A stretch of DNA of 64,000 bases from Candidatus Moraniibacteriota bacterium. Lineage in GTDB: Bacteria > Patescibacteriota > Minisyncoccia > Moranbacterales > UBA9337. Below the pieces are notes generated by a model. It had not been told where the DNA came from, did no database searches, and was given only the letters and a program-made list of their open reading frames with translations. The translations under genes were made by a program, and so were the position numbers. The stretch covers positions 97,163 through 161,162 of the forward strand of contig JALSQF010000010.1 in the NCBI GenBank assembly GCA_026985555.1, written 5' to 3'. Shown here piece by piece: positions 1-64,000 of this stretch (positions within the stretch are counted from its first letter, which is position 1; every line of letters begins with the position of its first letter).

Positions 1-641
1 ATTTTTCCCAAATCTTCTCCTTTAATATAGTTCATAGCTAAAACTTCTATTTTTACTTGAGGAAAAGAAAAATTAGTTTCTATTTTTATTTTTCTTTGCA
101 CATTTAAAGGTAATTTTAAATATTCAATTTCATCATAGTATTCTTGATCTAATAAATATTTATCTACTATTTCTTTTTTAAATTTAACTTGAGGAAGTTT
201 TACTCCCCAATATTTTAATTTTCTTTTTAATTCATTGTGTGTAATTATAATTTCTCTAAAAGCAATTAAAGGAGGAATTTTGGCTACTCCTAATTTGGTA
301 TTTAATATTTTTATAGCTTCTTTTTGTAATTCAAATTCCTTTTTTCCTTCTCCTTGTGTATATATTTTTAATAGCTTTAAAGCTATTCCTTGCTGAGTAG
401 TATTAGTTTTTTCAAAAAAATCATTATTTAAATTAAATAAAATCTTTAGTTCCTTTTGGGAAACACTTTTAAAATTTATTTTAGTAATAATTCCATTTCG
501 TCCTTTATCCACATAAAAAGAATGTTGCAAAATATTTTCATAAATATTTTCTAGATTTTCTTTTTGTTCTTTGTTTTCTATTTTGTGATTAAGTCTTCTA
601 GAAAGATTTATTTTTTCAAAGTTAATATTAAAAAATCCCAT
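1..641 (-). CDS. hypothetical protein, N-terminal portion only; the gene continues past the window start
   Basis: My own translation of the minus strand from the ATG at 641..639 (MGFFNINFEKINLSRRLNHKIENKEQ...LAMNYIKGEDLGK) stays open to position 1. The ORF is absent from the supplied track because it has no stop inside the window. No diagnostic motif was recognised. Confidence 0.35.
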   Translation of the reverse strand, partial: MGFFNINFEKINLSRRLNHKIENKEQKENLENIYENILQHSFYVDKGRNGIITKINFKSVSQKELKILFNLNNDFFEKTNTTQQGIALKLLKIYTQGEGKKEFELQKEAIKILNTKLGVAKIPPLIAFREIIITHNELKRKLKYWGVKLPQVKFKKEIVDKYLLDQEYYDEIEYLKLPLNVQRKIKIETNFSFPQVKIEVLAMNYIKGEDLGK

Positions 642-749
642 GGATAAATAGTCTAAAATAAAGAATACTCTTTTCTTATTGTAAAATTTGCTTCTTGTCT
701 TGTCAAATAAATTAAAAATTAGTAAACTAAAAAAAATAATATTAAAAAT

Positions 750-1700
750 ATGCGATTAATTATCAATCTTCCTGCTTATAATGAAGCAGAAAATATTGGA
801 GAAACCATTAAAAACATTCCTAGAAAAATAAAAGGATTTAATGAGGTTTTTGTTCAAGTTATTGATGATGGTTCTATGGATAAAACGGTTCAAATTGCTA
901 AAGAATCTGGAGCTGATTTTATTTATAGCCATTCTAAAAATAGAGGAATTGGAATTACTTTTCGTACAGCCGTTTGTAAAGCATTAGAAAATAAAGCCGA
1001 CTTAATGGTTAATATGGATGCTGATGGACAATTTAATTCATCCGATATTCCTTTATTAATAGAACCTATTTTAAAAGGAGAAGCCGATTTAGTGAGCGCT
1101 GATCGTTTTGGGCAACATAAGCCTAAAAATATACCTTGGATAAAAGATAAATTGAATAGGTTAGCTGCTTGGATTATTAGTAAATTTCTTAATCATAAAA
1201 TCAACGATTTAACTTGTGGTTTTCGCGCCTATTCACGCGAAACAATGTTACGCCTTAATCTTCCAGGAAATTTTACCTATACTCAAGAAGTGATTATAGA
1301 TGCCATAGGAAAAAACTTAAAAGTAAAATGGGTTCCAGTAAAAGTTACTTATTTTACTAATAGGAAATCTAGAGTAGTAAAAAGTCTTTATAGATATATT
1401 AATAATAGTGGAAAAATTATTTTAAAAGCTATTCGTGATGTGCGACCTATGAAATTTTTTGGTATTCCAGGAATAATTCTTTTATTTTTTGCTTTTTTTA
1501 TTTTGGGAATATTCTTTTATCATTATTTCAATAATTTCAAAATAACTCCTTATAAAAATTATCTTTTATTAAGTATCACTTTGCTTTTGGTAGGGTTACA
1601 ATTTATAATTTTTGCTTTAATTGCTGATATGATTAAAACTAATCGTAAGTTAACAGAAGATCAGATTTATTTAATGAGAAAAGAAAAATACAAAAAATAA
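750..1700 (+). CDS. family-2 glycosyltransferase, dolichyl/polyprenyl-phosphate sugar synthase-like (DPM1/GtrB/ArnC type)
   Basis: It has the GT-A signature VIDDGSMD (DxD) and NMDADGQF. It also has the two C-terminal hydrophobic helices typical of polyprenyl-phosphate glycosyltransferases. Confidence 0.8.
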   Translation: MRLIINLPAYNEAENIGETIKNIPRKIKGFNEVFVQVIDDGSMDKTVQIAKESGADFIYSHSKNRGIGITFRTAVCKALENKADLMVNMDADGQFNSSDIPLLIEPILKGEADLVSADRFGQHKPKNIPWIKDKLNRLAAWIISKFLNHKINDLTCGFRAYSRETMLRLNLPGNFTYTQEVIIDAIGKNLKVKWVPVKVTYFTNRKSRVVKSLYRYINNSGKIILKAIRDVRPMKFFGIPGIILLFFAFFILGIFFYHYFNNFKITPYKNYLLLSITLLLVGLQFIIFALIADMIKTNRKLTEDQIYLMRKEKYKK

Positions 1701-1719
1701 ATATATTTTAAGTTTTAAA

Positions 1720-2271
1720 TTATTTTCTAATATTGTTTAAAATTATATCAACAACTTCTTGAGGGGAAATTTGATTTGTGTCTACAACTAAATCAAAATG
1801 ATTATCGTCAACCATGTTTTTGATGCCATATAATCTTTCAATTCTTTTTTGGTGATTTTTTTCTCTTTCCTGGGTGCGTTTTTTTATTTCACTAAAAGTT
1901 CCCTGACGAAAAGCAATTCTATGTCCACTCTTATCGTTAGTTATTCTTCGTACCCTTTCATCTAAATCAGCTTTTAATAAAATTTTAAACGAATGAGGAA
2001 TAAAAAACCAACCTAATCGGGAATCTAAAATAAAATTATTTTTAGTTTTTCCTAAATTTTTTTGCAAATTATCAATTTCTTCATCTACTTTTATTTCAGG
2101 ATTTTTTGTTAAAAACTTATCAAATTCATCCATTGTCATTTTATATTTATCACGCGCAATTTTACGAAACATATCACCGCCAGCAATATATTGATAGTTT
2201 AATTTTTTAGCCAACATTCTTCCAACAGTTCCTTTACCTGCTCCAGGTAATCCGCTTAATGTGATTATCAT
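1720..2271 (-). CDS. cmk: cytidylate kinase, short archaeal-type P-loop NMP kinase
   Basis: The N-terminus MIITLSGLPGAGKGTVGRMLAKKL is a Walker A motif. The overall length (183 aa) and layout match archaeal-type CMP kinases. Confidence 0.65.
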   Translation of the reverse strand: MIITLSGLPGAGKGTVGRMLAKKLNYQYIAGGDMFRKIARDKYKMTMDEFDKFLTKNPEIKVDEEIDNLQKNLGKTKNNFILDSRLGWFFIPHSFKILLKADLDERVRRITNDKSGHRIAFRQGTFSEIKKRTQEREKNHQKRIERLYGIKNMVDDNHFDLVVDTNQISPQEVVDIILNNIRK

Positions 2272-2351
2272 AAACTATATAATTTTAACTATTGACAGCT
2301 TAAATAAAAAGCATTTAGTATAAATTTATAATAAACTATTATATTCTTTTT

Positions 2352-3437
2352 ATGCAAAAAAACAAGAGCTTAAAAATTTTATTCATTAGTCGTGCTTATC
2401 CTCCCACTATTGGTGGTATAGAAAATCAAAATTATGAAATTTCTCAATGGTTAAGTAAAATTAGCACAGTTAAAACAATTGCTAATCCCTATGGTAAAAA
2501 ATTTTTTCCTATTTTTTTCTTAATAGCTTTATTTAAAAGTTTAAAATTAATGCGTTCTTATGATGTTTTGTTGTTAGGTGACGGAACTTTAGCTTTGCTG
2601 GGTTGGATTATAAAAAAAGTTTATCATAAACCGGTTGTAAGTATTGTGCATGGACTAGATATTACTTATCCATTTTTTCTTTATCAAAAATTATGGGTTA
2701 AATTTTTCTTACCAAAATTAGATAAATTAATTGCGGTGGGAAAAGAAACTATTCGTCAAGGAGTAAAAAAAGGAATACCAGAAGAAAAATTTATTTTTAT
2801 ACCTAATGGTGTAGTAACAGAAAAATTTCAAGGAGATTATTCACGTAATGATCTTAATCGTATTACTAATTTAAACTTAAGTGGAAAAAAAATAATTTTA
2901 ACCTTAGGAAGATTAGCTAAACGTAAAGGAGTGGTATGGTTTATTGAAAATGTTATGCCTGATTTAGATAATGACGTTATCTATTTAATTGCTGGTGACG
3001 GACAAGAAAAAGAAAAAATTAAAGAGGTTATTAAGAAAAACGATTTACAAGATAAAGTAAAATTATTTACACAATTTAATGATGAGGAAAGAAAAATTTT
3101 ATATAATACAGCAGATTTATTTGTTCAACCCAATATTCAAGTAACAGGAGATATGGAAGGATTTGGATTGGTAGTTTTAGAGGCTGGTTCAGCTCAAAGG
3201 GTAGTTATTGCTTCTGAAATAGAAGGACTACAAGATGCTATTCAAAATGGTAAAAATGGTTTTTTGGTAGAAAGCGCTAATAAAGAACGTTGGATAAAAA
3301 AAATAGAAGCTATTTTAAAAGATGATTCTTTTAGAGAAATATTTGGACAACGTGCTTCAGAGTATGTTAATAAAAATTATCATTGGAAAGAAATCTCTCA
3401 AAAATATTTATCCGCTTTAAATTCTTTAGTATCTTGA
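2352..3437 (+). CDS. glycosyltransferase family 4 (GT-B fold)
   Basis: The C-terminal region FGLVVLEAGSAQRVVIASEIEGLQDAIQNGKNGFLV matches the GT4/GT1 EX7E-type nucleotide-sugar binding region. Confidence 0.8.
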   Translation: MQKNKSLKILFISRAYPPTIGGIENQNYEISQWLSKISTVKTIANPYGKKFFPIFFLIALFKSLKLMRSYDVLLLGDGTLALLGWIIKKVYHKPVVSIVHGLDITYPFFLYQKLWVKFFLPKLDKLIAVGKETIRQGVKKGIPEEKFIFIPNGVVTEKFQGDYSRNDLNRITNLNLSGKKIILTLGRLAKRKGVVWFIENVMPDLDNDVIYLIAGDGQEKEKIKEVIKKNDLQDKVKLFTQFNDEERKILYNTADLFVQPNIQVTGDMEGFGLVVLEAGSAQRVVIASEIEGLQDAIQNGKNGFLVESANKERWIKKIEAILKDDSFREIFGQRASEYVNKNYHWKEISQKYLSALNSLVS

Positions 3438-3598
3438 AAGTTTGTACTTAATAAAAATTAAAAATATTTTATATTTGAATAATTTAAATATTTTAATTTT
3501 TTATATTTTTTTAAATATTTTTTTGTGTTAAAATAAAAGAGTTATTACAATTATTTATTATTAATGATATAAGTTTTAAAAACACTTTTAATTAACCA

Positions 3599-5812
3599 AT
3601 GGCTTTTTTAAGCGAACAAATATTATTTTATTTATCTCTTTTAGTTGTCTTGATTCTTCCTGGATGGTTTTTGTTAGATGCTATTTTTCTTTTATCTCAA
3701 AACAAAAATAATAAAAAATATCAGCCTAAAAAAGAAAGGATTAATTTGTTTGAAAGAGTAAGTTTGTCAGTTTCTCTCAGCATTATAGTCGTTAATTTTT
3801 TATTGTTAGCCACAAAAAACACACATATTTTATTAGATGGAAAAAATATACTAATAATTATCGGTTCTTTTATTTTTTTAACTTGGTTGTTTTCTCGGAG
3901 AGCTAATTTAGTTGATGAATGGGAAGATATTAATGAAAAAAAAGATATTTATAAAAACAAGATAAAAATTAAACGGGCTAAAACATTAGTAGCTATTCTA
4001 ACTTTATTTTTATTGGGTCCGCTTTGGGCACTTTCTTCTCCCCAAACAAAATTTGTTAGTGGAGGAGTCATAGGTAATGTTATTGGAAACTTAATTATAC
4101 CTACTGCTCTCTATTTTTATTTAAGGGCCCTGCAAGAAAAAAGTAAAAAATTCTTGATTTTAGGTTTTTTTTCTACTCTAGGATTATTTTACATTCATCA
4201 TCTTTCTAGTTTTGTTTTTCTTTTTATAGTTCTTTTTATTTTATTAACTAATTTGTTATTCTATTTAATTATCAATTTTTGGCCTTCTTTAAAATGGTTT
4301 CAAATTAATATCATAGACAATCTTTCCTTTAACAATTTAAAAAAAGAAGATAAGAATCAAAATAATTCAGAACAATATTATAATTTTTCTAAAATAAAAA
4401 AAAGAAAAACTTATTTAAACCATAAAATTATTACCAGTAGCTTAATTATTCTCATTTTTTTTCTAACTATTTCTATTCGTGTTCTTTATCTAGAAAAAAC
4501 AATTTTTCCTACAGCTACTGATTTAGGACATCATCTTTACTGGTCTTCACAAATCGTAGCTAATAAGCATATTGTTCCTTATCAAAAATTAGCTATTTTA
4601 GAAAAAAATAATCACTATTTTTTAGAAAAAAAACGTATAGCCGATTTTATTATAGGAGAACATTTGATTTTTGTGGCCATTCATTTAATCTCTAATATTA
4701 GTTTTGTTTCTTATTTTCCAACCCTAGTATTGTTTTTTATTAACCTAGCTACTCTTTTAGTAATTTTTAATTTAGTTTATTATATTTTACCAGAAGAAGA
4801 ATGGTTAATTTTAACTAAAAATAAAATTAATTTAAAAAAAGATGAGAATGATTTTTTGTTTGTTTCTAAAAAAACAGAAAAAATAAAAGAATATTTCAAA
4901 TTATTTTTCAATCCCTATGTTTTTCTTTTTTTAACTTTATCTTTAGCTTATATTTATTTTATTTATTTGCCTTCCTATTTACAAATTCATGCCGTCAAAA
5001 CTGCCGTAGGAACTCCTTCTAAAGCTACTCGCGCAGGTTACACTTGGAGCGAAATTAAATATCAATTAAGTGGGATGCGTTTCGTTCTATTTTTAGGTGG
5101 TTTTTTTATAGTTTCTTTCTTTACTTTTTTTCGTCGTTTTCCTATTTTGAATGCTTCCTTAATTATTGGCTGGTTATCAGGTATTTTTTTGATGGTCTGG
5201 CGTCCTCAATGGCTATACATTAACATTCCTTCTGGAAGATTAATTACTTATCTTATTTTTCCTGTAGCTATTTTAAACGCTTTAGCTTTTGTTTTTTTCT
5301 TTTTAAAAAAGAAAGATCGGAGCGTTAGTTATTGGTTTACGTTTTTGGGATATTTGATTTTAGGAATATTAATTTTTTCTGGAGTTAAAGATAATATAGA
5401 TATTATCAATAAAACAAAGAATACTAAAAATCAACTGGCTTTAGCTACTTTTCATACTGCTCAATATCTTTCTAAAAAAATTGATGTTAAAAAAGAAAAC
5501 ATTGTTAAGGATCATAATTATTTAGTAGCTGATACTTGGATGAAAATATTTTTTCATCAAGACTATAATTATCCTCTTTCTCGTGGTTATTTTAAACGTT
5601 ATCAAGATAAAACTAAATCAAGAGAACATTGCACCTTGTGGATGATTTCTGAACCTAATTCTCAAGAAGCGCAAAAATGTTATCAAGATTTAAAAATAAA
5701 ATATATTATTATTAATCCTCAGTTTGATAAATTTCAATTTGAAAACTCTAATCAGTTTTGGAAAGTATACGATGGAAAGGAAATTGCTATCTATAGATAT
5801 AATCCATTTTAA
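3599..5812 (+). CDS. large polytopic membrane protein, possibly a GT-C-like glycosyltransferase
   Basis: The protein is 737 aa with more than ten hydrophobic segments and lysine-rich loops. It sits next to GT2 and GT4 genes. No firm catalytic motif was identified. Confidence 0.4.
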   Translation: MAFLSEQILFYLSLLVVLILPGWFLLDAIFLLSQNKNNKKYQPKKERINLFERVSLSVSLSIIVVNFLLLATKNTHILLDGKNILIIIGSFIFLTWLFSRRANLVDEWEDINEKKDIYKNKIKIKRAKTLVAILTLFLLGPLWALSSPQTKFVSGGVIGNVIGNLIIPTALYFYLRALQEKSKKFLILGFFSTLGLFYIHHLSSFVFLFIVLFILLTNLLFYLIINFWPSLKWFQINIIDNLSFNNLKKEDKNQNNSEQYYNFSKIKKRKTYLNHKIITSSLIILIFFLTISIRVLYLEKTIFPTATDLGHHLYWSSQIVANKHIVPYQKLAILEKNNHYFLEKKRIADFIIGEHLIFVAIHLISNISFVSYFPTLVLFFINLATLLVIFNLVYYILPEEEWLILTKNKINLKKDENDFLFVSKKTEKIKEYFKLFFNPYVFLFLTLSLAYIYFIYLPSYLQIHAVKTAVGTPSKATRAGYTWSEIKYQLSGMRFVLFLGGFFIVSFFTFFRRFPILNASLIIGWLSGIFLMVWRPQWLYINIPSGRLITYLIFPVAILNALAFVFFFLKKKDRSVSYWFTFLGYLILGILIFSGVKDNIDIINKTKNTKNQLALATFHTAQYLSKKIDVKKENIVKDHNYLVADTWMKIFFHQDYNYPLSRGYFKRYQDKTKSREHCTLWMISEPNSQEAQKCYQDLKIKYIIINPQFDKFQFENSNQFWKVYDGKEIAIYRYNPF

Positions 5813-5824
5813 TTAAAGTAAATT

Positions 5825-6172
5825 ATGTATCCAAAAGTTATTTTCTTTTTCCTAACCCTTTTTATTATAAGTAGTTTTTCTTGGTTGGCTTATCAAGAGA
5901 AGAAACAAGAAGAGATTAAAAATCAATGGTTTCTTTATTTTCAAAATCCGCAACAGCCAGATTTAAATTTTGTAATAGAAAACTATACTGACAATAAAAA
6001 TTTTAAGTGGTTACTTTTAAAAAATGAACAGCTTGTAAAAAAAGAAGATATGATTATTAAAAACAAAGAAAATAAAGAAATAAAAATTAATTCAAATAAT
6101 TTTTCAGGAAAAATAATTGTTAAAGTTCAACACAATGGAGAAGAAAAAGAAATTTATAAAATTCTCAAATAA
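5825..6172 (+). CDS. small protein with an N-terminal signal or anchor helix
   Basis: The hydrophobic N-terminus is MYPKVIFFFLTLFIISSFSWLAYQ. The start lies 13 nt after the preceding gene. Confidence 0.45.
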   Translation: MYPKVIFFFLTLFIISSFSWLAYQEKKQEEIKNQWFLYFQNPQQPDLNFVIENYTDNKNFKWLLLKNEQLVKKEDMIIKNKENKEIKINSNNFSGKIIVKVQHNGEEKEIYKILK

Positions 6173-6420
6173 AAAAACCACGTTCCTGAAAGGCCAAATT
6201 AAATTGTTAATTTGGGAAAGCTTAAACTTTCAACGTGGAATAATTTTTAAAATAATCCTGTCAGGCACTCCGCCAATTCTCCTTTAAGCGCGTTCAACAT
6301 CTTGCCAAGAACGTGGCTCCTCTATTGAAAAACGCTCTGAAACGGAGGAGCAGCAATTAGGAACGGAGAATTTAAAATATTTTTCCCAATCACTACTGAA
6401 CCCTGACAGGATGCATGCAT
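6173..6420. ncRNA. unclassified structured RNA candidate; GC-rich island with nested helices
   Basis: No ORF of 60 aa or more is present and GC content is visibly elevated. An 11-bp perfect stem (atcctgtcagg at 6255..6265 paired with cctgacaggat at 6402..6412) encloses three further helices: gctcctc/gaggagc, aattctcc/ggagaatt and gcgtt/aacgc. A 5' domain has a stem ccacgtt (6178..6184) paired with aacgtgg (6232..6238) that encloses hairpins gaaag/ctttc and ccaaattaa/ttaatttgg. The strand could not be decided. Confidence 0.35.
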
Positions 6421-6486
6421 TAGTAAGTTAGCGTAATTATTAAAAATTGTCAAGATTTTCTTACTTAAAAAATTAACTTTAAAATT

Positions 6487-7644
6487 ATGAAAGAGAAAAA
6501 AATTTTATATATTACTCGTCCTCTTTCCCCTCCTTGGGATGAAGCCAGTAAAAATTTTGCTTATAATTTAGCTCAACAAATAGCTTTAAAAAATTCCAAT
6601 TTTGAAATCAACATTTTAACTAAAAAAAAATTAACTAATCTTTCTTCTAATATTAGACAATATTCTATTTATACTTCTTCACAAAACGATTTCAATTGGC
6701 GCCAAAAAAAATATCTTTTTCAATTTTTATTAAAAACGATTCTTCAAAATAAATTTAATCTCTGGCACTCTTTTTTTACTCCAACCAAAATGAACACTTT
6801 TTTATTAAAAACTATTTTCAATCTTTCTTTTAAAAAAAATAAACCTAGAACTATTCAAACCATAGCCACCTTACGAGAAGATCTTTACTCAGAAAAAGAA
6901 TTTAAAAAAATACTTTTTGCTGATTGGCTAATAACTTATTCTCACTATGCCTTAAAACGTTTGAAAAAAATGGGATTTAAAAATGTTACTCAAATTTATC
7001 CCGGTATTGATTTAAAAAAATTTAAATTAACTTCTAAAAATTCTTTTCTTTTAAAAAAATATAATTTTTCTCAAAATGATTTCATCATTAATTTCACAGG
7101 AGAATATGTGCGTTTAAACGCTATAGATGATGTAATAAGTTCTTTTTTAGAAATAAGTCAAAAAATTCCTCAAGCTAAATTATCTCTAGCAGTCAGAGTT
7201 AAAAATTCTCAAGACGCGCAAAAGAAAAAAGAAGTTATTCAATTTCTTCAAAAGAATAATTTATTAAAAAGAGTAGCATTTCACGATGATGGAAATTATA
7301 CTATGTCTGATATTTATAATTTAGCTGATGTTAGTCTTTTCCCTGTTCAAAATATGCAAGGAAAATTTGATATACCCTTAGCAGTTATAGAAGCTATGGC
7401 TTGTGAAAAACCGGTAGTTATTTCTGATATTCCTATTTTACAAGAATTTTCTAATCAAAAAAATTCAGTTCAAATAAAAGCCGGAAATTTTAAACAACTA
7501 TCTAATGCTGTTATAGATCTTTATAAAAATCCAGAAAAAAGATTAAAAATCGGAAAACGAGCTCGGCAATATGTCAAAAATAACTTTAATTTAGAAAATG
7601 CAGAGCAAAAATATTCTCAATTATACCATTCTTTATTAAAATAA
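6487..7644 (+). CDS. glycosyltransferase, GT4/GT1 family
   Basis: The C-terminal IPLAVIEAMACEKPVVISDIPILQEF matches the GT-B donor-binding motif. Confidence 0.65.
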   Translation: MKEKKILYITRPLSPPWDEASKNFAYNLAQQIALKNSNFEINILTKKKLTNLSSNIRQYSIYTSSQNDFNWRQKKYLFQFLLKTILQNKFNLWHSFFTPTKMNTFLLKTIFNLSFKKNKPRTIQTIATLREDLYSEKEFKKILFADWLITYSHYALKRLKKMGFKNVTQIYPGIDLKKFKLTSKNSFLLKKYNFSQNDFIINFTGEYVRLNAIDDVISSFLEISQKIPQAKLSLAVRVKNSQDAQKKKEVIQFLQKNNLLKRVAFHDDGNYTMSDIYNLADVSLFPVQNMQGKFDIPLAVIEAMACEKPVVISDIPILQEFSNQKNSVQIKAGNFKQLSNAVIDLYKNPEKRLKIGKRARQYVKNNFNLENAEQKYSQLYHSLLK

Positions 7645-7764
7645 ACTCAAATTAAAAATAGAAAACTCTTAAGAATTTTTCCTGCGTTTTACCTCGTAAA
7701 CACTTCTATTTGATAAAATTTAACCAATAAATACAAACTAAAAAATAATAGATAAAATTATAAT

Positions 7765-8718
7765 CTATAAAGTTGTAATTGGTCTTGATTGAACAATATA
7801 AAATTTTCCTTTTTCAAGAGCCCACTCAATATCTTGCGGATAGTTGTAGTGTTTTTCTATTCTTTGACAAATTTCAGCAAGTTCCAGAATTTGTTTATCG
7901 GTTAATTTTTGTTTTTCTTGTTTAGCTTTTAAAACTTTAGTGTCCTTAGTTTTACCATTGATTTTTGTTATCATTTTTTCTTGTTTTGAAATATTCTTAT
8001 CTAAAATTTTAAATCCTTTTCTTTTTTTATGCTTGTGAATTATATAAGTATCGGGAGTTATTTTGCCACCAACAATTGCCTCTCCTAAACCATATCCAGC
8101 TTCAATAACCATTTGGTTTCTATTTTCAGTAACAGGATGAACAGTAAAACAAATTCCTGATATTTCAGATTGAATCATTGTTTGAATTACAACAGAAACA
8201 AAAACTTTTTGTTTATGCAAGTTTTTTTCATATCTGTAAAAAATTGCTCTTGGTGTAAACAATGATGACCAACATTTTTTTACTGATTCTAAAAGATTTT
8301 TTTCCGTTACATTTAAATAACTTTCAAGTTCTCCTGCCCAAGATGCAATTGAAGAATCTTCAGCGGTGGCAGAAGAACGAACCGCAACGTATTGAGTGTT
8401 AAGCTTTAAAAACTCATTTTTTATTTTATTTCCGATATCTGTTGGAAAGTTTGCATCATGAATTAAATCCCTAATTTTTTCTGATGTTCTTTCTATCGTT
8501 TCAATGTTTTTATAATCTACTTTACTTAGAGCTGCTTCAATTTCTATTCCTAAATCAGTTTCCTCTAAAAATTTTTCATAAGCTGAAGATAAAACAACAA
8601 ACCCTGGCGGTACAGGAATTTTAGCTCTTGTCATTTCCCCAAGCGAAGCACCCTTACCTCCAGCAATTGCTACATCATGCTTAGTTAAATTTTTAAAAGA
8701 TTTTACAATTTTACTCAT
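7765..8718 (-). CDS. stand-alone ATP-grasp nucleotide-binding domain of the PEP synthase / pyruvate phosphate dikinase family (PPDK_N)
   Basis: The N-terminus MSKIVKSFKNLTKHDVAIAGGKGASLGEMTRAKIPVPPGFVV is the hallmark start of PEP synthase/PPDK/rifampin-phosphotransferase ATP-binding domains. The protein is 317 aa and ends where the His domain would normally begin. Confidence 0.8.
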   Translation of the reverse strand: MSKIVKSFKNLTKHDVAIAGGKGASLGEMTRAKIPVPPGFVVLSSAYEKFLEETDLGIEIEAALSKVDYKNIETIERTSEKIRDLIHDANFPTDIGNKIKNEFLKLNTQYVAVRSSATAEDSSIASWAGELESYLNVTEKNLLESVKKCWSSLFTPRAIFYRYEKNLHKQKVFVSVVIQTMIQSEISGICFTVHPVTENRNQMVIEAGYGLGEAIVGGKITPDTYIIHKHKKRKGFKILDKNISKQEKMITKINGKTKDTKVLKAKQEKQKLTDKQILELAEICQRIEKHYNYPQDIEWALEKGKFYIVQSRPITTL

Positions 8719-8721
8719 AAT

Positions 8722-10245
8722 TTATTTTGTTTTTTTAACTGTTGCTTTTGTAAAATCAATTTCTACAGAATCTCCTGTTTTAAAAATTTTTGTAGCAAGT
8801 CTTGTACCTACAACACAAGGAATTTTAAATTCTCTACTAACTATTGCCGCGTGAGAAGTCATACCTCCCTCATCTGTAATGATCGCTAAAGCTCTTTTCA
8901 TTATAGAAATTAAACCAGGATGAGTTTGAACGGCAACTAATATATCGCCATCCTTAAATTTTTTTAGCTGCCTATCTGCGTCATATGAAGAACTTAATAC
9001 AAATACTTTACCGCTTATATTTTTTTTATCTTTCGGTAAAAAAGTAATAATACCTTTAACTGATTGCTTTTCTTCAATTTCTTTTTTTCTACTATTTAAT
9101 AAATCTTTTATTTCTTGTAACGCCTTTTTGCCGATTAATGTTTTTATGTTATTTTTACTAAATATTCTTAAATAAGCTTTTTGTCTCTCATTTAAAGTTT
9201 TTTTGTTTACTTTTTTACCATGTTTTATAAGTTGTAAAATCTCTTCAAATTCATAAGCATTTATATCTTCACTAGGTATTTGATAATATTTACTTAATGT
9301 TTCTACTATAATTTTAATATAATTCAGTAAACATAAAATGTAAGTATTCATATCAAATCTAAGAACTGATAAACGACCGGCAATATCGGCAAGTTGATAT
9401 TCAGAAATATTTTTATTTTTTTTAAGTATTTGTTTCCTTTTGTTTAAAACATTATCTGTAGATATAACTTTTTTATATTCTTTTTGTAATTTATTAGGAT
9501 CATTTAACAAAGAAATAGTTTTGTTAAATAAATAATCTAAATTTATTACCGCACCACCATAAAATCCCCAATTCAAAAATCCATATTTATCTATTTTGTT
9601 CTTAATTGCCCTAAACTTAGCTTGATTTTTCTTGTTATACTGATCTATTGTGCATTTTGCCTTTTTTATGTCATAAGCATAAAGAATAATATCTTTTTCA
9701 ATTTCAGCAGTAAGCGTTCTACTTTCTCCCATACTAGCGATAAAACTTAATTCGTTTTTGTTAGGAGACTGATTTAATTTTTTTTCTATTAAATTTAATC
9801 TTTGAGGTTGAGTTAGAAAATAATAACCATTTGCAAAAGTGCAAACCCTTTTGATATTCTTCAATAAACTAATTACTTTTGTTTTTTTAGTTAGTATAGC
9901 AACAAATTCTTTGCCATGAATTTCTTGAAAATATTTGTCTGAAATTTGTTTTGTTAAAAGAAATAATTCTTCAGCTTTTTTTTGAAAATTGTCAAAAAAT
10001 ACTTTATCTGAAAAATTTTTTAGACTAGTTTCAGCTTCTTTTTGAAGCGCACTTTTATCATATGCACCAAACCAAAAAGCATTTGGTTTGTTTTGTGTGT
10101 ATAAATACCATTTATCTGGTGCGTATCCTGAAATATTTTCTATTAATTTGTAGACTTTGTCGTTAATCCAGGCGCCTTTTTTATCAAAAAAATAAATAGG
10201 CGTAAATTGTGTTTGGTCATACATTATTTTAGGTAATTTTTTCAT
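8722..10245 (-). CDS. PEP-utilizing-enzyme mobile (phosphohistidine swivel) domain protein with an N-terminal domain of about 400 aa of unknown function
   Basis: The C-terminal region KDGDILVAVQTHPGLISIMKRALAIITDEGGMTSHAAIVSREFKIPCVVGT carries the GGxTSHAAI phosphohistidine motif of PEP-utilizers. The N-terminal ~400 aa show no recognisable motif. The gene stops 3 nt before the ATP-grasp gene (junction TAA-ATT-ATG). Confidence 0.75.
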   Translation of the reverse strand: MKKLPKIMYDQTQFTPIYFFDKKGAWINDKVYKLIENISGYAPDKWYLYTQNKPNAFWFGAYDKSALQKEAETSLKNFSDKVFFDNFQKKAEELFLLTKQISDKYFQEIHGKEFVAILTKKTKVISLLKNIKRVCTFANGYYFLTQPQRLNLIEKKLNQSPNKNELSFIASMGESRTLTAEIEKDIILYAYDIKKAKCTIDQYNKKNQAKFRAIKNKIDKYGFLNWGFYGGAVINLDYLFNKTISLLNDPNKLQKEYKKVISTDNVLNKRKQILKKNKNISEYQLADIAGRLSVLRFDMNTYILCLLNYIKIIVETLSKYYQIPSEDINAYEFEEILQLIKHGKKVNKKTLNERQKAYLRIFSKNNIKTLIGKKALQEIKDLLNSRKKEIEEKQSVKGIITFLPKDKKNISGKVFVLSSSYDADRQLKKFKDGDILVAVQTHPGLISIMKRALAIITDEGGMTSHAAIVSREFKIPCVVGTRLATKIFKTGDSVEIDFTKATVKKTK

Positions 10246-10249
10246 AGTT

Positions 10250-11065
10250 TTATTGTTTTTTAATAATTAATTCTTTTCCTTTAAAAAATAATTTTATTGT
10301 CTGTTTTCCATTTTCATCAGATCTTATTTCTATTTTTGGACCTTCTAATGGCTTAATAAGTCCTCCAATCATCTTTAAATTAACTTCTTCCGGTTGTAAT
10401 TCTGGATGATTCTTGAGATAAATAAGTTTATTAAAATATTCTATAACTCCGCTATGACCAATTAAAACAATTTTTACCCGACTATTTGATTTTAAACGAG
10501 ATGCTAACTTACTAAAATGATCAATTAATTTTTCTATTTCTTGACCAAAATCCTTGCCTTTTAAGTGAGAATCTGGCCATTTTTTATCAAAAAATTGTTC
10601 AATTAAAAGACTATTACCAACTTGTTCAAGATCTATAGTTTCAGGTTCGTAAGCAATTTGCTTTTTTTCCTTTGTAATTTTATCAAGATCATCCTGCGTT
10701 AAAATATTTCTTTTTTTTAATTCTTCAATTAACGCCTTTTTAGCTTGAGGAGAAAATTCAGACCATCTTCCTAATAATTCTTCTTTAGTTCTAATAGATG
10801 ATTTTATTCTTTTTTCTTTTAAAAAATTTTGAATATCTTTCCTTAATTGTTGTGGACGTTTATGTGGACTTAAATAAAATTTTACTAAATCAAAAGAATC
10901 ATCGTATTCATTTTCTAATTTTTCTAAAAATTGTTGCTTTCCTTTGTTGGTAATATTACCTGTTTCATAATCTTTATCAGGATGGCGTATTAATTCTATT
11001 TCCATTGCAACATTAGCTCCATATTCTAATCTTTCTTTTTGTTCAAATCTTTTTAAAAATTCCAT
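10250..11065 (-). CDS. histidine phosphatase superfamily protein (phosphoglycerate-mutase/SixA-like fold)
   Basis: The N-terminal LIRHPDKDYETGNITNKGKQQ fits the RH-x7-G-x-(L/I)T-x2-G-x2-Q pattern. The C-terminal IVLIGHSGVI carries the second catalytic His. A 4-nt gap to the next gene implies co-transcription. Confidence 0.55.
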   Translation of the reverse strand: MEFLKRFEQKERLEYGANVAMEIELIRHPDKDYETGNITNKGKQQFLEKLENEYDDSFDLVKFYLSPHKRPQQLRKDIQNFLKEKRIKSSIRTKEELLGRWSEFSPQAKKALIEELKKRNILTQDDLDKITKEKKQIAYEPETIDLEQVGNSLLIEQFFDKKWPDSHLKGKDFGQEIEKLIDHFSKLASRLKSNSRVKIVLIGHSGVIEYFNKLIYLKNHPELQPEEVNLKMIGGLIKPLEGPKIEIRSDENGKQTIKLFFKGKELIIKKQ

Positions 11066-11113
11066 GTCCTTAGATTAAAGTTTTTCAATATAAAAATATT
11101 GATATCTACCTAT

Positions 11114-11141
11114 ATTGTATTTAATTAAATATAATTGTCAA
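11114..11141 (-). promoter_or_regulatory. sigma70-like promoter for the phosphatase/dikinase operon
   Basis: The minus strand reads TTGACA (11141..11136), a 16-nt spacer, then TACAAT (11119..11114). This places the start site about 40 nt upstream of the ATG at 11065. Confidence 0.5.
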
Positions 11142-11310
11142 TCCTTTAGATAAAATGATTTTTTTGTAAAAACCTCCTAAACTTTCAACTTACTTTTTTC
11201 TGAAAATTGAGCTTAAAAAATTTTATTCTTAAATAATTTTTTGGCTTACTATTTGTTTTTGAGCTTAAAAATGTTTTTTTTAAATTTCTTTATAAAAATA
11301 AAATTTATAA

Positions 11311-11358
11311 AAATAAAAAATGGTCGTCTATCTTTTTAATTAACGACCATTTTTATGT
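11311..11358 (-). terminator. rho-independent terminator after the nrdD C-terminal mini-gene
   Basis: The stem atggtcgt/acgaccat (11316..11327 paired with 11343..11354) is followed by a T-run on the minus strand. It lies 12 nt downstream of the stop at 11370. Confidence 0.6.
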
Positions 11359-11369
11359 TTTTTCTATAT

Positions 11370-11654
11370 TTAGCAAGTTCCTGTAGAACAAGAGGGAGTT
11401 TCTACTACAAAAGTTTGTCTATCTTTCCATTCTTCTGCTTTACCTTTGTTCCAACGTCTTACTGGAGTATGAAAACCAACTACGCGAGAATAAACATCGC
11501 AAGGTTGATAATTTTCTAAAACAGGATTAGCTTTATAACAACTTTTGCATTTTATAGCATCCTCTCCTTCAACAGCGCTAGTATAGCGCACGTATTTTTC
11601 CCCTTTTTTAATTGTCTTACCACAATCATGGCAAACTAATTTTTGTGTTTTCAT
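11370..11654 (-). CDS. stand-alone C-terminal module of anaerobic ribonucleotide reductase: Zn ribbon plus glycyl-radical loop
   Basis: It has CHDCG and CKSC (four-Cys ribbon) followed by YSRVVGFHTPVRRWNKGKAEEWKDR. This compares with E. coli NrdD C-terminus CYECG..CPKCG..RRVCGYLGSP..NAGKQEEVKRR. Confidence 0.8.
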   Translation of the reverse strand: MKTQKLVCHDCGKTIKKGEKYVRYTSAVEGEDAIKCKSCYKANPVLENYQPCDVYSRVVGFHTPVRRWNKGKAEEWKDRQTFVVETPSCSTGTC

Positions 11655-11786
11655 ATTTTATTTTTCAGTTATATAATTCTTATTTGTTTTTTTATTAATT
11701 TTAATTTACTTAAGAATTATACAACTTAATTTTAATTACTTATTACTTATTATATATAAACATCCTAAAAGGATGATAATTTGTTT

Positions 11787-13841
11787 TTAAGCCACTTCAA
11801 ACTTTACTTTTTGTTGAGATAATTCTAGTTTACACTTAGGACAGGTATGATGTTCCCCTTTAATATAACCATGCTTGGGACAAATACTGAATGTGGGTGT
11901 AAAGGTAAAATAAGGTAAAGCATAGTTAGTTGCAATAGTTCTCACTAAATTTTTTACTACTTCTATATCATTTATTTTTTCTCCTAAAAATCCATGCAAG
12001 ACTGTTCCTCCTGTGTATTTTGTCTGCAAGTCATCTTGTAGATCTAGAGCTTCAAAAATATCAGAAGTAAAACCAACAGGCAACTGTGAAGAATTAGTAT
12101 AGTAAGGTTCAGCATTTTCTTCTTTCACTGCTTGATCATTAGCAAAAATAATATCTGGAAAACGTTCTTTGTCTAATTTAGCTAAACGATAAGTAGTTCC
12201 TTCCGCAGGAGTAGCTTCTAAATTATAGAGATGTTCTGTTTCTTTTTGATAAGTTAAAAGTTTCTTTCTCATATGTTTGAGAACACGTTGCGCAAAACGA
12301 TTTCCTTCATAAGTAGTGATATCTTTACCTAACAAATTAAGTAGACCTTCGTTTAAACCTACTAAACCAATGGTAGAAAAATGATTAGCCCAATAGCTAC
12401 CTTGTTTTCTTTTTATATCTCCTAAATAATGTTTAGAATAAGGATAAAGTCCTGTTTCGGTTAGCTTTTCAATAAAAACTCTTTTTAATTCTAAGCTTTC
12501 TTTAGCCACTTCCATTAAATAGTCAACCCTTTGAAGAAACTCTTCTCTATTTTTTGATAAATAACCTATGCGTGGCATATTTAAAGTAACTACGCCAATG
12601 GAACCAGTCATAGGATTAGCGCCAAATAATCCTCCTCCTCGCTTCCTTAATTCTCTATTATCTAAACGTAAACGACAACACATACTACGCGCATCATCAG
12701 GACTCATATCAGAATTAACAAAATTAGCAAAATAAGGCATTCCATATTTAGCTGTCATTTCCCAAATAGGATTTAAAGCAGGATCGTCCCAATTAAAATC
12801 TTTGGTAATGTTATAGGTGGGAATAGGAAAAGTGAAAACTCTTTTTTGTGCATCTCCTTCTGACATAACTTCTGCAAAAGCCTTATTAATCATATTCATT
12901 TCCTTTTGATATTCACTATAAGTATGAGGCTGGGGCATTCCTCCTATAATAACAGCTTCGTCTTTTAAAGTAGAGGGAACTTGTAAATCTAAAGTAATAT
13001 TAGAAAATGGCGTTTGGAAACCTACTCTAGTAGGAACATTCATATTAAATACAAATTCTTGAAGAGCTTGTTTTACTTCTTTATATTTTAATTTATCAAA
13101 ATGAACAAAAGGAGCTAGTAAAGTATCAAAATTAGAAAAAGCTTGTGCTCCATTAGCTTCTCCTTGAAGAGTATATATAAAATTTACCATTTGTCCTAAA
13201 GCACTTCGGAAATGTTTAGGAGGAGCAGAATGAACCTTGCCTGGAACGCCGCCAAATCCTTTCAAAAGTAAATCTTTAAGATCCCAACCGCAACAATAAG
13301 CAGCTACCATTTGTAAATCATGCACATGGAGATCTCCTTCTTCGTGCGCTTTTCTAATACGTTCTGTGTAAACTCTATTCATCCAATATTTAGCGCTAAC
13401 AATAGAAGAAATAAAATTATTTAATCCTTGTAAACTATATCCCATATTAGAATTTTCTTTTGTTCTCCAATCCGCTTCCCCAATATATTTATCAACTAAA
13501 TCAATAGCATCTTTTAAAGCATCTTCTGTTTCTCTTACTTTACGATGTTGATCACGATAAAGAATATACGCTTTAGCTGTTTCTTCAAAATCTAAAACCA
13601 TTAAAACACGTTCTACTATGTCTTGAATCTCTTCTATTTCTGGTATATAACCTTGACGATGATTTTTGTTAAGTAATTGAATTACTTTACGAGTTACTTT
13701 AATAGCTTCTTTTTCTCCTCCTTCTTTAGTTTCTTGAAGTGCTTTTTGAACCGCTTTAATAATTTTTTCTTTTTTAAAAGCGACTATTCTTCCACTTCTT
13801 TTGATAACTTTTTTTACTTTGTTTTTTATTGGTCTTGGCAT
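11787..13841 (-). CDS. nrdD: anaerobic ribonucleoside-triphosphate reductase catalytic subunit, ending after its Zn ribbon and lacking the glycyl-radical loop
   Basis: It has an N-terminal ATP-cone, a class III RNR core and C-terminal PTFSICPKHGYIKGEHHTCPKCK. The ORF stops 15 aa after CPKC without any RVxGY motif. Confidence 0.85.
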   Translation of the reverse strand: MPRPIKNKVKKVIKRSGRIVAFKKEKIIKAVQKALQETKEGGEKEAIKVTRKVIQLLNKNHRQGYIPEIEEIQDIVERVLMVLDFEETAKAYILYRDQHRKVRETEDALKDAIDLVDKYIGEADWRTKENSNMGYSLQGLNNFISSIVSAKYWMNRVYTERIRKAHEEGDLHVHDLQMVAAYCCGWDLKDLLLKGFGGVPGKVHSAPPKHFRSALGQMVNFIYTLQGEANGAQAFSNFDTLLAPFVHFDKLKYKEVKQALQEFVFNMNVPTRVGFQTPFSNITLDLQVPSTLKDEAVIIGGMPQPHTYSEYQKEMNMINKAFAEVMSEGDAQKRVFTFPIPTYNITKDFNWDDPALNPIWEMTAKYGMPYFANFVNSDMSPDDARSMCCRLRLDNRELRKRGGGLFGANPMTGSIGVVTLNMPRIGYLSKNREEFLQRVDYLMEVAKESLELKRVFIEKLTETGLYPYSKHYLGDIKRKQGSYWANHFSTIGLVGLNEGLLNLLGKDITTYEGNRFAQRVLKHMRKKLLTYQKETEHLYNLEATPAEGTTYRLAKLDKERFPDIIFANDQAVKEENAEPYYTNSSQLPVGFTSDIFEALDLQDDLQTKYTGGTVLHGFLGEKINDIEVVKNLVRTIATNYALPYFTFTPTFSICPKHGYIKGEHHTCPKCKLELSQQKVKFEVA

Positions 13842-13915
13842 ATTTTTGTTTTCCCCTTCTTAATTTTATTATTATTTATTTTTTATTTAATTAAAATCAT
13901 GAAATAAATTATTTT

Positions 13916-14380
13916 TTATCCATTTTTCTTTTCCATCTTTTCAAGTTCTTTACGAAAAGCTTTTATGCTACCAAAGGATTTATAAACACTGGCAAAACGA
14001 ACATAAGCAACTTCATCAATTTGACGTAATTTTTTTAAAATAATCCTTCCTATTTCTCTGGTTGATAATTCTGTTTTTCCTAAAGAACAAATTTCATATT
14101 CAATTTCTCTTAATAATTTTTCTCGTTTTTCTGCATTAACGGGTCGTTTTTCTAGGGCTCTAGCTATTCCTTTTTTAATTTTTTCCTTTTGAAACTCTTC
14201 TCTGCTTCCATCTTTTTTGATAACTGTTAGTTTCATAATTTCTGGTTCCTCATAAGTGCTAAATCTTTTTTGACATTTTTCACATTCTCTTCTGCGACGA
14301 ATAGCTTTACCATCATTAGTATCTCTTGAATCAATTACTTTTGTTTCTAAATGACCGCAATAGGGACAAATCATAAACAA
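13916..14380 (-). CDS. nrdR: transcriptional repressor NrdR
   Basis: MICPYCGHLETKVIDSRDTNDGKAIRRRRECEKCQKRF is the NrdR Zn ribbon, followed by an ATP-cone. The likely true start is the third codon (MICPYCG, at 14374). Confidence 0.85.
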   Translation of the reverse strand: MFMICPYCGHLETKVIDSRDTNDGKAIRRRRECEKCQKRFSTYEEPEIMKLTVIKKDGSREEFQKEKIKKGIARALEKRPVNAEKREKLLREIEYEICSLGKTELSTREIGRIILKKLRQIDEVAYVRFASVYKSFGSIKAFRKELEKMEKKNG

Positions 14381-14413
14381 ATATTTTAATAGTTAAGTTA
14401 CTTTTCTACTATA

Positions 14414-14460
14414 TATTGTATAATACAATAGTATTCTATCACAATAAAAAAACCTGTCAA
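14414..14460 (-). promoter_or_regulatory. nrdR promoter with an overlapping 17-bp palindromic operator
   Basis: The minus strand reads TTGACA (14460..14455), a 16-nt spacer, then TAGAAT (14438..14433). The perfect palindrome TATTGTATAATACAATA (14414..14430) begins 3 nt downstream of the -10 element. Confidence 0.5.
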
Positions 14461-14503
14461 TACCCTTACGCTAACGCTTATTTACTAGCTATTTCTGTTT
14501 TTT

Positions 14504-14545
14504 AAAAAATAGGTTTACTTAAATAAAAAGTAAACCTATTTTTTG
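14504..14545. terminator. bidirectional rho-independent terminator between the tRNA pair and nrdR
   Basis: A 12-13 bp stem (aataggtttactt paired with agtaaacctatt) with loop aaataaaa is flanked by A-runs and T-runs on both sides. Confidence 0.6.
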
Positions 14546-14548
14546 ATG

Positions 14549-14621
14549 TGGACCGGACAGGACTTGAACCCGCCACCTCCTCGGTGCAAACGAGGTGCTC
14601 TACCAGATGAGCTACCGGCCC
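14549..14621 (-). tRNA. tRNA-Ala (anticodon TGC)
   Basis: The minus strand reads gggccggtagctcatctggtagagcacctcgtttgcaccgaggaggtggcgggttcaagtcctgtccggtcca. It has a G3:U70 pair, an anticodon loop tttgcac, a T-loop ggttcaagtcc and discriminator A. CCA is not encoded. Confidence 0.9.
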
Positions 14622-14644
14622 GTTTAATTAAAATTTTCTATCTA

Positions 14645-14718
14645 GTGGGCATACCAGGATTTGAACCTGGGACCTCAACATTATCAGTGTTGCGCTCTAA
14701 CCAACTGAGCTATATGCC
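14645..14718 (-). tRNA. tRNA-Ile (anticodon GAT)
   Basis: The minus strand reads gggcatatagctcagttggttagagcgcaacactgataatgttgaggtcccaggttcaaatcctggtatgccca. It has an anticodon loop ctgataa and a T-loop ggttcaaatcc. Confidence 0.9.
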
Positions 14719-14778
14719 CTCATTTAAAAACATTAAAAATACTTACTCAGATAATATATAATAAATAAAAAATATTGT

Positions 14779-16851
14779 CTAGTCTTTTAATAAAAATTTT
14801 ACATCTACTGCTACAGCTTTTTGATTGTTGTTATAAATTAACAAGGGGTTAATATCCATTTGTTCTATTTCCTCTTCTAGTTCTAAAGCTAATATAGAAA
14901 AATTTTCTATTATTTGGGCTAATTCATTTATGTCATACGGTTTTCTTCCCCTGGTCTTTTTAAACAGAAATTTTAAACTTCCTGTTTTTAGTTTTTTCTT
15001 AATAAATTGTTTACTCACTGGAGAAATAAAAAATTCTACTTGTTTTAAAATTTCCGTGTAAATACCTCCTAATCCTACTATCACTATGTTACCAAAACTG
15101 GCATCTCTCTTTATTCCTAAAATAATTTCTTCTTGAATTTTTCTTTGATGCTGAATAATAATTTTTTCTTGAGGAAATTTATTTTTTAATTTATTAAAAG
15201 TTCTTTTTAATTCCAGAAAATTATTAACATTAAGGATTACTCCTTTTTTATCAGTTTTATGTAAAATATAAGGACTGTCAACCTTAACAACGACTGGAAA
15301 TTTTTTAACCGCTTCTATGTTTTCATAGAAATTAGCTACCTTTATACCATAACTATTTAAGATGCGTTTTCCTTCTTCATAATAAAGCGCTTTACGTTTC
15401 TCTCTTTTTGCGTTGCCTAAAATTATTTTATTTTTTTCTTGTCTATAATAATTGATTAATTTTTCTCTTTCACTTATATTATTTCTAGATTTTCTTTTTG
15501 TGTAATAATCAACTATTTTTACCGCTATATCAGGATAAGTAAAATTAAGTATTTTTTCTTTATGAAATAATTTACGCGCTTCAATTAATTTTTCCTTTCC
15601 TATAAATATAGGTATTATTGGTACTTCATATTCTTTGTTGAAGTCAATTATTAATTGGGCAATTTCTAAAACAGGAGTTTGATCTTGAGGAGTAAGTACG
15701 GCCAAAATAGCTCCCGGTTTCTCTTTAATTAAAATTTCTAAAGATTGTTTATAACGCTCCGTAGATGCATCACCCAGTAAATCAATAGGGTTTTCTAGAG
15801 ATGATTCTTGGGGTAAAAATTTTTTTAATTTAAGTTTGGTTTCTGAGGAAATTTCCGCTAATTCTATATGTTTTCCTAAAAAAGCATCAGCTGTTAAAAC
15901 ACCTGGCCCTCCTGCATTAGTAACAATTATTATTTTATTATCATTGATTTTGTTTTTTAAATTTACAGCGCTTAAAATTTTTATAAATTCTTCTATTGTT
16001 TTTGCTCTCCAAATACCTTCTTGTTGAAAAGCTGCATTTACAATATCATCACTTCCTGCCAAAGCTCCTGTATGTAAAGAAATGGCTTTTTGTGCTTTCT
16101 CGCTACGTCCGCTTTTTAAAATAACTATGGGTTTGTTTTTTATAATTTTTTGCGCTAAATTCAAAAAACTTTTTCCTTTCTTAATTCCTTCTAGATAAAA
16201 AGCAATTATTTCAGTGTCCTCATCTTTATTTAAATATTCTAATAAATTGATTTCATTTAGTTGCAATTTATTGCCGATGGAAATAATTTTAGAAAAACCT
16301 AAATTTTCTGATTGAGCCATATCCATAATGGCTACCATTAAAGCTCCTGATTGCGATATTAAAGCAATTTTTCCTTCGGGAGGCATTCCTCCCGCAAAAG
16401 ATGCATTTAATTTTATTTTTGGATTAACAAATCCTAAACAATTAGGTCCTAGAATGTTTAAATTATTTTTTTGAATTATTTTTTTTAGTTGTTTAGCACG
16501 TTCCTTTCCCTCAGAGCCAATTTCTGAAAATCCAGCCGAAATTATAATAAAGTTCTTAACTTTTTTTCTTGCAGATTTAATTACTTCTACTACAAACCTA
16601 GCTGGAATTACAATAATAGCTAAATCTATTTCATCTTCAATATCTTCTAATTTTTTGAAACACTTTTTTTCTAATATTTTTTCATGTTTAGGATTAACTA
16701 AAAAAACTTTTTTTTTATAGCCTAAATCTAAAAGATTTTTAGTTATCACATATCCTATTTTTCCTTCTTTTTCACTAGCTCCCACTATCGCTACTGATTG
16801 AGGATTAAAAAAATTTTTTAAAGACATATTTGATTTATTATCACAAAACAA
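14779..16851 (-). CDS. acetate--CoA ligase (ADP-forming) / acyl-CoA synthetase, fused CoA-binding and ATP-grasp domains
   Basis: NPQSVAIVGASEKEGKIGYVITKNL is a succinyl-CoA-synthetase-like CoA-binding motif, and the C-terminal half is ATP-grasp-like. The track start is a TTG. The ATG at 16827 (MSLKNFF...) is the likelier start. Confidence 0.7.
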   Translation of the reverse strand: MFCDNKSNMSLKNFFNPQSVAIVGASEKEGKIGYVITKNLLDLGYKKKVFLVNPKHEKILEKKCFKKLEDIEDEIDLAIIVIPARFVVEVIKSARKKVKNFIIISAGFSEIGSEGKERAKQLKKIIQKNNLNILGPNCLGFVNPKIKLNASFAGGMPPEGKIALISQSGALMVAIMDMAQSENLGFSKIISIGNKLQLNEINLLEYLNKDEDTEIIAFYLEGIKKGKSFLNLAQKIIKNKPIVILKSGRSEKAQKAISLHTGALAGSDDIVNAAFQQEGIWRAKTIEEFIKILSAVNLKNKINDNKIIIVTNAGGPGVLTADAFLGKHIELAEISSETKLKLKKFLPQESSLENPIDLLGDASTERYKQSLEILIKEKPGAILAVLTPQDQTPVLEIAQLIIDFNKEYEVPIIPIFIGKEKLIEARKLFHKEKILNFTYPDIAVKIVDYYTKRKSRNNISEREKLINYYRQEKNKIILGNAKREKRKALYYEEGKRILNSYGIKVANFYENIEAVKKFPVVVKVDSPYILHKTDKKGVILNVNNFLELKRTFNKLKNKFPQEKIIIQHQRKIQEEIILGIKRDASFGNIVIVGLGGIYTEILKQVEFFISPVSKQFIKKKLKTGSLKFLFKKTRGRKPYDINELAQIIENFSILALELEEEIEQMDINPLLIYNNNQKAVAVDVKFLLKD

Positions 16852-17155
16852 AAATAATTTTTGACTTGTGATATTTTTTATTTTTGTTTAAAATTTAATA
16901 TTGAAATTTTTTAAGTCTAGGATATATATTTTTTACATCTTTTATTCTAACAAAAAATAATAAACTTATCAATTGATTTATAAAATAAATATTTTGTAAG
17001 CATTTCTGCTAAACTTTTAACCTAATTTTCTTTAAATTAATTTTTTAGAAATTCTAAAATTAACCTAAGAATTTTCTTTCCTAAATATTTTTTAGTCTGT
17101 TATTTATTTTTTAAAAGTATTTCTATTATGTTTTTTTATTCATTAAAAAATTAAA

Positions 17156-17641
17156 CTATCCTTTATCTTTTAATCTATAACTAGCTATTCCTAAGGCTAC
17201 TGCCACATTTAAGCTTTTCTTTTTTCCATACATAGGTATTTCTATAATATTATCACATTTTTTTAATATACGCTTATCTATTCCTCGCGGTTCATTACCA
17301 ACAATAAGAGTTACTTTATTTTTTAAAGAAATTTTTCTGTAGTCTATAGATTTTTTATCTTGTTCTAAAGCTATAATTTGAAAATTTTCTTTTTTTAATT
17401 TTTGAATTAATAAAGAAACATTTTGATATTTTTCCCATTCTACATATTTATCAGCTTGTAAGGCTGTTTTAGCCAACATTTTTTCTGCTTTGGTTTGCAA
17501 TACATAAGGCTTTAAAGATGGAGTAGGAGTAAATCCAGTTAAATAAATTTTATCTATTCCCACCCCATCAGCCGTTCTAAACATAGAACCAACATTATAA
17601 GCGCTTCTAATACGATGTAAAATTAAATAAAATTTTTGCAT
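17156..17641 (-). CDS. SpoU/TrmH-family RNA 2'-O-methyltransferase
   Basis: The size (161 aa) and the C-terminal IEIPMYGKKKSLNVAVALGIASY fit the SPOUT knot motif III. Confidence 0.65.
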   Translation of the reverse strand: MQKFYLILHRIRSAYNVGSMFRTADGVGIDKIYLTGFTPTPSLKPYVLQTKAEKMLAKTALQADKYVEWEKYQNVSLLIQKLKKENFQIIALEQDKKSIDYRKISLKNKVTLIVGNEPRGIDKRILKKCDNIIEIPMYGKKKSLNVAVALGIASYRLKDKG

Positions 17642-17740
17642 AAAGTTATTAGGTTGTAAAAATCAAAATTTTATTTTGATTTTTACAAAAATAATTAATC
17701 TTGTGAAAATAAAGGATTATAAAATATTAATTTATATACA

Positions 17741-18514
17741 TTATATGTTATTTCTAAAAACATTAGTTATTACTTCCTGAACATCATCGTTAGCTTCTAA
17801 TTCTTCTATAAAATTTACTAGCTGATTATAATCTTCTTCTTTTAAATTAACTGTTTGCTGCGGTAAAAAGGTTAGCTTTGTTTCTGTAATTTTTACTCCT
17901 TTTTTTTCCAAGGCTTCTTTTACCTTTGGCAAATCAGCAGTTTTAGTAACTATTATCAATTTATCTTTTTTATCGTTTTTTATTTCTTCTGCGCCATAGT
18001 CAATGGCTAGCAATTCTATTTCTTCAGATTCTTTTTCTTGCTCTTTTAAATTAATTAGTAAGTATCCTTTTAGTGTAAATATAAAACGTAAAGATCCTTT
18101 GGCTAATAATTTAGCCTTGTTTTTTTCCAAATAATGTCGTATTTCACTCACTGTTCTGTTGCGATTATCTGTAGCTGTTTTGATTAAAAGAGCTACTTGT
18201 TGACCATTTAAATTATAATAAGCCTCATAAATTATTTCTTCAATTTTTTCTCCATCATTTAATTCTCCGGTTCCTTTTTTTATCGCTCGTTCAATATTTT
18301 CTTTGGGCATATTAAAAGAACGCGCTTTTTCTACTGCCATTTTTAATTTAAAGTTAGTTTCTATGTCTCCTCCCCCTTCTCTAGCGCTTACCGAAATTAA
18401 ACGTCCTAACTTAGTAAAAATATTAGCTCTTTTAGCATCTTGTAGGGCTTTTTTATGACGAATAGTGCTCCATTTAGAATGTCCTGACATAATTTTATCT
18501 TTAGTTTTTGACAT
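17741..18514 (-). CDS. yebC: YebC/PmpR-family transcriptional regulator
   Basis: MSGHSKWSTIRHKKALQDAKRANIFTKLGR is the hallmark YebC N-terminus. The true start is probably the internal M, 8 codons in. Confidence 0.85.
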   Translation of the reverse strand: MSKTKDKIMSGHSKWSTIRHKKALQDAKRANIFTKLGRLISVSAREGGGDIETNFKLKMAVEKARSFNMPKENIERAIKKGTGELNDGEKIEEIIYEAYYNLNGQQVALLIKTATDNRNRTVSEIRHYLEKNKAKLLAKGSLRFIFTLKGYLLINLKEQEKESEEIELLAIDYGAEEIKNDKKDKLIIVTKTADLPKVKEALEKKGVKITETKLTFLPQQTVNLKEEDYNQLVNFIEELEANDDVQEVITNVFRNNI

Positions 18515-18570
18515 TTACATTATATATCATTTAATAATGAATATCAAAAATATGTTTATTGGTTATTTTT

Positions 18571-20205
18571 TTAATTCCTTAAAAAGTATAACAAATTAAT
18601 TAAAAATTCATTCCAATAATTAATAGTTTTTATTTGAGGATTAAAATAAAACTGAGAATTTCTTTTTTCTATGAAATTATTGTTTGTTTTGTTTTGTGTA
18701 ATTAATTTGATTGAATTTTTTAAAATTTTTGAATTATTTAATTCTAAAAAATTATAATTATCATAATTACTAGGAGTTTTTATTTCTATTTTATTTTGAA
18801 TTAATTTTTTCTTTTGATTTTCTTTTGCTCTTAAACTTTCTTTTTGAAGAGTTAAACTATGCTTATTTAATGTTTTCTCTCTATCATTTTTTTGGTTGGA
18901 TAAAGAAGTATTTGTAAAAAAAGTATTTTGATAATTGTTTACAATACTTTTATTCTTTTTATTCTTTGAAGTTTCTAATAAAGTTTTCTTTTCTTTTTTC
19001 TTTTTTATCTTCCATTTCCAAGCACTTCCTTTTCTTTTAAAATAAATAGCATCATCGGGAATATTCTTTTTTCCGTTCTTATATTTATAGCGAATCTTGT
19101 AAGCTAATCCTCCGTCTGGATAACGCAATTCAATAGTAGTTTTTTTATTAGCTAAAATAAAATGAGAATATTTTCCTGTTAAATGCTTACTCTGATGAGA
19201 AGCTACTTTAAATTTTTTAAAAATAGGATGATTAATTAAGTGATTACTTTTAGAGCCAGTAGCTATACTCCAACCTTTGAGATTCAAATTTTTTTTAGAT
19301 TTATTATAAATAACGAGATATTCTTTATTTTTATCTTTTCCAGAAGGATTAGGCACAATTTTAATAATTTTTATCTTATAATGAGGAAATTTTTTAACTT
19401 TGAGATGAAAAAATTTTTTTATAATATGGCTTCCGTCAAAAATAGTTAATTTAACCTTATATTTTCCTTGAGATTCATATTTATGTGAGGTATTCAATTT
19501 ATAACTTCTGTGTCCATCTCCAAAATCCCAAATTATTTTCTTAATTCTTTTTTGAGAAAAAGGTTTGATTTTCAGTTTAAAAAAGGTGTAAATATTTAAA
19601 TAAGCCTCTTTAGGAATTGTAAACTTTAAATTTAAAGTAGAATCCTTTTTGTTTTTTTTGTTTTTTGTAGCATATTGGCTCCATTGCCAACCATTAGAAA
19701 AATAATTAAAAGAAACGTTTTCTAGCCATCTCTGAAAAGATGATTCCACACCATAATTAATTGTAGAAACTAACTTTTTTTGAGGATTAAGTAATTCTAT
19801 TTTAATTTCTCCAGAATTATAAAGATTAAACCTACCACAAATATATTTATCAAATTTTTGAGAAACAAACTCTTTCCTATTTGCGCAATGAGTATCCTTT
19901 CTTTTTAAAATTAAAAATTTTTGAGGTAAAATAATATATTTATCGCTTTCTTTAATGGTGCTTACCTTCAGTAAGGATCTTTTCTTTCCTTTATAAAAAT
20001 AATAACGAGTATATTTAATAATCCAATTGCTTAGATTTATTTTCTTGTGAGATGAATTATAAATTTCTATAAATTCATTTTCACTCTCTTTTCCAGAAGG
20101 ATTAGCTAGTATTTCATTAAATCTAACAGGATAATTTTTTTGCGCTTGTGCTTTCTGAAAAAAACTAAAAACACTTATTATTAGTAAAAAAATTTTTATT
20201 TTCAT
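18571..20205 (-). CDS. secreted surface protein with two lamin-tail (LTD) domains flanking a PKD-like domain and a Lys-rich tail
   Basis: It has the signal peptide MKIKIFLLIISVFSFFQKAQA. The LTD signatures are ILANPSGKESENEFIEIYN...NLSNWII and IVPNPSGKDKNKEYLVIYN...NLKGWSI. The PKD-like signature is DFGDGHRS. Confidence 0.6.
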   Translation of the reverse strand: MKIKIFLLIISVFSFFQKAQAQKNYPVRFNEILANPSGKESENEFIEIYNSSHKKINLSNWIIKYTRYYFYKGKKRSLLKVSTIKESDKYIILPQKFLILKRKDTHCANRKEFVSQKFDKYICGRFNLYNSGEIKIELLNPQKKLVSTINYGVESSFQRWLENVSFNYFSNGWQWSQYATKNKKNKKDSTLNLKFTIPKEAYLNIYTFFKLKIKPFSQKRIKKIIWDFGDGHRSYKLNTSHKYESQGKYKVKLTIFDGSHIIKKFFHLKVKKFPHYKIKIIKIVPNPSGKDKNKEYLVIYNKSKKNLNLKGWSIATGSKSNHLINHPIFKKFKVASHQSKHLTGKYSHFILANKKTTIELRYPDGGLAYKIRYKYKNGKKNIPDDAIYFKRKGSAWKWKIKKKKEKKTLLETSKNKKNKSIVNNYQNTFFTNTSLSNQKNDREKTLNKHSLTLQKESLRAKENQKKKLIQNKIEIKTPSNYDNYNFLELNNSKILKNSIKLITQNKTNNNFIEKRNSQFYFNPQIKTINYWNEFLINLLYFLRN

Positions 20206-20211
20206 AAAAAA

Positions 20212-20499
20212 TTAATTATTTTTTACCACAATTTTTTTGACTTCTGGTTGACCTATTTTCTTATTAAGTTCTTCACAAAGAAAACTTTTTTTCATCCAAA
20301 TTTCATTTCTCCAATTGGAATTTTTTATAGCAATGTAAAGAGTTTTATTTTTGTAAAAACTGAATTTAATATTTTTAACTCCTTGTTTTCCATACTCTCT
20401 TTCTATTATTTTTTGCCATAGAAAAAAAATAGTTTTTTCATCTAAATTCTTTTTTGGTTTTATCACTTTTTTTTCTAATAGAGACTTTAAGGTTCTCAT
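20212..20499 (-). CDS. small DUF721/DciA-like protein
   Basis: The 95-aa protein has the pattern FLWQKIIEREYGKQGVKNIKFSFYKNKTLYIAIKNSNWRNEIW, resembling the W..ivG...V.vssW.qEL pattern of DUF721. Confidence 0.4.
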   Translation of the reverse strand: MRTLKSLLEKKVIKPKKNLDEKTIFFLWQKIIEREYGKQGVKNIKFSFYKNKTLYIAIKNSNWRNEIWMKKSFLCEELNKKIGQPEVKKIVVKNN

Positions 20500-20575
20500 A
20501 TAATTAGTATTTCTATATAATTAATTATACATTGATTAAGAAAAGCGGAGAAATTTCCCCGCTTAGTAAAAATAT

Positions 20576-20944
20576 TTATTTATTAATTAAAAAGTCATTA
20601 ACAAAAATTACAATACTTCCCTTAGAATTGTAAAATTCTACTCTATAACCATTTTCTTTATTGATTAACCAAATTTGGCGACGAGTAGACTCAACAGGAA
20701 TTTCCATTTCATGATAGATTATTTTTCCTCCTCCATAAAAAATAATTGATGCAGCTGTATTGTCTACCTCTAATTGAAACTTTTTTAAATGAACAATTTT
20801 TCTTTCTCCAGGTAATATTAGATATTTTTTTAAATAGTTGGCCTGGCAACATTTCTTTGAACAACCCCAAGTTAAACCTGGATCCACAACAACACCTGCT
20901 AAAACAAAAACGCTCACAATCATTGCTAGAAAGATTTTTTTCAT
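20576..20944 (-). CDS. small secreted hypothetical protein
   Basis: It has the signal peptide MKKIFLAMIVSVFVLAGVVV. A GC-rich hairpin aagcgg/ccgctt (20543..20564) lies downstream. Confidence 0.4.
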   Translation of the reverse strand: MKKIFLAMIVSVFVLAGVVVDPGLTWGCSKKCCQANYLKKYLILPGERKIVHLKKFQLEVDNTAASIIFYGGGKIIYHEMEIPVESTRRQIWLINKENGYRVEFYNSKGSIVIFVNDFLINK

Positions 20945-21061
20945 TTTTCCCTCCTTTGTTAAGTTTATGTTTTTTAAATAACTTATATAATATGTTTATT
21001 ACTAATACGAGTATAACCTTCTTAAATTGAATAAGTCAAGAAAATAAACTATACTACAAAC

Positions 21062-23152
21062 ATGATTAATCTCAATACTTCTATAAAAAAAATACCTAGA
21101 ATTAAAGCTAATCAAATTAAAGCTTTAGAGCGTTTAAAAATTAACACTTGGTTAGATTTACTTTTTCATTTTCCTTCTCGTTACGAAGATTTCTCTCAAA
21201 TAAAAAACATTCGGGATATAGAGAAAGGAGAAAAAACATCTATTGAAGGTAAAATTATTCAAGCTCACACCCAACGCACTTGGAAAAAAAGAATGTTAAT
21301 AACAGAAACTCTTATTGAAGATAAAAATGGTGATACTATAAAAGCTATTTGGTTTAATCAGCCTTTTTTAAAAAATAGTTTACAAACCGGAAAAAATATT
21401 CGTTTAAGTGGAAAAATATATCTTAACCAAAAAAATGAATTGTATTTTTCTGCTCCTGATTGGGAATTAAGTCAACGCCGTCCCACGCACACCGCTCGTT
21501 TAGTTCCTGTTTATCCTACTACAGAAAATTTGACTTCACGTTGGATTCGTTGGCAAATTGAAACAATATTTAAAAAAGGTATTAATTTGCCAGAAATTAT
21601 TCCTTTGGAAATTATCCAAAAATTTAATTTACCAGAAAGAGGTAAAGCTTTAAAATTTATTCATTTTCCTCAAAATATAGATCAAATAAAAATTGCGCAA
21701 AAACGTTTTGCTTTTGAAGAAATATTTTTACTTCAAATTAAATCATTACAATCCCGCTTTTTTCTTTCTCAAAAAAAAGCTTCTGCTTTTATTTTAAAAA
21801 AATCTTTTTATAAAAAATTTCTTCATTCCTTATCTTTTTCACCTACACAAGCGCAAGAAAAAGCTGTGCAAGAAATTTTTAAAGATCTTTCTCAAAATGT
21901 TCCTATGAATCGTTTATTAAATGGAGATGTGGGAGCAGGAAAAACCTTAGTAGCGGCAATGGCTTCTTTGCCCGTATTAATTAACCATCATCAAGTAGCT
22001 ATAATGGCTCCGACAGAAGTTTTAGCTTATCAACATTTTCAAAGTTTTCAGAATTTTTTTCAAAAATTTCTATTTAATATAGCCTTGATTACTAATAGTT
22101 ACAAACAAGTTTATTATTATCAAGAAAAAGAAATTAGAAGTTTTTCTCAGGGCACTCGTTATCAATTATTGCAACAAATAAAAAAAGGAACTATCAATAT
22201 GATTATAGGTACTCACGCACTTTTACAAAAAGATGTTTCTTTTAAAAACCTGTCTCTTGTGATCATTGATGAACAGCATCGTTTTGGTGTTGAACAAAGA
22301 GCTTATCTGCAAAAAAAACACAGCACTTTTTCAAATGGCATTCATTTTTTAACTATGACAGCTACACCTATACCACGTACTTTAACAATGGCTTTTTTTG
22401 GCAATTTAGCGGTTTCTGTATTAGATGAATTGCCTTCAAAAAGAAGAAAAATAATTACCAAAATTGTTCCCAATGAAAATAGAAATAAAATATATCAATT
22501 TATTCGCTCAAAAATAAAAAAAGGACGTCAAGCTTTTATTATCCTTCCTTTAGTAGAAGAATCTTCTCTTTTGCAAAAAACTAAAGCAGTTATTCAGGAA
22601 CATAAACGTTTAACAGAAAAGGTTTTTCCTGATTTGAATATAGGATTATTGCACGGAAAACTCAAACCAAAAGAAAAGGAAGAAATAATGAAAAAATTTA
22701 AGGAAAATCAATACCAAATTTTAGTTTCTACTTCTGTTGTTGAAGTGGGCATAGATGTTCCTAATGCTACTATAATGATTATTGAAGATGCTCATCGTTT
22801 CGGATTATCTCAATTACATCAATTTCGTGGTCGCATAGGAAGAGGAAAATATCAATCTTATTGTTTTCTTTTTTCTCCTCAAGTCTCTTCTCGTTTAAAA
22901 ATTATGGAAAAATATAATGATGGTTTTAAAATTGCTGAAAAAGATTTAGAGCTACGTGGTCCTGGTCAATTTTTAGGACAAAAACAATCTGGCTTACCTG
23001 ATGTAGCTATGGAAGGAATTAATAATCTAAAAATGATTAGTTTAGCCCGTGAAGAAGCAGAAAAATTATTAAAAAAAGATTCTTCTTTAAAAAAATATCC
23101 TCTTTTAAAATCAGCTCTTCAAAAAATGGGAGAACAAATTCATTTAGAATAA
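21062..23152 (+). CDS. recG: ATP-dependent DNA helicase RecG
   Basis: It has an N-terminal wedge/OB domain, helicase motif I GDVGAGKT, motif II VIIDEQHRFGV, and a C-terminal helicase domain QFRGRIGRG. Confidence 0.85.
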   Translation: MINLNTSIKKIPRIKANQIKALERLKINTWLDLLFHFPSRYEDFSQIKNIRDIEKGEKTSIEGKIIQAHTQRTWKKRMLITETLIEDKNGDTIKAIWFNQPFLKNSLQTGKNIRLSGKIYLNQKNELYFSAPDWELSQRRPTHTARLVPVYPTTENLTSRWIRWQIETIFKKGINLPEIIPLEIIQKFNLPERGKALKFIHFPQNIDQIKIAQKRFAFEEIFLLQIKSLQSRFFLSQKKASAFILKKSFYKKFLHSLSFSPTQAQEKAVQEIFKDLSQNVPMNRLLNGDVGAGKTLVAAMASLPVLINHHQVAIMAPTEVLAYQHFQSFQNFFQKFLFNIALITNSYKQVYYYQEKEIRSFSQGTRYQLLQQIKKGTINMIIGTHALLQKDVSFKNLSLVIIDEQHRFGVEQRAYLQKKHSTFSNGIHFLTMTATPIPRTLTMAFFGNLAVSVLDELPSKRRKIITKIVPNENRNKIYQFIRSKIKKGRQAFIILPLVEESSLLQKTKAVIQEHKRLTEKVFPDLNIGLLHGKLKPKEKEEIMKKFKENQYQILVSTSVVEVGIDVPNATIMIIEDAHRFGLSQLHQFRGRIGRGKYQSYCFLFSPQVSSRLKIMEKYNDGFKIAEKDLELRGPGQFLGQKQSGLPDVAMEGINNLKMISLAREEAEKLLKKDSSLKKYPLLKSALQKMGEQIHLE

Positions 23153-23219
23153 ACAGAAAAGTTGACCACAAAAAATTATTTTGTTATTATGCAAACTAGT
23201 TATTTAAAGAAAAAACTTA

Positions 23220-23290
23220 GGTCCGATGGCCGAGTGGTTAGGCAAGGGTCTGCAAAACCCTGGACGGCGGTTCAATTCCGCCTCGGACCT
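23220..23290 (+). tRNA. tRNA-Cys (anticodon GCA)
   Basis: Sequence is ggtccgatggccgagtggttaggcaagggtctgcaaaaccctggacggcggttcaattccgcctcggacct. It has an anticodon loop ctgcaaa and a T-loop ggttcaattcc. The discriminator is U, as expected for Cys. Confidence 0.85.
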
Positions 23291-23357
23291 CTTGAAGTTT
23301 TTTAATTTAATTTGTAAAATAGTTATTGTATAATTTTTGATATTTAAATTTGATATT

Positions 23358-23441
23358 GCCGCGGTGGTGGAATTGGTAGACACGAGAGACTTAAAATCTC
23401 TTGGGATTATTCCCGTGTGGGTTCGAGTCCCACCCGTGGCA
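23358..23441 (+). tRNA. tRNA-Leu (anticodon TAA), class II with a long variable arm
   Basis: Sequence is gccgcggtggtggaattggtagacacgagagacttaaaatctcttgggattattcccgtgtgggttcgagtcccacccgtggca. It has an anticodon loop cttaaaa and discriminator A. Confidence 0.85.
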
Positions 23442-23457
23442 CACTAAAAAATTATTT

Positions 23458-25644
23458 ATGAAACTTTTAATCGTTGAATCTCCTTCAAAAACAAAAACTA
23501 TTAAAAAATATTTAGGATCAGATTATCAAGTGACTTCTTCGGTAGGACATATTCGTGATTTACCTAAAAACAATAAAAAAGCTATAGAGATAGAAAATAA
23601 TTATCGTCCTCACTACATAGTTATTGAAAACAAAAAGGATGTTATTGATAATTTAAAAAAAATATCTCAAAAAGCTAAAATTATTTATCTAGCTACTGAT
23701 CCAGATAGAGAAGGAGAAGCTATTGCTTGGCACATTGCTCAAATATTAAAAATAAAAGATAAAAAACGATTACAAAGAATTGTTTTTCATGAAATTACTC
23801 CTGAAGCAATTAAACAAGCCTTAAATCATCCTCGCTCTATTGATAAAAAATTAGTTAAGGCGCAGGAAGCGCGTAGAGTGTTAGATCGTCTTTTTGGATA
23901 TGATTTATCTGGCTTAATTTGGAAAAAAGTTCGCTATGGATTAAGTGCTGGCAGAGTTCAATCACCAGCTTTAAGAATTTTAGTAGAACGAGAAAGAGCC
24001 ATTCGCGCTTTTCGTCCAGAAAAATATTGGGTACTTACTGCTAAAGTTAAATCTTTTAAAAACAAAAGTTCACTTCCTTTTGTTTTAAGTTGCTCAAAAG
24101 AAATTAAAGATAAAAAAGAATTAAATCATATTTTAAAATTAGCCCCTCAAAAAAAATGGATAGTAGATAATATTACACATCGTCAAGTAAAGAAAAATCC
24201 CTATCCTCCTTTTACTACTTCCACTCTCCAACAAAGCGCTAGCTCTCAGTTAGGATTATCTCCTTCTCAAACTATGTTTTATGCTCAAAAACTTTATGAA
24301 GCTGGTTATATTACTTACATGCGCACGGATAGTGTTACTTTAAGTCATAAAGCTCAAAAACAAATTGGTTCTTTAATCAAAAAAGAATTTGGAGAAAAAT
24401 ATTTAGACTTAAAACAATTTAAAAATCGCTCTAAAAATGCTCAAGAAGCACACGAAGCTATTCGTCCTTCTAATTTTAATTTAAAAAATCTTGGAAAAAA
24501 TAAAACAGAAAAAAAACTTTATCAACTAATTTGGCAAAGAGCTGTAGCTTCTCAAATGTCTCCTGCTCAAATACAACAATCAAAAATTAAAGTAAACGTG
24601 GGAGAAAAAAAAGATAAAATTCCCTATTTTTTTGTTAATGGTTCTCATATAGTTTTTGATGGTTGGTTTATTTTAAATTCTTCTTTTAAAAAAATAGAGG
24701 AAAAAATTCCACCAGTAGATAAAAATGAAAAATTAAAATTATTGAAAATAAATCAAGAAGAAAAAGAAACTACTCCCCCTCCCCGTTATTCAGAGGCAGG
24801 ATTAGTAAAGGAATTAGAAAAACGTGGAATTGGACGACCTTCTACTTATGCTTCTATCATTCGCACTTTACATACCAGAGGATATACAGAAAAAGAAGGC
24901 AGATCTTTAAAACCAACAGAAATGGGAGAAATTGTCAGCACTTTTTTAGAAAAAAACTTTACTAAATATATCAGTGATTCTTTTACAGCTAAACTAGAAA
25001 ATCAATTAGATGAAATTGCGAAAGGGAAAATGAAATATACTGAAGTTTTAGATAATTTTTATCAACATTTTAATCAAGACATTAAACGAAAAGAGAAAAT
25101 ACCTAAAATTACTAATTTGGGTCCTGCTGATGCTAAATTTAAATGCCCTCTCTGTAAAGGGCCTATGATAATTAAATTAGGAAAAAATGGAAAATTTTTA
25201 AGCTGCGCTAAATTTCCAGAATGCAAAGGAATGCGCACTGTGGAGGGAAAAATAATTGAAGAACCTAAAGAAACAGGAGAAATTTGTCCTGAATGCGGAA
25301 GTCCCTTAATAGAACGTGAGGGACGTTATGGAAAATTCATTGCCTGCTCTAATTATCCTCAATGCAAATATATCAAAAAAGATCCTCAAGAAGAAAAAAA
25401 GAAGTCCACCGGTATAAAATGTCCTCTTTGCAAAAAGGGAGAATTAATTGAAAAAAATGGACGTTATGGAAAATTTTACGCTTGCTCTAATTATCCTCAG
25501 TGCAAATATACTATCAAAGCTAAGCCTACTGGAAAAAAGTGTCCTCTATGCGGATCTCTTATGATGAAAGGAACTAAAACTATTCCTGAACGTTGTTCTA
25601 ATAAAAACTGCCCTAATTATAGACCAGATAAATTAAAAAAATAA
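23458..25644 (+). CDS. topA: DNA topoisomerase I
   Basis: The Toprim start is MKLLIVESPSKTKTIKKYLG. There are four C-terminal C4 zinc ribbons: CPLCKG..C..C, CPECG, CPLCKKG and CPLCGS. The track ORF begins upstream inside tRNA-Leu, so the ATG at 23458 is preferred. Confidence 0.9.
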   Translation: MKLLIVESPSKTKTIKKYLGSDYQVTSSVGHIRDLPKNNKKAIEIENNYRPHYIVIENKKDVIDNLKKISQKAKIIYLATDPDREGEAIAWHIAQILKIKDKKRLQRIVFHEITPEAIKQALNHPRSIDKKLVKAQEARRVLDRLFGYDLSGLIWKKVRYGLSAGRVQSPALRILVERERAIRAFRPEKYWVLTAKVKSFKNKSSLPFVLSCSKEIKDKKELNHILKLAPQKKWIVDNITHRQVKKNPYPPFTTSTLQQSASSQLGLSPSQTMFYAQKLYEAGYITYMRTDSVTLSHKAQKQIGSLIKKEFGEKYLDLKQFKNRSKNAQEAHEAIRPSNFNLKNLGKNKTEKKLYQLIWQRAVASQMSPAQIQQSKIKVNVGEKKDKIPYFFVNGSHIVFDGWFILNSSFKKIEEKIPPVDKNEKLKLLKINQEEKETTPPPRYSEAGLVKELEKRGIGRPSTYASIIRTLHTRGYTEKEGRSLKPTEMGEIVSTFLEKNFTKYISDSFTAKLENQLDEIAKGKMKYTEVLDNFYQHFNQDIKRKEKIPKITNLGPADAKFKCPLCKGPMIIKLGKNGKFLSCAKFPECKGMRTVEGKIIEEPKETGEICPECGSPLIEREGRYGKFIACSNYPQCKYIKKDPQEEKKKSTGIKCPLCKKGELIEKNGRYGKFYACSNYPQCKYTIKAKPTGKKCPLCGSLMMKGTKTIPERCSNKNCPNYRPDKLKK

Positions 25645-25653
25645 AAAAATAAA

Positions 25654-26088
25654 TTATTTTTGTTTCAATTTTAGTTTTGATTTTTTAATTATTGATGATT
25701 TATATTTTTGAGGGAAAAAACTTTTTAGACGAATAATTTTAGTTTTTAATAATTTAAATTCCTTTAATTTTTTTTGTAATTTATTTACAAAAAATTTTTG
25801 ATCATATCCTAAAACTATTATATCAGGCTTTTTCTCTTTGATTATTTTATATTTATCTTTCAAGTTTCCTAAAACCACTTCATCAGCTAATAAACTATTT
25901 TTAACTAAATTAAATCTTTCTTTCTCATCGTTCCAAGGTTTTTCTTTTTTTAGTTTTTTTACCGTTTTATCCCGCGCAATTACTACAATTAAATAATCAC
26001 CTTGTTTTTTTGCTTCTTTTAAAAAATAACTATGTCCTCTATGGAAAACATCAAAAGTTCCAAAAACTATTATTTTTTTCATCTTCAA
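25654..26088 (-). CDS. cytidylyltransferase-like nucleotidyltransferase (TagD/RibL-like, HxGH)
   Basis: MKKIIVFGTFDVFHRGHSYFLKEAKKQGDYLIVVIARD matches glycerol-3-phosphate cytidylyltransferase and FMN adenylyltransferase N-termini. Confidence 0.6.
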   Translation of the reverse strand: MKMKKIIVFGTFDVFHRGHSYFLKEAKKQGDYLIVVIARDKTVKKLKKEKPWNDEKERFNLVKNSLLADEVVLGNLKDKYKIIKEKKPDIIVLGYDQKFFVNKLQKKLKEFKLLKTKIIRLKSFFPQKYKSSIIKKSKLKLKQK

Positions 26089-26100
26089 TATGTTTAATAA

Positions 26101-26598
26101 TTATTCGTCTTGGGAAAACCATCCTACTAAAGCTCCATTAATAAAAGAGGAAAGAAAAATAAAAAAGGTTAAAAAGAAAGCATAAGATATACCAAAATAA
26201 TAAATTAAAATCGGTAAAAAAGGTATTTTAACATTGCGAGTATAAAGAAAAACTGCAATTAAGCTATTTTTTGCCCCTGATTTTTTCAATTCTTTCAATA
26301 AAGGAAAAAGTAAATAAGCGGGACCAGAGATAATTACTCCGGCCATTGAGGCATATGCCCAACCTTTCCAACCAGATTTTTTCCCTAGATGTTTTTCTAC
26401 TTTTCCTGATGTAATATATAAATTAGTTAATGTCATAAAAATTAAAACTAATCCTAATAAAGGAATTATTCTATAAAGCATTTGCCATGTTTTTCCAATA
26501 CTTTTTTTAATTAGTTCAGGATACCAAAAACTCAAAAAAATATACAATAATACTACACCTAAAAGAAAAAGGTTACGTTTAAAATTATTTTTTTTCAT
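26101..26598 (-). CDS. polytopic membrane protein, C-terminal half of a two-piece permease-like protein
   Basis: It has four or five hydrophobic helices and starts 3 nt after the upstream partner's stop, in the same frame. Confidence 0.4.
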   Translation of the reverse strand: MKKNNFKRNLFLLGVVLLYIFLSFWYPELIKKSIGKTWQMLYRIIPLLGLVLIFMTLTNLYITSGKVEKHLGKKSGWKGWAYASMAGVIISGPAYLLFPLLKELKKSGAKNSLIAVFLYTRNVKIPFLPILIYYFGISYAFFLTFFIFLSSFINGALVGWFSQDE

Positions 26599-26601
26599 AA
26601 T

Positions 26602-27051
26602 TTATTTTAAAAAATTAACCAAATAAACTGTTACAATGGAAATAATTATTGCTAGGATAAAATTAATTATATTGCGCACAATAGCAAAACGTTTACCCAA
26701 ATTAACTATTTCCCAAGGAAGCATTACAATCCCTACTGTGCTCCAAGTCATTATAAAAGCAGTAATAGCTAATAAACTTATACCTTCTTTTTGTAACTCT
26801 CCTCCAATAATATAACTAGTTAAAGGAATTCCAAAGGAAAAACTGCCAAATAAAGCTCCTATAATTGTATCTTTAAAGTAGTTTCCTGTAAAAAGTTGTT
26901 CATATTTACCACTCCAAAAAACTTCTACTAAATTTAATAAAAGTAATGTTGCCACTAAAATTGGTAGTGATTCCTTATAACTTTGCAACGATTTTTTAAA
27001 AGCAATTTTTATTTTTTTTCTCATTGTTTTCTTACTTTTTCTGTTACCCAA
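26602..27051 (-). CDS. polytopic membrane protein, N-terminal half of a two-piece permease-like protein
   Basis: It has hydrophobic helices. The junction with the next gene is TAA-ATT-ATG. It overlaps the upstream GT2 gene by 31 nt. Confidence 0.4.
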   Translation of the reverse strand: MGNRKSKKTMRKKIKIAFKKSLQSYKESLPILVATLLLLNLVEVFWSGKYEQLFTGNYFKDTIIGALFGSFSFGIPLTSYIIGGELQKEGISLLAITAFIMTWSTVGIVMLPWEIVNLGKRFAIVRNIINFILAIIISIVTVYLVNFLK

Positions 27052-28715
27052 AATTCCCCGAAATATTTTTTAATTAAAATTCTTGTTTGTGAATCTAGAG
27101 CTGGAATAGCTCCTAAAGTAGGCGCAATAATTGGAACTAATAACCACTGCAGAAGCATATAGATATACTTTCGGCGAGAATATTTAGCCGGCCGTTCTGG
27201 CATCAAAAGAAAACTTAAAGACATTGAAACCAAAAGCCCTGCCATAGCTAATGTCATTAAATAACGTGTAATAAAAGGAAGATTATGAGCTAAAACACTT
27301 TGATTAAATTTTTCTCCACCCAAAATTAAAGGTAGCCATCCTAAAAAAGCCAAGATAAAAGGTGCTGTAGCCCACGAATGATGACCTTCTAACATTTCAA
27401 AAGCTACTTTAATCTTTTTATAAAAAGAAATTTTTTTATCAGGTAAGATGGCTCTCATTATTACTGGAAAATTTTCAATTCCATAGGCCCAACGTCTTTT
27501 TTGCAAATATTGATTTTTAATAGTTTTCCAATAAGTTTCAGCTAAAACAGCATCCAGTGAAATAGGTAAATATATTGGTTCTACTGCATAATCACCATGA
27601 AAATAAGAAAAACCTTTCCAGTAAATAATAGAATCTTCACTAATCATATTAACCGGCCAAAATCCAACTTTTACCAAGGTATCAAAAGGTTCGCTATGAG
27701 AAGAAAAGGTTACCATTTCTTTCCGTGTGCTTTGATAAATATGCCAAAAAGTAGAACTGGTAACGATTACTCTAACAAAAGCATTGGTGTCCCATAAATT
27801 ATTATGATAAACAGGGATAGGTTGGTAAGCTCTTTGTAATCTCTTGGGGTTGGTAATATATTTATAAGTTAAGGCAGAAAAATATTGCGGATGGCAAACA
27901 CTATCACAATCAAAATTAGAAAAAATAACTCGTTTATAATCAATTTTTTTTGTATCTAAATATTTCTGTAGTTTTTTAGCCGCATAAGTTGCATTAGAAG
28001 CTTTACACTTCATTTCTCCTGCTTTTACTTTATGAACTGTCACTAAAAAATCTTGAAAAACTCCTTCAAATTTATTTTTTAAATAATTAGCTTTTTTCAA
28101 TCTATGTTCTTCTGGTTCTCTTTCTTCGGTAGCTAAAAGAATAATGATCTGTTTATTAGGAAAAACAGAGTTAGCTATAGATTGCAAGGCTGGTTCTATA
28201 ATTTCTGCACTTTCCCCTGCCGTTGGCAAAAGAACAACATGAATAATTTCTTTCCAATTCCAAACTTTCACATTATTTTCTTTCATTCTTTTTAATTCTT
28301 GAATATGTTTTTGGATTATTTTTAATTCTCTTTTTAGTTTTTTTCTTTTTTTTCTTTTCCAGAAAGCTGTTGTCTTTATTTTCTCTTTTAATAATTTTTC
28401 ATCTTTTTTCTCTTCTATTAAATATTTTTCTAAATTATTAATTTTTTCACAACGTTTCTGCCAATTAATTTGTTTGCCTTCTTGCAATCGTAAAAATCCT
28501 TTTACTGAATAATAAGAAATAAAAAATGTCCTATAAATCCAATATATATCAAAAGCAATTATAAAAATAGAAACCCACACTGGAACAAAAAAAGAAAGAA
28601 TCGGAAGACCAAGTAATGTTAACCAAGTTAATGTTCCTGGAATAATCTCTAAAAAACGTTGTATTTTTTTTTGATTTTTTTCTTTAGTTTTAGGATTAGG
28701 AAAATAGAAAGACAT
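27021..28715 (-). CDS. processive family-2 glycosyltransferase (cellulose/chitin/PgaC-type synthase) with flanking TM helices
   Basis: It has the GT-A core LLPTAGESAEIIEPALQSIANS, DCD in FSNFDCDSVCHP, and a QxxRW motif (LQKRRWAYG). N- and C-terminal TM segments are present. Confidence 0.7.
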   Translation of the reverse strand: MSFYFPNPKTKEKNQKKIQRFLEIIPGTLTWLTLLGLPILSFFVPVWVSIFIIAFDIYWIYRTFFISYYSVKGFLRLQEGKQINWQKRCEKINNLEKYLIEEKKDEKLLKEKIKTTAFWKRKKRKKLKRELKIIQKHIQELKRMKENNVKVWNWKEIIHVVLLPTAGESAEIIEPALQSIANSVFPNKQIIILLATEEREPEEHRLKKANYLKNKFEGVFQDFLVTVHKVKAGEMKCKASNATYAAKKLQKYLDTKKIDYKRVIFSNFDCDSVCHPQYFSALTYKYITNPKRLQRAYQPIPVYHNNLWDTNAFVRVIVTSSTFWHIYQSTRKEMVTFSSHSEPFDTLVKVGFWPVNMISEDSIIYWKGFSYFHGDYAVEPIYLPISLDAVLAETYWKTIKNQYLQKRRWAYGIENFPVIMRAILPDKKISFYKKIKVAFEMLEGHHSWATAPFILAFLGWLPLILGGEKFNQSVLAHNLPFITRYLMTLAMAGLLVSMSLSFLLMPERPAKYSRRKYIYMLLQWLLVPIIAPTLGAIPALDSQTRILIKKYFGEFWVTEKVRKQ

Positions 28716-28718
28716 ACT

Positions 28719-29135
28719 TTAATAATTTACTACTAATAAACTAGCTAGACTTAACAATGAAATTAATTGAATAAAAATACTTATTAATAATAAAATATTA
28801 CTACCTAAATATTCTTCTTTTTGATATAAATAATTACTTAAATAAGTATTAATTACAATAAAAATAAAACTAATTATGGCTATTAAAAAAGTTTGTTTCC
28901 AGTCTCCAAATAAATCCACCCCAAAATAGGCATTATAATGCAAAATAATTTGGTAACGTTCCGTTTTCCAAAAAAATAGCGGTAGAATCCAAATTATTAA
29001 ATTTAAAAATAAAGCTGAAGAAAATAATATCTTATTAATTAAATTTTTCCAAAAAGAATTTTTCCAAAAAAGAAAAAAAAGTTTTATTTTAACTAAAAAC
29101 CTTTTTATTGCTAAATAAATATTTGAAATCGGCAT
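28719..29135 (-). CDS. small integral membrane protein
   Basis: It has four hydrophobic segments and lies in an operon position between the GT2 gene and the wHTH gene. Confidence 0.35.
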   Translation of the reverse strand: MPISNIYLAIKRFLVKIKLFFLFWKNSFWKNLINKILFSSALFLNLIIWILPLFFWKTERYQIILHYNAYFGVDLFGDWKQTFLIAIISFIFIVINTYLSNYLYQKEEYLGSNILLLISIFIQLISLLSLASLLVVNY

Positions 29136-29141
29136 AAGATA

Positions 29142-29780
29142 TTATTTTTTAATTCCAGCAATAACTCTTTTTAATTTAGGTAATCTATTAATAACTTCTT
29201 CATGGGGACCTTTTAAGAAGTCAAACAAAAAACGATCTAGCATATTTAATCTATAGTTAAGCTCTTCTGTAGATAAAAGCATATAACCAATTTCTTTACC
29301 TATTTCTGCTTCTAAATTAGCAATAACATTGTTTAATTTTCTTCTGCTAACATTATCAGCCACAATTAAAAGATCGGCTCTACTTTTTGGATAGTTTAAA
29401 AAAATACCACTTATAATAGCTAGTTTGACATTGCCAATATTTTTTATTTTTCCTAAACTTTTAGATTGTGGAAAAATATTAGATTTAACCAATAAACTTT
29501 CTAATTCAGGATAAAAAGAAAATTGTAAATTGATCTTATAATATTTAAACCTACCCTTACGATGGCTTTTGAGAAATTTAATTTTTACCAAATTATTTAG
29601 TTCAGAACGAGATTCTTTTTTATTTATTTTATTTTTATTGACAATTTCATTAAAAGTATATTCATTTTGAGAATTTAACAAAAAAAAACGTAACAATCTT
29701 AAACGCACTTTAGATCCAAATAATTTTTCTAAAACTTCTGACATAACTCTATTTTTTTTATTCTTTTCATAAGATAGCAT
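29142..29780 (-). CDS. hypothetical protein, possibly with an N-terminal winged-helix domain
   Basis: Only a weak wHTH-like pattern (KVRLRLLRFFLLNSQNEYTFNEIVNK) is present. Confidence 0.3.
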   Translation of the reverse strand: MLSYEKNKKNRVMSEVLEKLFGSKVRLRLLRFFLLNSQNEYTFNEIVNKNKINKKESRSELNNLVKIKFLKSHRKGRFKYYKINLQFSFYPELESLLVKSNIFPQSKSLGKIKNIGNVKLAIISGIFLNYPKSRADLLIVADNVSRRKLNNVIANLEAEIGKEIGYMLLSTEELNYRLNMLDRFLFDFLKGPHEEVINRLPKLKRVIAGIKK

Positions 29781-29829
29781 AGCACAAAAAGAAGAAAAAG
29801 CAAATTTATTTATAAAATAAAAACAATTA

Positions 29830-30996
29830 TTATTTTATACTATGATAATATTTTTGAATATTTTTTTGATAAATATTCTCTAGTTTTTCACTAGTAATTG
29901 AAGCAGTATATTTTTCTAATACCAGCTCCTTTCCTTTTTGCCCCTTTAAAATCCTTTCTTTTTTGTTATTAATAAAATATTGAACTGCTTGACGAAATTC
30001 ATCTTTATTTTTTTTTGTTAATATTCCCGCTTGAGAATTTGATAAAACATCTGTAACACCTGAGGCATTTAGAGCTACTACAGGAAGTTGCATATAAAGA
30101 GCCTCTATAATAATTAGTCCTTGAGTTTCACTTTCGGAAGCATAAACAAAAATATCTCCTGCAGCATAATAATTTTTAATCTCTTTTTTATTAATTAAGC
30201 CACTAAAAATGATTTGATTTTTATTAAATTTAGCATATTTATTTTCTAAATATTTTTTTAAATAACCTTCTCCTACTACTAAAAATTTTATATTATTATT
30301 GGTTTCTAATAATGGCTGTAATGATTGAAAAATGAATTCTACATTTTTCTCTTCTGTTAAACGACTAACTAATAATAGCACTACATCATTTTTTTTAAAT
30401 CCATATTTATTTCTAATTTTTTCTTTATTAAAATTTTTAAAGTTATTTTCATTAATACCTGTAGGTAAAATTTCTATAGTTTTTTTTGAAAAAACTCCCC
30501 ATTTTTGAATAATCTTTTTTACAGAATTAGTGGGAACAATTATTTGATCGGTTTTATTTGCGTAATTAACCGCCTTTTTAATTATCCATTTGCTTGCCAA
30601 TTTAGCCGGAATTATAGGAACAAAATTAATATAATGATCATAAAGTGTATGCCAAGTAAAAACTAAAGGGATTTTCTTTTTTTTACTCCAATAATAAGCC
30701 GCATTTCCCAATAAGTTTGGATGTTGGGAATGAATAATGTCTAAATCTATTTTTTGTATAATTTTTGATATTTTACGAGAATAAGGAATTGGCAAAGGAA
30801 ACCTAATTTTATATTGCAAATCTAAAGAAGGATAACGAAAAACATTAGAATTAATATCTTGATATCCCTTAAAAAAGGGAGCAAAAATAAAAACTTGATG
30901 TCCACGTTTTTCTAATTCAAAACGAAAACTTTCAATAGAAGTAGTTACTCCGTAAATATTAGGTAAATAATTATTAGTAAATACTCCTATTTTCAT
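29830..30996 (-). CDS. glycosyltransferase family 4 (diacylglycerol/lipid glycosyltransferase-like)
   Basis: The N-terminus MKIGVFTNNYLPNIYGVTTSIESF is typical of GT4 enzymes. The C-terminal motif is SETQGLIIIEALYMQLPVVAL. Confidence 0.75.
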   Translation of the reverse strand: MKIGVFTNNYLPNIYGVTTSIESFRFELEKRGHQVFIFAPFFKGYQDINSNVFRYPSLDLQYKIRFPLPIPYSRKISKIIQKIDLDIIHSQHPNLLGNAAYYWSKKKKIPLVFTWHTLYDHYINFVPIIPAKLASKWIIKKAVNYANKTDQIIVPTNSVKKIIQKWGVFSKKTIEILPTGINENNFKNFNKEKIRNKYGFKKNDVVLLLVSRLTEEKNVEFIFQSLQPLLETNNNIKFLVVGEGYLKKYLENKYAKFNKNQIIFSGLINKKEIKNYYAAGDIFVYASESETQGLIIIEALYMQLPVVALNASGVTDVLSNSQAGILTKKNKDEFRQAVQYFINNKKERILKGQKGKELVLEKYTASITSEKLENIYQKNIQKYYHSIK

Positions 30997-31007
30997 ATTT
31001 TCATAAA

Positions 31008-31715
31008 TTATTTAATTTTACAAGTTACATCATAAATTACATCTTTCTTTTCCACTTTAATTGTCCAGCCTTTCTTTTCAGCAATTTGTTTTAAATTAAA
31101 ATTAGGATTAAATGCAATTGGATGAGATACTAATTCTAAAAAAGAAAGATCAGATTCAGTATCACCTATTCCAAAAGAGTTTTCTAATGTTAGATTATGT
31201 TCAATAATGTATTGTTTTAATAAAAATCCTTTATTTTTAACTGGAGTAAATTTTTCTTTTCCAGTATAAAATCCTTGCTTATCCGTCTCATAAACTGTTC
31301 CAAAAACTTTATCTAAACCCATATGTAATTTGTTAAACTCTTCTACAATTTCAATAGGAGATCCAGAAATAGCAATAATATGATAATTTTTTTTACGTAA
31401 TTTATTAATTAAACTATCGGCATATATATAAGTTCTATTTTTATGAAAAGGCACCACAATCTGACTAGCTCTTTTAATTTCTTGAGGTTTTTTACCTTTA
31501 ATGTGTTGATTATAAAGTTTTACCAATTCCATTCTATAACTTTCATAAGTTCCCTTATGCTCTAACCAATCAGTATATAAATCAATTAACTTTTTTCTTA
31601 CATAACGAGGAAAAACCTTCATCCAAACCAATTCATTGATTAACTCAAAATGCAAATTTTTACGAAAAATAGTTCCATCAATATCAAAAACTGCTATTTT
31701 TTGTTTTGTATTCAT
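31008..31715 (-). CDS. HAD-superfamily hydrolase (IB/phosphoserine-phosphatase-like)
   Basis: HAD motif I is IAVFDIDGTIF, and motif IV is FGIGDTESD. Confidence 0.7.
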   Translation of the reverse strand: MNTKQKIAVFDIDGTIFRKNLHFELINELVWMKVFPRYVRKKLIDLYTDWLEHKGTYESYRMELVKLYNQHIKGKKPQEIKRASQIVVPFHKNRTYIYADSLINKLRKKNYHIIAISGSPIEIVEEFNKLHMGLDKVFGTVYETDKQGFYTGKEKFTPVKNKGFLLKQYIIEHNLTLENSFGIGDTESDLSFLELVSHPIAFNPNFNLKQIAEKKGWTIKVEKKDVIYDVTCKIK

Positions 31716-31720
31716 TGAAA

Positions 31721-33091
31721 TTATTCTTTAAATTTAGGTAGTGTTAATATAAATTGAGATCCTACTCCACTCATACTTTCTACTGTTAAATCTCCTTTCA
31801 TTTTTAAAGCTAATTCTTTGGAAATCCACAAACCTAACCCCGTTCCATTAATTGCTTCAGTTTTTTTATTTTTAATCCTATAGAATTTTTTAAAAAGATT
31901 TTTCATCTCTTGAGCAGACATACCAATACCAGTATCTTTAACCACTATTTTAATAAAATCTTTATCTATTTCTGTTTTTACAGTAACACTTCCTTGAGGA
32001 GTATATTTAATAGCATTTCCTACTAAATTGACTAAAATTTGTTTTACTCTGGCTTCATCAGCTTTAATCCATAATTCATTATTTAAATTATTCTTAAGTT
32101 TTAAACTGATTTTCTTTTTAGAAGCATCTATTTGGAATTGTTCCATAACTTCGTTTAATATTTCTGATAAATTCACTTTTTCTAAATTAATCTTTAGTTT
32201 TCCTTGTTCTATACGAGAAACATCTAAAATATCTTCTACTAGTTCACGCAATCTTTTAGAGGCTATCTTTATATTTTTGAGATGCTTTAATCTTTCTTTA
32301 AATTCTGAAGTATTTTTTTCCGATGATTTTTTTTCTAAGGAATCTTTTAATAGTTCTGCATATCCATTAATTATAGTTAGTGGCATTTTCAATTCATGAC
32401 TAGCCATAGAAATAAAATCATCTTTCATTTTATCTACCTCCTCAAGTTTCGTTACCCTTACCGCATATTTAAATAAACGCGTATGATTAACAACTAAAAG
32501 CAAAACTATTAATAATGATGCTATTGACACCCAATACATTCGTTTTATGGTCTGATTAATTAATTTATCACTATCTGATAATGACATATCAAAAGTTACA
32601 ATTCCTTCTTTTTTTCCATTAGATTGAATTGTTTTAGAAATTTCCCAAAAACGACCCAAAGAATGATCTGACATTAAATAAGCGATGCCTTCTTGTGGAT
32701 GTTGCCAAGCAATAAAGATAATATCATTAGCCACACTCTTATTAATTTTACTTTTATCTGTAGATGCTATTATTTTAAATTCATCTTTATTTTCTTTTGG
32801 TTTTAAAATGTTAATTTCTAAAATTTCATCATCTTTATCTTTAATCTTTTCTATAAGAGATTGTATTTTGTTTTCATTATTAATTTCATCCGCAATAGAT
32901 AAATTAAAAATGTCTTCAGCTAAAATGGCTTTGCTATGCAATAATGTATCATTATTTTTTTGAAATTTAATAACTGAATAATAAGTATTAAAAAAGATAA
33001 TAGCGGAAACAACAATTATTAAAAAGAAAGAGTAAATTATAGTAGGATTTTTTTTAATAAAATTTACTCCTTTATAAATTAAGCTCCACAT
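31721..33091 (-). CDS. sensor histidine kinase (membrane-anchored, with an extracytoplasmic sensor domain)
   Basis: The H-box is MASHELKMPL. The N-box is NLVGNAIKYT, the G1 box is DTGIGM and the G2 box is GTGLGLWISKELA. Two TM segments flank a sensor domain of about 150 aa. Confidence 0.85.
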   Translation of the reverse strand: MWSLIYKGVNFIKKNPTIIYSFFLIIVVSAIIFFNTYYSVIKFQKNNDTLLHSKAILAEDIFNLSIADEINNENKIQSLIEKIKDKDDEILEINILKPKENKDEFKIIASTDKSKINKSVANDIIFIAWQHPQEGIAYLMSDHSLGRFWEISKTIQSNGKKEGIVTFDMSLSDSDKLINQTIKRMYWVSIASLLIVLLLVVNHTRLFKYAVRVTKLEEVDKMKDDFISMASHELKMPLTIINGYAELLKDSLEKKSSEKNTSEFKERLKHLKNIKIASKRLRELVEDILDVSRIEQGKLKINLEKVNLSEILNEVMEQFQIDASKKKISLKLKNNLNNELWIKADEARVKQILVNLVGNAIKYTPQGSVTVKTEIDKDFIKIVVKDTGIGMSAQEMKNLFKKFYRIKNKKTEAINGTGLGLWISKELALKMKGDLTVESMSGVGSQFILTLPKFKE

Positions 33092-33115
33092 TATTCAAAT
33101 ATTTATAGATTAATA

Positions 33116-34630
33116 TTAATTTTGTTTATTATGAGAAATAGAAAAACCAATTAATCCTAAAGCCGAAACGGAAAAAGCTACAATGATTAAAATTAAGTAA
33201 ATAATACTCTTTTTCTGACTTTCTTGTATGGGAGAAAGTGGCTGAACAGGAGGCGTTTTTTCTTGTCCCACAGTAATAGCTTGAGCAGTTTTTATAAAAT
33301 AAAACGGTTTACTTTTAGCTGTTATTTTTCCAGTATTATCTGTTAAAACAACAAAAGCTTCGTGTTTTCCGTTAGCTAAATTTTTATCTAAATCATAAGA
33401 CCAATTTCCTTGACTATCCGTTCTTACGGTTACAATAATTGGATTTTCACTATAAATATAAATATTAACAAAAGTATTAGGAAGAGCTGTTCCACTTAAA
33501 TATATTTTTTCTTCTGTTTTTTTAGATAAGTTATCGTTAGCTTTTTTCTTTTTTAATTTTACTTTTTTAATTTTAAAATTCTCTTTTTCCTGTCCTTGTT
33601 TTCTAGGATCTTGAAATATCATTTTATCTCCCTTTTTTTTGTCGGAAGCCTTGAGTGGATTATATCCATTTTTTACTTCATCGCCATCTAAAAATCCGTC
33701 TCCATCGGTATCTGGATTAAAAGGATCTGTTCCTCTTCTAATTTCTTCTTTATTGTAAAGTCCATCTCCATCTGCATCAACGCCAGAATTAATTATAGAT
33801 TTTTTTTGATTTTGATAGGAAGAAAAGTAGGAACTGTTCTTATTAAAATTATCTTTATTAGATAAGTGTTTTTGTTTCTTTGATTTTTTTTGAGATATTT
33901 TATCTTTAGTACTATTATCTTTTTCAGTATTTTTAATATTATTAGTATTTTTTATAATATTAGAATTAAAAGTAGTATAATTAATATTAATAAATATAGT
34001 TCCTACATTATATTCTCCAAATTTATTTTTTGCATCTATTATTACTTTGTATTGACCATTAGGAAAATTTTTAGCCACATTAATCTTTAAAACCCAAATA
34101 TTTTTGTCTTCATAAGCAAACTTTCCTAAATAAATTTTTTTACTAGAACCTATTTTTCTAGCATAAGCCTCTATTTTACTTACTTCTTTAGCTTTAACTT
34201 TTATTTCAAAAATTTTATCAGATATTATAATTCCATTATTAGGACTTAATATTTTACTTTCATTGATTATTTGTTGTATTTCATCATTTTCGTTTCTATT
34301 ATTATTGTTGTTGTTGTCATCTCTATTTTCATTACTATCCTCGCTTTCATCTGATATCAAATCTTCGTTATTATTTTGAATAGTACGTGTATTTTGCATA
34401 TCTTGATCAAATTTATTTTTAAATTCTTCATCTTCTTCTGGCGCTTGAAAATCATCTTGTGATTCATAATCTTCTAAATTTAGATTATCAAAATCATCTA
34501 CATTATAAGCGTTTACTATGTTTAATAAAAAAACAACCAAAAACACTCCTAAAAAAATAAAAACTAAAAAAACAATTATCATCAAGTGATTATTGAAGAA
34601 TTGTTTCTTGTTTTTAAAGTTTATTTTCAT
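33116..34630 (-). CDS. membrane-anchored surface protein with an Asn/Asp-rich low-complexity region, an Ig-like region and TSP3/calcium-binding-like repeats
   Basis: It has the N-terminal TM LMIIVFLVFIFLGVFLVVFLL, a poly-N/D tract, DADGDGLYNKEEIRRGTDPFNPDTDGDGFLDGDE repeats, and a C-terminal TM. Confidence 0.5.
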   Translation of the reverse strand: MKINFKNKKQFFNNHLMIIVFLVFIFLGVFLVVFLLNIVNAYNVDDFDNLNLEDYESQDDFQAPEEDEEFKNKFDQDMQNTRTIQNNNEDLISDESEDSNENRDDNNNNNNRNENDEIQQIINESKILSPNNGIIISDKIFEIKVKAKEVSKIEAYARKIGSSKKIYLGKFAYEDKNIWVLKINVAKNFPNGQYKVIIDAKNKFGEYNVGTIFININYTTFNSNIIKNTNNIKNTEKDNSTKDKISQKKSKKQKHLSNKDNFNKNSSYFSSYQNQKKSIINSGVDADGDGLYNKEEIRRGTDPFNPDTDGDGFLDGDEVKNGYNPLKASDKKKGDKMIFQDPRKQGQEKENFKIKKVKLKKKKANDNLSKKTEEKIYLSGTALPNTFVNIYIYSENPIIVTVRTDSQGNWSYDLDKNLANGKHEAFVVLTDNTGKITAKSKPFYFIKTAQAITVGQEKTPPVQPLSPIQESQKKSIIYLILIIVAFSVSALGLIGFSISHNKQN

Positions 34631-34705
34631 TTTTGTTATTATTGTAAACCAATCTAATAATTGATTTTATTATAGCATTTTATTTCTATTTTACAATATT
34701 TTATT

Positions 34706-35878
34706 CTAATTTTTCAGTCTTTCTTGAATTAATTCTTCTAGAACTTTTAAGGCCTTCTCTTGAGGAATATTTTTTTTAACTAATTTTTCTTTATAATATA
34801 AATCTATTTTACCCGGAGCGCTACCTACATATCCAAAATCAGCACCAGCCATTTCACCGGGACCATTAACAATACATCCCATAACTGCAATAGTAACTCC
34901 TTTTAAATAGGAAAATTTGGTTTTTATTTTCTCACTTACTTTTTCTATATCAAACAATGTTCTTCCGCAACCAGGACAAGATATAAATTCTGCCTGAGTA
35001 ATACGACGGCGCGTAGCTTGCAAAATATCATAAGCTACTGGAATTTCTTTCTCTGGAGATTCTGTTAAAGAAACTCTTAAAGTGTCCCCTATTCCTTCTA
35101 ATAAAAGCGTTCCTATTCCTAACACTGATTTAGCACGTCCAGCTTCGCCACTTCCAGCCTCTGTTACTCCTAAATGAATAGGATAATCCATTCCTTCTTT
35201 TTTCATTTGAAAAACTAATTTACGATTAGCTTCTATCATTATTAATGGATCTGATGCCTTCAGAGCTACGACTATTTGATTATAATGATATTTTTGAAAA
35301 ATACGTAAATATTCCATAGTTCCTTCCACCATACCTCGTGTAGTGTTTCCGTATTTATTTAAAATTCTTTTTGAAAGTGAGCCATGATTAGTTCCTATTC
35401 TAATAGGTTTTTTAATTTTTTTTGCTTGTTGAATAAATCCTTGCAACTCCTTTTCAATTCTTTTTAAAATTTTTTGATACTCTTTGCTTGTCTTTATTTC
35501 TATATTTTCTAATTTTTTATCTAAAAAATTTCCTGGATTTAACCGAACTTTATCAGCCCATTTTAACGCTTCTAAAGCTGCCGAGGGTAAAAAATGAACA
35601 TCAGCAATTAATGGAACCTTGCAATGATATTGCTTTTTTAAATATTGTCTAATTGCTTGCAATGCTTTGGCGTGTTTTGGTGTAGGAGTTGTAATCCTCA
35701 CTAATTCTGCTCCTGCTTGAACACATTTCCAAATTTGTTGAGCAGTTGCTTTAATATCTAAAGTATCCGTATTGGTCATAGTTTGAACACGAATGGGATT
35801 ATTTTTGCCAATTCCAATCTCACCTACCATTATTTCACGTGTTTTGATTCTATTTTTTAGAGCTTTAAATCTTTTCAT
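34706..35878 (-). CDS. ispG: 4-hydroxy-3-methylbut-2-en-1-yl diphosphate synthase (GcpE)
   Basis: Hallmark motifs IRVQTMTNTDT and VRITTPT are present. The Cys ligands of the [4Fe-4S] cluster are CPGCGRT and MGCIVNGPGE. Confidence 0.9.
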   Translation of the reverse strand: MKRFKALKNRIKTREIMVGEIGIGKNNPIRVQTMTNTDTLDIKATAQQIWKCVQAGAELVRITTPTPKHAKALQAIRQYLKKQYHCKVPLIADVHFLPSAALEALKWADKVRLNPGNFLDKKLENIEIKTSKEYQKILKRIEKELQGFIQQAKKIKKPIRIGTNHGSLSKRILNKYGNTTRGMVEGTMEYLRIFQKYHYNQIVVALKASDPLIMIEANRKLVFQMKKEGMDYPIHLGVTEAGSGEAGRAKSVLGIGTLLLEGIGDTLRVSLTESPEKEIPVAYDILQATRRRITQAEFISCPGCGRTLFDIEKVSEKIKTKFSYLKGVTIAVMGCIVNGPGEMAGADFGYVGSAPGKIDLYYKEKLVKKNIPQEKALKVLEELIQERLKN

Positions 35879-36053
35879 ATAATTTTTAAAAATTTAAATA
35901 ATTAATTTACCTATTTGATAGACAATAAAAGACAAAACCCAAGATATTGAAAAAGTAAATAACATCTGAGAAAAAACAAATTTCCAACTATTTGTTTCTG
36001 ATTTAACCACACTTAAAGTTGCTAGACAAGGCATATATAAAGTTTTTTCTTCA

Positions 36054-37031
36054 TTAAATTGATTGTTTAATTTTTCTTAAAAATCTATATAAAAAATAAG
36101 GATATTTTTTCAAAACAATATCATAAGTTCCTGGATATTCTACTAGCTTTGGAATTTTACTAAAACCTAATTTAAAACGTGTAATTCCTTTCCAATTACT
36201 TTCTATAGCTACTAAATTATTGTTATCCTTTTTTATTTTTACTCCTCCTAAATCATACCATTTTTTATTTTTTTTGTGGGCATCTTGAATAATTTTCCAA
36301 TGTAATGCGAAAGGTCCCATTAATTGACGAAAATTATCATCAAAAGCTCCGTGTAAATAAATGGCTTGTTGTCTATAAAAAATCACTATAGCACCAGCAA
36401 TAATTTTATCTTGATATTGAGCTAAATATAAATCAATCATATATGTTGGTAAACTCTGTAACATTTTTTGGTAATAATCTAAAGGATATGGTTTTATTCT
36501 TTGACGTTGAGAAGTTTTTTTTATTAATTGCCAAAATTGATGCAATAATTTTTGCCTTTGATTAAAATGAAAATCCGATAATTTAATAACAGAAACTTTT
36601 TTTCTTTGAGCTAAACGAATATTATAACGCGTTTTAGGTTTCATTAAAGATAAAATTTCTTTTGGCTCTAAATTAATATTTATCCATAGGTTTTGAACAG
36701 GTTGAATATCAATAGGCGCTTTTTTTAGAGAAAGATTAACGATACTAGATTGAATAAGTCTTATAATCTCTTTGCTAGGAGGTTCTATCCTAACCCAATT
36801 AACTCCAAAATCAGTTGCCTTTTTAATTATTAATTCCAATACGTTTTTAATATCATTTTTGTTTTTTATTTCTGGACCACGTGGTAAATAAAAATAATTT
36901 CCCACTAAAGGTAAAGGCTCTTTTATTATTTTAGCTGAAAAAGATTTGTTTTTTGACAAATCTAACGTTGTTTTTCCATAAGATTTTTGGAAATTTAACC
37001 ATTCCCTTGATTGTAGAAAACTTTCTTTCAT
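36054..37031 (-). CDS. FemAB-family peptidoglycan bridge aminoacyltransferase
   Basis: The N-terminal LQSREWLNFQKSYG and the C-terminal YLHGAFDDNFRQLMGPFALHWKIIQDAHKKNKKWYDLGG parallel FemX regions LQLTKWAETK..GW and YLYGASS..HHMQYTMMKYA..YDFGG. Confidence 0.65.
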   Translation of the reverse strand: MKESFLQSREWLNFQKSYGKTTLDLSKNKSFSAKIIKEPLPLVGNYFYLPRGPEIKNKNDIKNVLELIIKKATDFGVNWVRIEPPSKEIIRLIQSSIVNLSLKKAPIDIQPVQNLWININLEPKEILSLMKPKTRYNIRLAQRKKVSVIKLSDFHFNQRQKLLHQFWQLIKKTSQRQRIKPYPLDYYQKMLQSLPTYMIDLYLAQYQDKIIAGAIVIFYRQQAIYLHGAFDDNFRQLMGPFALHWKIIQDAHKKNKKWYDLGGVKIKKDNNNLVAIESNWKGITRFKLGFSKIPKLVEYPGTYDIVLKKYPYFLYRFLRKIKQSI

Positions 37032-37040
37032 TAGAATAAG

Positions 37041-37391
37041 CTAAAAACGAGCATTTTTATTGACAGAAAAACGTTTTTTTATTGATCGCGCTTTTCTAAC
37101 AACTTTTGTCCAAATTTTTTCTTTTCTTCTTCTAATTTGAATTTTTAATTCATCCACTACAATATCAGTAGCGCTTTCAATGGTTTTAGAAATTTGTTCT
37201 GACCTGTATAAATGTTTAGGAACTTTAATCATTACCTCTACACGAAAAAGTCCTTTTTTATTTTTCTCTATTTCAACTTCTGATTTTAAAATATTTTTAA
37301 GAAATTTATTTAATTTACTCAAACGTTTTTCTATATAACTTTTTGTTTTGTCATCAATAGAAACATTTTTATAAAAATAACGAATATTCAT
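37041..37391 (-). CDS. hpf: ribosome hibernation promoting factor / RaiA family
   Basis: The 116-aa protein MNIRYFYKNVSIDDKTKSYIEKRLSKLNKF...VEVMIKVP has an HPF-like beta-alpha-beta fold pattern. Confidence 0.75.
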   Translation of the reverse strand: MNIRYFYKNVSIDDKTKSYIEKRLSKLNKFLKNILKSEVEIEKNKKGLFRVEVMIKVPKHLYRSEQISKTIESATDIVVDELKIQIRRRKEKIWTKVVRKARSIKKRFSVNKNARF

Positions 37392-37443
37392 AGTTTTTTA
37401 TATTAATTATGTTAATTATATTAATTATAACACATAAATAAAA

Positions 37444-38861
37444 TTATTTGATATCTTCTATCAATGTCTCCTCTAAGATTCTTTTTGAAAAATTGATTTC
37501 CTTTGTTAGTTTTTTATTTTTCCACCCTCCTCTCTTAAACCAAAATAATCCAACCATTGCAACTATAATGTTAGTTAAAGGAAAGGCTAACCAAATCCCT
37601 ATTTCTGAAGAAAAAAGATATTGAGATAAAAAATAAGCTAGAGGTATCTTTAAAATCCACAAAGAAAAAAGAGATAGAAACATTGAATCTAAAGTGTTTC
37701 CAGATCCTCTAAATAAACCGCTCAAAGACATTTGTATTCCAATAAAACCAAACGATAACGCAATAATTTTAATAAATAAAGCGCTAGCTTGGATAGCTGT
37801 TTTATCGTTGGGAATAAAAAGAGTAGAAAGTTTATTGGCTAAAAGAAAAGTTATTATTCCGATAATAGTTAGCATTATAAAACTTACTGTAATGCTTATT
37901 TTTGTAATTTTTTCTGCTCTTTTTGTTTTTTTTGCACCTATGTTTTGTCCCACTAATGTAGAAGTTCCATAGACAATCCCAAAGAAGGAATTATTATGAA
38001 ACTTAAAATTCTAGATCCAATTCCATAACTAGCTAAAGCTATGGTTCCAAATTTTGCTACTAAAAAAGTTATTATTACCATACCTAATGCTTTAGTAGAT
38101 TGTTCTATAGAAGACGGAATTCCTATTTGTAACATTTTCTTTATTAGTAGTTTATCAAAACGTATTTTTTTAAAATTTATTTTAATTTGATACTTTCCTT
38201 TTAATAATAACATTATGCTAATTATACTGGCTAAAAATTGAGTTAGAAAAGTAGCTATTGCTGCACCAGCTACACCAAAACCTCTCATAAAATGATTGCC
38301 TAAAATAAATAAAGGATCTAAAACAAAATTTATTGAAACACTCACAAGAATAATAAACATAGGGATTTTTACTTCTCCTATAGCTCTCATTAGTGACTGA
38401 AAGGTCATAAAAATAAATATAAAAACAACTGTTAAGAAAGATATTCTGAGATATTTAAGTGCATCTAAAAAAACGTCTTTTTCAACTTTTAATAAATGGA
38501 TTAGAAATGGAGAAAAAATATAACCTAAAATTGCAAAAAGTAAAGACACAATGAAAATGATTATTATGGACTGAGTAGCAATATAATCAATTATCTTTTG
38601 ATTCTCTTCACCTTTATATTGAGATACTAATATAGTTCCCGCTACAGTTAAACCTCCTGCTAAAGAAATAACTAAAAAAAGGAGAGGAAAACTAAGAGAA
38701 ACAGCTGCTACTGCTTTAGTTCCCAATCTACCTACCCAAAAAGTATCAGTTAATTGATAAACTGTTTGTAGAATATTAGCTCCTATAATCGGCAAAGCTA
38801 GATTAAAAAGTGATTTTAAAATTGAACCTTCTGTCAATAATTGTTTTTTTCTATTTCTCAT
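37444..38861 (-). pseudogene. MATE-family efflux transporter interrupted by a 1-nt frameshift (or an assembly error)
   Basis: The 302-aa N-terminal part (MRNRKKQLLTEGSILKSLFNLALPIIGANILQTVYQLTDTFWVGRLG) ends ...GLSMELLH. The 169-aa part starts MGQNIGAKK in another frame. An alternative frame across the junction reads GTSTLVGQNIGAKK, restoring the conserved GLSMxTSTLVGQNIGA segment. This is consistent with loss of one G at atgg(g)aact, around 37953. Confidence 0.6.
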
Positions 38862-38950
38862 CTTATTTTAGATATTATTCACTAAGAATAAAACCATTTA
38901 ATCAAAAAATGGTTTTATTATTATTAAAAGATAAATTAATTATTCAAAAG

Positions 38951-39922
38951 CTAAAATCCAATCATTTCAACTTCTTCTTTTAATTGAACTCCAAAATGAT
39001 TTCTAACCTTCTGTTTAATAATCCCTGCTAAAATAATAAAATCTTCTGCGGTAGCATTACCTGTATTTATTAAAAAATTAGCATGTTTTTCGCTAATTTG
39101 TGCTCCGCCAATTTTTTTCCCTTTAATTCCCAATTTCTCTATGAACCAACCAGCTGGAATTTTTTGATCAATACTTTTTATTCCTTTTTCTTTTTCAAAT
39201 TGTAATATTAATTTTTTGTTATCAACTCTAGGATTTTTAAAAAAACTACCCGCACTAAAGCCATTCGGCTGTTTGTCTTGACGTTTTTTAAGATACTCTT
39301 TTTGTTTTTTTTCAATAATATTTTTTTCTCCTATCTTTAAATTTAATATGGCAGATAGGAGAATCCATTTTTTTTCTTCTTTAAATATACTAGAACGATA
39401 ACTAAACTTACATTTATGAGCAGACATTTTAATTACATCAGAAAAAACTTGAAAACTTCCTAATTGAAGATTGTTTTGTTTACGTAATACTTTTACTTTT
39501 ATAACCAATTCTCCTATGGTTTTACTAAAAGCGCCAGCATTATTATAAACTGCTCCTCCTAGTGTGCCTGGAATTCCTATGGCCCATTCCAACCCACTCC
39601 AGCCTCGTTGATAAGCTAAGTTAACTAATTCATTTAAGCTAACACCTGCATCAACTTCTATTATAATTTTTTTCTGAGATTCTGTAATTATCTTCGTCCT
39701 TTGCGTATTTAACTTAATCACTAATCCATTAAAACCCTGATCGCTAATCAAAACATTAGATCCTCCAGCTAACACAAAGACATTCCACTCTTTTTTCTTA
39801 GCTAACATTAAAACTTTTTTTAAATCACTTTGATGATTAATTTCCACAAAATATCTAGCTGAACCTCCAACCTTTAAGGTAGTATAAGAAGCTAATGGAA
39901 CATTTTCTTGAATTTTAAACAT
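38951..39922 (-). CDS. murB: UDP-N-acetylenolpyruvoylglucosamine reductase
   Basis: It has the FAD-binding N-terminus PLASYTTLKVGGSARYFVEI and the MurB C-terminal domain. Confidence 0.85.
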   Translation of the reverse strand: MFKIQENVPLASYTTLKVGGSARYFVEINHQSDLKKVLMLAKKKEWNVFVLAGGSNVLISDQGFNGLVIKLNTQRTKIITESQKKIIIEVDAGVSLNELVNLAYQRGWSGLEWAIGIPGTLGGAVYNNAGAFSKTIGELVIKVKVLRKQNNLQLGSFQVFSDVIKMSAHKCKFSYRSSIFKEEKKWILLSAILNLKIGEKNIIEKKQKEYLKKRQDKQPNGFSAGSFFKNPRVDNKKLILQFEKEKGIKSIDQKIPAGWFIEKLGIKGKKIGGAQISEKHANFLINTGNATAEDFIILAGIIKQKVRNHFGVQLKEEVEMIGF

Positions 39923-40040
39923 ACTTTATTTAGTTTTATTTTATTTTTATTTGCTATTTTTAAAGTTTTTTTAAATAAACTATTGAACTATGTTTATATT
40001 TTATTTCAGCATGGCTTAGTGTTACTAAATAGATTAACAA

Positions 40041-40601
40041 TTAAAATTCCACCTTAACATTTTCTTTTTCTTTGGTATCAGCCTCAAAAAATTCTCTTTT
40101 TTGAAAATGTAATATTCCTGCAATAAGATTATTAGGAAATATTTCAATTTTTGTATTAAAGTCTCTTACATTGCCGTTATAAAAACGTCTTGCTGCTTGA
40201 ATTTTATTTTCTGTATCGGTTAATTCTTTTTGTAACTCTAAGAAATTTTGATTAGCTTTTAAATCTGGATAGCTTTCAGACAAAGCAAAAATTGATTTTA
40301 AGGTAGAAGATAACATATTTTCTGCTTCTGCTTGTGCTTTAGCATCACCACTTTTTTGAGCATTCATCGCAATGTTTCTAGCGCTAATAACTTTTTCTAA
40401 TGTTTCTTTCTCATGCTTAGCATACCCCTTCACTGTGTTTACTAAATTAGGAATTAAATCATATCTTCTTTTTAATTGAACATCTATATCACTCCAAGCT
40501 TCATCTACTCTATTTTTTAGACGAATTAAACCATTGTAAATCAGAATTAACCACACAACTAATCCGATGAGAATAATTAAAATAATAATTCCTAAACTCA
40601 T
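40041..40601 (-). CDS. lemA: LemA-family membrane protein
   Basis: It has an N-terminal TM followed by NGLIRLKNRVDEAWSDIDVQLKRRYDLIPNLV, which is the LemA signature. Confidence 0.85.
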   Translation of the reverse strand: MSLGIIILIILIGLVVWLILIYNGLIRLKNRVDEAWSDIDVQLKRRYDLIPNLVNTVKGYAKHEKETLEKVISARNIAMNAQKSGDAKAQAEAENMLSSTLKSIFALSESYPDLKANQNFLELQKELTDTENKIQAARRFYNGNVRDFNTKIEIFPNNLIAGILHFQKREFFEADTKEKENVKVEF

Positions 40602-40733
40602 ATTATTTTTTAATTATTTACCTTTATCTTTAAAAATAAAAAATAAATAATTATATTAATTAATAATTATAATTATTATAATTTTAACTTATTTAAAATA
40701 ATTTTACAAATCTTTAAAAACATTATTGTATTT

Positions 40734-41903
40734 TTAAAGTTTTTTATACAATTCTAAAGTTTCCTTAGCAGTTTTTTTCCAATTAAAATATAAAGCTCTT
40801 TCTTTTCCCTTTTTTAAATATTTATTTCTAAAATTTTCATCTTCTATCATATTTAGCATTAACTCTGTCATTTGAGAAACATCTAATGGATTAATAAAAT
40901 AAGCTACGTTATGAGCAATTTCTGGAAGAGAAGATACGTCAGATATAATACTAGGAGTTTCTGTAGCCAAAGCTTCTAAAACAGTCATACCAAAACCTTC
41001 ATATAAAGAAGGCATTATAAATAATTCTGCTTCTTTAAATAAAGGAACTAATTCATCTCCTATAATATATCCTGGAAAAACAACATCTTTATGTATGCCT
41101 AAATCTCTAGCTATGTGACGATACTCTTTACCTAACCAACCTCTTTTGCCTGCTAAAACCAATTGAAAATCAAATTTATGAGAATTTTTTATTTTTCTTT
41201 TTTGCAACCACTTCTTTTTAAATTGAGCAAAGGCCTGTAATAATCTAGTAATATTTTTGCTTGGTTCCAAAGTGCCTAAAAATAAAATATATTTTTTGGT
41301 AATACCTAAACGGGCTACAATTTTTTTATAATCTAAATCAGGTTTTTCAAAAAATCTTTCATCTAAACCACTATAAATGATTTTGGCTTTATTTCCTAAA
41401 TTCCAAATACTTTCTAAATCATTTTTTATTGATTGAGATACAGCAATAATTTTATCAGCCTTTTTCGCCATTAACCTATCGTTAGTTTTTTCTTTAATTT
41501 TTTTCCAACGAGGAAAACATTCCGGTATTTTATAAGGAGCTAAATCATGAAAAGTTACAACTAACTTCCCTGCATAAGAACTAGGAATACGACTCTGAGG
41601 AGAAGTAGAATGCAATATATCTAATTTTTCTTTTTTTAAAGTAGCTAAAGTAAGCAACTCGTTATAAATTCCTGGCATATATTTACTATAGTCAGAAAAA
41701 GGATAAAATTTAATTTTTACTCCTTTTTTTCTAAACTTACGCACATCCTTCTCTCTCACTCTAAAATCAAAAAATAAAACATACTCATTTTTATGATCAA
41801 TCTCTAAAAGATGACGAATAAGTTGATAAGTATAATGACCCACTCCTATGGCATCACCTTTCTCTGGATTTAAAATTGTTCTAGCATCAATACCTATACG
41901 CAT
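40734..41903 (-). CDS. glycosyltransferase family 4
   Basis: It starts MRIGIDARTI and has the C-terminal EGFGMTVLEALATETPSIISDVSSLPEI (EX7E). Confidence 0.75.
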   Translation of the reverse strand: MRIGIDARTILNPEKGDAIGVGHYTYQLIRHLLEIDHKNEYVLFFDFRVREKDVRKFRKKGVKIKFYPFSDYSKYMPGIYNELLTLATLKKEKLDILHSTSPQSRIPSSYAGKLVVTFHDLAPYKIPECFPRWKKIKEKTNDRLMAKKADKIIAVSQSIKNDLESIWNLGNKAKIIYSGLDERFFEKPDLDYKKIVARLGITKKYILFLGTLEPSKNITRLLQAFAQFKKKWLQKRKIKNSHKFDFQLVLAGKRGWLGKEYRHIARDLGIHKDVVFPGYIIGDELVPLFKEAELFIMPSLYEGFGMTVLEALATETPSIISDVSSLPEIAHNVAYFINPLDVSQMTELMLNMIEDENFRNKYLKKGKERALYFNWKKTAKETLELYKKL

Positions 41904-42018
41904 AATTTTTCTTTAATTATTTTTATTCTAACATCCTTTTGATTATATTTCAAATAAAAAAGACTGTTTGTAATTAAATTTATTTTATACAAACAGTCTC
42001 AGTTTTTAAATAAAAAAT

Positions 42019-42222
42019 TTAGACAGAAATAGCTAGCATCTCCTCCTGCTGGCTAAGTTTCCGCTTTTTCTTAATTGATGGCAATAAAAATCTTTGCCCT
42101 GTGTGATCAAAAACATATATTCTTCCACATTGACCACATTCCCAAACTTCTCTTTTTTTCTGCAAGACTATTCCGCAACAAAAATCTTGTGGATTTAATC
42201 CTGCATACAACTTTTTCTTCAT
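42019..42222 (-). CDS. small Cys-rich zinc-ribbon protein, paralog A
   Basis: FCCGIVLQKKREVWECGQCGRIY has the pattern C-C-G x12 E-C-x2-C-G. It shares this layout with its neighbour. Confidence 0.4.
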   Translation of the reverse strand: MKKKLYAGLNPQDFCCGIVLQKKREVWECGQCGRIYVFDHTGQRFLLPSIKKKRKLSQQEEMLAISV

Positions 42223-42237
42223 AGTTGCCTCCTTTTT

Positions 42238-42429
42238 TTATTTTTTATTTTTTATTTTCCCTGAAAACATAACTATTCCTTTTTTTTTATCTACAATTTG
42301 CCCACAATTTAAACATTCAAAATGTTTTGAAAAAATCATAAATGATTTTCCTCCACAACAAAGACAAGTTTGTGGAAATTCATTATTTTTTTCATTCATT
42401 TTTTGTAGAGAAAGCAAATCCCACATCAT
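42238..42429 (-). CDS. small Cys-rich zinc-ribbon protein, paralog B
   Basis: CLCCGGKSFMIFSKHFECLNCGQIV has the same C-C-G x12 E-C-x2-C-G-Q/R-I pattern as the adjacent gene. Confidence 0.4.
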   Translation of the reverse strand: MMWDLLSLQKMNEKNNEFPQTCLCCGGKSFMIFSKHFECLNCGQIVDKKKGIVMFSGKIKNKK

Positions 42430-42473
42430 AAAACCTCCTTTTTTTTTATTTTTTATTTAACTTTTAAAGAACA

Positions 42474-42504
42474 TTTAAAAAAAACTGGCGGAAACCAGTT
42501 TTTT
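42474..42504. terminator. bidirectional rho-independent terminator
   Basis: The stem aactgg/ccagtt with loop cggaaa (42482..42499) is flanked by an A-run upstream and a T-run downstream. It lies just downstream of the minus-strand membrane-protein gene that ends at 42673. Confidence 0.6.
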
Positions 42505-42519
42505 GAAAATTATTTTTTT

Positions 42520-42598
42520 TGCCAAATCAAACTAGTTTCCTTTATAGAATAAAGAAAATAGAAATAACCAAAAATAATTTTTTCTTGTTTGATTTGGC
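42520..42598. repeat. 12-bp inverted repeat with a 55-nt spacer
   Basis: gccaaatcaaac (42520..42531) and gtttgatttggc (42587..42598) are exact reverse complements. Confidence 0.5.
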
Positions 42599-42672
42599 AT
42601 TTATACAAAATTAAAAACTTTCAATCTTATTTTAAATAATAAAGCTTACTATTTTTTTGTCAAGTAAAAAAT

Positions 42673-43860
42673 TTAAAAAACTAAACTCAAAACACTCCAA
42701 AACATTAAAGCTAGATCATTTTTCCAAAAAGTGGTATCCACTATTCCATGCCCTAACCAATACAACAACAAAGCCATAAAAGTAATAATGATTTCTTTTT
42801 CTCTTGTTTTAGTTTTTTTTAAAAAATAAAAAGATTTTTTATAAAAATAAAAAATCAACCCCAGAAAAGATAATAATCCCAACAATCCTGTTTGTAACCA
42901 AAAAGCTAACCACAAATTATGTGGCTGAGGAACAGCCCACTCTAAGTAAGGAGGAAAATATTTTTGATACATTAAATATTGTTCTTGAAAGTTTCCTGGA
43001 CCAACCCCCCATATCCAGTTATCTTGAACAATTTTTACTGCTGAACGCCAAATTATTAAACGCGAATTTTCAGAAGATCTTTCTGACCAATTCCATAAAT
43101 TTTGCCATTTAGAATTATTATTTTGCAAAACAACAACTATCAACAAAAAAATTAAAAGAATTTTCAATAATAAACTTTTTTCAATCCACTGGAACCAAGA
43201 TTTAAATTTTTTCCTGTTTTTTTCATAATCAATAAAGATTAATGTTCCTCCCATAGCCAACCAAGCTCCATAAGAAGTAGTCCAATATAAAATGATAACT
43301 AAAAAAAAGAAAGTGATTTTATACCAAATATTTTTTTGAAATAATAAACTGAAATTTATAATTATAGAAGGCGCTAAATACATAGCTAAATAATTGGGAG
43401 AATTAAAAAAAGCTTCCAGTCTATTATCGTAAGTAACCTTTCCTGCTAACTTATAAAATAGACTAATTATAGCTACCCCTAATCCTGAAGAAAATATTAC
43501 ATACAATATTTTTTCATTTTTTTCGTTGTCATAAAAAACATCTTTCACAACAAAAGCAAACAGAATTGGTAATAAAAAATAGCTCTTTAACATTCCCCAA
43601 CCAATCATTTTATTACCATTAAAATAAATAGAAAATAACACACTCAACAATAATAATAAAATTAAAGAAAGATAAATTTTATTAATATTTTTAAAATAAT
43701 CTTTTATCTCTTTAAATCCTTTTTCTTTTAGCCAAATTATAATTGTTAAACTAATTAAAATATCTAATAAATTAAACCTAACTAATCCAAAGTTAAATCT
43801 AATCAAATAAACTGGCATCAAAAATAAACTTATATAAACTAATTTTTTACTCAAATCCAT
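42673..43860 (-). CDS. polytopic membrane protein, possibly O-antigen-ligase/Wzy-like
   Basis: It has about 10 hydrophobic segments and is 395 aa. The context is a glycosylation locus. The call is weak. Confidence 0.35.
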   Translation of the reverse strand: MDLSKKLVYISLFLMPVYLIRFNFGLVRFNLLDILISLTIIIWLKEKGFKEIKDYFKNINKIYLSLILLLLLSVLFSIYFNGNKMIGWGMLKSYFLLPILFAFVVKDVFYDNEKNEKILYVIFSSGLGVAIISLFYKLAGKVTYDNRLEAFFNSPNYLAMYLAPSIIINFSLLFQKNIWYKITFFFLVIILYWTTSYGAWLAMGGTLIFIDYEKNRKKFKSWFQWIEKSLLLKILLIFLLIVVVLQNNNSKWQNLWNWSERSSENSRLIIWRSAVKIVQDNWIWGVGPGNFQEQYLMYQKYFPPYLEWAVPQPHNLWLAFWLQTGLLGLLSFLGLIFYFYKKSFYFLKKTKTREKEIIITFMALLLYWLGHGIVDTTFWKNDLALMFWSVLSLVF

Positions 43861-44606
43861 TTTATAAAAAAATTTAAAATTTTTTCTAACTCCTCTATAT
43901 CATCTTTATTTATCCTTAATTTCAACAATGTTTCTAATTTATTAGAAAAAAATATTCTAATTAATTTAATGCTATTATTACTTATCTTAATTTTATTAAA
44001 AACATCAGGATAACAATTAGAACAAATTATACCTCCCTTTTGAGCAGAAAAATAGTTCTGATTATTTTTTAATTTATTTCTACAAATTACGCAACGTCTT
44101 ACTTCTAAACGATAGCCTAATAAATCTAATATTTGAAAAATAAATCCTAAATAAATTAGATTAGATTTTTTTTCTTTATCTTTAGTTTGATTGATTATTC
44201 CTAAAAAATTCTTCCAAAGATAAAAAATTTTTTGATCTTCTTCTTTGCTAACTACCCATTCTCTAAATAACTGACTTGCTTGAAAAACTAATTTCAAAGA
44301 ATAAAAATTTGTTTTTAAAAGAGAAAAATTTTTTTCTATCGTTACACCAACTATATTTCCCATTCCTCTATTTTTAGCTATAGTTATTTGTATTAAATTA
44401 AAATTTTCTAAACCAGCGCTTAATTTAGCTTTAGTTTTCCGCGTTCCTCTACCCACAGCTTTAACCAATCCCTCTTCTAAAGTGTAAATAAAATACAAAC
44501 GATCCGCTTCTCCAATGTTCTTTTTAGCTAAAATTATACCTTGATAAGTTTTTTCCATAAATTTAATTTTAACATATAAACAATAAAAAAAGAAAAAGAG
44601 ATTCAC
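43851..44606 (-). CDS. recO: DNA repair protein RecO
   Basis: MEKTYQGIILAKKNIGEADRLYFIYTLEEGLVKAVGRGTRKTKAKL is the RecO OB-fold N-terminus. The C-terminal zinc motif is CVICRNKL..CSNC. The likely true start is the internal MEKTYQ (at 44558). Confidence 0.8.
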   Translation of the reverse strand: MNLFFFFYCLYVKIKFMEKTYQGIILAKKNIGEADRLYFIYTLEEGLVKAVGRGTRKTKAKLSAGLENFNLIQITIAKNRGMGNIVGVTIEKNFSLLKTNFYSLKLVFQASQLFREWVVSKEEDQKIFYLWKNFLGIINQTKDKEKKSNLIYLGFIFQILDLLGYRLEVRRCVICRNKLKNNQNYFSAQKGGIICSNCYPDVFNKIKISNNSIKLIRIFFSNKLETLLKLRINKDDIEELEKILNFFIKWI

Positions 44607-44637
44607 TTTTTGAATAAACCTCTTTGATTTTCTAAAC

Positions 44638-44979
44638 TTAATTTGAATTTTTTAGAATTTTAACCATACAATTAAAAAAAATTTCCGTCCTGTTACTTGC
44701 CATTTTCCAAGAATATCCTCTTTTTTGATATTCTTTTTCAAGAAAAATATTTTCTATCTTTTTTCGCCAAAAATTTTCATAAAAAAATAACCAATTTATC
44801 TCTTTTAAAACAGATTGTAAACCTTCTATATGACGAAAGAAAGAAAAATTTTTTTCTTTATTTTCTTTTAGAAACAAGCAGACGTCATTTAACCAAATTA
44901 TAAAATCTGCTTGCGATAAAGAATTTATATTTTTAAATTCTCCAATTTTTAATTTTAATTTTTTATTTAGCTTTTCCAA
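44638..44979 (-). CDS. hypothetical protein
   Basis: The 113-aa ORF lies upstream of recO on the same strand. No motif was recognised. Confidence 0.3.
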   Translation of the reverse strand: MEKLNKKLKLKIGEFKNINSLSQADFIIWLNDVCLFLKENKEKNFSFFRHIEGLQSVLKEINWLFFYENFWRKKIENIFLEKEYQKRGYSWKMASNRTEIFFNCMVKILKNSN

Positions 44980-45116
44980 AATCGCTCAAACAGCCACACT
45001 GAAAAGTCATATTTGCCTCCTTTTTTCTTTTTTTAAAAAACTTACCTAAAATAATTAAAAATTATTTTTTACTTTTACTATATTTTAAAAACCAAAATTT
45101 TATTTTTGTCTATATA

Positions 45117-46160
45117 TTATTTCCATTCATAATTATTCCATGTCCATTCTGCCATACTTTGAATATCTTGCCAACGATAAGGATCGTCTAAAAGCACCAA
45201 TATAATACGATGTTTATTGGTTCTATCTATCGCTCCCACCATTAAAGAACGTCCCGCTAAAGGAGTGAATCCGGTTTTTCCTCCTAAACACCCTGCCATT
45301 TGATTTAAAAGACGATCTGTATTGAAAATTTTGTGAGAAAATTTTTTATCTACAGAATAAATTTCAGCGTTCGGAATCCGAAATATATTCCAAATAAGAG
45401 GATACTTCATAGAATAACTAGCTATACGCGCTAAATCAATTGCTGAAGAATATCCTTCTTTTTCTTTTCCGTCTATTTCTAATCCTGAAGGAGTGCAAAA
45501 ATGAGTATTTTTTAATCCTAATTCTTCTACTTTTTGATTCATTAGAAGAGCAAATCCTTCAATAGATCCACCTATATGTTTTCCTAAAGCTGTAGCTGCA
45601 TCATTAGCACTATTCATTAACATAGCTTTTAATAAATCAAGAGCATATATTTTTTCTCCTTTTTTTAGACGAGGACTATTGCAATAACCCGAACGAGGAC
45701 AACCTATTTTTGTTCCCTCTATATATATTTCATCGCCAATAGTAACTACTTCTTTCTCTAAATGAGAAATTTTATTAATAACCACTATGGCTGTCATAAT
45801 TTTGGTTAGTGAAGCAATTTGTCTTCTTTGAGATCCATTTTTTTCCCAAAGAATTTTACCCGAATCTACATCTATAATAGCTCCGGCATGCGCAGAAGGA
45901 ATTTTTAATTCTTGAAAATTTTTTTTCTTAAAAGGAATATAATTTATGGAAGAAATAGCTATGGGAAAAAAGTTTTTATTTGTTTTAATAAAATTTTTAT
46001 TGTTTTTAGAAGCTATTGTTTTTGTTTCAACTCCTTTTACTTTTTTTTTCTGATTATTATAATTATATTGTCCGTCTGTTTTCCATATCCACAAACCAAA
46101 AATACTTACTAATAATACTATCCCTATAATAAAATACTTCTTTTTTTTCAAAATAATCAT
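45117..46160 (-). CDS. D-alanyl-D-alanine carboxypeptidase (S11, PBP5-like) with an N-terminal anchor
   Basis: The SxxK motif is SLTKIMT, the SxN motif is SANDAA and the KTG motif is KTGFT. Confidence 0.8.
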   Translation of the reverse strand: MIILKKKKYFIIGIVLLVSIFGLWIWKTDGQYNYNNQKKKVKGVETKTIASKNNKNFIKTNKNFFPIAISSINYIPFKKKNFQELKIPSAHAGAIIDVDSGKILWEKNGSQRRQIASLTKIMTAIVVINKISHLEKEVVTIGDEIYIEGTKIGCPRSGYCNSPRLKKGEKIYALDLLKAMLMNSANDAATALGKHIGGSIEGFALLMNQKVEELGLKNTHFCTPSGLEIDGKEKEGYSSAIDLARIASYSMKYPLIWNIFRIPNAEIYSVDKKFSHKIFNTDRLLNQMAGCLGGKTGFTPLAGRSLMVGAIDRTNKHRIILVLLDDPYRWQDIQSMAEWTWNNYEWK

Positions 46161-46172
46161 TTTATTTATTTT

Positions 46173-46742
46173 TTACTCTTCTTTATTTTTAAATTTTAAT
46201 ATATTTTTCACCTTTTTATTTTTTCTTAATTTTTCATAATCAGGTAAATCCTCTATCTTACTTATTCCCATTTGCTTTAAAAAACCTAAAGTTACTTGAT
46301 ATAAATAACCTCTAATCTTATTTTTTCTAGAAACTCTTTCTACTAATCCTCGCACCATTAAATTACGCAAAATAAAACTAGAGTTAACTCCTCTAATTAA
46401 ATCTATTTCCGCTCTTGATAAAGGACCTCTGTAAGCAACAATAGCTAAAGTTTCTTGAGCTGCAGAAGTAAGTTGACTTTCTGTATCCACCTTGATTAAT
46501 TTTTTTAAATAAACAAAATTATCAGGGTTACTAACTAATTGAATTCTTTGATTTTGTTCAATTATTTGCAAACCTCCATTTTCTTGATTATATTTTTCTA
46601 TCAATGCTTCTACATTTTTTTCTATTTTTTCCAGTGGTTCTTTTATTATTTTTGAAATTTTTTTCAATTCCAACGGATCACCACTAGCTAAAAGTAGACT
46701 TTCTATAATTGATTTTATTTTATAATCTTCCATAAATAACAT
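46173..46742 (-). CDS. scpB: segregation and condensation protein B
   Basis: IIESLLLASGDPLELKKISKII matches the ScpB winged-helix start. Two wHTH repeats are present. Confidence 0.8.
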   Translation of the reverse strand: MLFMEDYKIKSIIESLLLASGDPLELKKISKIIKEPLEKIEKNVEALIEKYNQENGGLQIIEQNQRIQLVSNPDNFVYLKKLIKVDTESQLTSAAQETLAIVAYRGPLSRAEIDLIRGVNSSFILRNLMVRGLVERVSRKNKIRGYLYQVTLGFLKQMGISKIEDLPDYEKLRKNKKVKNILKFKNKEE

Positions 46743-46809
46743 TATAGCAATTTACAAAATATGAACAAGTGTTATAAAATAAAAAATAAATTGATTAAAC
46801 TATACTAAA

Positions 46810-47544
46810 TTGTTTAAAAAAATTTCTGATTTTATTTTAGATACTCTTTTTCCCATAAAATGTATTGGTTGTGAAAAAGAAAAAGAATGGATTTGTTCTA
46901 CCTGTTTCTCTAAATTAAACTTACAACAAGAACAAACCTGTCCCTATTGTCAAAGAAACATTACTCCGCATGGAGAAACTTGTTTTAGTTGCAAACGAAA
47001 AAATCGTTTAGATGGATTATTTGTAGCAGGATATTATCATAATGAACTATTACAAACTGCTATTCATTTATATAAGTATCGTTTTATCCAGGATTTATCC
47101 TTTCCTTTGGGAAAATTTTTATTAAAGGCTGTTCATTTTTATGAAATTTCTTTACCTGATTTAATTATTCCTATTCCCTTACATAAATATCGCCAACGTT
47201 GGCGAGGATTTAATCAATCTTTTTTGTTAGCCCAATTTCTAAGCCAAAATTTATTACCTCATTATTCTATTCCAATAAAAAATGTTTTAAAAAGAATTCG
47301 TTTTAACAAACCTCAAGCATCTCTTCATAATTATCTTCAAAGAGAAAAAAATATTGAAGGCATTTTTCAATTAGAAAAAAATGTATCTCCTCATTTTATC
47401 AAAAATAAAAAAATCTGGTTAATAGATGATGTAGTTACTACAGGCTCCACCTTGAATGAAGCTACTAAAATATTAAAAAAAGCTCAAGCTCAGAGTGTTT
47501 GGGGAATAGTTTTAGCGCGCCAAAAAACAAATAACCGAAGTTAA
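46810..47544 (+). CDS. comF: ComF-family protein (double zinc ribbon plus phosphoribosyltransferase domain)
   Basis: It has CIGCEKE..CSTC..CPYCQ and the PRTase motif WLIDDVVTTGSTL. Confidence 0.75.
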   Translation: MFKKISDFILDTLFPIKCIGCEKEKEWICSTCFSKLNLQQEQTCPYCQRNITPHGETCFSCKRKNRLDGLFVAGYYHNELLQTAIHLYKYRFIQDLSFPLGKFLLKAVHFYEISLPDLIIPIPLHKYRQRWRGFNQSFLLAQFLSQNLLPHYSIPIKNVLKRIRFNKPQASLHNYLQREKNIEGIFQLEKNVSPHFIKNKKIWLIDDVVTTGSTLNEATKILKKAQAQSVWGIVLARQKTNNRS

Positions 47545-47593
47545 AATTTATATACAATTAAAAAAATTTTAGAATTATTTTTAAAAAAAATCA

Positions 47594-47655
47594 TCTCTTT
47601 CTTTCTGGCTATTTAAATATCCATTTAAATGGATATTTAAATAGCCAGAAGAGAT
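47594..47655. repeat. 48-bp perfect palindrome with imperfect extensions, between convergent genes
   Basis: ttctggctatttaaatatccattt (47603..47626) is immediately followed by its exact reverse complement aaatggatatttaaatagccagaa (47627..47650). The outer atctc/gagat flanks give a further extension. Confidence 0.7.
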
Positions 47656-47762
47656 AATCTTAATCATTTTATTTGTTAAATATATAAAAAATAGAATTAA
47701 TTATTTTATTGAAAAAGAGCAGACATCCTTAATGGATACTGCTCTTAGTTTTTCTTAGTTTT

Positions 47763-48167
47763 TTAATATCTCGTATAGCCCGCATAACCTTCTTCGCGGG
47801 CCCTCCGAATTCTTTCTTGTTTGATTCTACGGATCCTTTCCGCTTGTCCTTGCCGACAAGCGTTTCTCTCCTCCGAAGTAGGATAGCGATAGCTATCCTC
47901 GCAATTCACCGGCTGCAAAATTTGCTTTTGCACCGGTGCTTGTTGCACTGGCACTACCGGCATTGTAGAATATGCCGGTGCCGGATACACAGGGAAAATA
48001 GAACGAGTGATACCCCTCATATCTATTATCCCTGCCCTATCCGCTAGCCCTATACTCTCCAAGATAATGAGAGTATTGAGTTTGCCTGCTGTTCCTGCTT
48101 TAGCAGGGACAGAGAAAGAAAAAATAATTCCGCAAATACAAATAAATACAAAACTGATTTTTTTCAT
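47763..48167 (-). CDS. small secreted Pro/Ala/Gln/Arg-rich protein encoded in a GC-rich island
   Basis: A strong SD (AAAGGAGGT) lies 6 nt before the ATG. The signal peptide is MKKISFVFICICGIIFSFSVPAKA. The mature region is encoded by sequence far more GC-rich than its surroundings. It has two Cys residues and a basic tail RIRRIKQERIRRAREEGYAGYTRY. Confidence 0.5.
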   Translation of the reverse strand: MKKISFVFICICGIIFSFSVPAKAGTAGKLNTLIILESIGLADRAGIIDMRGITRSIFPVYPAPAYSTMPVVPVQQAPVQKQILQPVNCEDSYRYPTSEERNACRQGQAERIRRIKQERIRRAREEGYAGYTRY

Positions 48168-48316
48168 AACAAACCTCCTTTTGATTTTTTTTTGATTTTT
48201 TAAAAAACTAATTTAATAAGGTTTTCTAAGTTATAAATTATTTTTTCTTTTTTGTCAATACTAAAAAGATTACTTTTTTTATTTTTTCTTTTAGTTGTTT
48301 TTTGAAAAAATAATTC

Positions 48317-49225
48317 TTATTTGCTAAAATTTAAAAATAAATTTTCTAATTGCAAACGAAGATTCGCATGGCTATTACTAATTTTTTCCAATAAAGAATT
48401 TAGCTGAGTAATTTTAGTGTAAAAAAAATATTTTTTTAGCAGTGATTTTTCTTTGTGAGCTTTTAGCCATAAAATCCAGATCCAAAAATCTAGCATTTCT
48501 TTCGTTTTTATTTCGTTTTTAGCTAATTTCTCAGCTAAATCAAAACGTTGATTAATAGAAAAATTAGCAGAAAAAATATTTTTTAAGTCAACTAAAAAAT
48601 TTTGATATTTAGCTCGTTTGATTTGACTACTTTTAATTTCTTGCGCTATACCTGGTCTTCCCATAGAGAAATAAACTATTTCCTTTTCATAATTATTCTG
48701 TAACATTTCTTGCGTAGATACCAAAGAAAAATTAATTATTTGACAACGTGATTTAATCGTAGCCAAAATCTTTTTTTCTTGATGTGTAACTAAAATAATA
48801 AAAGACGTATTATTAGGCTCCTCTATTGTTTTCAACAAAGCATTTTGTGCTTGGATAGTAAGAAGATGAGCTTGATCAATAATTAAAACTCTATATTTTC
48901 CCTGACTGGGATAGAAAGTAAGTTCTTTCAATATTTCTCTTATTTCATCTACTCCGATTTTTTGCTCTATTTTCTTTTGTTTCTTTTCTAATGATGTTGG
49001 TTTTAATATAAGTAAATCGCTAATAATTTTTTGCGAAGAAATTTTTTGAGCTAAAAATTTTTGATTTAATATTATTGCCTTAGCCCATTCTTGAGCTATA
49101 GTAAACTTTCCTACTTTTTCTGGACCACTAAATAAATAGGCTTGATTAGTTAAATCATTCTTAATAATTTTTTTTAAGAAATTAATCTGCTTTTGATGCC
49201 CTATAATTTTTTTCGCTTGAATCAT
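48317..49225 (-). CDS. holB: DNA polymerase III delta-prime subunit
   Basis: AYLFSGPEKVGKFTIAQ is Walker-A-like. The sensor motif SRC (KSRCQ) and the clamp-loader AAA+ lid are present. Confidence 0.7.
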   Translation of the reverse strand: MIQAKKIIGHQKQINFLKKIIKNDLTNQAYLFSGPEKVGKFTIAQEWAKAIILNQKFLAQKISSQKIISDLLILKPTSLEKKQKKIEQKIGVDEIREILKELTFYPSQGKYRVLIIDQAHLLTIQAQNALLKTIEEPNNTSFIILVTHQEKKILATIKSRCQIINFSLVSTQEMLQNNYEKEIVYFSMGRPGIAQEIKSSQIKRAKYQNFLVDLKNIFSANFSINQRFDLAEKLAKNEIKTKEMLDFWIWILWLKAHKEKSLLKKYFFYTKITQLNSLLEKISNSHANLRLQLENLFLNFSK

Positions 49226-49324
49226 AAGAACTTATAAAAAAATAATAAAAACAATATAGTTTTTACATGATTTATAATAACTTACCACTTATCACAGAAA
49301 AAATAAATTATTACATAAATTATA

Positions 49325-50599
49325 TCACAAAAAAAGTTCTTTTTTTATTTTATTCTCGCTAGCACTCTTATGTGGACCGATAATAGCTAAATTCATTTTA
49401 TTAGAAGTAAAAACATCTTGAGCTACTCTTTTAATGTCTTCAGTTGTAACCGCTTCTATTTTTTGAAAAATTTCTTGAGGTTTTTCAATTTTATTCATTA
49501 ATAATTCTTGATTCATTACAAAACTAGCTATTTCATCTGAAGATTCTAATTTCATTATCATTTTTCCTTTGATATAGTTTTTAGCTTTAGCTAATTCCTT
49601 TTCAGTAATCTTTCTTTTTTTAATTTTATTCAATTCTTGAATAATAATTTTTATAGCTTGTTGTAGATTTTTATGCTCCACTCCAGCAGATATGGCTAAA
49701 TATCCGACATCTTGATAAGCATCTACACTGGCTTTAACATAGTAAGCTAATCCTTTTCTTTCTCTTACTTGAATAAATAAACGACTACTCATTCCTCCTC
49801 CTAAAATTGTGGCTAAGAGATTCAGCACATAACGATCAGGATGAAAAAGATTATAAGCTCTTGCTCCTAAAATAAAATGAGTTTGATCTGTTTTTTTAAA
49901 TCTTATTTTTATTTGAGGTTTAGTTTGTTTTTCTTTAATTTTTTCTATAACTGGTTTTTTTTGAGAAGATAAGTTAGTAAAATATTTTTTAGTTTGAGAT
50001 AAAATTAATTGCGAAGAAACATTACCGGCTACAACTAAAACGGTATCATTAGGTATATAAAAACGTTTAAAATAATTAATAAAATCTTTTCGCTTAAATT
50101 TACGAATAGTTTTTTTGTAACCAATAATTTCTCTACCTAATTTATATTTTCCATACAATAATTTTTCCCAAATATCTTCAATGTTACGCATAGGAATATC
50201 TTCATACATATTCAGTTCTTGTAGAATAGTTCCTTTTTCTCGTTCAATTTCACTTCTCTTAAATTGAGAATTTAAATACATATCACTTATTACATCTAGC
50301 GCTATTTTCCAGTGTTGCGCATCAACTTTAGCATAATAAACCGTGCTGGTTTTACCTGTAAAAGCATTGAATTCACCTCCTACAGCATCAATAGTTTCTG
50401 CTATAGCTAAAGTATTAGGCCTTTTTTTAGTTCCTTTAAAAAGCATATGCTCAATAAAATGAGACAAACCCGCTTCTTTTTCTTCCTCATAACGTGATCC
50501 TACTCCTACTCCTATCATAACTGTTACTGTCTGTGTGTCTTTCATGGGAATACTAATTAAACGAAAATTGTTTTTAAAAATAGTTTTCTGATAATTCAT
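49325..50599 (-). CDS. M16-family zinc peptidase (insulinase/pitrilysin-like)
   Basis: The inverted zinc motif HxxEH is in GLSHFIEHMLFKG, and there is a downstream Glu. The 424-aa protein has two half-domains. Confidence 0.8.
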   Translation of the reverse strand: MNYQKTIFKNNFRLISIPMKDTQTVTVMIGVGVGSRYEEEKEAGLSHFIEHMLFKGTKKRPNTLAIAETIDAVGGEFNAFTGKTSTVYYAKVDAQHWKIALDVISDMYLNSQFKRSEIEREKGTILQELNMYEDIPMRNIEDIWEKLLYGKYKLGREIIGYKKTIRKFKRKDFINYFKRFYIPNDTVLVVAGNVSSQLILSQTKKYFTNLSSQKKPVIEKIKEKQTKPQIKIRFKKTDQTHFILGARAYNLFHPDRYVLNLLATILGGGMSSRLFIQVRERKGLAYYVKASVDAYQDVGYLAISAGVEHKNLQQAIKIIIQELNKIKKRKITEKELAKAKNYIKGKMIMKLESSDEIASFVMNQELLMNKIEKPQEIFQKIEAVTTEDIKRVAQDVFTSNKMNLAIIGPHKSASENKIKKELFL

Positions 50600-50740
50600 A
50601 ACTTATACTTATTAATCATTTTAATTTGGTTTTGTTTAAATATAATAAACCTAATATTTTAAATTTACAAGATATTGTTTATAGTTTATGTTATAATTAT
50701 AAATTATATATAATAAGAATTTACAAAAAAAACAATCCCA

Positions 50741-52234
50741 ATGAATAAAAATTTCTTAATTAAATCCGTTTTTTGGTTAACTATTTCAGAAATAATCTTT
50801 AATCTTTCTGGTTACATTATTCATTCTGGCGTAGGTCGCATTTTAGGTCCAGCTGGTTATGGACAATACGGCTTGGTTATTACCTTAACCACAATGATAA
50901 TCATTCTTATTGGCAATGGAATTCCTACTGCTATGAGTAAATATCTGAGTGAATTTTTTGAAAAGGAGCCAGAAAAAATTTTTCAAATAAAAAAAGAAAC
51001 TGCTTATCTTCAATTCATAATTATTGGTTTAGTAACTATTGTTTTTTATTTTTCTATTCCTTTTATTGCTAATATACTGAACGATTCTCAACTTGTTCCT
51101 CTTTTTAAAATATCTGTTTTAATCATACCTGCTTTTGCTAGCGCTTCTTTTTATTTTTATTATTTCACCGGCCTTCATAAATTTAATCTTCAAGCTATTT
51201 TAAAAACTATTCGTTCTCTTTTTAAAATAATTTTTATTTTATGGTTAGCTTGGATTTGGAAAGTTAAAGGCGCTATTATTGGTTATGTTTTTGCTCCTTT
51301 AAGTGTATTTTTAATAGCTTTAATTATTGATTATTTTTGGCTTTCTCCAAAAATATTAAAAAATATAAAAAAAGATAAACTAGATAAAAATCTCTCTCAA
51401 AAAAAAGTAAAAAATTTTTACAAACAACTTTTTAATTATGCTTGGCCTTTTGTTCTTTTCACTTTGTTTTATGAAATTATGATATCTATTGATTTATACA
51501 TGGTTAAGGGATTGCTTCATAGCAATTCTCTAACCGGTATTTATAATGGAGCTATAACTGTAGGACGAATTCCTTACTATCTTTTCTATGCCTTAACTAT
51601 TGTCCTTCTTCCTACCATCTCTCGTTCTACTTCTCTTAATTTAAACAAAGAAACAAAAAGAACTATTTACACTACTTTGCGTCTTTTAATTATTTTTCTT
51701 CTTCCTTCAATTATACTAATGCGTTCTTTTGCTTCTCCTATTATTCAAATTTTTTATGGAAACAAATTTAATGCCTCTGCCCCCATTATGTCAATTTTGG
51801 TTTGGGGAGTAGGATTTTTAACTTTTTTTTATGTTATTAGTGCTATTTTTAACGGAGCGGGAAAGGTAAAAATTCCAATGTATTTGGCTTTGGGAGGAGC
51901 TATTCTTAATGCTTCTTTAAGTTATTATTTAATACCCTTTTGGAAACTTAAAGGCGCTGCTTGGGCTACTAATTTTTCTTCTTTAATAAGTACTATATTA
52001 ATTTTATTTTTGCTTTATTACTACTTTAAAATTAATTTTCCTTGGTTAACTTTAATAAGATCATTTTTAGGTGGTTTAGGAATATTCTTATTAGTTCATT
52101 TCTTTCCTCAACAAAATTTAATCTTCATTTTTTCTAGCTTGATTTTAATCTTTATTTATTTTATGCTTCTTTATATTCTAGGAGAAATTCAACAAAAAGA
52201 TTTTTTCTTCTGGAAAAATCTTTTTAAAAATTAA
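50741..52234 (+). CDS. MOP-superfamily polysaccharide/oligosaccharide flippase (Wzx-like)
   Basis: It is 497 aa with about 14 TM helices and MATE-like internal repeats, typical of polysaccharide biosynthesis exporters. Confidence 0.55.
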   Translation: MNKNFLIKSVFWLTISEIIFNLSGYIIHSGVGRILGPAGYGQYGLVITLTTMIIILIGNGIPTAMSKYLSEFFEKEPEKIFQIKKETAYLQFIIIGLVTIVFYFSIPFIANILNDSQLVPLFKISVLIIPAFASASFYFYYFTGLHKFNLQAILKTIRSLFKIIFILWLAWIWKVKGAIIGYVFAPLSVFLIALIIDYFWLSPKILKNIKKDKLDKNLSQKKVKNFYKQLFNYAWPFVLFTLFYEIMISIDLYMVKGLLHSNSLTGIYNGAITVGRIPYYLFYALTIVLLPTISRSTSLNLNKETKRTIYTTLRLLIIFLLPSIILMRSFASPIIQIFYGNKFNASAPIMSILVWGVGFLTFFYVISAIFNGAGKVKIPMYLALGGAILNASLSYYLIPFWKLKGAAWATNFSSLISTILILFLLYYYFKINFPWLTLIRSFLGGLGIFLLVHFFPQQNLIFIFSSLILIFIYFMLLYILGEIQQKDFFFWKNLFKN

Positions 52235-52304
52235 AAAAAAAGTTAATTCAAAAGAAAAAAATTTATTTCTAGCAAATAGCTTATTTTTATGCTAAAATTT
52301 TGTT

Positions 52305-54680
52305 ATGGCGCAATCTAAACGAAGAAAACATTATAAAATAAAATATTCTTCTCAAATTAAAGAAATTTTAGTAATTAATGACAAAAAACTAAAACCATAT
52401 TTAGAATTGCTTAATTTTGAACCAACTAATATTAATCAGAAAAAATTAGGAAAATTAGTAGGAATTTTTGAAATTAAAAGCGCTAATGATAGTGTTGCTT
52501 ATATCGTTAATTTTTTGGTATCCGTAGCCAAAAAAGAATATTTTATTAATCCTAAACGCTCTCCAGAAAAAAGTTTTGAAGCTACATTAAATAAACTTAA
52601 TTTAGCTTTTTCTGAATTAGCTAAACATAATAATCTTGACTGGCTAGGTAAAACTAATATAGCTCTTGCCAGTTTAGAAAAAAATAATTTATTCTTTAGT
52701 ACTTTAGGATCAGCCAAAATTCTTCTATTTCGTGATCAAAGTTTAAGCGAAATTAGTTACAACGAAAAAAAAGAGTCTTTACATCCATTAAAGATGTTCT
52801 CTGATATTTCTTCGGGAAAACTGAAAGACAAGGATAAACTAATTTTAACCACGGAAGATATTTTTCAATTTCTTTCTTTAAAAGAAATTGAAAAGAAAGC
52901 ACGATTTTTATCTTCTCAAAAATTTAATCGTTTTCTAAAAACAGCTTTGGTTAATGAACTAATGGGAAATGTTTCTTTGATTTTAGATTTTGTAAAAAAG
53001 AAAGAAATAGTAAAAAAAATAAAAAAAAGTAAAAAAAGAATAACTCCTATCAATGCTTTTAGCAGTAAAACCTTTGAAGAAAAAGTTTCTTCTCCTAATT
53101 TAAAAAAGGAGAAAAAGAAAGCCTCTAAAAAAGATAAACAACAAGATTATATTGATAAAAAAACTGGACACATTTATATTCAAGGAAAAAATCATACTAA
53201 GAATAAAAAATCTTCTTTGAAAAAAAAGCCTTTTTTTAATTTAAAAATAAAAGCTAGAAAAGAATATTTAAACAAAATAAATAAATTTTTAAAAACAACA
53301 AAAAAAAATATAACTTTAAAAAAAATTTCTTTTGAAAGAATACATATAAAAAATAAAAGTAAAAAAATTATCGTTTATTTTTATGAAAAATCTAAGATAT
53401 TATTTAATAATATATACTTCAATCTTTTTACTGCTATCAAAAAAATAAAAACAAAAGAAATAAAAAAAGAAAAAAATAATGTTGTTAATCATAATGAAAA
53501 TAAATTTATTATTTCTGAAAGAGAAAATTTTAATCTTAGTAGAACACTTAACAAATTAGACAATGATAGAAGTGTTTCATATTATCTAGGTTATTTAAAA
53601 AATTTTTCTACTTTTTTAAGAAAGGGAAAATATAAATTAAAAAAATTTTTCTTCTTAATTCGCCAATTACCCTTTTGGCCAAATTTTTCACGTTTAAAAA
53701 AAATCTTTCTTCATTTTAATTTAAAACAAAAATCTTTAGCTTTGGCTTTATTACTTTTTATTATCTTTTACCCTCTATTATTAAATCGTTTTCTTTCAAA
53801 AAAACATAATCATTCTTCTGAAAAAATCGCCGGCGAATTTACCACAAATATTCCAAGTGATAATGAAAATAAGCATGACAACAAAAACAAATATTCTTTA
53901 ATGGAAAAAATAATATATACTCATCTTCCAACAGAAAGTCTTTTCTTATTGCCTTATAAAAACAACTTATTTGTTGTTACTAAAAATAAAATAATTTTAA
54001 TTAATGAATTGACTCAAAAAAAGGAAAAGGAGTATAATTTTGATTTAAAAAATAACGAAAAAATTTATCAAGCCACCTTTATGCCTGATTTGAATTTAAT
54101 ATTTTTACTTACTAATAAAAACAAACTTTTTAGTTTTAGCCCCGTTTCTTATAAAATAAAAACTCCCCAGATTAAAATACCTGAGAATGCTAAAATTAAC
54201 GCCTTAGGAACTTATTTAACCTATCTTTATTTAGTGGATTCTCAACATCAACAAATTTATCGCTATCCTCGCGCAGAAGGAGGATTTGGAGATAAGATAG
54301 ACTGGCTTAAGGAAAAAATAGATTTAAATAATGTAACTTCTATTTTTATCAATGGAGAAATTTATTTGCTTTATCAAAATAATCAAATAAAAAAATTAAG
54401 TCATGGAAAAACAGAAAAAAACTTGAACTTAACAAAATATCATAATATTACTAACACACATCAATTTTACATTACAGAAAAAAATGATTTTTATATACAT
54501 GATAAAACAGAAGGTGTTCTTTTAAAAATTAATCCTCAGAAAAATATTATTGAAACTTACCAAAATTCTCTTTTTAAAAAAACTCATTTTATTTATTTTT
54601 TAAAAGAGCAACAAAAAGATAAAAATTATAAAGGCTATTTATTAACCGATGATAATCAGATTATAAGTTTTTCTTTTTAA
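52305..54680 (+). CDS. large Lys-rich hypothetical protein with a central TM segment and a C-terminal repeat (beta-propeller-like) region
   Basis: The 791-aa protein has a central hydrophobic helix LALALLLFIIFYPLLL. No catalytic motif was recognised. The N-terminal ~220 aa have a weak PP2C/SpoIIE-like feel (LILTTEDIF), but this is unproven. Confidence 0.45.
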   Translation: MAQSKRRKHYKIKYSSQIKEILVINDKKLKPYLELLNFEPTNINQKKLGKLVGIFEIKSANDSVAYIVNFLVSVAKKEYFINPKRSPEKSFEATLNKLNLAFSELAKHNNLDWLGKTNIALASLEKNNLFFSTLGSAKILLFRDQSLSEISYNEKKESLHPLKMFSDISSGKLKDKDKLILTTEDIFQFLSLKEIEKKARFLSSQKFNRFLKTALVNELMGNVSLILDFVKKKEIVKKIKKSKKRITPINAFSSKTFEEKVSSPNLKKEKKKASKKDKQQDYIDKKTGHIYIQGKNHTKNKKSSLKKKPFFNLKIKARKEYLNKINKFLKTTKKNITLKKISFERIHIKNKSKKIIVYFYEKSKILFNNIYFNLFTAIKKIKTKEIKKEKNNVVNHNENKFIISERENFNLSRTLNKLDNDRSVSYYLGYLKNFSTFLRKGKYKLKKFFFLIRQLPFWPNFSRLKKIFLHFNLKQKSLALALLLFIIFYPLLLNRFLSKKHNHSSEKIAGEFTTNIPSDNENKHDNKNKYSLMEKIIYTHLPTESLFLLPYKNNLFVVTKNKIILINELTQKKEKEYNFDLKNNEKIYQATFMPDLNLIFLLTNKNKLFSFSPVSYKIKTPQIKIPENAKINALGTYLTYLYLVDSQHQQIYRYPRAEGGFGDKIDWLKEKIDLNNVTSIFINGEIYLLYQNNQIKKLSHGKTEKNLNLTKYHNITNTHQFYITEKNDFYIHDKTEGVLLKINPQKNIIETYQNSLFKKTHFIYFLKEQQKDKNYKGYLLTDDNQIISFSF

Positions 54681-54693
54681 AATTTATCAAAAA

Positions 54694-56574
54694 ATGTTTA
54701 GATATTTAATTAAATTAAATCTTTCTACCTGGTTTTTATTAGTTTTTCTTTGGACTAGCTGGCTCTTATTTTTTTTAACTCTAGGAAATGTTTTTTATAA
54801 AATTTTTGTTTATTTAAATTTTTTTTCACTATTTTTTATTTTTCTTATTAAATTGTTTTTTCATACCCAAAAAAGAAAATTTCAAAAAAATAAACTTAAT
54901 AAATACAACTTAATAATTTTAATTTTGTTTCTATTGTTTCTTTTTTATTTGCTTTCTTTTCCTCCTACTTTATTTTCAGGACGCGATGAAGGATCAATCA
55001 GCGAAGCCGCCATAAGATTAAGCCAAAATCATCAAATAAAATTTTCTACTCCACTAAGTAACCAACTATATAAAACTTCTTCCTTGCCTAAAAAACTAGA
55101 ACATTGCCTAGCAAAAAACAACAATTATCTTTTCAGACATCTTCATATAAAAAACCAGTATTGCTATTGGATAACAACTACATCAGCTTTGAATTTTCCT
55201 GGATTCTACTATACTAGCGATGAAAAATTAGTTACACAGTTTCCCTTGGTTTATACTAGTTGGTTAGCTGGTTTTTATACTATTTTTAATTTAGAAGGAT
55301 TAGCTTTAGCTAATTTTATTTTAAGTTTAATTTTTATTTTTTCTTTTCTTAAAACCTATCGTCTTTTACTTAAAAGTATAGCCTATTCTCAAAAAAATAC
55401 TTTTTGGAATTGGTTACCTTTATTTTTTTTACTCTTTTCTTTTCCTGTTTTATGGTTTGCTAGATTTACCTTAACAGAAAATATGACTTGGGCATTACTC
55501 TGGCTAGGAATTTGGCAATTGTTAAAATTTATTTCTCAGAAAAAAATTGAATCATTTTTAATAGCAAATTTAAGTTTTGGTCTTTTAATTTTTACTCGCA
55601 TTGAAGGAATAATCTTGTTTTTCTTGAGTTTCATAATCATTTTTCTTTTTTCAAAAAAAGAAAAAAAGAAAAAACAATTTTATAAAATGTTTCTGTTCTT
55701 TTATGCAATTTTTATTTTCATCGTCGGAATTTTTACTTTTATAAAAAATTGGGCTTACTACAAAAATATTTTGAAAGCATTATTTAAAAAGTCTTCTTCT
55801 TTTCATTTTACCGAAGTTTCTTTTTGGAAATTTTTAAATATATATTTTCATTATGGCATACTATTGTTTATTCTTATAGCTTTTATCTTTCTGATAATTT
55901 TCATTGTACAAAATAAAATAACTAAGCAATTAATTATTCAAAATAAAATATTATTTATTCCTGTTATTATTGTTGCACCTTTATTTTACTATTTAATAAA
56001 TCCTCACATTTCTTCTAACTGTCCCTGGTGTTTAAGACGCTTAATTTGGGGCGTATTTCCTTTATCTATGCTTTATTCTTTTTTAGGATTATTTTTTTTG
56101 GAAAGAAAATACAAAAATTTACATTTAGGAAAAATGATTTTATTAATTTTATTCATAGTAAATATTTATACTTTAAAAAATATTTATATCACTTCTTTAA
56201 AACAAAACTGGAAAAATCTCTCTCTTATAGCTCCTCATTTTCAATCCGATGATTTAATTTTAATAGATCGTTTGTCTTTTGGAAATGGATGGTTAATGCC
56301 AACTGGGCCTTTAAATTTAATTTATAATTTACAAACGGTTTATTTTTTTAATCCTAATGATTATAATGTAATTAATCACAATAATTTTTCTCATATTTAT
56401 ATTATGACACCGAAAGATAAAGTTAAATTCTGGAAAAAAAATTTACCTTCCTATAATTTAAGTATTTATCAATATTATAAATATTCTAGCCTAGATCACT
56501 CTAAAAATTCTAATTCCCCTTTTTTGAAAAAAATTTTTATCAGAGAAGAAGGGATCATCCTAAAAATAAAGTAA
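54694..56574 (+). CDS. polytopic membrane protein, GT-C-like glycosyltransferase candidate (ArnT/PMT-type)
   Basis: It has more than 12 TM helices. A DE motif (FSGRDEGSISEAAIRL) sits in the first extracytoplasmic loop, as in GT-C enzymes. Confidence 0.45.
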   Translation: MFRYLIKLNLSTWFLLVFLWTSWLLFFLTLGNVFYKIFVYLNFFSLFFIFLIKLFFHTQKRKFQKNKLNKYNLIILILFLLFLFYLLSFPPTLFSGRDEGSISEAAIRLSQNHQIKFSTPLSNQLYKTSSLPKKLEHCLAKNNNYLFRHLHIKNQYCYWITTTSALNFPGFYYTSDEKLVTQFPLVYTSWLAGFYTIFNLEGLALANFILSLIFIFSFLKTYRLLLKSIAYSQKNTFWNWLPLFFLLFSFPVLWFARFTLTENMTWALLWLGIWQLLKFISQKKIESFLIANLSFGLLIFTRIEGIILFFLSFIIIFLFSKKEKKKKQFYKMFLFFYAIFIFIVGIFTFIKNWAYYKNILKALFKKSSSFHFTEVSFWKFLNIYFHYGILLFILIAFIFLIIFIVQNKITKQLIIQNKILFIPVIIVAPLFYYLINPHISSNCPWCLRRLIWGVFPLSMLYSFLGLFFLERKYKNLHLGKMILLILFIVNIYTLKNIYITSLKQNWKNLSLIAPHFQSDDLILIDRLSFGNGWLMPTGPLNLIYNLQTVYFFNPNDYNVINHNNFSHIYIMTPKDKVKFWKKNLPSYNLSIYQYYKYSSLDHSKNSNSPFLKKIFIREEGIILKIK

Positions 56575-56575
56575 T

Positions 56576-57520
56576 ATGAGTTTCAAAAAAATAGCTAATT
56601 ATAAATATAAAGAAAAAGATTATTTTAAAATAAAAATTTTGATAATTTTTATTTTGATTTTTTGGTTTCTTTTTTTAAGTTATCATATTCTTTTTTCCGT
56701 TAAAAAATATCAATTTGATTTTAATTCTAATAAAAAATATTCTATCCTTCAAAAAAATTCTGCAGATAATCTTGATTTTTTTCTACCTTTAACTGAAAAG
56801 TTTTCACAAGTTTCTATAAGTCTTATTAGTAATAAAAAAAATAATAAGTTTCTTCCTCCCTTTTATATCTATAAAACCTATGAAGCTATGACTTATCCAT
56901 TAATGGGAGAAAAAAATGATTTAAAAAAAGAAGATCTTTTAAAATTAGTCGCTGATAATAAAACAGTTTATCTTATTGTTCATAATAAAAAATTTGCCAT
57001 TGATAATCCATCCACCTTTGAAGCTCATAATTTTCAATGGAGAAATGTTATCCCAGCTAATAAATTTAATCAAAATCTTAGTCAAATAAAAACAATTTCT
57101 CTTTATAGAATAAAAGATCCTCATCCTGATGGAACAGTTTTTTGGACAACAGATACACATAAATTTTATTATATTGAAAATGGTAAACGTTATTTATTAA
57201 CTGGATCGTCACTAAAAATTTCTGCATTAAAAGAAAATGCTGTTCCTGTTCAAGAGAAGAGTCTACAAACATATGTCACTTGTAAACCTAAAAAAAGGAT
57301 GTGGACACCTCATAAGTATACTTGCCATACCAATTTAAAAAAAATTAATAACTTTTCAGAAAATTATTACCGCTTTGAAAATAAAAATTTAAATTATAAA
57401 AAATTTAATCAAATGGAAATTAGCTTTTTTTATAGCCCTACATATCATAATATCCGTTACTCTATAGTTACACTTATTCATCATATTATGTTTCGTTTTC
57501 ACATAATTTCTTTTAAATAA
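56576..57520 (+). CDS. hypothetical membrane-anchored protein
   Basis: It has the N-terminal TM ILIIFILIFWFLFLSY. Its start overlaps the preceding stop (operon). Confidence 0.4.
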   Translation: MSFKKIANYKYKEKDYFKIKILIIFILIFWFLFLSYHILFSVKKYQFDFNSNKKYSILQKNSADNLDFFLPLTEKFSQVSISLISNKKNNKFLPPFYIYKTYEAMTYPLMGEKNDLKKEDLLKLVADNKTVYLIVHNKKFAIDNPSTFEAHNFQWRNVIPANKFNQNLSQIKTISLYRIKDPHPDGTVFWTTDTHKFYYIENGKRYLLTGSSLKISALKENAVPVQEKSLQTYVTCKPKKRMWTPHKYTCHTNLKKINNFSENYYRFENKNLNYKKFNQMEISFFYSPTYHNIRYSIVTLIHHIMFRFHIISFK

Positions 57521-57528
57521 TAAATTCT

Positions 57529-57918
57529 ATGCGACAAATAACTATCACCTCCTCCTTTCTTTTTCTTGTCTCTAAATCACTCTATTTTTTAACAAAATGG
57601 GTAATAATTATCGCTAGCATTTTTGTTTTTATAAAATATTTATTTTTAAACAATGCCCTTGAACAAATTAATCTTTCAAAAATATTGCTTTTTTCATCTT
57701 TCTTATTGCTTATTTTAAATTATTTAAATTCTTATTTTTTAAAAAATAAAATAAATTATACACCTCAAAAACAAAAGAAACATTTATTTTTATTAGGCTA
57801 TATAATTTTATTCTTATTTTTAGGAAGTGTTTTTCTCTTTCAAGTATCTTGGTTGTTTTTTTTGTTTTTTCTTTTAATTTTTTGGTTAATTGTTTTCCAA
57901 ATTTTTTATTTAGCTTAA
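57529..57918 (+). CDS. small integral membrane protein
   Basis: It has four hydrophobic segments. It is the last gene of the plus-strand envelope cluster. Confidence 0.35.
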   Translation: MRQITITSSFLFLVSKSLYFLTKWVIIIASIFVFIKYLFLNNALEQINLSKILLFSSFLLLILNYLNSYFLKNKINYTPQKQKKHLFLLGYIILFLFLGSVFLFQVSWLFFLFFLLIFWLIVFQIFYLA

Positions 57919-57931
57919 ACCATATTATTTT

Positions 57932-58480
57932 TTAATTAATAAAATACTTATTTAGTTCTAAAAATATTTTATTAAAAGCTACATAAAGCACTTTCTTTTC
58001 ATCAGAAGAAAATTTACTTAAAACAAATTTTTCTCCACTAATATTATTCCTATTTTTTCTTCCTCCTTGTTTTTCTATTCCTATTCTAATTCTTATAAAT
58101 TTATCTTCATCTATATAATCAACTATACTTCTAACTCCTTTATGTCCGCCCTTAAAAGGTTTTTGAGTAATTTTATACATTCCTATTTCTAAATCCAAAT
58201 CATCGTAAATAACTATTATGTTTTGAGAAATAATTTTATAATAATCCATTACTTTTTTAACTGCTTTTCCCGACAAATTCATATAGGTTTGAGGTTTTAG
58301 TAAGAGAACATTTTTAGAATTATCTTTAATGATACTAATTTTACTTTTTAATTTTGATTCCAATCTAAAGCTCTTTCCTTTCCATTTTTCATTTAAAAAA
58401 TCTAGCAACAAAAAACCAGCATTATGCCGAGTATTAACATAATCCTTTCCCGGATTACCTAATCCAACTATAAGATTCAT
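57932..58480 (-). CDS. pth: peptidyl-tRNA hydrolase
   Basis: MNLIVGLGNPGKDYVNTRHNAGFLLLDFL is the canonical Pth N-terminus. Confidence 0.85.
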   Translation of the reverse strand: MNLIVGLGNPGKDYVNTRHNAGFLLLDFLNEKWKGKSFRLESKLKSKISIIKDNSKNVLLLKPQTYMNLSGKAVKKVMDYYKIISQNIIVIYDDLDLEIGMYKITQKPFKGGHKGVRSIVDYIDEDKFIRIRIGIEKQGGRKNRNNISGEKFVLSKFSSDEKKVLYVAFNKIFLELNKYFIN

Positions 58481-58504
58481 AGTTTTGAAAATTTTATATT
58501 TATT

Positions 58505-61500
58505 CTAGTGACGAAAACCAGTTCCGGCTGGTATCAAACGTCCAATTATAACATTTTCTTTTAATCCTCTTAATTTATCCTCTTTTCCTGTGACAGCCGC
58601 ATTAATTAAAACTCTGGTAGTTTCTTGAAAAGAAGCAGCACTTAAAAATGAATCTGTAGAAAGAGCTACGCGTGTAATTCCCAATACCATTTCTTCTCCT
58701 TGAGCTTTTTTTCCTCCTTCTTTTGTTACTTCCTGATTAGCTTCTATAAAACGTTCTTTTTCTACAATATCGTCTGGCAATAAATATGTATCCCCTGGAT
58801 CAGTTATTCTAATCCTACTCAACATTTGACGAATAATAATTTCTATATGTTTATCATTAATTCCTTCTCCTTGAGAAGCGTAAATTTCTTGAATTTCACG
58901 CACAATATAACGATGTACTTTCTCCTTACCTTGAAGTTTATAAATCTTTTTTATATCAATATGACCCTCTATTAAAGGAGTACCTTTAGCTACTAAATCC
59001 CCTTCTTTTACTAATAAAGTAGCATTACTAGGAACAGAATATTTTTTTATTCCTGATTTTTTATCATCTGTTTTAATTTCTATAGACAATGTTTTATCTG
59101 AGTCTGAACTAATTTTTTGGACCTTACCTTTTACATCTGATATAAGTGCTTCTCCCTTTGGTGGACGAGCTTCAAATATTTCTTCTACTCTTGGTAAACC
59201 TTGAGTAATATCCGTTCCTGCTACACCACCAATGTGAAAAGTACGCATAGTTAATTGGGTCCCTGGTTCTCCAATTGCTTGAGCAGCTACTACCCCCACC
59301 GCCTGACCAATTTCCACTAATCCTCCTCTTCCCAAATCAACACCATAACATTTTTGACATAATCCTTTTTTCGCTTTGCAAGTGACTCCTGTACGGATCT
59401 TAACTTTTTCTATCTTAGCTTCATCTATAGCTAAAGCTTGTTCTTTAGAAATCAAATCTCCTTTTTTCGCAATAATTTTTCCTGTTTTTGGATTTTTTAA
59501 TGTTTCCGTAACAAAACGTCCCTCTACTCTTTCTGCAAAACTTTGACCAATTCTATCTGAATCTTCTCTATAAATATAAGTTCCTTCCTTGTCACCACAA
59601 TCTTCTTCCTTAATAATAACATCTTGAGCCACATCTACTAAACGACGAGTTAAATAACCAGCTGTAGCAGTTCTTAAAGCAGTATCTGCCATACCTTTAC
59701 GCGTTCCATGAGTAGACATAAAATATTCCAAAACATTAAAACCTTCCTTGAAAGAACTTTTTACAGGTAGCTCTAAAGTCTCTCCTGTTGGTCCCGCCAT
59801 TAATCCTTTCATACCTGTCATTTGCACAACTACAGATTCACTTCCTCTAGCTTTAGAATATACCATAGCATAAACTGGACCTTCTTTATCTAAAGATTTT
59901 CTAACGCTTTCAGTGATAATATCCTTAGCTTCACTCCAAATTTCAATTACCTTATTTCGTTTTTCTTCAGCGGTAAGAAGTCCCATTTCATATTGTTTAA
60001 TAATTTCTTCTACCTTATTCTCCGCTTCTTGTATAATTTTACTTTTTTCTTGAGGAACAACCAAATCATCCATTCCCCAACTAATACCAGATTGGGTAGA
60101 CATTTTAAATCCTAAATTTTTAATTTTATCAATATAATCTGCTGTTCTTTCTTGCCCTACTTTCTCTAATAATTCAGCTACTAAAGTTTTTAATTCTTTT
60201 TTAGTTAATTCTTTGTTTATGAAACTTATTTCTTGTGGAAGAATATCGTTTAATAATATTCTTCCTACGGATGTTTTTATAATTTTTTTCTCTAGTAAAA
60301 AATTAATTTCAGTATTAATCTTTATAGAACCATTTTCAAAAGCTAAAATAGCTTCTTCCTGCGATGAAAAATATTTTCCTTCTCCCTTCAATCCTTTTTT
60401 TATGTGAGTTAAATAATAAACACCTAAAACAATATCTTGAGAAGGAATTGCGATAGGATCACCACTGGCTGGTTTTAAAAGATTATTACGAGAGAGCATT
60501 ATTTGTGCACTCTCCTCTCTTGCTTTATCGGTAAGAGGAACATGCACCGCCATTTGATCTCCATCAAAATCAGCGTTAAAAGCAGCACAAACCATTGGAT
60601 GAATTTGAATAGCTTTTCCTTCAATTAAAATCGGTTGAAAAGCTTGAATAGAAAGACGATGTAAAGTAGGAGCTCTATTTAATAATACATAGTGCTCTTC
60701 AATAATTTCATCTAGTATTTCATAAGCTTCTTCTGCTTCGCCATCTATAATTCTTCCTGCTGTTCTAACATTGTGAGCGTATTCTCTTTCAATTAATTTA
60801 TTAATAATAAAAGGTTTAAATAATTCTAATGCCATTTTTTTAGGTAAACCAGCCTGGTGCATCTCTAATTGAGGACCTACCACAATAACACTTCTACCAG
60901 AATAATCTACTCTTTTACCTAATAAATTTTGACGAAAACGACCTTGCTTACCTTTTAATGAATCAGCTAGAGAACGTAACGGCCGACGTTGACCAGTGGA
61001 AGCAGCTACAGAAGCTTGCCCACGACGAGCACTATTATCAAATAATGAATCCACTGCTTCTTGCAACATTCTTTTTTCATTACGAGTAATAACTTCTGGA
61101 GCACCCAACTCAATTAGTTTTTTCAAACGATTATTACGATTTATAATTCTACGATAAAGATCATTTAAATCTGAAGTAGCAAAACGCCCTCCATCTAGAG
61201 CTACCATGGGACGCAGATCTGGAGGAATAACTGGAATAACTGTTGGCAACATCCATTCTAATTTTAACTTTGCCTTTCTCATTCCTTGCATCAATTTCAG
61301 CCTTTTTATTAGTTTCTTTTGATCTACGTTTTTTTCTTCCAAATTTTTTTTAATATTATCTATCTCTTTTTTTATATCCATTTCTTCTAAAATCTTCCTG
61401 ATAGCTTCTGCTCCTATTCCTGCGCTAAAGACCTGACCAAAACGACTAGATAAATTAAAGTATTCTATTTCTGAGAGAACTTGAAATAATTTTAAGTTTT

Positions 61501-62068
61501 TCAATTCATCTCTTGAATTTTGATAGACCTGTTTAATTTTTTCTGTTTCTTCCTTAATATTTCCATTTTTTTCTAATTCTTTTTTCTTAATTTTATATTC
61601 TCTTTTTAATTCTTCTAATGCTTTTTGTCTTGCTTCTTCATCTATTTTAGTTACTAAGTAGGCAGAAAAATAAACTACTTTTTCTACATTTTGTGGAGAA
61701 ATACCTAAGGCTAAACCTAGTCTAGAAGGAATGCCTCTTAAAAACCAAATATGAGAAACGGGAACAGCTAATTTAATATGGCCCATTCTTTCTCTACGAA
61801 CACTAGATCTAGTTACCTCTACTCCACAACGATCACAAACTATACCTTTATATCTAATTCTTTTATATTTTCCACAATAACATTCATAATCTTTAGATGG
61901 ACCAAATATTTTTTCACAAAAAAGACCATCTTTTTCATAACGTTGTGTGCGATAATTAATAGTTTCTGGCTTAGTTACTTCTCCATGAGACCATCTTAAA
62001 ATATCATCAGGACTAGCTAGTTTTAGCTTTATACTATTAAAATCACTTATTTTGGTTATGTTTTCCAT
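58505..62068 (-). CDS. rpoC: DNA-directed RNA polymerase subunit beta-prime
   Basis: It has the [14 protein letters not shown] catalytic Mg motif, zinc-finger Cys in the N-terminus, and trigger-loop and bridge-helix regions. It is 1187 aa. Confidence 0.95.
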
Positions 62069-62178
62069 AGCTTCAGAAATATATTTTACTTAAAAAATAA
62101 GAATAGTTTTTAAGTAAAAAAAATTAATTAATTACTTTTTAATATAGTTTTTTTATTTATACTAATTTTCTCTCAGCT

Positions 62179-64000
62179 TTATTTATTTTGAACCTTATTA
62201 GATTTAACTCCCAATAATTCCACATTTAAACATAAACCTTTTAATTCATTCACTAAAACATGGAATGATGCTGGTAAATTAGGACTATGAATAGCTTCTC
62301 CTTTGATAATTGATTCATAAGCCTTAGAACGTCCCATAACATCATCAGATTTAATAGTTAACATTTCTTGTAAAGCATACGCTGCTCCATATCCTTCTAG
62401 AGCCCAAACTTCCATTTCACCAAAACGTTGTCCCCCAAACTGTGCTTTACCTCCTAATGGTTGTTGTGTAATTAATGAATAAGGCCCTATAGATCGCATA
62501 TGTATCTTATCCTCAACTAAGTGATTAAGTTTCATAACATACATAACACCCACCGTAGATTCATTATCAAAATATTCACCTGTACGAGCATCTACTAATC
62601 TTATTTTTCCATTTTCAGGTAAACCTGCCTTTTTTAATTCAGCTTTAATATCTTCCTCACTAACACCATCTAACGCAGGACTAGCCACCTTATATCCTAA
62701 TTGACTAGCAGCCCATCCCAAATGAGTTTCTAATATCTGTCCAATATTCATACGACTGGCCACTCCCAATGGATTTAATATAACATCTACAGGAGTTCCG
62801 TCTGGTAAATAAGGCATATCTTCTATCGGAGCAATTCTAGAAATTACACCTTTATTTCCATGTCTTCCTGCTAATTTATCTCCCACAGAAATTTTTCTTA
62901 ATTGTGCAATGGATACTTGAATTTGTTTAATTACACCAGTAGGTAAACGATCTCCTTGTTCTCTTGAAAAAATTTTTATATCTACTACTTTTCCATGTTC
63001 ACCATGAGGTAAATATAAAGATGAATCTTTTACATCTCTTGATTTTTCTCCGAAGATAGCTCTCAATAACCTTTCTTCAGCAGTTAAATCACTTTCTCCT
63101 TTAGGAGTAATTTTTCCTACTAAAATATCTCCTGAAGAAACTTCTGCTCCAATACGAATAATTCCTTCTTCATCAAGATTCTTTAAACGTTCTTCACCAA
63201 TATTAGGTATATCCCTGGTAACAACCTCTGGGCCTAACTTAGTATCTCTTACATCAATAGAAAAATCCTCAATATGGATAGAGCTATATTTATCTTCTCG
63301 TAACAATCTTTCGGATAAAATTATAGCATCTTCAAAATTATAACCTTGCCAAGGAACAAATGCCACTAAAACATTTTGACCTAAAGCTAATTCTCCATGA
63401 TCCGTAGAGGCTCCATCAGCAAGCATTTGCCCTTTTTTAATAACTTCTCCTTTTTTCACTCTTGGAACTTGATTCATACTAGAAAAAGCATTAGATTTAG
63501 CAAATGTCTGTAAAATATATTCTCTTTTCTGTTTCTTGTTTTTATGAGAAGTTTTTTTCTCTTCAACTACTATATGATCGGCATCCACAGCTATAACCTT
63601 CCCACTTTCTTTGGCAATTACTACTTGACCAGAATCAGCTGCCGCTTTATCTTCAATACCTGTTCCTACCACTGGAGAATCAGGAATAATACAAGAAACT
63701 GCTTGCCGTTGCATATTAGAACCCATTAAAGCTCGGTTTGCATCATCATGCTCTAAAAAAGGAATTAAAGAAGTTGCAACAGATATACATTGTTTAGCAG
63801 AAACATCTATATAATCTAACTGAGAAGATTCAATCATTTCAGGATAACCTTTTACTCTAGCTTCTACCACATCTTCTATTAAATTAGAATTGTCATCTAT
63901 TTTAACTCCTGCATGAGCAATATTTTTTCTATCTTCCACAGTAGCATTAATGAATTCTATCTCGTTGCTAACATATGGTTTTATTTTTATTTTTTTCTTT
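62179..64000 (-). CDS. rpoB: DNA-directed RNA polymerase subunit beta, C-terminal ~two-thirds; the N-terminus lies beyond the window end
   Basis: It contains GSNMQRQAV (rif cluster), [22 protein letters not shown], and the C-terminal [20 protein letters not shown]. The reading frame stays open upstream of the track's first Met. Confidence 0.95.

Follow-up and report, generated by a model that had tools for sequence, protein, structure and literature searches.

An orphan element that is real and unusual for its host genome lies in a Moranbacteria-type bacterium (Parcubacteria/CPR) with very AT-rich DNA, where it occupies the spacer separating two envelope-sugar genes. It is the only GC-rich intergenic region in the window (the whole 64-kb stretch of DNA that was analysed, from a genome with 27% G+C), and its self-complementarity is well above chance. 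Our tentative reading, in which we place somewhat less than even confidence, is of a small RNA gene that is single-copy and species-specific; its minus-strand product would measure about 245 nt and extend from about 6418 to 6173. Gene regulation in Parcubacteria/CPR is almost unknown and the element sits inside an envelope-relevant glycosylation cluster; a real small RNA at this place would join the very few regulatory RNA candidates described for the group. As it stands, the element is a lead for transcriptomics and not a new RNA class.

The spacer measures 314 nt and separates a 115-aa ORF from a GT4 glycosyltransferase gene. Within it the element spans 6178-6412, comprising a 61-nt Y-shaped domain and a 158-nt core, in the following layout:

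5825-6172, plus strand: 115-aa ORF, membrane protein
6171-6177, plus strand: run of seven A's, of which the first two are part of the TAA stop of the 115-aa ORF
6178-6238: Y-shaped three-way junction, 61 nt
6239-6254: linker of 16 nt that has no G or C
6255-6412: core, 158 nt, closed by a perfect 11-bp helix
74 nt on the 3' side of the core (plus strand), up to the GT4 gene: AT-rich DNA
6487-7644, plus strand: GT4 glycosyltransferase gene (Pfam Glycos_transf_1)

The G+C fraction is 0.45 in the core and 0.38 in the Y domain, against a window mean of 0.267. All other intergenic regions of at least 80 nt in the window fall between 0.06 and 0.24, and the only comparable non-coding peaks are the four tRNA genes. 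Just two ORFs overlap the element (56 and 43 aa), both with TTG starts; neither has a Pfam match or is gene-like, so there is no credible ORF. With a core at 45% G+C and a folding z-score of -5.2, the GC-rich, ORF-free, multi-helix stretch described in the initial annotation is thus a genuine feature of this genome. Direct repeats inside it amount to one AT-rich pair with 71% identity. A replication terminus or dif site, an idea drawn from a local switch in GC skew, was rejected, since the skew follows gene orientation except in the C-rich GT4 gene.

One of the two ORFs raises the question of a coding remnant, namely a fragment of an ankyrin-like-repeat pseudogene on the minus strand. The 43-aa minus-strand ORF (6453-6322) has one match in 1.84 billion proteins (E = 8e-4). 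The aligned part of the target covers three repeat units of an ankyrin-repeat protein. This single match is borderline, however, and is helped by the repeats of the target; Pfam ankyrin models miss the 43-aa peptide at E <= 1, its TTG start lies in AT-rich promoter-like DNA, and no ankyrin gene was seen at this position in relatives. Such an origin, which we consider very improbable, would also leave the excess of perfect inverted complementarities unexplained.

The helices and arms of the two domains are placed as follows (P1 to P4 denote helices of the core):

6255-6265 / 6402-6412: P1, perfect 11 bp, whose two arms are the only matches in 64 kb
6402-6412, minus strand: 5' arm of P1, AUCCUGUCAGG
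6255-6265, minus strand: 3' arm of P1, CCUGACAGGAU
6383-6397, minus strand: 5' arm of P2, AGUAGUGAUUGGGAA, pairing with 6349-6363
6349-6363, minus strand: 3' arm of P2, from the minus-strand minimum free energy (MFE) fold
6364-6382, minus strand: loop of P2, 19 nt
6273-6348, minus strand: P3/P4 arm, an irregular long hairpin in the MFE and centroid folds
6313-6316 / 6303-6306, minus strand: apical stem of the P3/P4 arm, GCCA/UGGC
6275-6282 / 6365-6372: helix aattctcc/ggagaatt
6316-6322 / 6345-6351: helix gctcctc/gaggagc
6290-6294 / 6331-6335: helix gcgtt/aacgc
6178-6184 / 6232-6238: closing stem of the Y domain, ccacgtt/aacgtgg (CCACGUU/AACGUGG)
6194-6202 / 6207-6215: Y-domain hairpin, ccaaattaa/ttaatttgg (CCAAAUUAA..UUAAUUUGG)
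6216-6220 / 6227-6231: Y-domain hairpin, gaaag/ctttc (GAAAG..CUUUC)

Sequence inspection and an inverted-repeat search located every helix named in the initial annotation at its place. The helices are not all nested, however, as gcgtt/aacgc crosses gctcctc/gaggagc, and P2 had been missed; the A-run had been placed at 6173-6177, where it is indeed found, but it extends over 6171-6177 and overlaps the TAA stop. P2 has 15 bp, four of them G-U pairs, and is complete only on the minus strand. The helix aattctcc/ggagaatt crosses it: the segment AAUUCUCC in the P2 loop (6372-6365) is perfectly complementary to GGAGAAUU (6282-6275), with a duplex energy of -11.0 kcal/mol, and this 8-bp pairing is a candidate pseudoknot with the internal loop of P3. 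The P3/P4 arm also includes gctcctc/gaggagc and gcgtt/aacgc as alternative helices, and the Y domain has an additional 3-bp CCU/AGG stem. Two further perfect 8-bp pairings connect the Y domain to the core (6178-6185 with 6309-6316, and 6212-6219 with 6382-6389); a fold constrained to the first of these lies just 6 kcal/mol above the MFE.

Perfect complementarities of at least 8 bp number five in 253 nt, where 0.79 are expected (a count that one dinucleotide shuffle in 300 attains). G or C is present in four of them, against 0.30 expected (0/300 shuffles). The minus strand folds with an MFE of -80.3 kcal/mol (z = -5.19; 0/200 dinucleotide shuffles) and the plus strand with -66.2 kcal/mol (z = -3.44), and on either strand the MFE fold is branched and not rod-like.

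Scans against known RNA families agree with the initial annotation, which had matched the element to no tRNA, tmRNA, SRP RNA, RNase P RNA or known riboswitch. With Rfam 15 there was no match within it when the whole window was scanned at the gathering score, and none in 6240-6425 (186 nt) at E <= 10; in 6050-6550 (501 nt) at E <= 10 two weak matches appeared, both outside the element (6085-6118 and 6477-6506). ARAGORN placed four tRNAs elsewhere in the window and found neither tRNA nor tmRNA in the element. Features of a riboswitch are likewise absent: there is no conserved aptamer, the minus strand has no downstream gene, and the element is missing from GT4 homologs.

That the element is a housekeeping RNA, such as SRP RNA, that has diverged strongly or taken up an insertion is in our view scarcely credible. 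The idea comes from the plus strand, where UGUCAGG (6259-6265) and GGAGGAGCAGCAAUUAGG (6344-6361) bear a resemblance to the two strands of SRP RNA helix 8; UGUCAGG...AGCAGCA is reminiscent of the domain IV motifs of E. coli and B. subtilis, and CUCC/GGAG could extend the helix. Against this, GUCAGG is locked inside the perfect 11-bp P1, about 75 nt stand in place of the GNRA tetraloop, no Rfam family, SRP RNA included, matched the element in the 501-nt or 186-nt segments at E <= 10 or at the gathering score, and ARAGORN found no tmRNA.

The best-fitting orientation of the element is the minus strand. This assignment draws on a TTGACA-17-TAACTT pair, a U7 run, the G-U pairs of P2 and an unambiguous analogous arrangement in a related locus (L010, described below), and the first two of these signals lie at the two ends of the element:

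6448-6453, minus strand: putative -35 box, TTGACA, read from the sequence
6425-6430, minus strand: putative weak -10 box, TAACTT, 17 nt from the -35 box and matching TATAAT at 3/6 positions
6171-6177, minus strand: U7 run directly after the Y stem

TTGACA occurs in the window at 0.18 per kb per strand, so that about 0.013 occurrences would be expected on the minus strand of the 74-nt part of the spacer. Bases 6448-6453 are given as TTGTCA on the plus strand. TAACTT falls below the criterion of the promoter scan (4/6 matches in each hexamer), and the start predicted from the pair is near 6418. At the opposite end, a terminator-like arrangement is found on the minus strand, with a 7-bp Y stem (four G-C pairs) that closes a 47-nt branched insert and is followed by U7, whereas the plus-strand sequence after the stem reads AAUAAUUUUU. 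A consensus terminator scan leaves it uncalled because its 'loop' is a branched domain. From these signals we infer that the element is transcribed, on this strand and between these ends.

The minus-strand transcript ending near 6178 that the initial annotation suggested therefore agrees with the promoter-like pair and with L010, but it gains nothing from folding energy. The element's fold contains 10 G-U pairs on the minus strand and 2 on the plus strand, and composition-matched shuffles have on average 6.5 more G-U pairs and -11 kcal/mol on the minus strand; 38% of shuffles reach the observed G-U excess and 31% the observed energy advantage. The folding advantage of minus over plus is a base-composition effect, and a strand call from MFE or G-U counts was rejected for this reason. 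That such a call is a composition artefact is a useful negative in its own right. Energies computed for a 'mirrored structure' were disregarded as unreliable, since non-canonical pairs were not penalised.

The opposite orientation corresponds to an intercistronic structure in a plus-strand GT-DUF1616-small ORF-GT4 transcript, which could act as a terminator or attenuator, a processing site, a 3'-end stabiliser or a GT4 leader. The four genes all read in the plus direction and are tightly linked in relatives, and a strong hairpin is found in the spacer of nearly every relative that has one (L002, L003, L004, L005, L010, L011). The plus strand also folds above chance (z = -3.4), and all Watson-Crick helices of the element are present on both strands and thus available to it. 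We nevertheless judge this role unlikely. On the plus strand the four G-U pairs of P2 become A-C mismatches, only the minus strand has a U-run next to the Y stem, and the terminator of L010 is unidirectional and on the minus strand; no conserved leader was found upstream of GT4 homologs, and the GT4 start has no Shine-Dalgarno sequence or obvious sequestering helix. REP-type mRNA-stabilising hairpins resemble the element in lying between co-directional cistrons, where hairpins recur in relatives, but the element is far larger, branched and present as a single copy, and the best of its helices depends on G-U pairs of the opposite strand.

The element is found in three contigs of the same species, which are identical over all 253 nt; one of these copies is in GCA_054024795.1 (contig JBPMOD010000005.1), and ERZ27262668 and SRR33214772 are further samples containing this genome. 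The species stands apart: the three neighbouring proteins have their best relatives at 50-62% identity. We compared 20 related loci (L001-L014 and L152-L157), drawn from GTDB genomes and a 5.8-billion-protein collection and chosen through GT4, small-ORF and DUF1616 relatives, that is, by a synteny route. The element is absent from all 20 by blastn and nhmmer, and a covariance model of the core (R1) found nothing above 13 bits in them. The closest GT4 relatives (<=62% identity) have spacers of 26-311 nt that lack the element, and the closest GT4 homologs in L152, L153, L154 and L157, which follow other genes, lack it too. No match was found in phage, plasmid and viral collections.

Among the loci compared, the element is therefore restricted to one species, which makes it, at best, an unverifiable candidate small RNA. 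Since the copies are identical within the species and absent from relatives, no covariation can be assessed. A structured RNA of a new class thus finds no comparative support: the comparison for conservation and covariation called for in the initial annotation was run, by sequence search and covariance model, and yielded none in related loci. In a published scheme for GC-rich intergenic regions (IGRs) from the Breaker lab, a motif with one unique representative is 'unnamed' or low-ranking (PMC11109978). The more distant relatives L001-L006 keep the order GT, DUF1616, small ORF, GT4 with spacers of 0-117 nt between the last two genes, which indicates that an ancestrally compact cluster of co-directional genes is split by the element.

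A parallel to the proposed small RNA is found in the same spacer of L010, whose small ORF is 50% identical. Its 153-nt spacer holds a minus-strand promoter, TTGACA-16-TAGAAT (11/12 matches), called by the promoter scan, and a minus-strand terminator, CAGGGCAGAAGCCCTG followed by T6, called by the terminator scan as unidirectional, with the U6 abutting the small-ORF stop. Promoter and terminator bracket a multi-hairpin domain of about 80 nt with a 6-bp closing helix, for which Rfam has no match. The layout is that of the window, namely a promoter, a P1-closed domain, a short linker, a terminator and a U-run at the small-ORF stop, and both putative RNAs start with ..CAUCC and a closing helix. 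Homology between the two RNAs was rejected, as the MAFFT alignment was uninformative and the covariance model negative; what they share is the architecture and the CAUCC start.

Taken together, the small-RNA reading follows from a GC-rich, ORF-free spacer, a fold at z = -5.2, the excess of complementarities, TTGACA, U7 and the architecture of L010, and from an interior that is not rod-like and whose non-nested pairings are more in keeping with folded RNA than with a palindrome in DNA. Against it stand the identical copies with no homolog found, an L010 RNA that cannot be aligned, a poor -10 box, a branched terminator, the interruption of an ancestrally tight cluster, and a minus-strand folding advantage that composition explains. 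Transcription would start after the TTGACA-17-TAACTT promoter and pass through the 158-nt core, which would form the 11-bp P1, the 15-bp hairpin P2, the long irregular P3/P4 and possibly the 8-bp pseudoknot between P2 loop and P3. It would end at the Y-shaped stem and U7, abutting the stop codon of the convergent ORF. Through the two 8-bp complementarities between core and terminator, the RNA might adopt an alternative conformation in which the terminator stem is broken; transcripts that read through would then be antisense to the glycosylation operon.

Lineage-specific bacterial small RNAs are similar in several respects, being intergenic, 100-300 nt long and strongly folded, with promoter-like and terminator-like signals on one strand and a G+C content above that of their surroundings in AT-rich genomes; L010 offers the same layout. 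The element differs from them in its branched Y terminator and weak -10 box, and it has no homolog or predicted target.

A more elaborate version of the small RNA, which we regard as improbable, would make it a lineage-specific regulatory RNA whose sensor-like core, closed by P1 and containing a pseudoknot, is linked to a branched terminator; the two 8-bp pairings could dismantle this terminator, and the balance of termination and read-through would then set antisense transcription into the GT-DUF1616-small ORF operon, with L010 as a shorter version. Any such switching we infer from the competing core-terminator pairings and the alternative fold within 6 kcal/mol, both of which recall riboswitches and attenuators, as does a P1-closed and possibly pseudoknotted core followed 16 nt later by a stem and U-run. 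Unlike these systems, the element has no downstream gene on the minus strand, no conserved aptamer and no Rfam match. In an attenuator the competitor usually pairs with the 5' strand of the terminator, whereas the segments of the element pair with the 3' strand. Riboswitch-controlled antisense transcripts do exist as an architecture.

The spacers of other relatives bear on a different origin, the relic of an inserted non-autonomous hairpin element (MITE- or REP-like) with a 158-bp core, for which any terminator or insulator role would be incidental. Palindromic repeats with TGTCATCC...GGAATGACA ends lie in the small ORF-GT4 spacer of L003 and L005, with other copies at L005:3378-3495, L013:71-143 and L006:6344-6407; L011 has a 175-nt near-perfect hairpin (z = -10.2) there, and L002 and L004 have other hairpins. 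Such recurrence suggests that hairpin elements tend to land in this spacer, or else that a stable structure of some kind is selected for there. A pattern search for TGTCAT(T)CC / GG(A)ATGACA ends found L003, L005 (twice), L006 and L013, and not the window, which shares with these repeats only CATCC...GGAT at P1 and has no TGTCAT...ATGACA ends. The TGTCATCC...GGAATGACA repeats of Moranbacteria possibly correspond, by resemblance, to MRSC-65-2, a mobile/repeat motif with a single long stem, UYCCGG repeats and dozens of copies per genome (PMC11109978).

We regard a relic as the main and a serious rival of the small-RNA reading, though as rather unlikely. In its favour, a perfect 11-bp terminal inverted repeat surrounds the 158-bp unit, the element occurs in one species only while the ancestral small ORF-GT4 spacer has 0-117 nt, and its G+C lies far above that of the host, as expected for recently acquired DNA; multi-copy palindromes occupy the same spacer in relatives, and a large rod-like metagenomic family resembles the element in length and is identical to it in the 10-nt ends. 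Mobile/repeat candidates are also common among GC-rich IGRs, making up 250 of the 4714 in the survey (PMC11109978). On the other hand, no second copy was found in the 64-kb window and about 20 kb more of the same genome (about 84 kb), nor was a transposase found in the loci of this genome that we examined. No target-site duplication flanks the element (AAAATA | element | GCATGC), its fold does not form a rod, and a neutral remnant should drift to the 6-24% G+C of other spacers. Mobile hairpin elements are alike in their perfect terminal inverted repeats, their length of about 150-160 bp and their absence from relatives; the element differs in being single-copy, with no CTAG or TA flanks, no rod and an unrelated interior.

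The metagenomic family came from a pattern scan with the P1 arms, TCCTGTCAGG-N(121-151)-CCTGACAGGA, which returned more than 119 loci. On clustering, the matches listed fell into three groups: a human-gut repeat with 69 members, a rod-like, MITE-like family that is widespread and has the ends CTAG-TGTCCTGTCAGG...CCTGACAGGACA-CTAG, and about 25 singletons, roughly the number estimated by chance. The human-gut repeat was rejected as the family of the element, with which it has 14 nt (GCATCCTGTCAGGG) and nothing else in common. The window ends ATCCTGTCAGG / CCTGACAGGAT have 10 of 12 bases in common with TGTCCTGTCAGG / CCTGACAGGACA of the rod-like family, and those 10 were imposed by the search pattern. 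An nhmmer profile of the family's interior had no match in 6100-6560, and the full profile aligned at the ends only. The flanks in the window are AAAATA and GCATGC, whereas the family has CTA...TAG, from insertion into CTAG; the element has one copy in about 84 kb and a branched MFE fold, the family many copies and a single stem. With interior profile, flanks, rod shape and copy number all against it, membership of the element in the CTAG-TGTCCTGTCAGG family was rejected, a second useful negative in that MITE-like ends do not amount to membership. In the rod-like family itself the stems covary, assemblies carry many copies each and the neighbouring genes are unrelated, and the family's conserved interior reads ATAAGTCCG..CAAGGCGC..CAACGCC..CGGAATTA in a single long stem; its loci include L015, L025, L026, L032, L042 and L077. 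AATTCTCC/GGAGAATT, GCCAAGAACG and AAAAACGC are similarly placed in the window element and in this family.

Repeat families were recovered, one in Moranbacteria and two in metagenomes. Genomes of Moranbacteria contain multi-copy palindromic repeats, with ends of the form TGTCAT(T)CC...GG(A)ATGACA and sub-terminal hairpins that covary, at the following positions in loci fetched for synteny:

L003:5901-5988, palindromic repeat
L005:5902-5985, palindromic repeat
L005:3378-3495, palindromic repeat
L006:6344-6407, palindromic repeat
L013:71-143, palindromic repeat

These repeats may be the MRSC-65-2 (UYCCGG) motif, a mobile or repeat motif from a survey of GC-rich intergenic regions (PMC11109978).

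The two other families were found among metagenome loci retrieved by a pattern scan with the terminal helix arms of the element under study:

L015, L018, L025, L026, L032, L036, L042, L043, L053, L074, L077, L089, L109 and L121, rod-like CTAG repeat
L016, L017, L021, L035, L047, L068, L078 and at least about 60 more loci, human-gut repeat

The rod-like repeat, about 165 bp long and widespread among the metagenome matches listed, ends in CTAG-TGTCCTGTCAGG...CCTGACAGGACA-CTAG and carries the conserved motifs CAAGGCGC, CAACGCC and GGAATTA. Covariation of its stems extends over hosts that span 43-67% G+C, and it occurs in many copies per assembly beside unrelated neighbour genes; it looks like a MITE with CTAG as its insertion site. 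The human-gut repeat has a core of 140-145 nt flanked by CCTGTCAGG arms, which extend to AAAACGAAGCAT and ATGCTTCGTTTT, and its conservation spans more than 280 nt. Several copies are present per assembly, as exemplified by the two in QFCH01000130. Searches against Rfam returned no match for the rod-like repeat or for the human-gut repeat.

Further structures were detected in two of the related loci. The first is a candidate small RNA gene of about 110 nt:

L010:1561-1705, minus strand, promoter, folded domain and terminator

Its promoter, TTGACA-16-TAGAAT, is near-consensus, and it comprises a four-way-junction-like domain followed by a canonical terminator; Rfam gave no match to this candidate. 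A nearly perfect 56-nt palindrome (2061-2116) lies within the coding sequence of the GT4 glycosyltransferase in L010, and the microRNA-model matches obtained in this locus were rejected as spurious, being caused by this palindrome. In L011, a 175-nt near-perfect hairpin (2951-3125; z = -10.2) with terminal arms of 17 bp, GACCTTTTGCAAAATAA, is located between the small ORF and def.

Within the window, the anaerobic ribonucleotide reductase gene (11370-13841, minus strand) looks to be in two pieces:

11787-13841, minus strand, NrdD ORF of 684 aa, ending short of the glycyl-radical motif
11370-11654, minus strand, separate ORF of 94 aa, containing YSRVVGFHTPVRRWNKGK

An NRDD score was obtained for the 94-aa ORF in a contig of the same species. 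The two pieces are separated by an AT-rich gap of 132 nt, in which the hairpin CATCCTTTTAGGATG is found.

Close to this gene is a tRNA pair of the kind that rRNA operon spacers typically carry, and no rRNA gene accompanies it in the 64-kb window:

14548-14719, minus strand, tRNA-Ile(GAT) and tRNA-Ala(TGC)

Separately, tRNA-Leu(TAA) (23358-23442) is overlapped by a mechanically listed TTG-start ORF (23401-25644), whose real start must lie downstream of the listed TTG.

The top G+C peak in the window (0.53, 47741-48121) covers a 134-aa ORF on the minus strand (47763-48167). Past the right end of the window, in the same genome, 1 kb at 0.45-0.56 G+C (L156:680-1700) covers genes for TPR-repeat proteins in a locus with a far lower mean of 0.29. 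GC skew tracks the coding strand in the rest of the window, unlike in the GT4 gene (6487-7644), where it is strongly negative, reaching -0.6, despite the plus-strand position of the gene.

Follow-up and report, generated by a model that had tools for sequence, protein, structure and literature searches.

A probable split RPH-type dikinase linked to a histidine-phosphatase-family gene in a CPR-like bacterium

Three minus-strand open reading frames, g1, g2 and g3, encoding 271, 507 and 317 amino acids and separated by gaps of 4 and 3 nt, lie together in the window, that is, the whole 64-kb stretch of DNA that was analysed. A preliminary description had reported three tightly packed genes here, and their coordinates proved exact. 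The locus comprises the following features:

10250..11065, minus strand: g1, a 271-aa histidine-phosphatase-superfamily (branch 1) protein, from motifs, AF2 and Foldseek
8722..10245, minus strand: g2, whole gene, 507 aa, a helical domain of ~395 aa followed by a phospho-His swivel
9061..10245, minus strand: N-terminal domain of g2 (~residues 1-395), helical and RIF-binding-domain-like, from AF2 and Foldseek
8725..9048, minus strand: C-terminal phospho-histidine swivel of g2 (residues ~400-507), from Pfam PEP-utilizers and motif
7765..8718, minus strand: g3, 317 aa, nucleotide-binding subunit consisting of an ATP-grasp (PPDK_N) alone, from Pfam
11114..11141, minus strand: candidate sigma-70-like promoter (TTGACA, 16 nt, TACAAT)
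11309..11350, minus strand: hairpin with a T-run, 8-bp stem ATGGTCGT/ACGACCAT, 15-nt loop

The promoter-like site TTGACA-16-TACAAT at 11141..11114, already noted in the preliminary description, lies inside the 304-nt gap upstream of g1, matches the consensus at 11 of 12 positions and is the top-scoring site within 7500-11500; the total count of promoter-like sites shows no excess over shuffled sequence. It is a plausible sigma-70-like promoter for the operon. The hairpin, found by eye (our automated scanner is blind to loops >8 nt), probably terminates transcription of the nrdD-fragment gene upstream, in which case the dikinase/phosphatase operon would be isolated from that gene. Between the hairpin and g1 neither an Rfam family nor a stable leader was found. 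The 4- and 3-nt gaps, the one good promoter and the upstream hairpin support the unity of the operon.

As had been proposed, g3 is a PPDK_N protein, matching Pfam PF01326 at 2e-102 over residues 18-316 (profile positions 3-311 of 328, the full domain). It spans residues 1 to ~315-337 of the NCBIfam models of PEPS and RPH, and by sequence it matches PEPS (8a8e, 2.6e-78), the ATP-grasp of RPH (5hv6, 2.4e-66) and HpeI (9goj, 3.5e-53) in the PDB. The C-terminus of g2 is likewise confirmed as a Pfam PEP-utilizers domain (1.7e-24, residues 430-498), with the swivel motif GGMTSHAAIVSRE, in which T457-x-x-G-G-M-T-S-H465 places the catalytic histidine at codon 8851-8853. His465 is invariant across 49 g2 homologs, and Thr463, two residues before it in GGMTSH, is nearly invariant in the family.

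Residues 1-400 of g2 gave no Pfam match, carbohydrate-binding modules included. NCBIfam models of RPH, PigC and PRK06241 cover g2 from residue ~267-325 to its C-terminus and g3 from end to end, and the AF2 model of g2 (pLDDT 93.5) aligns over its whole length with RPH-Lm, which accounts for the top six Foldseek matches (587-622 columns, E 1.4e-10 to 2.5e-9, TMq 0.30-0.46, structure-based identity 14-19%); all other Foldseek matches cover the swivel only. By this comparison of the full model, the N-terminal part, which the preliminary description had left uncharacterised, resembles the RIF-binding domain of RPH. The domain is strongly conserved among homologs, and conservation together with its RIF-binding-like character implies a bound ligand; on the model we presume it to be the acceptor-substrate site. 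The g2 orthogroup is narrow (31 cluster representatives). Orthologs at 38-63% identity keep their full length and catalytic residues.

We suggest that g2 and g3 together form a split RPH-type water dikinase, on the strength of the RPH domain order, the end-to-end alignment of g2 and the existence of fused relatives. Both hallmarks of the PEP-utilizer dikinase superfamily, PPDK_N and the conserved-His swivel motif, are present, and the reading of the locus as a two-protein dikinase, with a separate PPDK_N protein and a swivel protein, is upheld as a prediction from sequence and model. RPH consists of ATP-grasp (1-314), RIF-binding (327-754) and swivel (767-865) domains in that order (PMC4844700), not of ATP-grasp, His and substrate domains as the preliminary description had it, and g2, in which a helical RIF-binding-like domain precedes the C-terminal swivel, is therefore in normal RPH order and not permuted. 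What differs from RPH, in which the ATP-grasp is N-terminal on one chain, is that g3 is a separate downstream gene, giving two polypeptides in swapped gene order. Proteins that fuse ATP-grasp, g2-type N-domain and swivel occur in three loci (L007, L008 and L030), with the same three modules in the same order as in the RPH family (PRK06241, PigC/RedH). The preliminary description had held that fused orthologs in PEP-synthase order, with a TIM barrel nearby, would speak against it; fused relatives do exist, but they are in RPH order and lack the TIM barrel.

That the module is not a PEP synthase, as the preliminary description maintained, follows from the absence of the TIM barrel. Pfam detects no PEP/pyruvate TIM barrel in g1-g3, and tblastn of the 64-kb window with four PEPS C-termini gave a best E of 0.52, in a search where the N-terminal parts of PEPS recovered both g3 and g2. 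PEP synthase and PPDK do supply the best sequence matches through their homologous ATP-grasp and swivel, with GG-x-T-S/C-H kept, but they carry a TIM barrel, whereas here the swivel is preceded by a helical RIF-binding-like domain. Scores fall below the cut-offs of the PEPS equivalogs TIGR01418 (739.75 bits; g2 93.9, g3 345.8) and NF005057 (598 bits; g2 102, g3 360.6) and of the RPH equivalog NF041857 (999 bits; g2 45.8, g3 298). The last is missed so far that nothing points to rifamycin as the substrate.

The split itself is not undescribed, since it is known, with the same order of His-protein gene and then ATP-grasp gene, in phenylphosphate synthase PpsAB (PMC6114531) and in HpeHI/CreHI, for which a two-component subfamily has been defined (PMC12167813). 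The present locus shares with PpsAB(C), CreHI and HpeHI the adjacent genes, His protein first, the separate ATP-grasp protein of ~35-40 kDa, a substrate domain followed by a C-terminal swivel with T/S-x-x-G-G-x-x-x-H, and the presumed transfer of a pyrophosphoryl group to His and onward to an OH group. The differences are nonetheless considerable. The alpha subunit PpsA is 70 kDa, against the 507 aa of g2 (PMC6114531); HpeH, CreH and PpsA are ~45% identical to each other and carry Met two residues before the catalytic His (PMC12167813), where g2 has the PEPS-type Thr463, HpeH being compared by its description. HpeI is further from g3 than are PEP synthase and RPH. The window locus has no carboxylase or aromatic-catabolism genes nearby, a conserved phosphatase partner stands where PpsC would, and the bacterium that carries the genes is CPR-like, with a reduced genome. 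Thr463, and the closer similarity of g3 and the swivel to PEP synthase than to HpeI, argue for an independent split outside the phenol-kinase clade.

The remaining gene, g1, is divergent. It falls below threshold for Pfam His_Phos_1 (PF00300) and has no PDB match by sequence. In its family (67 proteins, of which 52 sequences were used for residue conservation and Pfam), 28 of the 52 match His_Phos_1 on their own at E <= 0.01 (best 5.6e-07), and the ortholog in L091 passes the cut-off of 21.7 bits with 23.3; the profile search suggested in the preliminary description gives matches for part of the family and none for g1 itself. R27, H28, R70 and H204 are invariant in the 52 sequences, the motif reads RHP instead of RHG, and E96 is the majority residue, at <90% conservation; together these five residues are the catalytic candidates suggested by sequence. 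The AF2 model (pLDDT 90.9) finds solely histidine-phosphatase-superfamily structures (dPGM/PGAM5/RosC/MINPP) among its top 50 Foldseek matches, at probability 0.97-1.0, with TM values of 0.3-0.57 that are reduced by a helical insert of ~60-70 aa. In hhalign, g1 aligns to canonical neighbours at E 1.6e-5. The relatives, the invariant residues and the fold thus bear out the earlier motif reading: g1 is a real member of the family, a divergent histidine phosphatase predicted from sequence and model to be catalytically intact, and its place in one operon with the dikinase stands.

Comparison of loci ties the two activities together. A phosphatase gene adjoins the dikinase in all eight independent loci reached via g2 orthologs: a g1-type partner in the window, L005 and L091, a short His_Phos partner (146-199 aa) in L001, L003, L092 and L093, and an LMW-PTP in L007. 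Approached from the other side, all three loci reached via g1 relatives have that relative directly upstream of a swivel protein, and the g1-type gene lies 0-10 nt upstream of the swivel gene in the window, L005, L088, L089, L090 and L091. Nine g1/g2 homolog pairs also have longest contigs of equal length, suggesting that the members of each pair share a contig. The RH, SPxxR and (G/S)H residues are kept in all partner types, and partner type is independent of g2 phylogeny, as in L005 (g1 type) and L001 (short type), whose g2 proteins are 66% identical. LMWPc, an unrelated phosphatase fold, also recurs beside dikinases. None of 20 canonical PEP-synthase loci has a neighbouring phosphatase, against 11-15 of 60 GTDB loci with g2-like genes in the broad family, a marginal difference (p = 0.057 to 0.017). 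CPR/DPANN relatives have arrays of at least nine g2-like genes and single ORFs that combine one ATP-grasp with up to eight swivel modules; in the majority of g2-like arrays there is either one phosphatase or none, so the phosphatase is dispensable for dikinase chemistry generally.

By homology, g3 would take ATP and move its beta,gamma-pyrophosphoryl group onto His465 of the g2 swivel; the gamma-phosphate would leave as Pi and AMP would be freed. The swivel would then return to the RIF-binding-like N-domain of g2 itself, where the beta-phosphate would pass to a cytosolic small molecule held by that domain. The accepting group is most likely a hydroxyl, and an aryl or phenolic OH is a reasonable guess by analogy with the characterised two-component relatives, which phosphorylate phenolics. 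By eye, the sequences of g1 and g2 show no obvious hydrophobic stretch at the N-terminus, so the target is probably cytosolic.

Within the same pathway, g1 would take phosphate off. We tentatively favour the phospho-product, or a compound derived from it, as the molecule that g1 hydrolyses; this could be one step of the pathway, or kinase and phosphatase together could control how much of a phosphorylated metabolite is present. Kinases locked to a histidine-phosphatase-fold enzyme are familiar from PFK-2/FBPase-2 and PPIP5K/Vip1, the kinase of PPIP5K being an ATP-grasp. The likeness to g1 and g2/g3 is an analogy of genetic linkage and implies no kinase homology, as those are fused eukaryotic proteins with ordinary kinases, whereas here the genes are separate and the phosphatase type is interchangeable. 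A kinase and a phosphatase acting on one compound make a futile cycle unless they are regulated or another step intervenes. No third conserved pathway enzyme was found near the dikinases in the loci compared.

A possible though weaker alternative is that g1 strips phospho-His (or phospho-Thr463) from the g2 swivel. The module would then not be a metabolite kinase/phosphatase pair but a 'histidine dikinase' that phosphorylates itself, under regulation or in signalling, and g1 would be its off-switch or reset. SixA, a His_Phos_1 phosphatase, takes phospho-His off a carrier or a catalytic intermediate: it dephosphorylates NPr in PTS-Ntr, where a swivel-domain enzyme drives the relay (PMC7948535, PMC6282199), and it inhibits Ndk by removing that enzyme's catalytic phospho-His (PMC12934123). 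VadK, a truncated PPDK, acts as a His kinase that phosphorylates itself and has a regulatory role (PMC13400623). The short partner type matches SixA in size, one g1 relative is annotated 'SixA' by JGI, the near-invariance of Thr463 fits, and swivels are ~60% identical across paralogs, so that a single phosphatase could serve a whole array. In L005 and L091, however, His_Phos proteins and swivel proteins alternate 1:1; the swivel proteins differ in their N-domains and the His_Phos proteins have diverged strongly from one another, a pattern suggesting that phosphatase specificity goes with the substrate domain, not with the swivel, which is conserved. Moreover, g1 is 110 aa longer than SixA, and large helical inserts such as its own are commoner in small-molecule histidine phosphatases and mutases than in the minimal SixA, which is not known to be encoded beside its targets. 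The ligand implied by the g2 N-domain also argues against this alternative, and removing a catalytic intermediate would waste ATP in an energy-poor cell.

It is unlikely that g1 is instead a phospho-acceptor or mutase, with the swivel phospho-His passing its phosphate to His28 and g1 serving as terminal phosphotransferase or mutase, or, in a variant, with the chain running in reverse to harvest phosphoryl groups into ATP. The histidine-phosphatase fold does use a phospho-His intermediate and includes true mutases (dPGM), which are among the top structural matches of g1. EI-type swivel proteins of the PTS donate phosphate to protein acceptors, the g1-type genes of six loci lie close upstream of the swivel gene, and PEPS/PPDK-type chemistry is reversible (PMC13400623). 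Yet no His_Phos-swivel fusion was found, the sole candidate (P0032) looking like an over-called start, and the partner is divergently transcribed in four loci, replaced by a cysteine-based LMW-PTP in L007 and swapped in type among close g2 orthologs, all of which speaks against an interface co-evolved for phosphotransfer between the two proteins; ordinary phosphoesters, for their part, are unable to drive ATP synthesis. What is left of the probability goes to other roles for g1.

We consider very improbable the version of the preliminary description, a permuted GWD-like dikinase acting on a glycan made by neighbouring glycosyltransferases. In GWD a substrate-binding part, the His domain and the nucleotide-binding domain follow one another, with water-dikinase chemistry, and the succession of g2 and g3 resembles this. 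The likeness is limited to order, because GWD and PWD are single chains with carbohydrate-binding modules, whereas the g2 N-domain matches the RIF-binding domain within a whole-protein match to RPH and fused relatives put the ATP-grasp first, as in RPH. A GT2/GT4/DUF1616/GT4 cluster adjoins the operon, but it lies on the opposite strand and is absent from the other loci; in L088, the sole other locus with a GT4 alongside, that gene overlaps the end of the dikinase operon, but it is non-orthologous (22% identity, E 0.013), and the probably cytosolic target also speaks against a glycan. Finally, the reading of the genes as remains of a broken or decaying PEP synthase or PPDK, or of an RPH turned pseudogene, without a function of their own is effectively refuted: PEP synthase does give the closest sequence matches of the ATP-grasp and swivel, and automatic pipelines label such genes PEP synthase (K01007), as seen in Nanobdellota genomes without glycolysis (bioRxiv 10.64898/2026.05.13.725050), but all three reading frames are intact, with close coupling between them, orthologs keep full length and catalytic residues, the window has no TIM barrel, NF005057 is missed widely, and both AF2 models (g1 and g2) are of high confidence.

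It is thus probable that g3 and g2 form a split RPH-type dikinase with a functionally linked phosphatase, and not a permuted dikinase, a PEP synthase or a glycan kinase. The literature searched holds no description of a conserved phosphatase partner of such kinases, nor of their large expansion in ultra-small bacteria and archaea. The split being already known, the novelty here is the phosphatase link. In this host, probably a tiny-genome bacterium of the CPR, and in its relatives, the catalytic residues kept in all partner types, the interchangeability of those types and the recurrent LMWPc suggest that it is phosphatase activity itself that selection maintains.

The three genes of the operon lie on the minus strand, separated by 4 and 3 nt, and their coordinates agree with those of the preliminary description, as do the three domain assignments:

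10250-11065, minus strand: g1, histidine-phosphatase-family protein, 271 aa
8722-10245, minus strand: g2, N-terminal domain followed by a swivel domain, 507 aa
7765-8718, minus strand: g3, ATP-grasp protein, 317 aa
11141-11114, minus strand: sigma-70-like site, TTGACA-16-TACAAT
about 11350-11309, minus strand: 8-bp hairpin plus T-run (read by eye), probably the terminator of the preceding gene

The promoter candidate, located in the 304-nt gap 5' of g1, matches at 11/12 positions and is the top-scoring site of the region, in which promoter-like sites in total are not above shuffled sequence. An Rfam search of the promoter-to-g1 stretch found nothing at E <= 1, and the leader 5' of g1 folds no better than shuffles, so that no riboswitch offers a clue to a ligand. 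The window has a G+C content of about 26% and is of bacterial origin, encoding RpoB, a single-chain RpoC, NrdR, and NrdD; most homologs of g1-g3 belong to Patescibacteria/CPR and DPANN metagenome bins. Two side observations concern the genes beyond the operon. The anaerobic ribonucleotide reductase NrdD is apparently split into two ORFs, the smaller lying 132 nt downstream of the larger and carrying a Cys-rich stretch and, as a possible glycyl-radical site, an RVVGF motif; and a 72-aa ORF (14543-14761, plus strand), probably spurious, overlaps the first of two tRNA pairs.

11787-13841, minus strand: main NrdD ORF, 684 aa, Pfam NRDD positions 1-528
11370-11654, minus strand: small NrdD ORF, 94 aa, Pfam NRDD positions 510-562
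14549-14719, minus strand: tRNA gene pair
23220-23441, plus strand: tRNA gene pair

Profile searches identified g3 as a complete PPDK_N ATP-grasp domain (Pfam, 2e-102), which aligns with residues 1 to about 315-337 of the PEP synthase and rifampin phosphotransferase (RPH) models and matches the solved ATP-grasp domains of PEP synthase (8a8e, 2.6e-78), RPH (5hv6, 2.4e-66), and HpeI (9goj, 3.5e-53). Residues 430-498 of g2 are a PEP-utilizers swivel domain (Pfam, 1.7e-24) with the motif TDEGGMTSH465, His465 being invariant in 49 homologs, while residues 1-400 match no Pfam family. The sequence of g1 alone gave no significant match in Pfam, NCBIfam, or PDB, and a weak guanylate-kinase match (E 0.0055) was discarded as spurious. 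Its family of 67 proteins is nevertheless linked to His_Phos_1, which 28 of 52 members match individually, and has R27, H28, R70, and H204 as invariant residues. The top 50 structural matches of the g1 AF2 model (pLDDT 90.9) are exclusively phosphoglycerate mutases, PGAM5, RosC, MINPP, and acid phosphatases; the TM-scores are moderate (0.3-0.57), as would fit a conserved core with a helical insert of about 60-70 residues. None of g1-g3 matched the PADLOC defence models, leaving a defence role without support.

The N-domain of g2 matches the RIF-binding domain of RPH, and fused relatives in related genomes run in the order PPDK_N, g2-type N-domain, swivel:

L007: fused dikinase, 832 aa, close-ortholog N-domain HMM match of 3e-129
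L008: fused dikinase, 836 aa
L030: fused dikinase, 828 aa

Since this is the RPH order, g2 and g3 together are, as judged from their domains, an RPH-type dikinase divided at the linker that follows the ATP-grasp and encoded in swapped gene order, rather than a permutation; in three loci (L001, L089, L091) the ATP-grasp gene lies upstream instead. The preliminary description had proposed a permuted two-protein dikinase resembling glucan,water dikinase (GWD). The ATP-grasp and swivel matches uphold a two-protein dikinase, the fused relatives speak against permutation, and the RIF-binding-like N-domain speaks against the GWD likeness.

Such a split architecture is already known. In phenylphosphate synthase, encoded by adjacent genes, a 40-kDa beta subunit passes a diphosphoryl group to the His of a 70-kDa alpha subunit (PMC6114531), and in HpeHI the ATP-grasp is HpeI and the substrate domain plus swivel is HpeH, with RPH described as the fused equivalent (PMC12167813). 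The window operon would work like these enzymes but falls outside their clade: PEP synthase and RPH are nearer in sequence to g3 and the g2 swivel than HpeI is, and at position -2 from the His g2 keeps the PEP-synthase-type Thr in place of the Met of HpeH, CreH, and PpsA (PMC12167813). The operon is not a PEP synthase, as the preliminary description held, and a fragmented PEP synthase can likewise be rejected, given that g2 and g3 miss the PEP synthase equivalog cut-offs by a wide margin and that no TIM barrel occurs in the operon (Pfam) or anywhere in the 64-kb window.

The association with a phosphatase is real and recurrent. In all eight independent loci reached via g2 (the window included; orthologs 38-63% identical), a phosphatase gene lies beside the dikinase. 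The window, L005, and L091 have a His_Phos of the g1 type (about 275 aa), which precedes the g2 ortholog by 4-7 nt in the same direction. The partner in L001, L003, L092, and L093 is a Pfam-positive His_Phos_1 of the short type (146-199 aa), transcribed divergently, and in the fused relative L007 a protein of the LMW-PTP family is encoded at a distance of 3 nt. Besides its short His_Phos_1, L092 has an LMW-PTP. Each of the three loci reached via g1 (L088, L089, L090) has g1 0-10 nt upstream of a swivel protein, and in nine further pairs of g1 and g2 homologs the longest contigs are of identical length, which suggests that the members of each pair lie on a common contig. In a GTDB comparison, a His_Phos or LMW-PTP ORF lay within 300 nt of g2-like genes in 11 (Pfam-supported) to 15 (HMM-only matches included) of 60 loci, vs 0 of 20 canonical PEP-synthase loci (Fisher's p 0.057 to 0.017).

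The partner type does not track the g2 tree, as the g2 proteins of L005 (g1 type) and L001 (short type) are 66% identical. Between the two His_Phos types hhalign could align little (probability 79%, 56 columns); the RH / SPxxR / (G/S)H residues are kept in all partner types. This recruitment of non-orthologous phosphatases of two unrelated folds indicates that selection next to the dikinase acts on phosphatase activity as such. We found no description of a His-phosphatase/dikinase pairing in the searchable literature, and what is new here is the conserved, interchangeable phosphatase partner together with the CPR orthogroup of the window operon. A candidate His_Phos-g2 fusion, the 709-aa g2-like protein P0032, was discarded: its first 220 residues contain no domain and its g2-like part starts with Met at 221, so the extension is probably an over-called start. 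LMWPc genes beside g2-like dikinases occur as an alternative or addition to the His_Phos partner:

L007:2876-3529, minus strand: LMWPc gene
L092:5584-5991, minus strand: LMWPc gene
L022:4669-5154, minus strand: LMWPc gene
L054:8081-8545, minus strand: LMWPc gene
L030:1-252, minus strand: LMWPc gene
L032:9594-10244, minus strand: LMWPc gene

Other neighbours vary. Directly after the g2 ortholog of L093, in the place of PPDK_N in the window and L003, is an APH/fructosamine-kinase-family protein (Pfam APH 9.4e-16), and no ATP-grasp is visible within the 7.7 kb examined of that locus. In L090, g1 and a cluster of two swivel proteins are followed by an inorganic pyrophosphatase and a faint PP2C/SpoIIE-like gene, hinting that PPi or further phosphatase chemistry may be involved in some versions. 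A second conserved component, a short swivel protein that the window lacks, accompanies the g1 and g2 orthologs. Copies from different loci share about 60% identity, and their identity to the PPDK_N fusion of L092 (689 aa) is 30-31% over residues 330-687 of the latter.

L093:3697-4641, plus strand: APH/fructosamine-kinase-family protein
L090:8202-8564 and 8710-9441, plus strand: inorganic pyrophosphatase, then PP2C/SpoIIE-like gene
L088:3880-4986; L090:5850-6953; L091:2068-3168: short swivel protein, about 367 aa
L092:3482-5551; L088:5824-7878; L005:1-1344: longer proteins listed with the second component, about 685-691 aa, that of L092 being the PPDK_N fusion

As to the role of g1, we tentatively favour hydrolysis of the phospho-product or a derivative, because the g1 insert is cap-like and because L005 and L091, in which His_Phos-swivel pairs alternate behind one ATP-grasp, pair distinct His_Phos lineages with distinct N-domain types. 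The main rival, which we consider rather less probable, is that g1 has a regulatory function and removes the phospho-His, or phospho-Thr463, from the swivel, for which there are precedents in SixA, which acts on NPr (PMC7948535, PMC6282199) and on the Ndk catalytic intermediate (PMC12934123), and in the signalling dikinase VadK (PMC13400623). A relay or mutase role of g1 is improbable, as the partner is divergently transcribed in four loci, a Cys-based phosphatase replaces g1 in L007, and fusions are absent.

By homology, g3 would pyrophosphorylate His465 of g2 from ATP, with release of the gamma-phosphate as Pi, and the swivel would dock on g2's own N-domain and phosphorylate a small molecule bound there. 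The N-domain is strongly conserved within the orthogroup, yet its family is narrow (31 cluster representatives among 1.84 billion proteins, phmmer), which would imply a specific ligand. Inspection of the g1 and g2 sequences by eye, with no predictor, revealed no obvious N-terminal hydrophobic segment, which makes a cytosolic target probable. Aryl phosphates are the classical substrates of LMW-PTPs. For this reason, and because the characterised two-component dikinases all act on phenolics (PMC12167813), the group phosphorylated may reasonably be guessed, by analogy, to be an aryl or phenolic hydroxyl. The glycan from neighbouring glycosyltransferases (GTs) that the preliminary description envisaged as a possible target is very hard to sustain, as the cluster runs opposite to the operon and is conserved in no other locus examined, the sole other neighbouring GT4 (L088) is not an ortholog of the window GT4, and the RIF-binding-like N-domain has no carbohydrate-binding-module Pfam match.

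750-7644, plus strand: GT2, GT4, DUF1616, and GT4 genes, convergent on the operon

The earlier interpretation is therefore partly supported, leaving a two-protein dikinase with a real phosphatase partner that is neither permuted, GWD-like, nor glycan-directed.

In related loci outside the window, g2-like genes of CPR and DPANN bins form tandem arrays, usually with one PPDK_N gene, and there are giant single ORFs in which one N-terminal PPDK_N ATP-grasp precedes 2-8 modules of a variable helical domain plus a swivel His domain; we found no description of either in the searchable literature.

L019, L014, L017, L022, L024, L018: tandem arrays, 6-9 g2-like genes of about 480 aa per locus
L043:2281-13566, plus strand: giant ORF, 3,761 aa, eight swivels
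L032:3538-9597; L033:1669-7653; L051:3172-7371: giant ORFs, DPANN/CPR bins (as is L043)
L035:384-4319; L011:4204-7905; L041:1673-5137: giant ORFs, DPANN/CPR bins

L019 and L014 hold nine g2-like genes each, and the Nealsonbacteria contig MHMM01000017.1 is the source of both L014 (9) and the overlapping L017 (6), which adds several more to that array. In the L019 array the N-domains average 25% identity and the swivels 60%, and this divergence, with usually one PPDK_N per array, suggests that a single nucleotide-binding 'charger' may serve many diversified substrate modules. On a further reading, the operon could be the smallest version of a modular phosphotransfer platform that is mostly restricted to CPR/DPANN. 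One ATP-grasp charger would load many interchangeable modules of substrate domain plus swivel His, supplied either in trans, by arrays of at least 9 genes, or in cis, by single ORFs carrying as many as 8 swivels. The phosphatases (His_Phos or LMW-PTP) would be integral to the platform as its third component, either acting on the phospho-His carrier or accepting phosphate themselves, and not ordinary metabolite phosphatases. We regard this reading as unlikely; if true, it would amount to a multi-output phosphorelay or metabolite-trapping system of a new kind, in organisms that scavenge nearly everything, and might explain part of the 'PEP synthase' calls in Nanobdellota. That assignment (K01007) is reported to be near-universal in Nanobdellota lacking glycolysis, being present without upstream glycolysis in 54/54 Pacearchaeales, 111/123 Woesearchaeales, and 28/31 Maxwellarchaeales (bioRxiv 10.64898/2026.05.13.725050). 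As many of the DPANN loci found here carry RPH-type dikinases without a TIM barrel, a part of these assignments may be wrong, and metabolic reconstructions may count RPH-like modules as 'PEP synthase' in error.

The locus is a compact, three-gene version of an RPH-like system to which a phosphatase has been recruited repeatedly, from at least three lineages and two folds, which is the usual mark of a reversible phosphorylation switch or a phospho-intermediate pathway. RPH-like dikinases form a large family for which, to our knowledge, the only assigned substrates are rifamycins, a few phenolics, and prodiginine precursors. Some tiny CPR/DPANN genomes spend 10 kb or more on module arrays or giant fusions, so the system probably matters for a scavenging or host-dependent lifestyle, and the minimal operon of the window, which combines a single module with one ATP-grasp and one phosphatase, is a natural entry point for biochemistry on this large expansion.

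What the first reader, a model, noticed from the sequence alone, without database searches (positions are those of the whole stretch)
11370..13841. nrdD truncated after its Zn ribbon; the glycyl-radical loop is encoded by a separate 94-codon gene with its own Zn ribbon
The 684-aa NrdD ends ...PTFSICPKHGYIKGEHHTCPKCKLELSQQKVKFEVA*, which is a degenerate ribbon (C..H / C..C), and it has no RVxGY glycyl-radical motif. A separate ORF 133 nt downstream encodes CHDCG..CKSC followed by YSRVVGFHTPVRRWNKGKAEEWKDR. That is a complete ribbon plus the radical-bearing Gly loop, homologous to the extreme C-terminus of intact NrdD. The partially duplicated Zn ribbon argues against a simple frameshift or an intron. 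The 133-nt spacer is AT-rich, unstructured and has no ORF. Either the radical domain works in trans, as a spare part analogous to GrcA/YfiD for pyruvate formate-lyase, or the gene is decaying. nrdR sits immediately upstream, and a terminator follows the mini-gene, so all three genes form one unit.
Basis: partly seen in the sequence, partly recalled or inferred. Interest (0 to 1): 0.65.

Follow-up and report, generated by a model that had tools for sequence, protein, structure and literature searches.

The report
Two-piece anaerobic ribonucleotide reductase, detachable radical domain
This candidate-phylum bacterium encodes its oxygen-sensitive DNA-precursor enzyme in two pieces: a catalytic body that stops at the radical-bearing glycine, and a conserved 94-residue protein carrying that glycine, which probably works as a replaceable part, something known so far only for pyruvate formate-lyase.

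Summary
nrdD (11787..13841, minus strand) has an ATP-cone, an intact barrel and a zinc site but no glycyl-radical loop. A 94-codon gene 132 nt downstream (11370..11654) has its own C-x2-C...C-x2-C ribbon plus the loop (Gly60).

It is not an assembly error or decay:
- The same pair occurs in 34 species-level genomes, mostly labelled Moranbacteria or Parcubacteria.
- dN/dS against the closest relative is 0.05 (nrdD) and 0.15 (mini-gene).
- Truncated NrdDs end 12-15 residues after the ribbon. The radical glycine is residue 14 in intact relatives, so they resemble the large fragment left by oxygen cleavage.
- Ten related genomes keep an intact NrdD plus the mini-gene. nrdG usually follows directly.
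- Similar small genes, mostly without nrdD or nrdG within 6 kb, occur on dozens of viral contigs.

Best reading: the mini-protein supplies the glycyl radical in trans, like GrcA/YfiD for pyruvate formate-lyase, and is obligatory here.

Nothing is shown biochemically, and nrdG is absent from this window. A 2026 review says no spare part is known outside formate-lyases.

The parts
13916..14380 (-). nrdR, a transcriptional repressor (Zn ribbon plus ATP-cone); first gene of the unit
   Evidence: ORF. PF22811 plus PF03477, and TIGR00244 at E=1.4e-55. dN/dS is 0.08 against the closest relative.
14407..14460 (-). Promoter-like site (TTGACA-16-TAGAAT, 14460..14433) followed by an NrdR-box-like palindrome TACAATATATAGTA (14420..14407)
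   Evidence: 11 of 12 promoter match with TG. Sequence read. The NrdR-box resemblance comes from recalled consensus and was not tested statistically.
11787..13841 (-). nrdD, the class III RNR catalytic subunit of 684 aa: ATP-cone, barrel, double-cysteine finger loop SMCCRLR (C388/C389) and YCCGW (C183/C184). It lacks the glycyl-radical loop.
   Evidence: Motifs are conserved in 58 homologues. dN/dS is 0.046 against the 93%-identical relative.
11832..11882 (-). The Zn site of NrdD itself: C654-P-K-H657 ... C667-P-K-C670
   Evidence: These residues are invariant in the alignment of truncated and intact homologues.
11790..11831 (-). 14-residue tail KLELSQQKVKFEVA. It is the remnant of the strand that leads into the radical glycine in intact NrdDs; the stop codon falls at about the glycine position.
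   Evidence: The radical Gly is the 14th residue after CPKC in intact relatives. 69 of 71 truncated homologues end 12-15 residues after CPKC. Transitional forms are VVEQKTETYSKVI*, VIEIAQVKFEKV* and CEVYSEIVS*.
11761..11775 (-). Hairpin 1 (CAUCCU-UUU-AGGAUG) followed by GUUUAUAUAUAA, directly after the nrdD stop codon
   Evidence: It is present in 18 loci, and all 4 scored pairs show compensatory changes (alignment A3).
11667..11726 (-). Hairpin 2: a 16-bp stem with a 28-nt loop, ending 12 nt before the mini-gene start codon
   Evidence: z=-4.1; 0 of 200 shuffles fold as well. Long inverted repeats of different sequence sit at the same place in L230 and many relatives.
11370..11654 (-). Mini-gene of 94 aa: a stand-alone NrdD-type glycyl-radical domain
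   Evidence: The exact protein is found in at least 4 independent assemblies. dN/dS is 0.15 against the closest relative; the median is 0.12 across 25 genomes.
11538..11633 (-). Zn ribbon of the mini-protein (C8-H-D-C11 ... C36-K-S-C39)
   Evidence: Nearly invariant columns. AlphaFold pLDDT is 70-83 here. Only weak, non-significant Foldseek matches (best E=0.18) to ribosomal Zn-ribbon proteins.
11403..11501 (-). Glycyl-radical loop and following tail, C52-DVYSRVVG60FHTPVRRWNKGKAEEWKDRQTF; the G60 codon is at 11475..11477
   Evidence: Invariant columns C52, Y55, S56, R57, V58, V59, G60, P64, W68, N69, K72, E75, R79. Matches NrdD model C-termini.
11305..11354 (-). Intrinsic-terminator-like 13-bp stem plus U-run, ending the unit
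   Evidence: MFE -18.1 kcal/mol, z=-5.8.

Best explanation
The window encodes a two-polypeptide class III ribonucleotide reductase.

- **Catalytic subunit.** The 684-aa NrdD keeps everything needed for catalysis and allostery: ATP-cone, barrel, MCCR finger loop and its own Zn site. It ends at the position of the radical glycine.
- **Radical subunit.** The 94-aa protein is an autonomous glycyl-radical domain, made of a Zn ribbon, the Gly60 loop and a tail.
- **Proposed steps (inferred).** An NrdG activase puts the radical on Gly60. The loop then inserts into the NrdD barrel next to Cys388/389 and serves as the radical store. If oxygen destroys the radical, only the 94-residue piece needs replacing.

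Comparative data suggest the arrangement came from a spare-part system. Relatives have an intact NrdD, the mini-gene and nrdG together. NrdD lost its own loop several times, fixing it in a form like the large oxygen-cleavage fragment.

- **Shown here:** gene structure, conservation, selection, phylogenetic distribution and synteny with nrdG in relatives.
- **Inferred:** radical installation on the mini-protein, complex formation, and activity.
For: 1. **The split is real and widespread.**
   - The identical protein pair is found in several independent assemblies.
   - A truncated NrdD plus a ribbon-bearing mini-gene occurs in 34 of 64 species-representative loci, most of them labelled Moranbacteria or Parcubacteria.
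   - 71 of the 120 nearest NrdD clusters are truncated in the same way.
2. **Both genes are under purifying selection.**
   - Across the window and its 24 closest relatives (73-81% NrdD identity), the mini-gene has pS 0.75 against pN 0.26 in the ribbon and 0.13 in the loop. Their NrdD barrels have pN/pS 0.14.
   - Against the 93%-identical relative, dN/dS is 0.046 for nrdD and 0.154 for the mini-gene.
   - Catalytic motifs are invariant or nearly invariant across 58 homologues.
3. **The truncation sits at the radical glycine.** The tail is homologous to the pre-glycine strand, and graded intermediates exist.
4. **Ten relatives keep an intact NrdD plus the mini-gene.** The loop of each mini-protein tracks the loop of its own NrdD. 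Nucleotide identity ranges from 66% (13-18 synonymous differences) to 100%.
5. **nrdG lies directly downstream of the mini-gene in most relatives**.
6. **A much wider family exists.**
   - A profile search gives 360 representatives at E<=1e-10, and nearly all of the top 150 are 42-159 aa.
   - 68 small ORFs were found on the 80 best IMG/VR contigs. Almost all have no NrdD or NrdG detectable within 6 kb.
   - One of these lies among phage replication and nucleotide-metabolism genes. A 144-aa gene is found in archaeal virus ANMV-1.
7. **Background from the literature.**
   - The NrdD glycyl-radical domain is a Zn site plus loop plus tail, and it is mobile (PMC11226230).
   - Oxygen cleaves NrdD at the radical, as it does PFL (PMC12288474).
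   - YfiD/GrcA rescues oxygen-cleaved PFL (PMC13450708).
Against: - There is no biochemical evidence of any kind.
- No nrdG is found in the 64-kb window or next to the pair in the closest relative. Whether this genome has an activase is unknown; a search for it was inconclusive.
- Alone, the mini-protein's loop is predicted to be disordered.
- The truncated NrdD keeps a copy of the pre-glycine strand that the mini-protein also carries. How both are accommodated is unexplained, although YfiD and PFL show a similar overlap.
- The order of evolutionary events rests on a neighbour-joining tree without support values.
- Whether other RNR classes exist in this genome could not be checked.
Confidence: 0.75

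Rival explanations
1. The mini-protein is only an accessory spare part or regulator. The truncated NrdD would get its initiating radical some other way, or would be inactive, with dNTPs coming from another RNR class or from salvage.
For: - Relatives with an intact NrdD plus the mini-gene show that the mini-protein can be accessory.
- nrdG is absent from the window.
- Bacteria of this candidate-phyla radiation are often thought to scavenge nucleotides (general knowledge, not tested here).
Against: - The truncated NrdD is under strong purifying selection, and its catalytic motifs are invariant or nearly invariant. That is not expected for a dead enzyme.
- No other glycine loop exists in the truncated NrdDs.
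- The mini-gene accompanies all 34 truncated NrdDs found in the species-representative loci.
Confidence: 0.12
2. The mini-protein is a decoy or inhibitor. It would compete with NrdD's own radical domain for NrdG or for the barrel, as a way for phages or cells to down-regulate class III RNR.
For: - Many copies are viral and lack a detectable nrdD or nrdG nearby.
- The mini-protein coexists with intact NrdD in 10 genomes.
Against: - Phage copies sit among dNTP-supply and replication genes such as thymidylate synthase, primase and helicase. That fits boosting dNTP supply, not blocking it.
- The radical glycine and its surrounding motif are invariant.
- In genomes like this one an inhibitor of an already loop-less NrdD would be pointless.
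Confidence: 0.06
3. The split is an artefact or recent decay: an assembly or frameshift error, a pseudogene, or a gene interrupted by an intron, an intein or a recoding signal.
For: - The two ORFs are in the same frame.
- Inteins do occur in NrdDs of related loci.
Against: - There are four in-frame stops in the spacer besides the nrdD stop.
- Spacer length varies from 9 to 276 nt in relatives, in all three phases.
- No Rfam intron or other RNA family matches the spacer.
- No intein domains are found.
- The identical proteins occur in several independent assemblies.
- dN/dS is well below 1 for both genes.
- The mini-protein has an N-terminal ribbon that intact NrdDs lack.
Confidence: 0.02

Closest known systems
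GrcA/YfiD of E. coli and Y06I of phage T4: the autonomous glycyl-radical cofactor ('spare part') of pyruvate formate-lyase
   Same: [quoted passage not shown]
- It coexists with the intact parent enzyme (in 10 relatives here).
- It has virus-encoded homologues.
- The parent enzyme, cut at the radical glycine, retains a strand that the spare part also carries.
   Different: - The mini-protein is homologous to the NrdD C-terminus, not the PFL C-terminus; there is no PF01228 match.
- It carries an N-terminal Zn ribbon instead of a disordered N-terminus.
- It is usually encoded between nrdD and nrdG.
- In this window, and in 34 species-representative loci, the parent enzyme has lost its own radical loop, so the part would be obligatory rather than spare.
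- According to a 2026 review, no spare part is known outside formate-lyases (PMC13450708).
Canonical single-chain class III RNR (NrdD of T4, E. coli, T. maritima, P. copri) with NrdG
   Same: - ATP-cone, barrel, MCCR finger loop and Zn site (the MCCR lineage is described in PMC9669993).
- The mini-protein's loop matches the NrdD consensus.
   Different: - The Gly loop and tail are on a separate polypeptide that has its own, differently spaced ribbon: C-x2-C-x24-C-x2-C, then 12 residues before the conserved Cys (C52) that opens the Gly loop.
- In NrdD of this lineage the pattern is C-x2-H-x9-C-x2-C, then 5 residues before the corresponding Cys.
Split class II RNR NrdJa/NrdJb of Pseudomonas aeruginosa (PMC4520616)
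   Same: A ribonucleotide reductase whose C-terminal functional module is encoded by a separate downstream gene.
   Different: It is a different RNR class. My recollection is that the separate piece there carries the C-terminal cysteine and zinc-finger reduction module, not the radical site; I did not verify this in the paper.

Membership tests
Class III RNR catalytic subunit NrdD (PF13597 / NF006126) | [quoted passage not shown] | tested here: met
   PF03477 at E=5e-22; PF13597 at E=1e-186; NF006126 scores 1054 bits against a cutoff of 548.
Class III RNR catalytic subunit NrdD (PF13597 / NF006126) | Finger-loop cysteine (MGCR or MCCR motif) and the beta-A cysteine | tested here: met
   SMCCRLR is present in all 58 homologues and YCCGW in 49 of 58. 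Motif classes are described in PMC9669993.
Class III RNR catalytic subunit NrdD (PF13597 / NF006126) | C-terminal structural Zn site | tested here: met
   C654, H657, C667 and C670 are invariant in truncated and intact homologues alike. Metal binding itself was not tested.
Class III RNR catalytic subunit NrdD (PF13597 / NF006126) | Glycyl-radical loop (RVxGY/F) on the same polypeptide | tested here: not met
   The 684-aa ORF stops 14 residues after CPKC, about where the Gly lies in intact relatives. The loop is on the 94-aa ORF.
Class III RNR system | A dedicated radical-SAM activase, NrdG | tested here: inconclusive
   nrdG follows the mini-gene in most relatives. It is absent from the 64-kb window (best tblastn E=0.92) and not adjacent in the closest relative. 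The rest of the genome could not be searched.
GrcA/YfiD autonomous glycyl-radical cofactor (PF01228) | Sequence homology to the PFL C-terminal glycyl-radical domain | tested here: not met
   One search shows no PF01228 match; the only significant match is to the NRDD C-terminus. The mini-protein is an analogue, not a member.
GrcA/YfiD autonomous glycyl-radical cofactor (PF01228) | A small stand-alone protein that duplicates the radical domain of a coexisting full-length enzyme | tested here: met
   This is met in 10 related genomes that have an intact NrdD plus the mini-gene. In the window itself the full-length enzyme no longer has its own loop.
GrcA/YfiD autonomous glycyl-radical cofactor (PF01228) | It receives a radical from the activase and restores activity to the oxygen-cleaved enzyme | not testable with these tools
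   This needs anaerobic biochemistry and EPR.
Gene interrupted by an intron, an intein or recoding | An intron RNA, intein domains, or a conserved frame and recoding signal between the two ORFs | tested here: not met
   - No Rfam family matches the spacer.
- No intein domains are found.
- There are four in-frame stops in the spacer besides the nrdD stop.
- Spacer length and phase vary among relatives.

The most novel reading that the evidence does not exclude
A large and so far undescribed family of autonomous NrdD-type glycyl-radical mini-proteins exists in candidate-phyla-radiation bacteria, archaeal viruses and phages. They would act as exchangeable radical cartridges for class III ribonucleotide reductase. 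This would be the first spare-part system for a glycyl-radical enzyme other than formate-lyases. In this Moranbacteria-like lineage NrdD has become permanently dependent on it, having been fixed in the form of its own large oxygen-cleavage fragment. Viruses would carry the cartridge to keep host dNTP synthesis running.
Probability: 0.55. Interest if true: 0.88.

Novelty: new variant of a known kind. Interest (0 to 1): 0.8.

Why it matters
Glycyl-radical enzymes are destroyed irreversibly by oxygen. The only known repair route is the YfiD/GrcA spare part for pyruvate formate-lyase. A June 2026 review states that it is not yet known whether spare parts exist for other glycyl-radical enzymes (PMC13450708).

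This locus and its relatives offer:
- a concrete, testable candidate for class III RNR;
- a natural series running from intact enzyme plus spare part to an obligate two-subunit enzyme;
- a natural mimic of the large oxygen-cleavage fragment of NrdD;
- a widespread viral gene that may be an overlooked auxiliary metabolic gene for dNTP supply under low oxygen.

A detachable radical domain would also be a useful tool for studying how NrdG gains access to the buried glycine.

Tried and rejected
- **Intron or structured-RNA family in the spacer.** Rfam at E<=1 found only two tRNAs nearby.
- **Intein or split intein.** No intein domains were found. The flanks are too short, and both ribbons are conserved as such in relatives.
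- **Read-through or frameshift fusion.** There are four stops in frame in the spacer besides the nrdD stop, and spacer phase varies among relatives.
- **Sequence search of solved structures with the mini-protein profile.** The top matches were spurious C2H2 zinc-finger repeats; the NrdD C-termini scored only E about 0.7.
- **AlphaFold of the mini-protein alone.** The ribbon is moderately confident and the loop disordered. Foldseek gave only weak, non-significant Zn-ribbon matches.
- **AlphaFold of the truncated NrdD alone.** Mean pLDDT was 69. The finger loop, the YCCGW segment (179-184), the ribbon and the tail scored low. I put no weight on this, given the shallow alignment.
- **Looking for nrdG of this genome.** I compared contig lengths among NrdG homologues. 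None of the 120 listed hits had a matching contig length, and 7899 hits passed the threshold, so the result is inconclusive.
- **Simple tandem duplication of the nrdD 3' end as the origin of the mini-gene.** This is unlikely as the sole origin. The mini-protein's ribbon (C-H-D-C-G-K, wide spacing) differs from the C-x2-H ribbon of NrdD and is shared with distant viral and archaeal-virus mini-proteins. Gene conversion of the loop part does occur, however (L027).
Full report
**1. The observation**

The ORF list and the sequence show a 684-aa ORF at 11787..13841 (-) and a 94-aa ORF at 11370..11654 (-).
- The large ORF carries an ATP-cone and matches the NrdD models from their start up to the Zn site: PF13597 positions 1-528 of 562, and NF006126 positions 2-656 of 684 at 1054 bits.
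- The small ORF matches only the last 40-50 positions of the same models (PF13597 510-562; NF006126 642-683).
- nrdR lies directly upstream at 13916..14380.
- A strong hairpin plus U-run follows the small ORF.
- The gap between the ORFs is 132 nt. It is in frame, but has four stop codons in that frame besides the nrdD stop.
- Rfam finds nothing in the gap.

The description is therefore correct.

**2. Not an artefact and not decay**

- The identical 94-aa and 684-aa proteins occur on contigs from several independent assemblies: an ENA contig of 96 kb, a Logan contig of 32 kb, an NCBI contig of 70 kb and a 260-kb contig.
- A scan of one genome per species returned 64 loci, most of them labelled Candidatus Moranbacteria/Moraniibacteriota or Parcubacteria.
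- ORF-level analysis sorted these loci into groups:
  - 34 loci have a truncated NrdD plus a ribbon-bearing mini-gene.
  - 10 loci have an intact NrdD, with its own in-frame CEVYSR(I/V)VGYIRP loop, plus the mini-gene.
  - About 15 loci have an intact NrdD only.
  - 2 loci have simple splits without an extra ribbon (L055, L063).
- Among the 120 nearest NrdD clusters in the large protein collection, 71 are truncated in the same way and 47 are intact.
- Selection was measured across the window and its 24 closest relatives (73-81% NrdD identity). Synonymous sites of the mini-gene are saturated (pS 0.75), while pN is 0.26 in the ribbon and 0.13 in the loop. Their NrdD barrels have pN/pS 0.14.
- Against the closest relative (GCA_026990435.1, NrdD 93% identical), dN/dS is 0.046 for nrdD, 0.154 for the mini-gene and 0.082 for nrdR.
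- The active-site motifs are invariant (SMCCRLR) or nearly invariant (YCCGW, NLEATPAEG, YYTNSS) across 58 homologues.

**3. Where the truncation lies**

- In intact NrdDs of this group the radical glycine is the 14th residue after the CPKC knuckle.
- The truncated proteins end 12-15 residues after CPKC (69 of 71).
- Their conserved tail, x-V-K-F-E-K-V-x, aligns without gaps to the E-V-Y-S-R-V-V strand that leads into the glycine.
- Graded intermediates exist: VVEQKTETYSKVI*, VIEIAQVKFEKV*, and in L048 CEVYSEIVS*.
- The catalytic subunit is therefore cut at about the radical glycine. That is where oxygen cleaves an activated glycyl-radical enzyme (PMC12288474; PMC13450708).

**4. The mini-protein**

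- It has four nearly invariant ribbon cysteines (C8, C11, C36, C39), a conserved linker (NP-x-LENYQ), and an invariant C52-x2-YSRVVG60 ... P64 ... W68-N69 ... K72 ... E75 ... R79.
- That is a complete glycyl-radical domain in the sense used for P. copri NrdD: Zn site, buried Gly loop and tail (PMC11226230).
- Its ribbon spacing is different from NrdD's, and its linker to the loop is longer.
- AlphaFold gives a moderately confident ribbon (pLDDT 70-83) and a disordered loop. That would fit a loop that folds only inside a barrel, but it proves nothing.
- In the genomes that keep an intact NrdD, the loop of each mini-protein tracks the loop of its own NrdD at the variable positions.
- The DNA of those paired loops ranges from 100% identical (L027, 108 nt, pointing to gene conversion) to 66-69% identical, with 13-18 synonymous differences and only a few amino-acid changes in the conserved loop core. 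Both copies are therefore maintained.

**5. Genomic context**

- In most relatives a 232-aa radical-SAM activase (CNFRCPFCHNPELV; NrdG) directly follows the mini-gene, giving nrdD-mini-nrdG.
- In this window there is no nrdG anywhere (best tblastn E=0.92).
- The closest relative also has nrdR-nrdD-mini followed by unrelated genes.
- A search for the missing activase by matching contig lengths was inconclusive. This is the main caveat for this particular genome.

**6. Evolutionary pattern**

- On a neighbour-joining tree of the barrels (no support values), the mini-gene is spread over the whole clade formed by these Moranbacteria-type NrdDs.
- Truncated NrdDs form at least three or four separate groups.
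- Genomes with an intact NrdD plus the mini-gene include the sister of the window's group (L026).
- Genomes with an intact NrdD only are nested inside the clade.
- The simplest reading is an ancestral state of intact NrdD plus mini-gene, followed by repeated loss of NrdD's own loop and occasional loss or relocation of the mini-gene.

**7. A much wider family**

- A profile search of 1.84 billion representative proteins gave 3992 hits at E<=1e-3 and 360 at E<=1e-10. Nearly all of the top 150 are proteins of 42-159 aa, and those inspected (P0027-P0080) share the layout C-x-D-C ... K-C-x2-C ... CEVYSRVVGY(I/L)RP-x2-WN-x-GK.
- In IMG/VR, 311 loci encode relatives. Of the 80 best, 68 are small ORFs, 38 of them with a ribbon. 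Almost all have no NrdD barrel or NrdG detectable by tblastn within 6 kb.
- One such locus (L073) sits among genes for primase, helicase, endolysin, thymidylate synthase and a DNA methyltransferase.
- The archaeal virus ANMV-1 has a 144-aa copy annotated simply as anaerobic ribonucleoside triphosphate reductase.
- In metagenome contigs, 38 ribbon-bearing mini-genes have no nrdD or nrdG detected on the fetched flanks, which range from under 1 kb to 6 kb. Eight lie beside a detectable nrdD, seven of them in a full nrdD-mini-nrdG arrangement.
- No Pfam, NCBIfam or PHROG family is dedicated to these proteins. They hit only the NrdD C-terminus, far below the curated cutoffs, or PHROGs of unknown function.

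**8. Mechanism proposed**

- NrdG would install the radical on Gly60 of the free or docked mini-protein. The mini-protein's own Zn ribbon would replace the Zn site that normally precedes the loop and is thought to stabilise the radical domain (PMC9669993).
- The loop would then insert into the barrel of the truncated NrdD and exchange the radical with the finger-loop cysteine.
- After oxygen damage, only the small protein would have to be resynthesised and reactivated.
- All of these steps are inferred.
- The parallel with YfiD/GrcA is close. It includes phage-borne copies (Y06I) and a retained strand in the cleaved parent enzyme that the spare part also carries.
- By sequence, however, the mini-protein belongs to the NrdD C-terminus and not to the GrcA family.

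**9. Regulation hints**

The spacer is not unstructured.
- A 6-bp hairpin directly after the nrdD stop recurs in 18 loci, with compensatory changes in all four scored pairs and conserved flanks.
- A second, long inverted repeat lies just upstream of the mini-gene start (z=-4.1). It recurs with a different sequence in relatives.
- This suggests partial termination after nrdD, or separate control of the mini-gene. That would suit a consumable subunit, but it is untested.

**10. Novelty and verdict**

- Literature searches found no description of a split NrdD radical domain or an NrdD spare part.
- A June 2026 review states that formate-lyases are the only glycyl-radical enzymes with known spare parts.
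- The known split class II RNR NrdJa/NrdJb (PMC4520616) is a different class.
- I rate this as a new variant of a known kind. I have high confidence that the gene pair is functional, and good but unproven confidence in the trans-radical mechanism.

Noticed in passing
window 11761..11775 and 11667..11726 (-); alignment A3; loci L001-L025, L230: Two hairpins lie in the nrdD-to-mini spacer. Hairpin 1 recurs in 18 loci with compensatory changes and conserved flanks (CAAT(T/C)AA ... GTTTAAAATA). Hairpin 2 is a long inverted repeat just before the mini-gene start and differs in sequence between relatives. They could be a terminator or attenuator, or an operator; their function is unknown.
   Followed up: partly
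window 1..64000; L230: nrdG directly follows the mini-gene in most relatives. It is absent from the whole window and is not adjacent in the closest relative either. It has been relocated or lost in this sub-lineage.
   Followed up: partly
window 11370..11390 (-) (C-terminus ...PSCSTGTC); loci L001-L033; intact NrdDs in L026, L050, L054: Most mini-proteins, and some intact NrdDs of this lineage, end in a cysteine pair (CASC, CAC, GCC, CESC, CAKC). This resembles the C-terminal redox-shuttle cysteines of class I and II RNRs. It may relate to thioredoxin-type reduction in MCCR-type class III enzymes.
   Followed up: no
L066-L145 (IMG/VR); L065 (ANMV-1 virus KP703175, 3854..4288); L146-L191: Dozens of viral and unassigned metagenome contigs carry a stand-alone NrdD-type glycyl-radical mini-gene, with or without a ribbon. 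Most have no nrdD or nrdG detected on the flanks that were fetched. L073 is clearly phage-like. This may be an unrecognised auxiliary metabolic gene.
   Followed up: partly
L055 (3084..3227), L063 (5980..6114), L222, L224; proteins P0024, P0025: Independent, ribbon-less splits of NrdD between the Zn site and the Gly loop give downstream ORFs of 44-68 aa. One has a 4-nt ATGA overlap. They occur in other lineages (Shapirobacteria and others).
   Followed up: no
L027, the nrdD 3' end and the mini-gene: A 108-nt stretch encoding the Gly loop and tail is 100% identical between nrdD and the downstream mini-gene. This points to recent gene conversion.
   Followed up: partly
L045, L053, L103-L105, L111, L130, L186, L223; protein P0184: Several related NrdD genes are 1000-1900 codons long, with the barrel interrupted. 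P0184 carries intein/LAGLIDADG domains (PF14890, PF14528). These look like intein insertions in nrdD.
   Followed up: no
window 14407..14460 (-): There is a strong sigma-70-like promoter upstream of nrdR. Immediately downstream of its -10 element lies a palindrome, TACAATATATAGTA, that resembles an NrdR box. This suggests autoregulation of the nrdR-nrdD-mini unit.
   Followed up: no
window 14549..14621 and 14646..14719 (-): Two tRNA genes lie directly upstream of the nrdR promoter region (Rfam, 61 and 79 bits).
   Followed up: no
window 8722..10245 (-) and the next gene downstream (L228 13597..16077): A 507-aa protein with a PEP-utilizers mobile domain is followed by a separate 317-aa PPDK_N protein. 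This is an unusual split, and apparently permuted, arrangement of a pyruvate phosphate dikinase or PEP synthase-like enzyme. The 271-aa ORF at 10250..11065 has no NCBIfam match and no precomputed Pfam hit.
   Followed up: no
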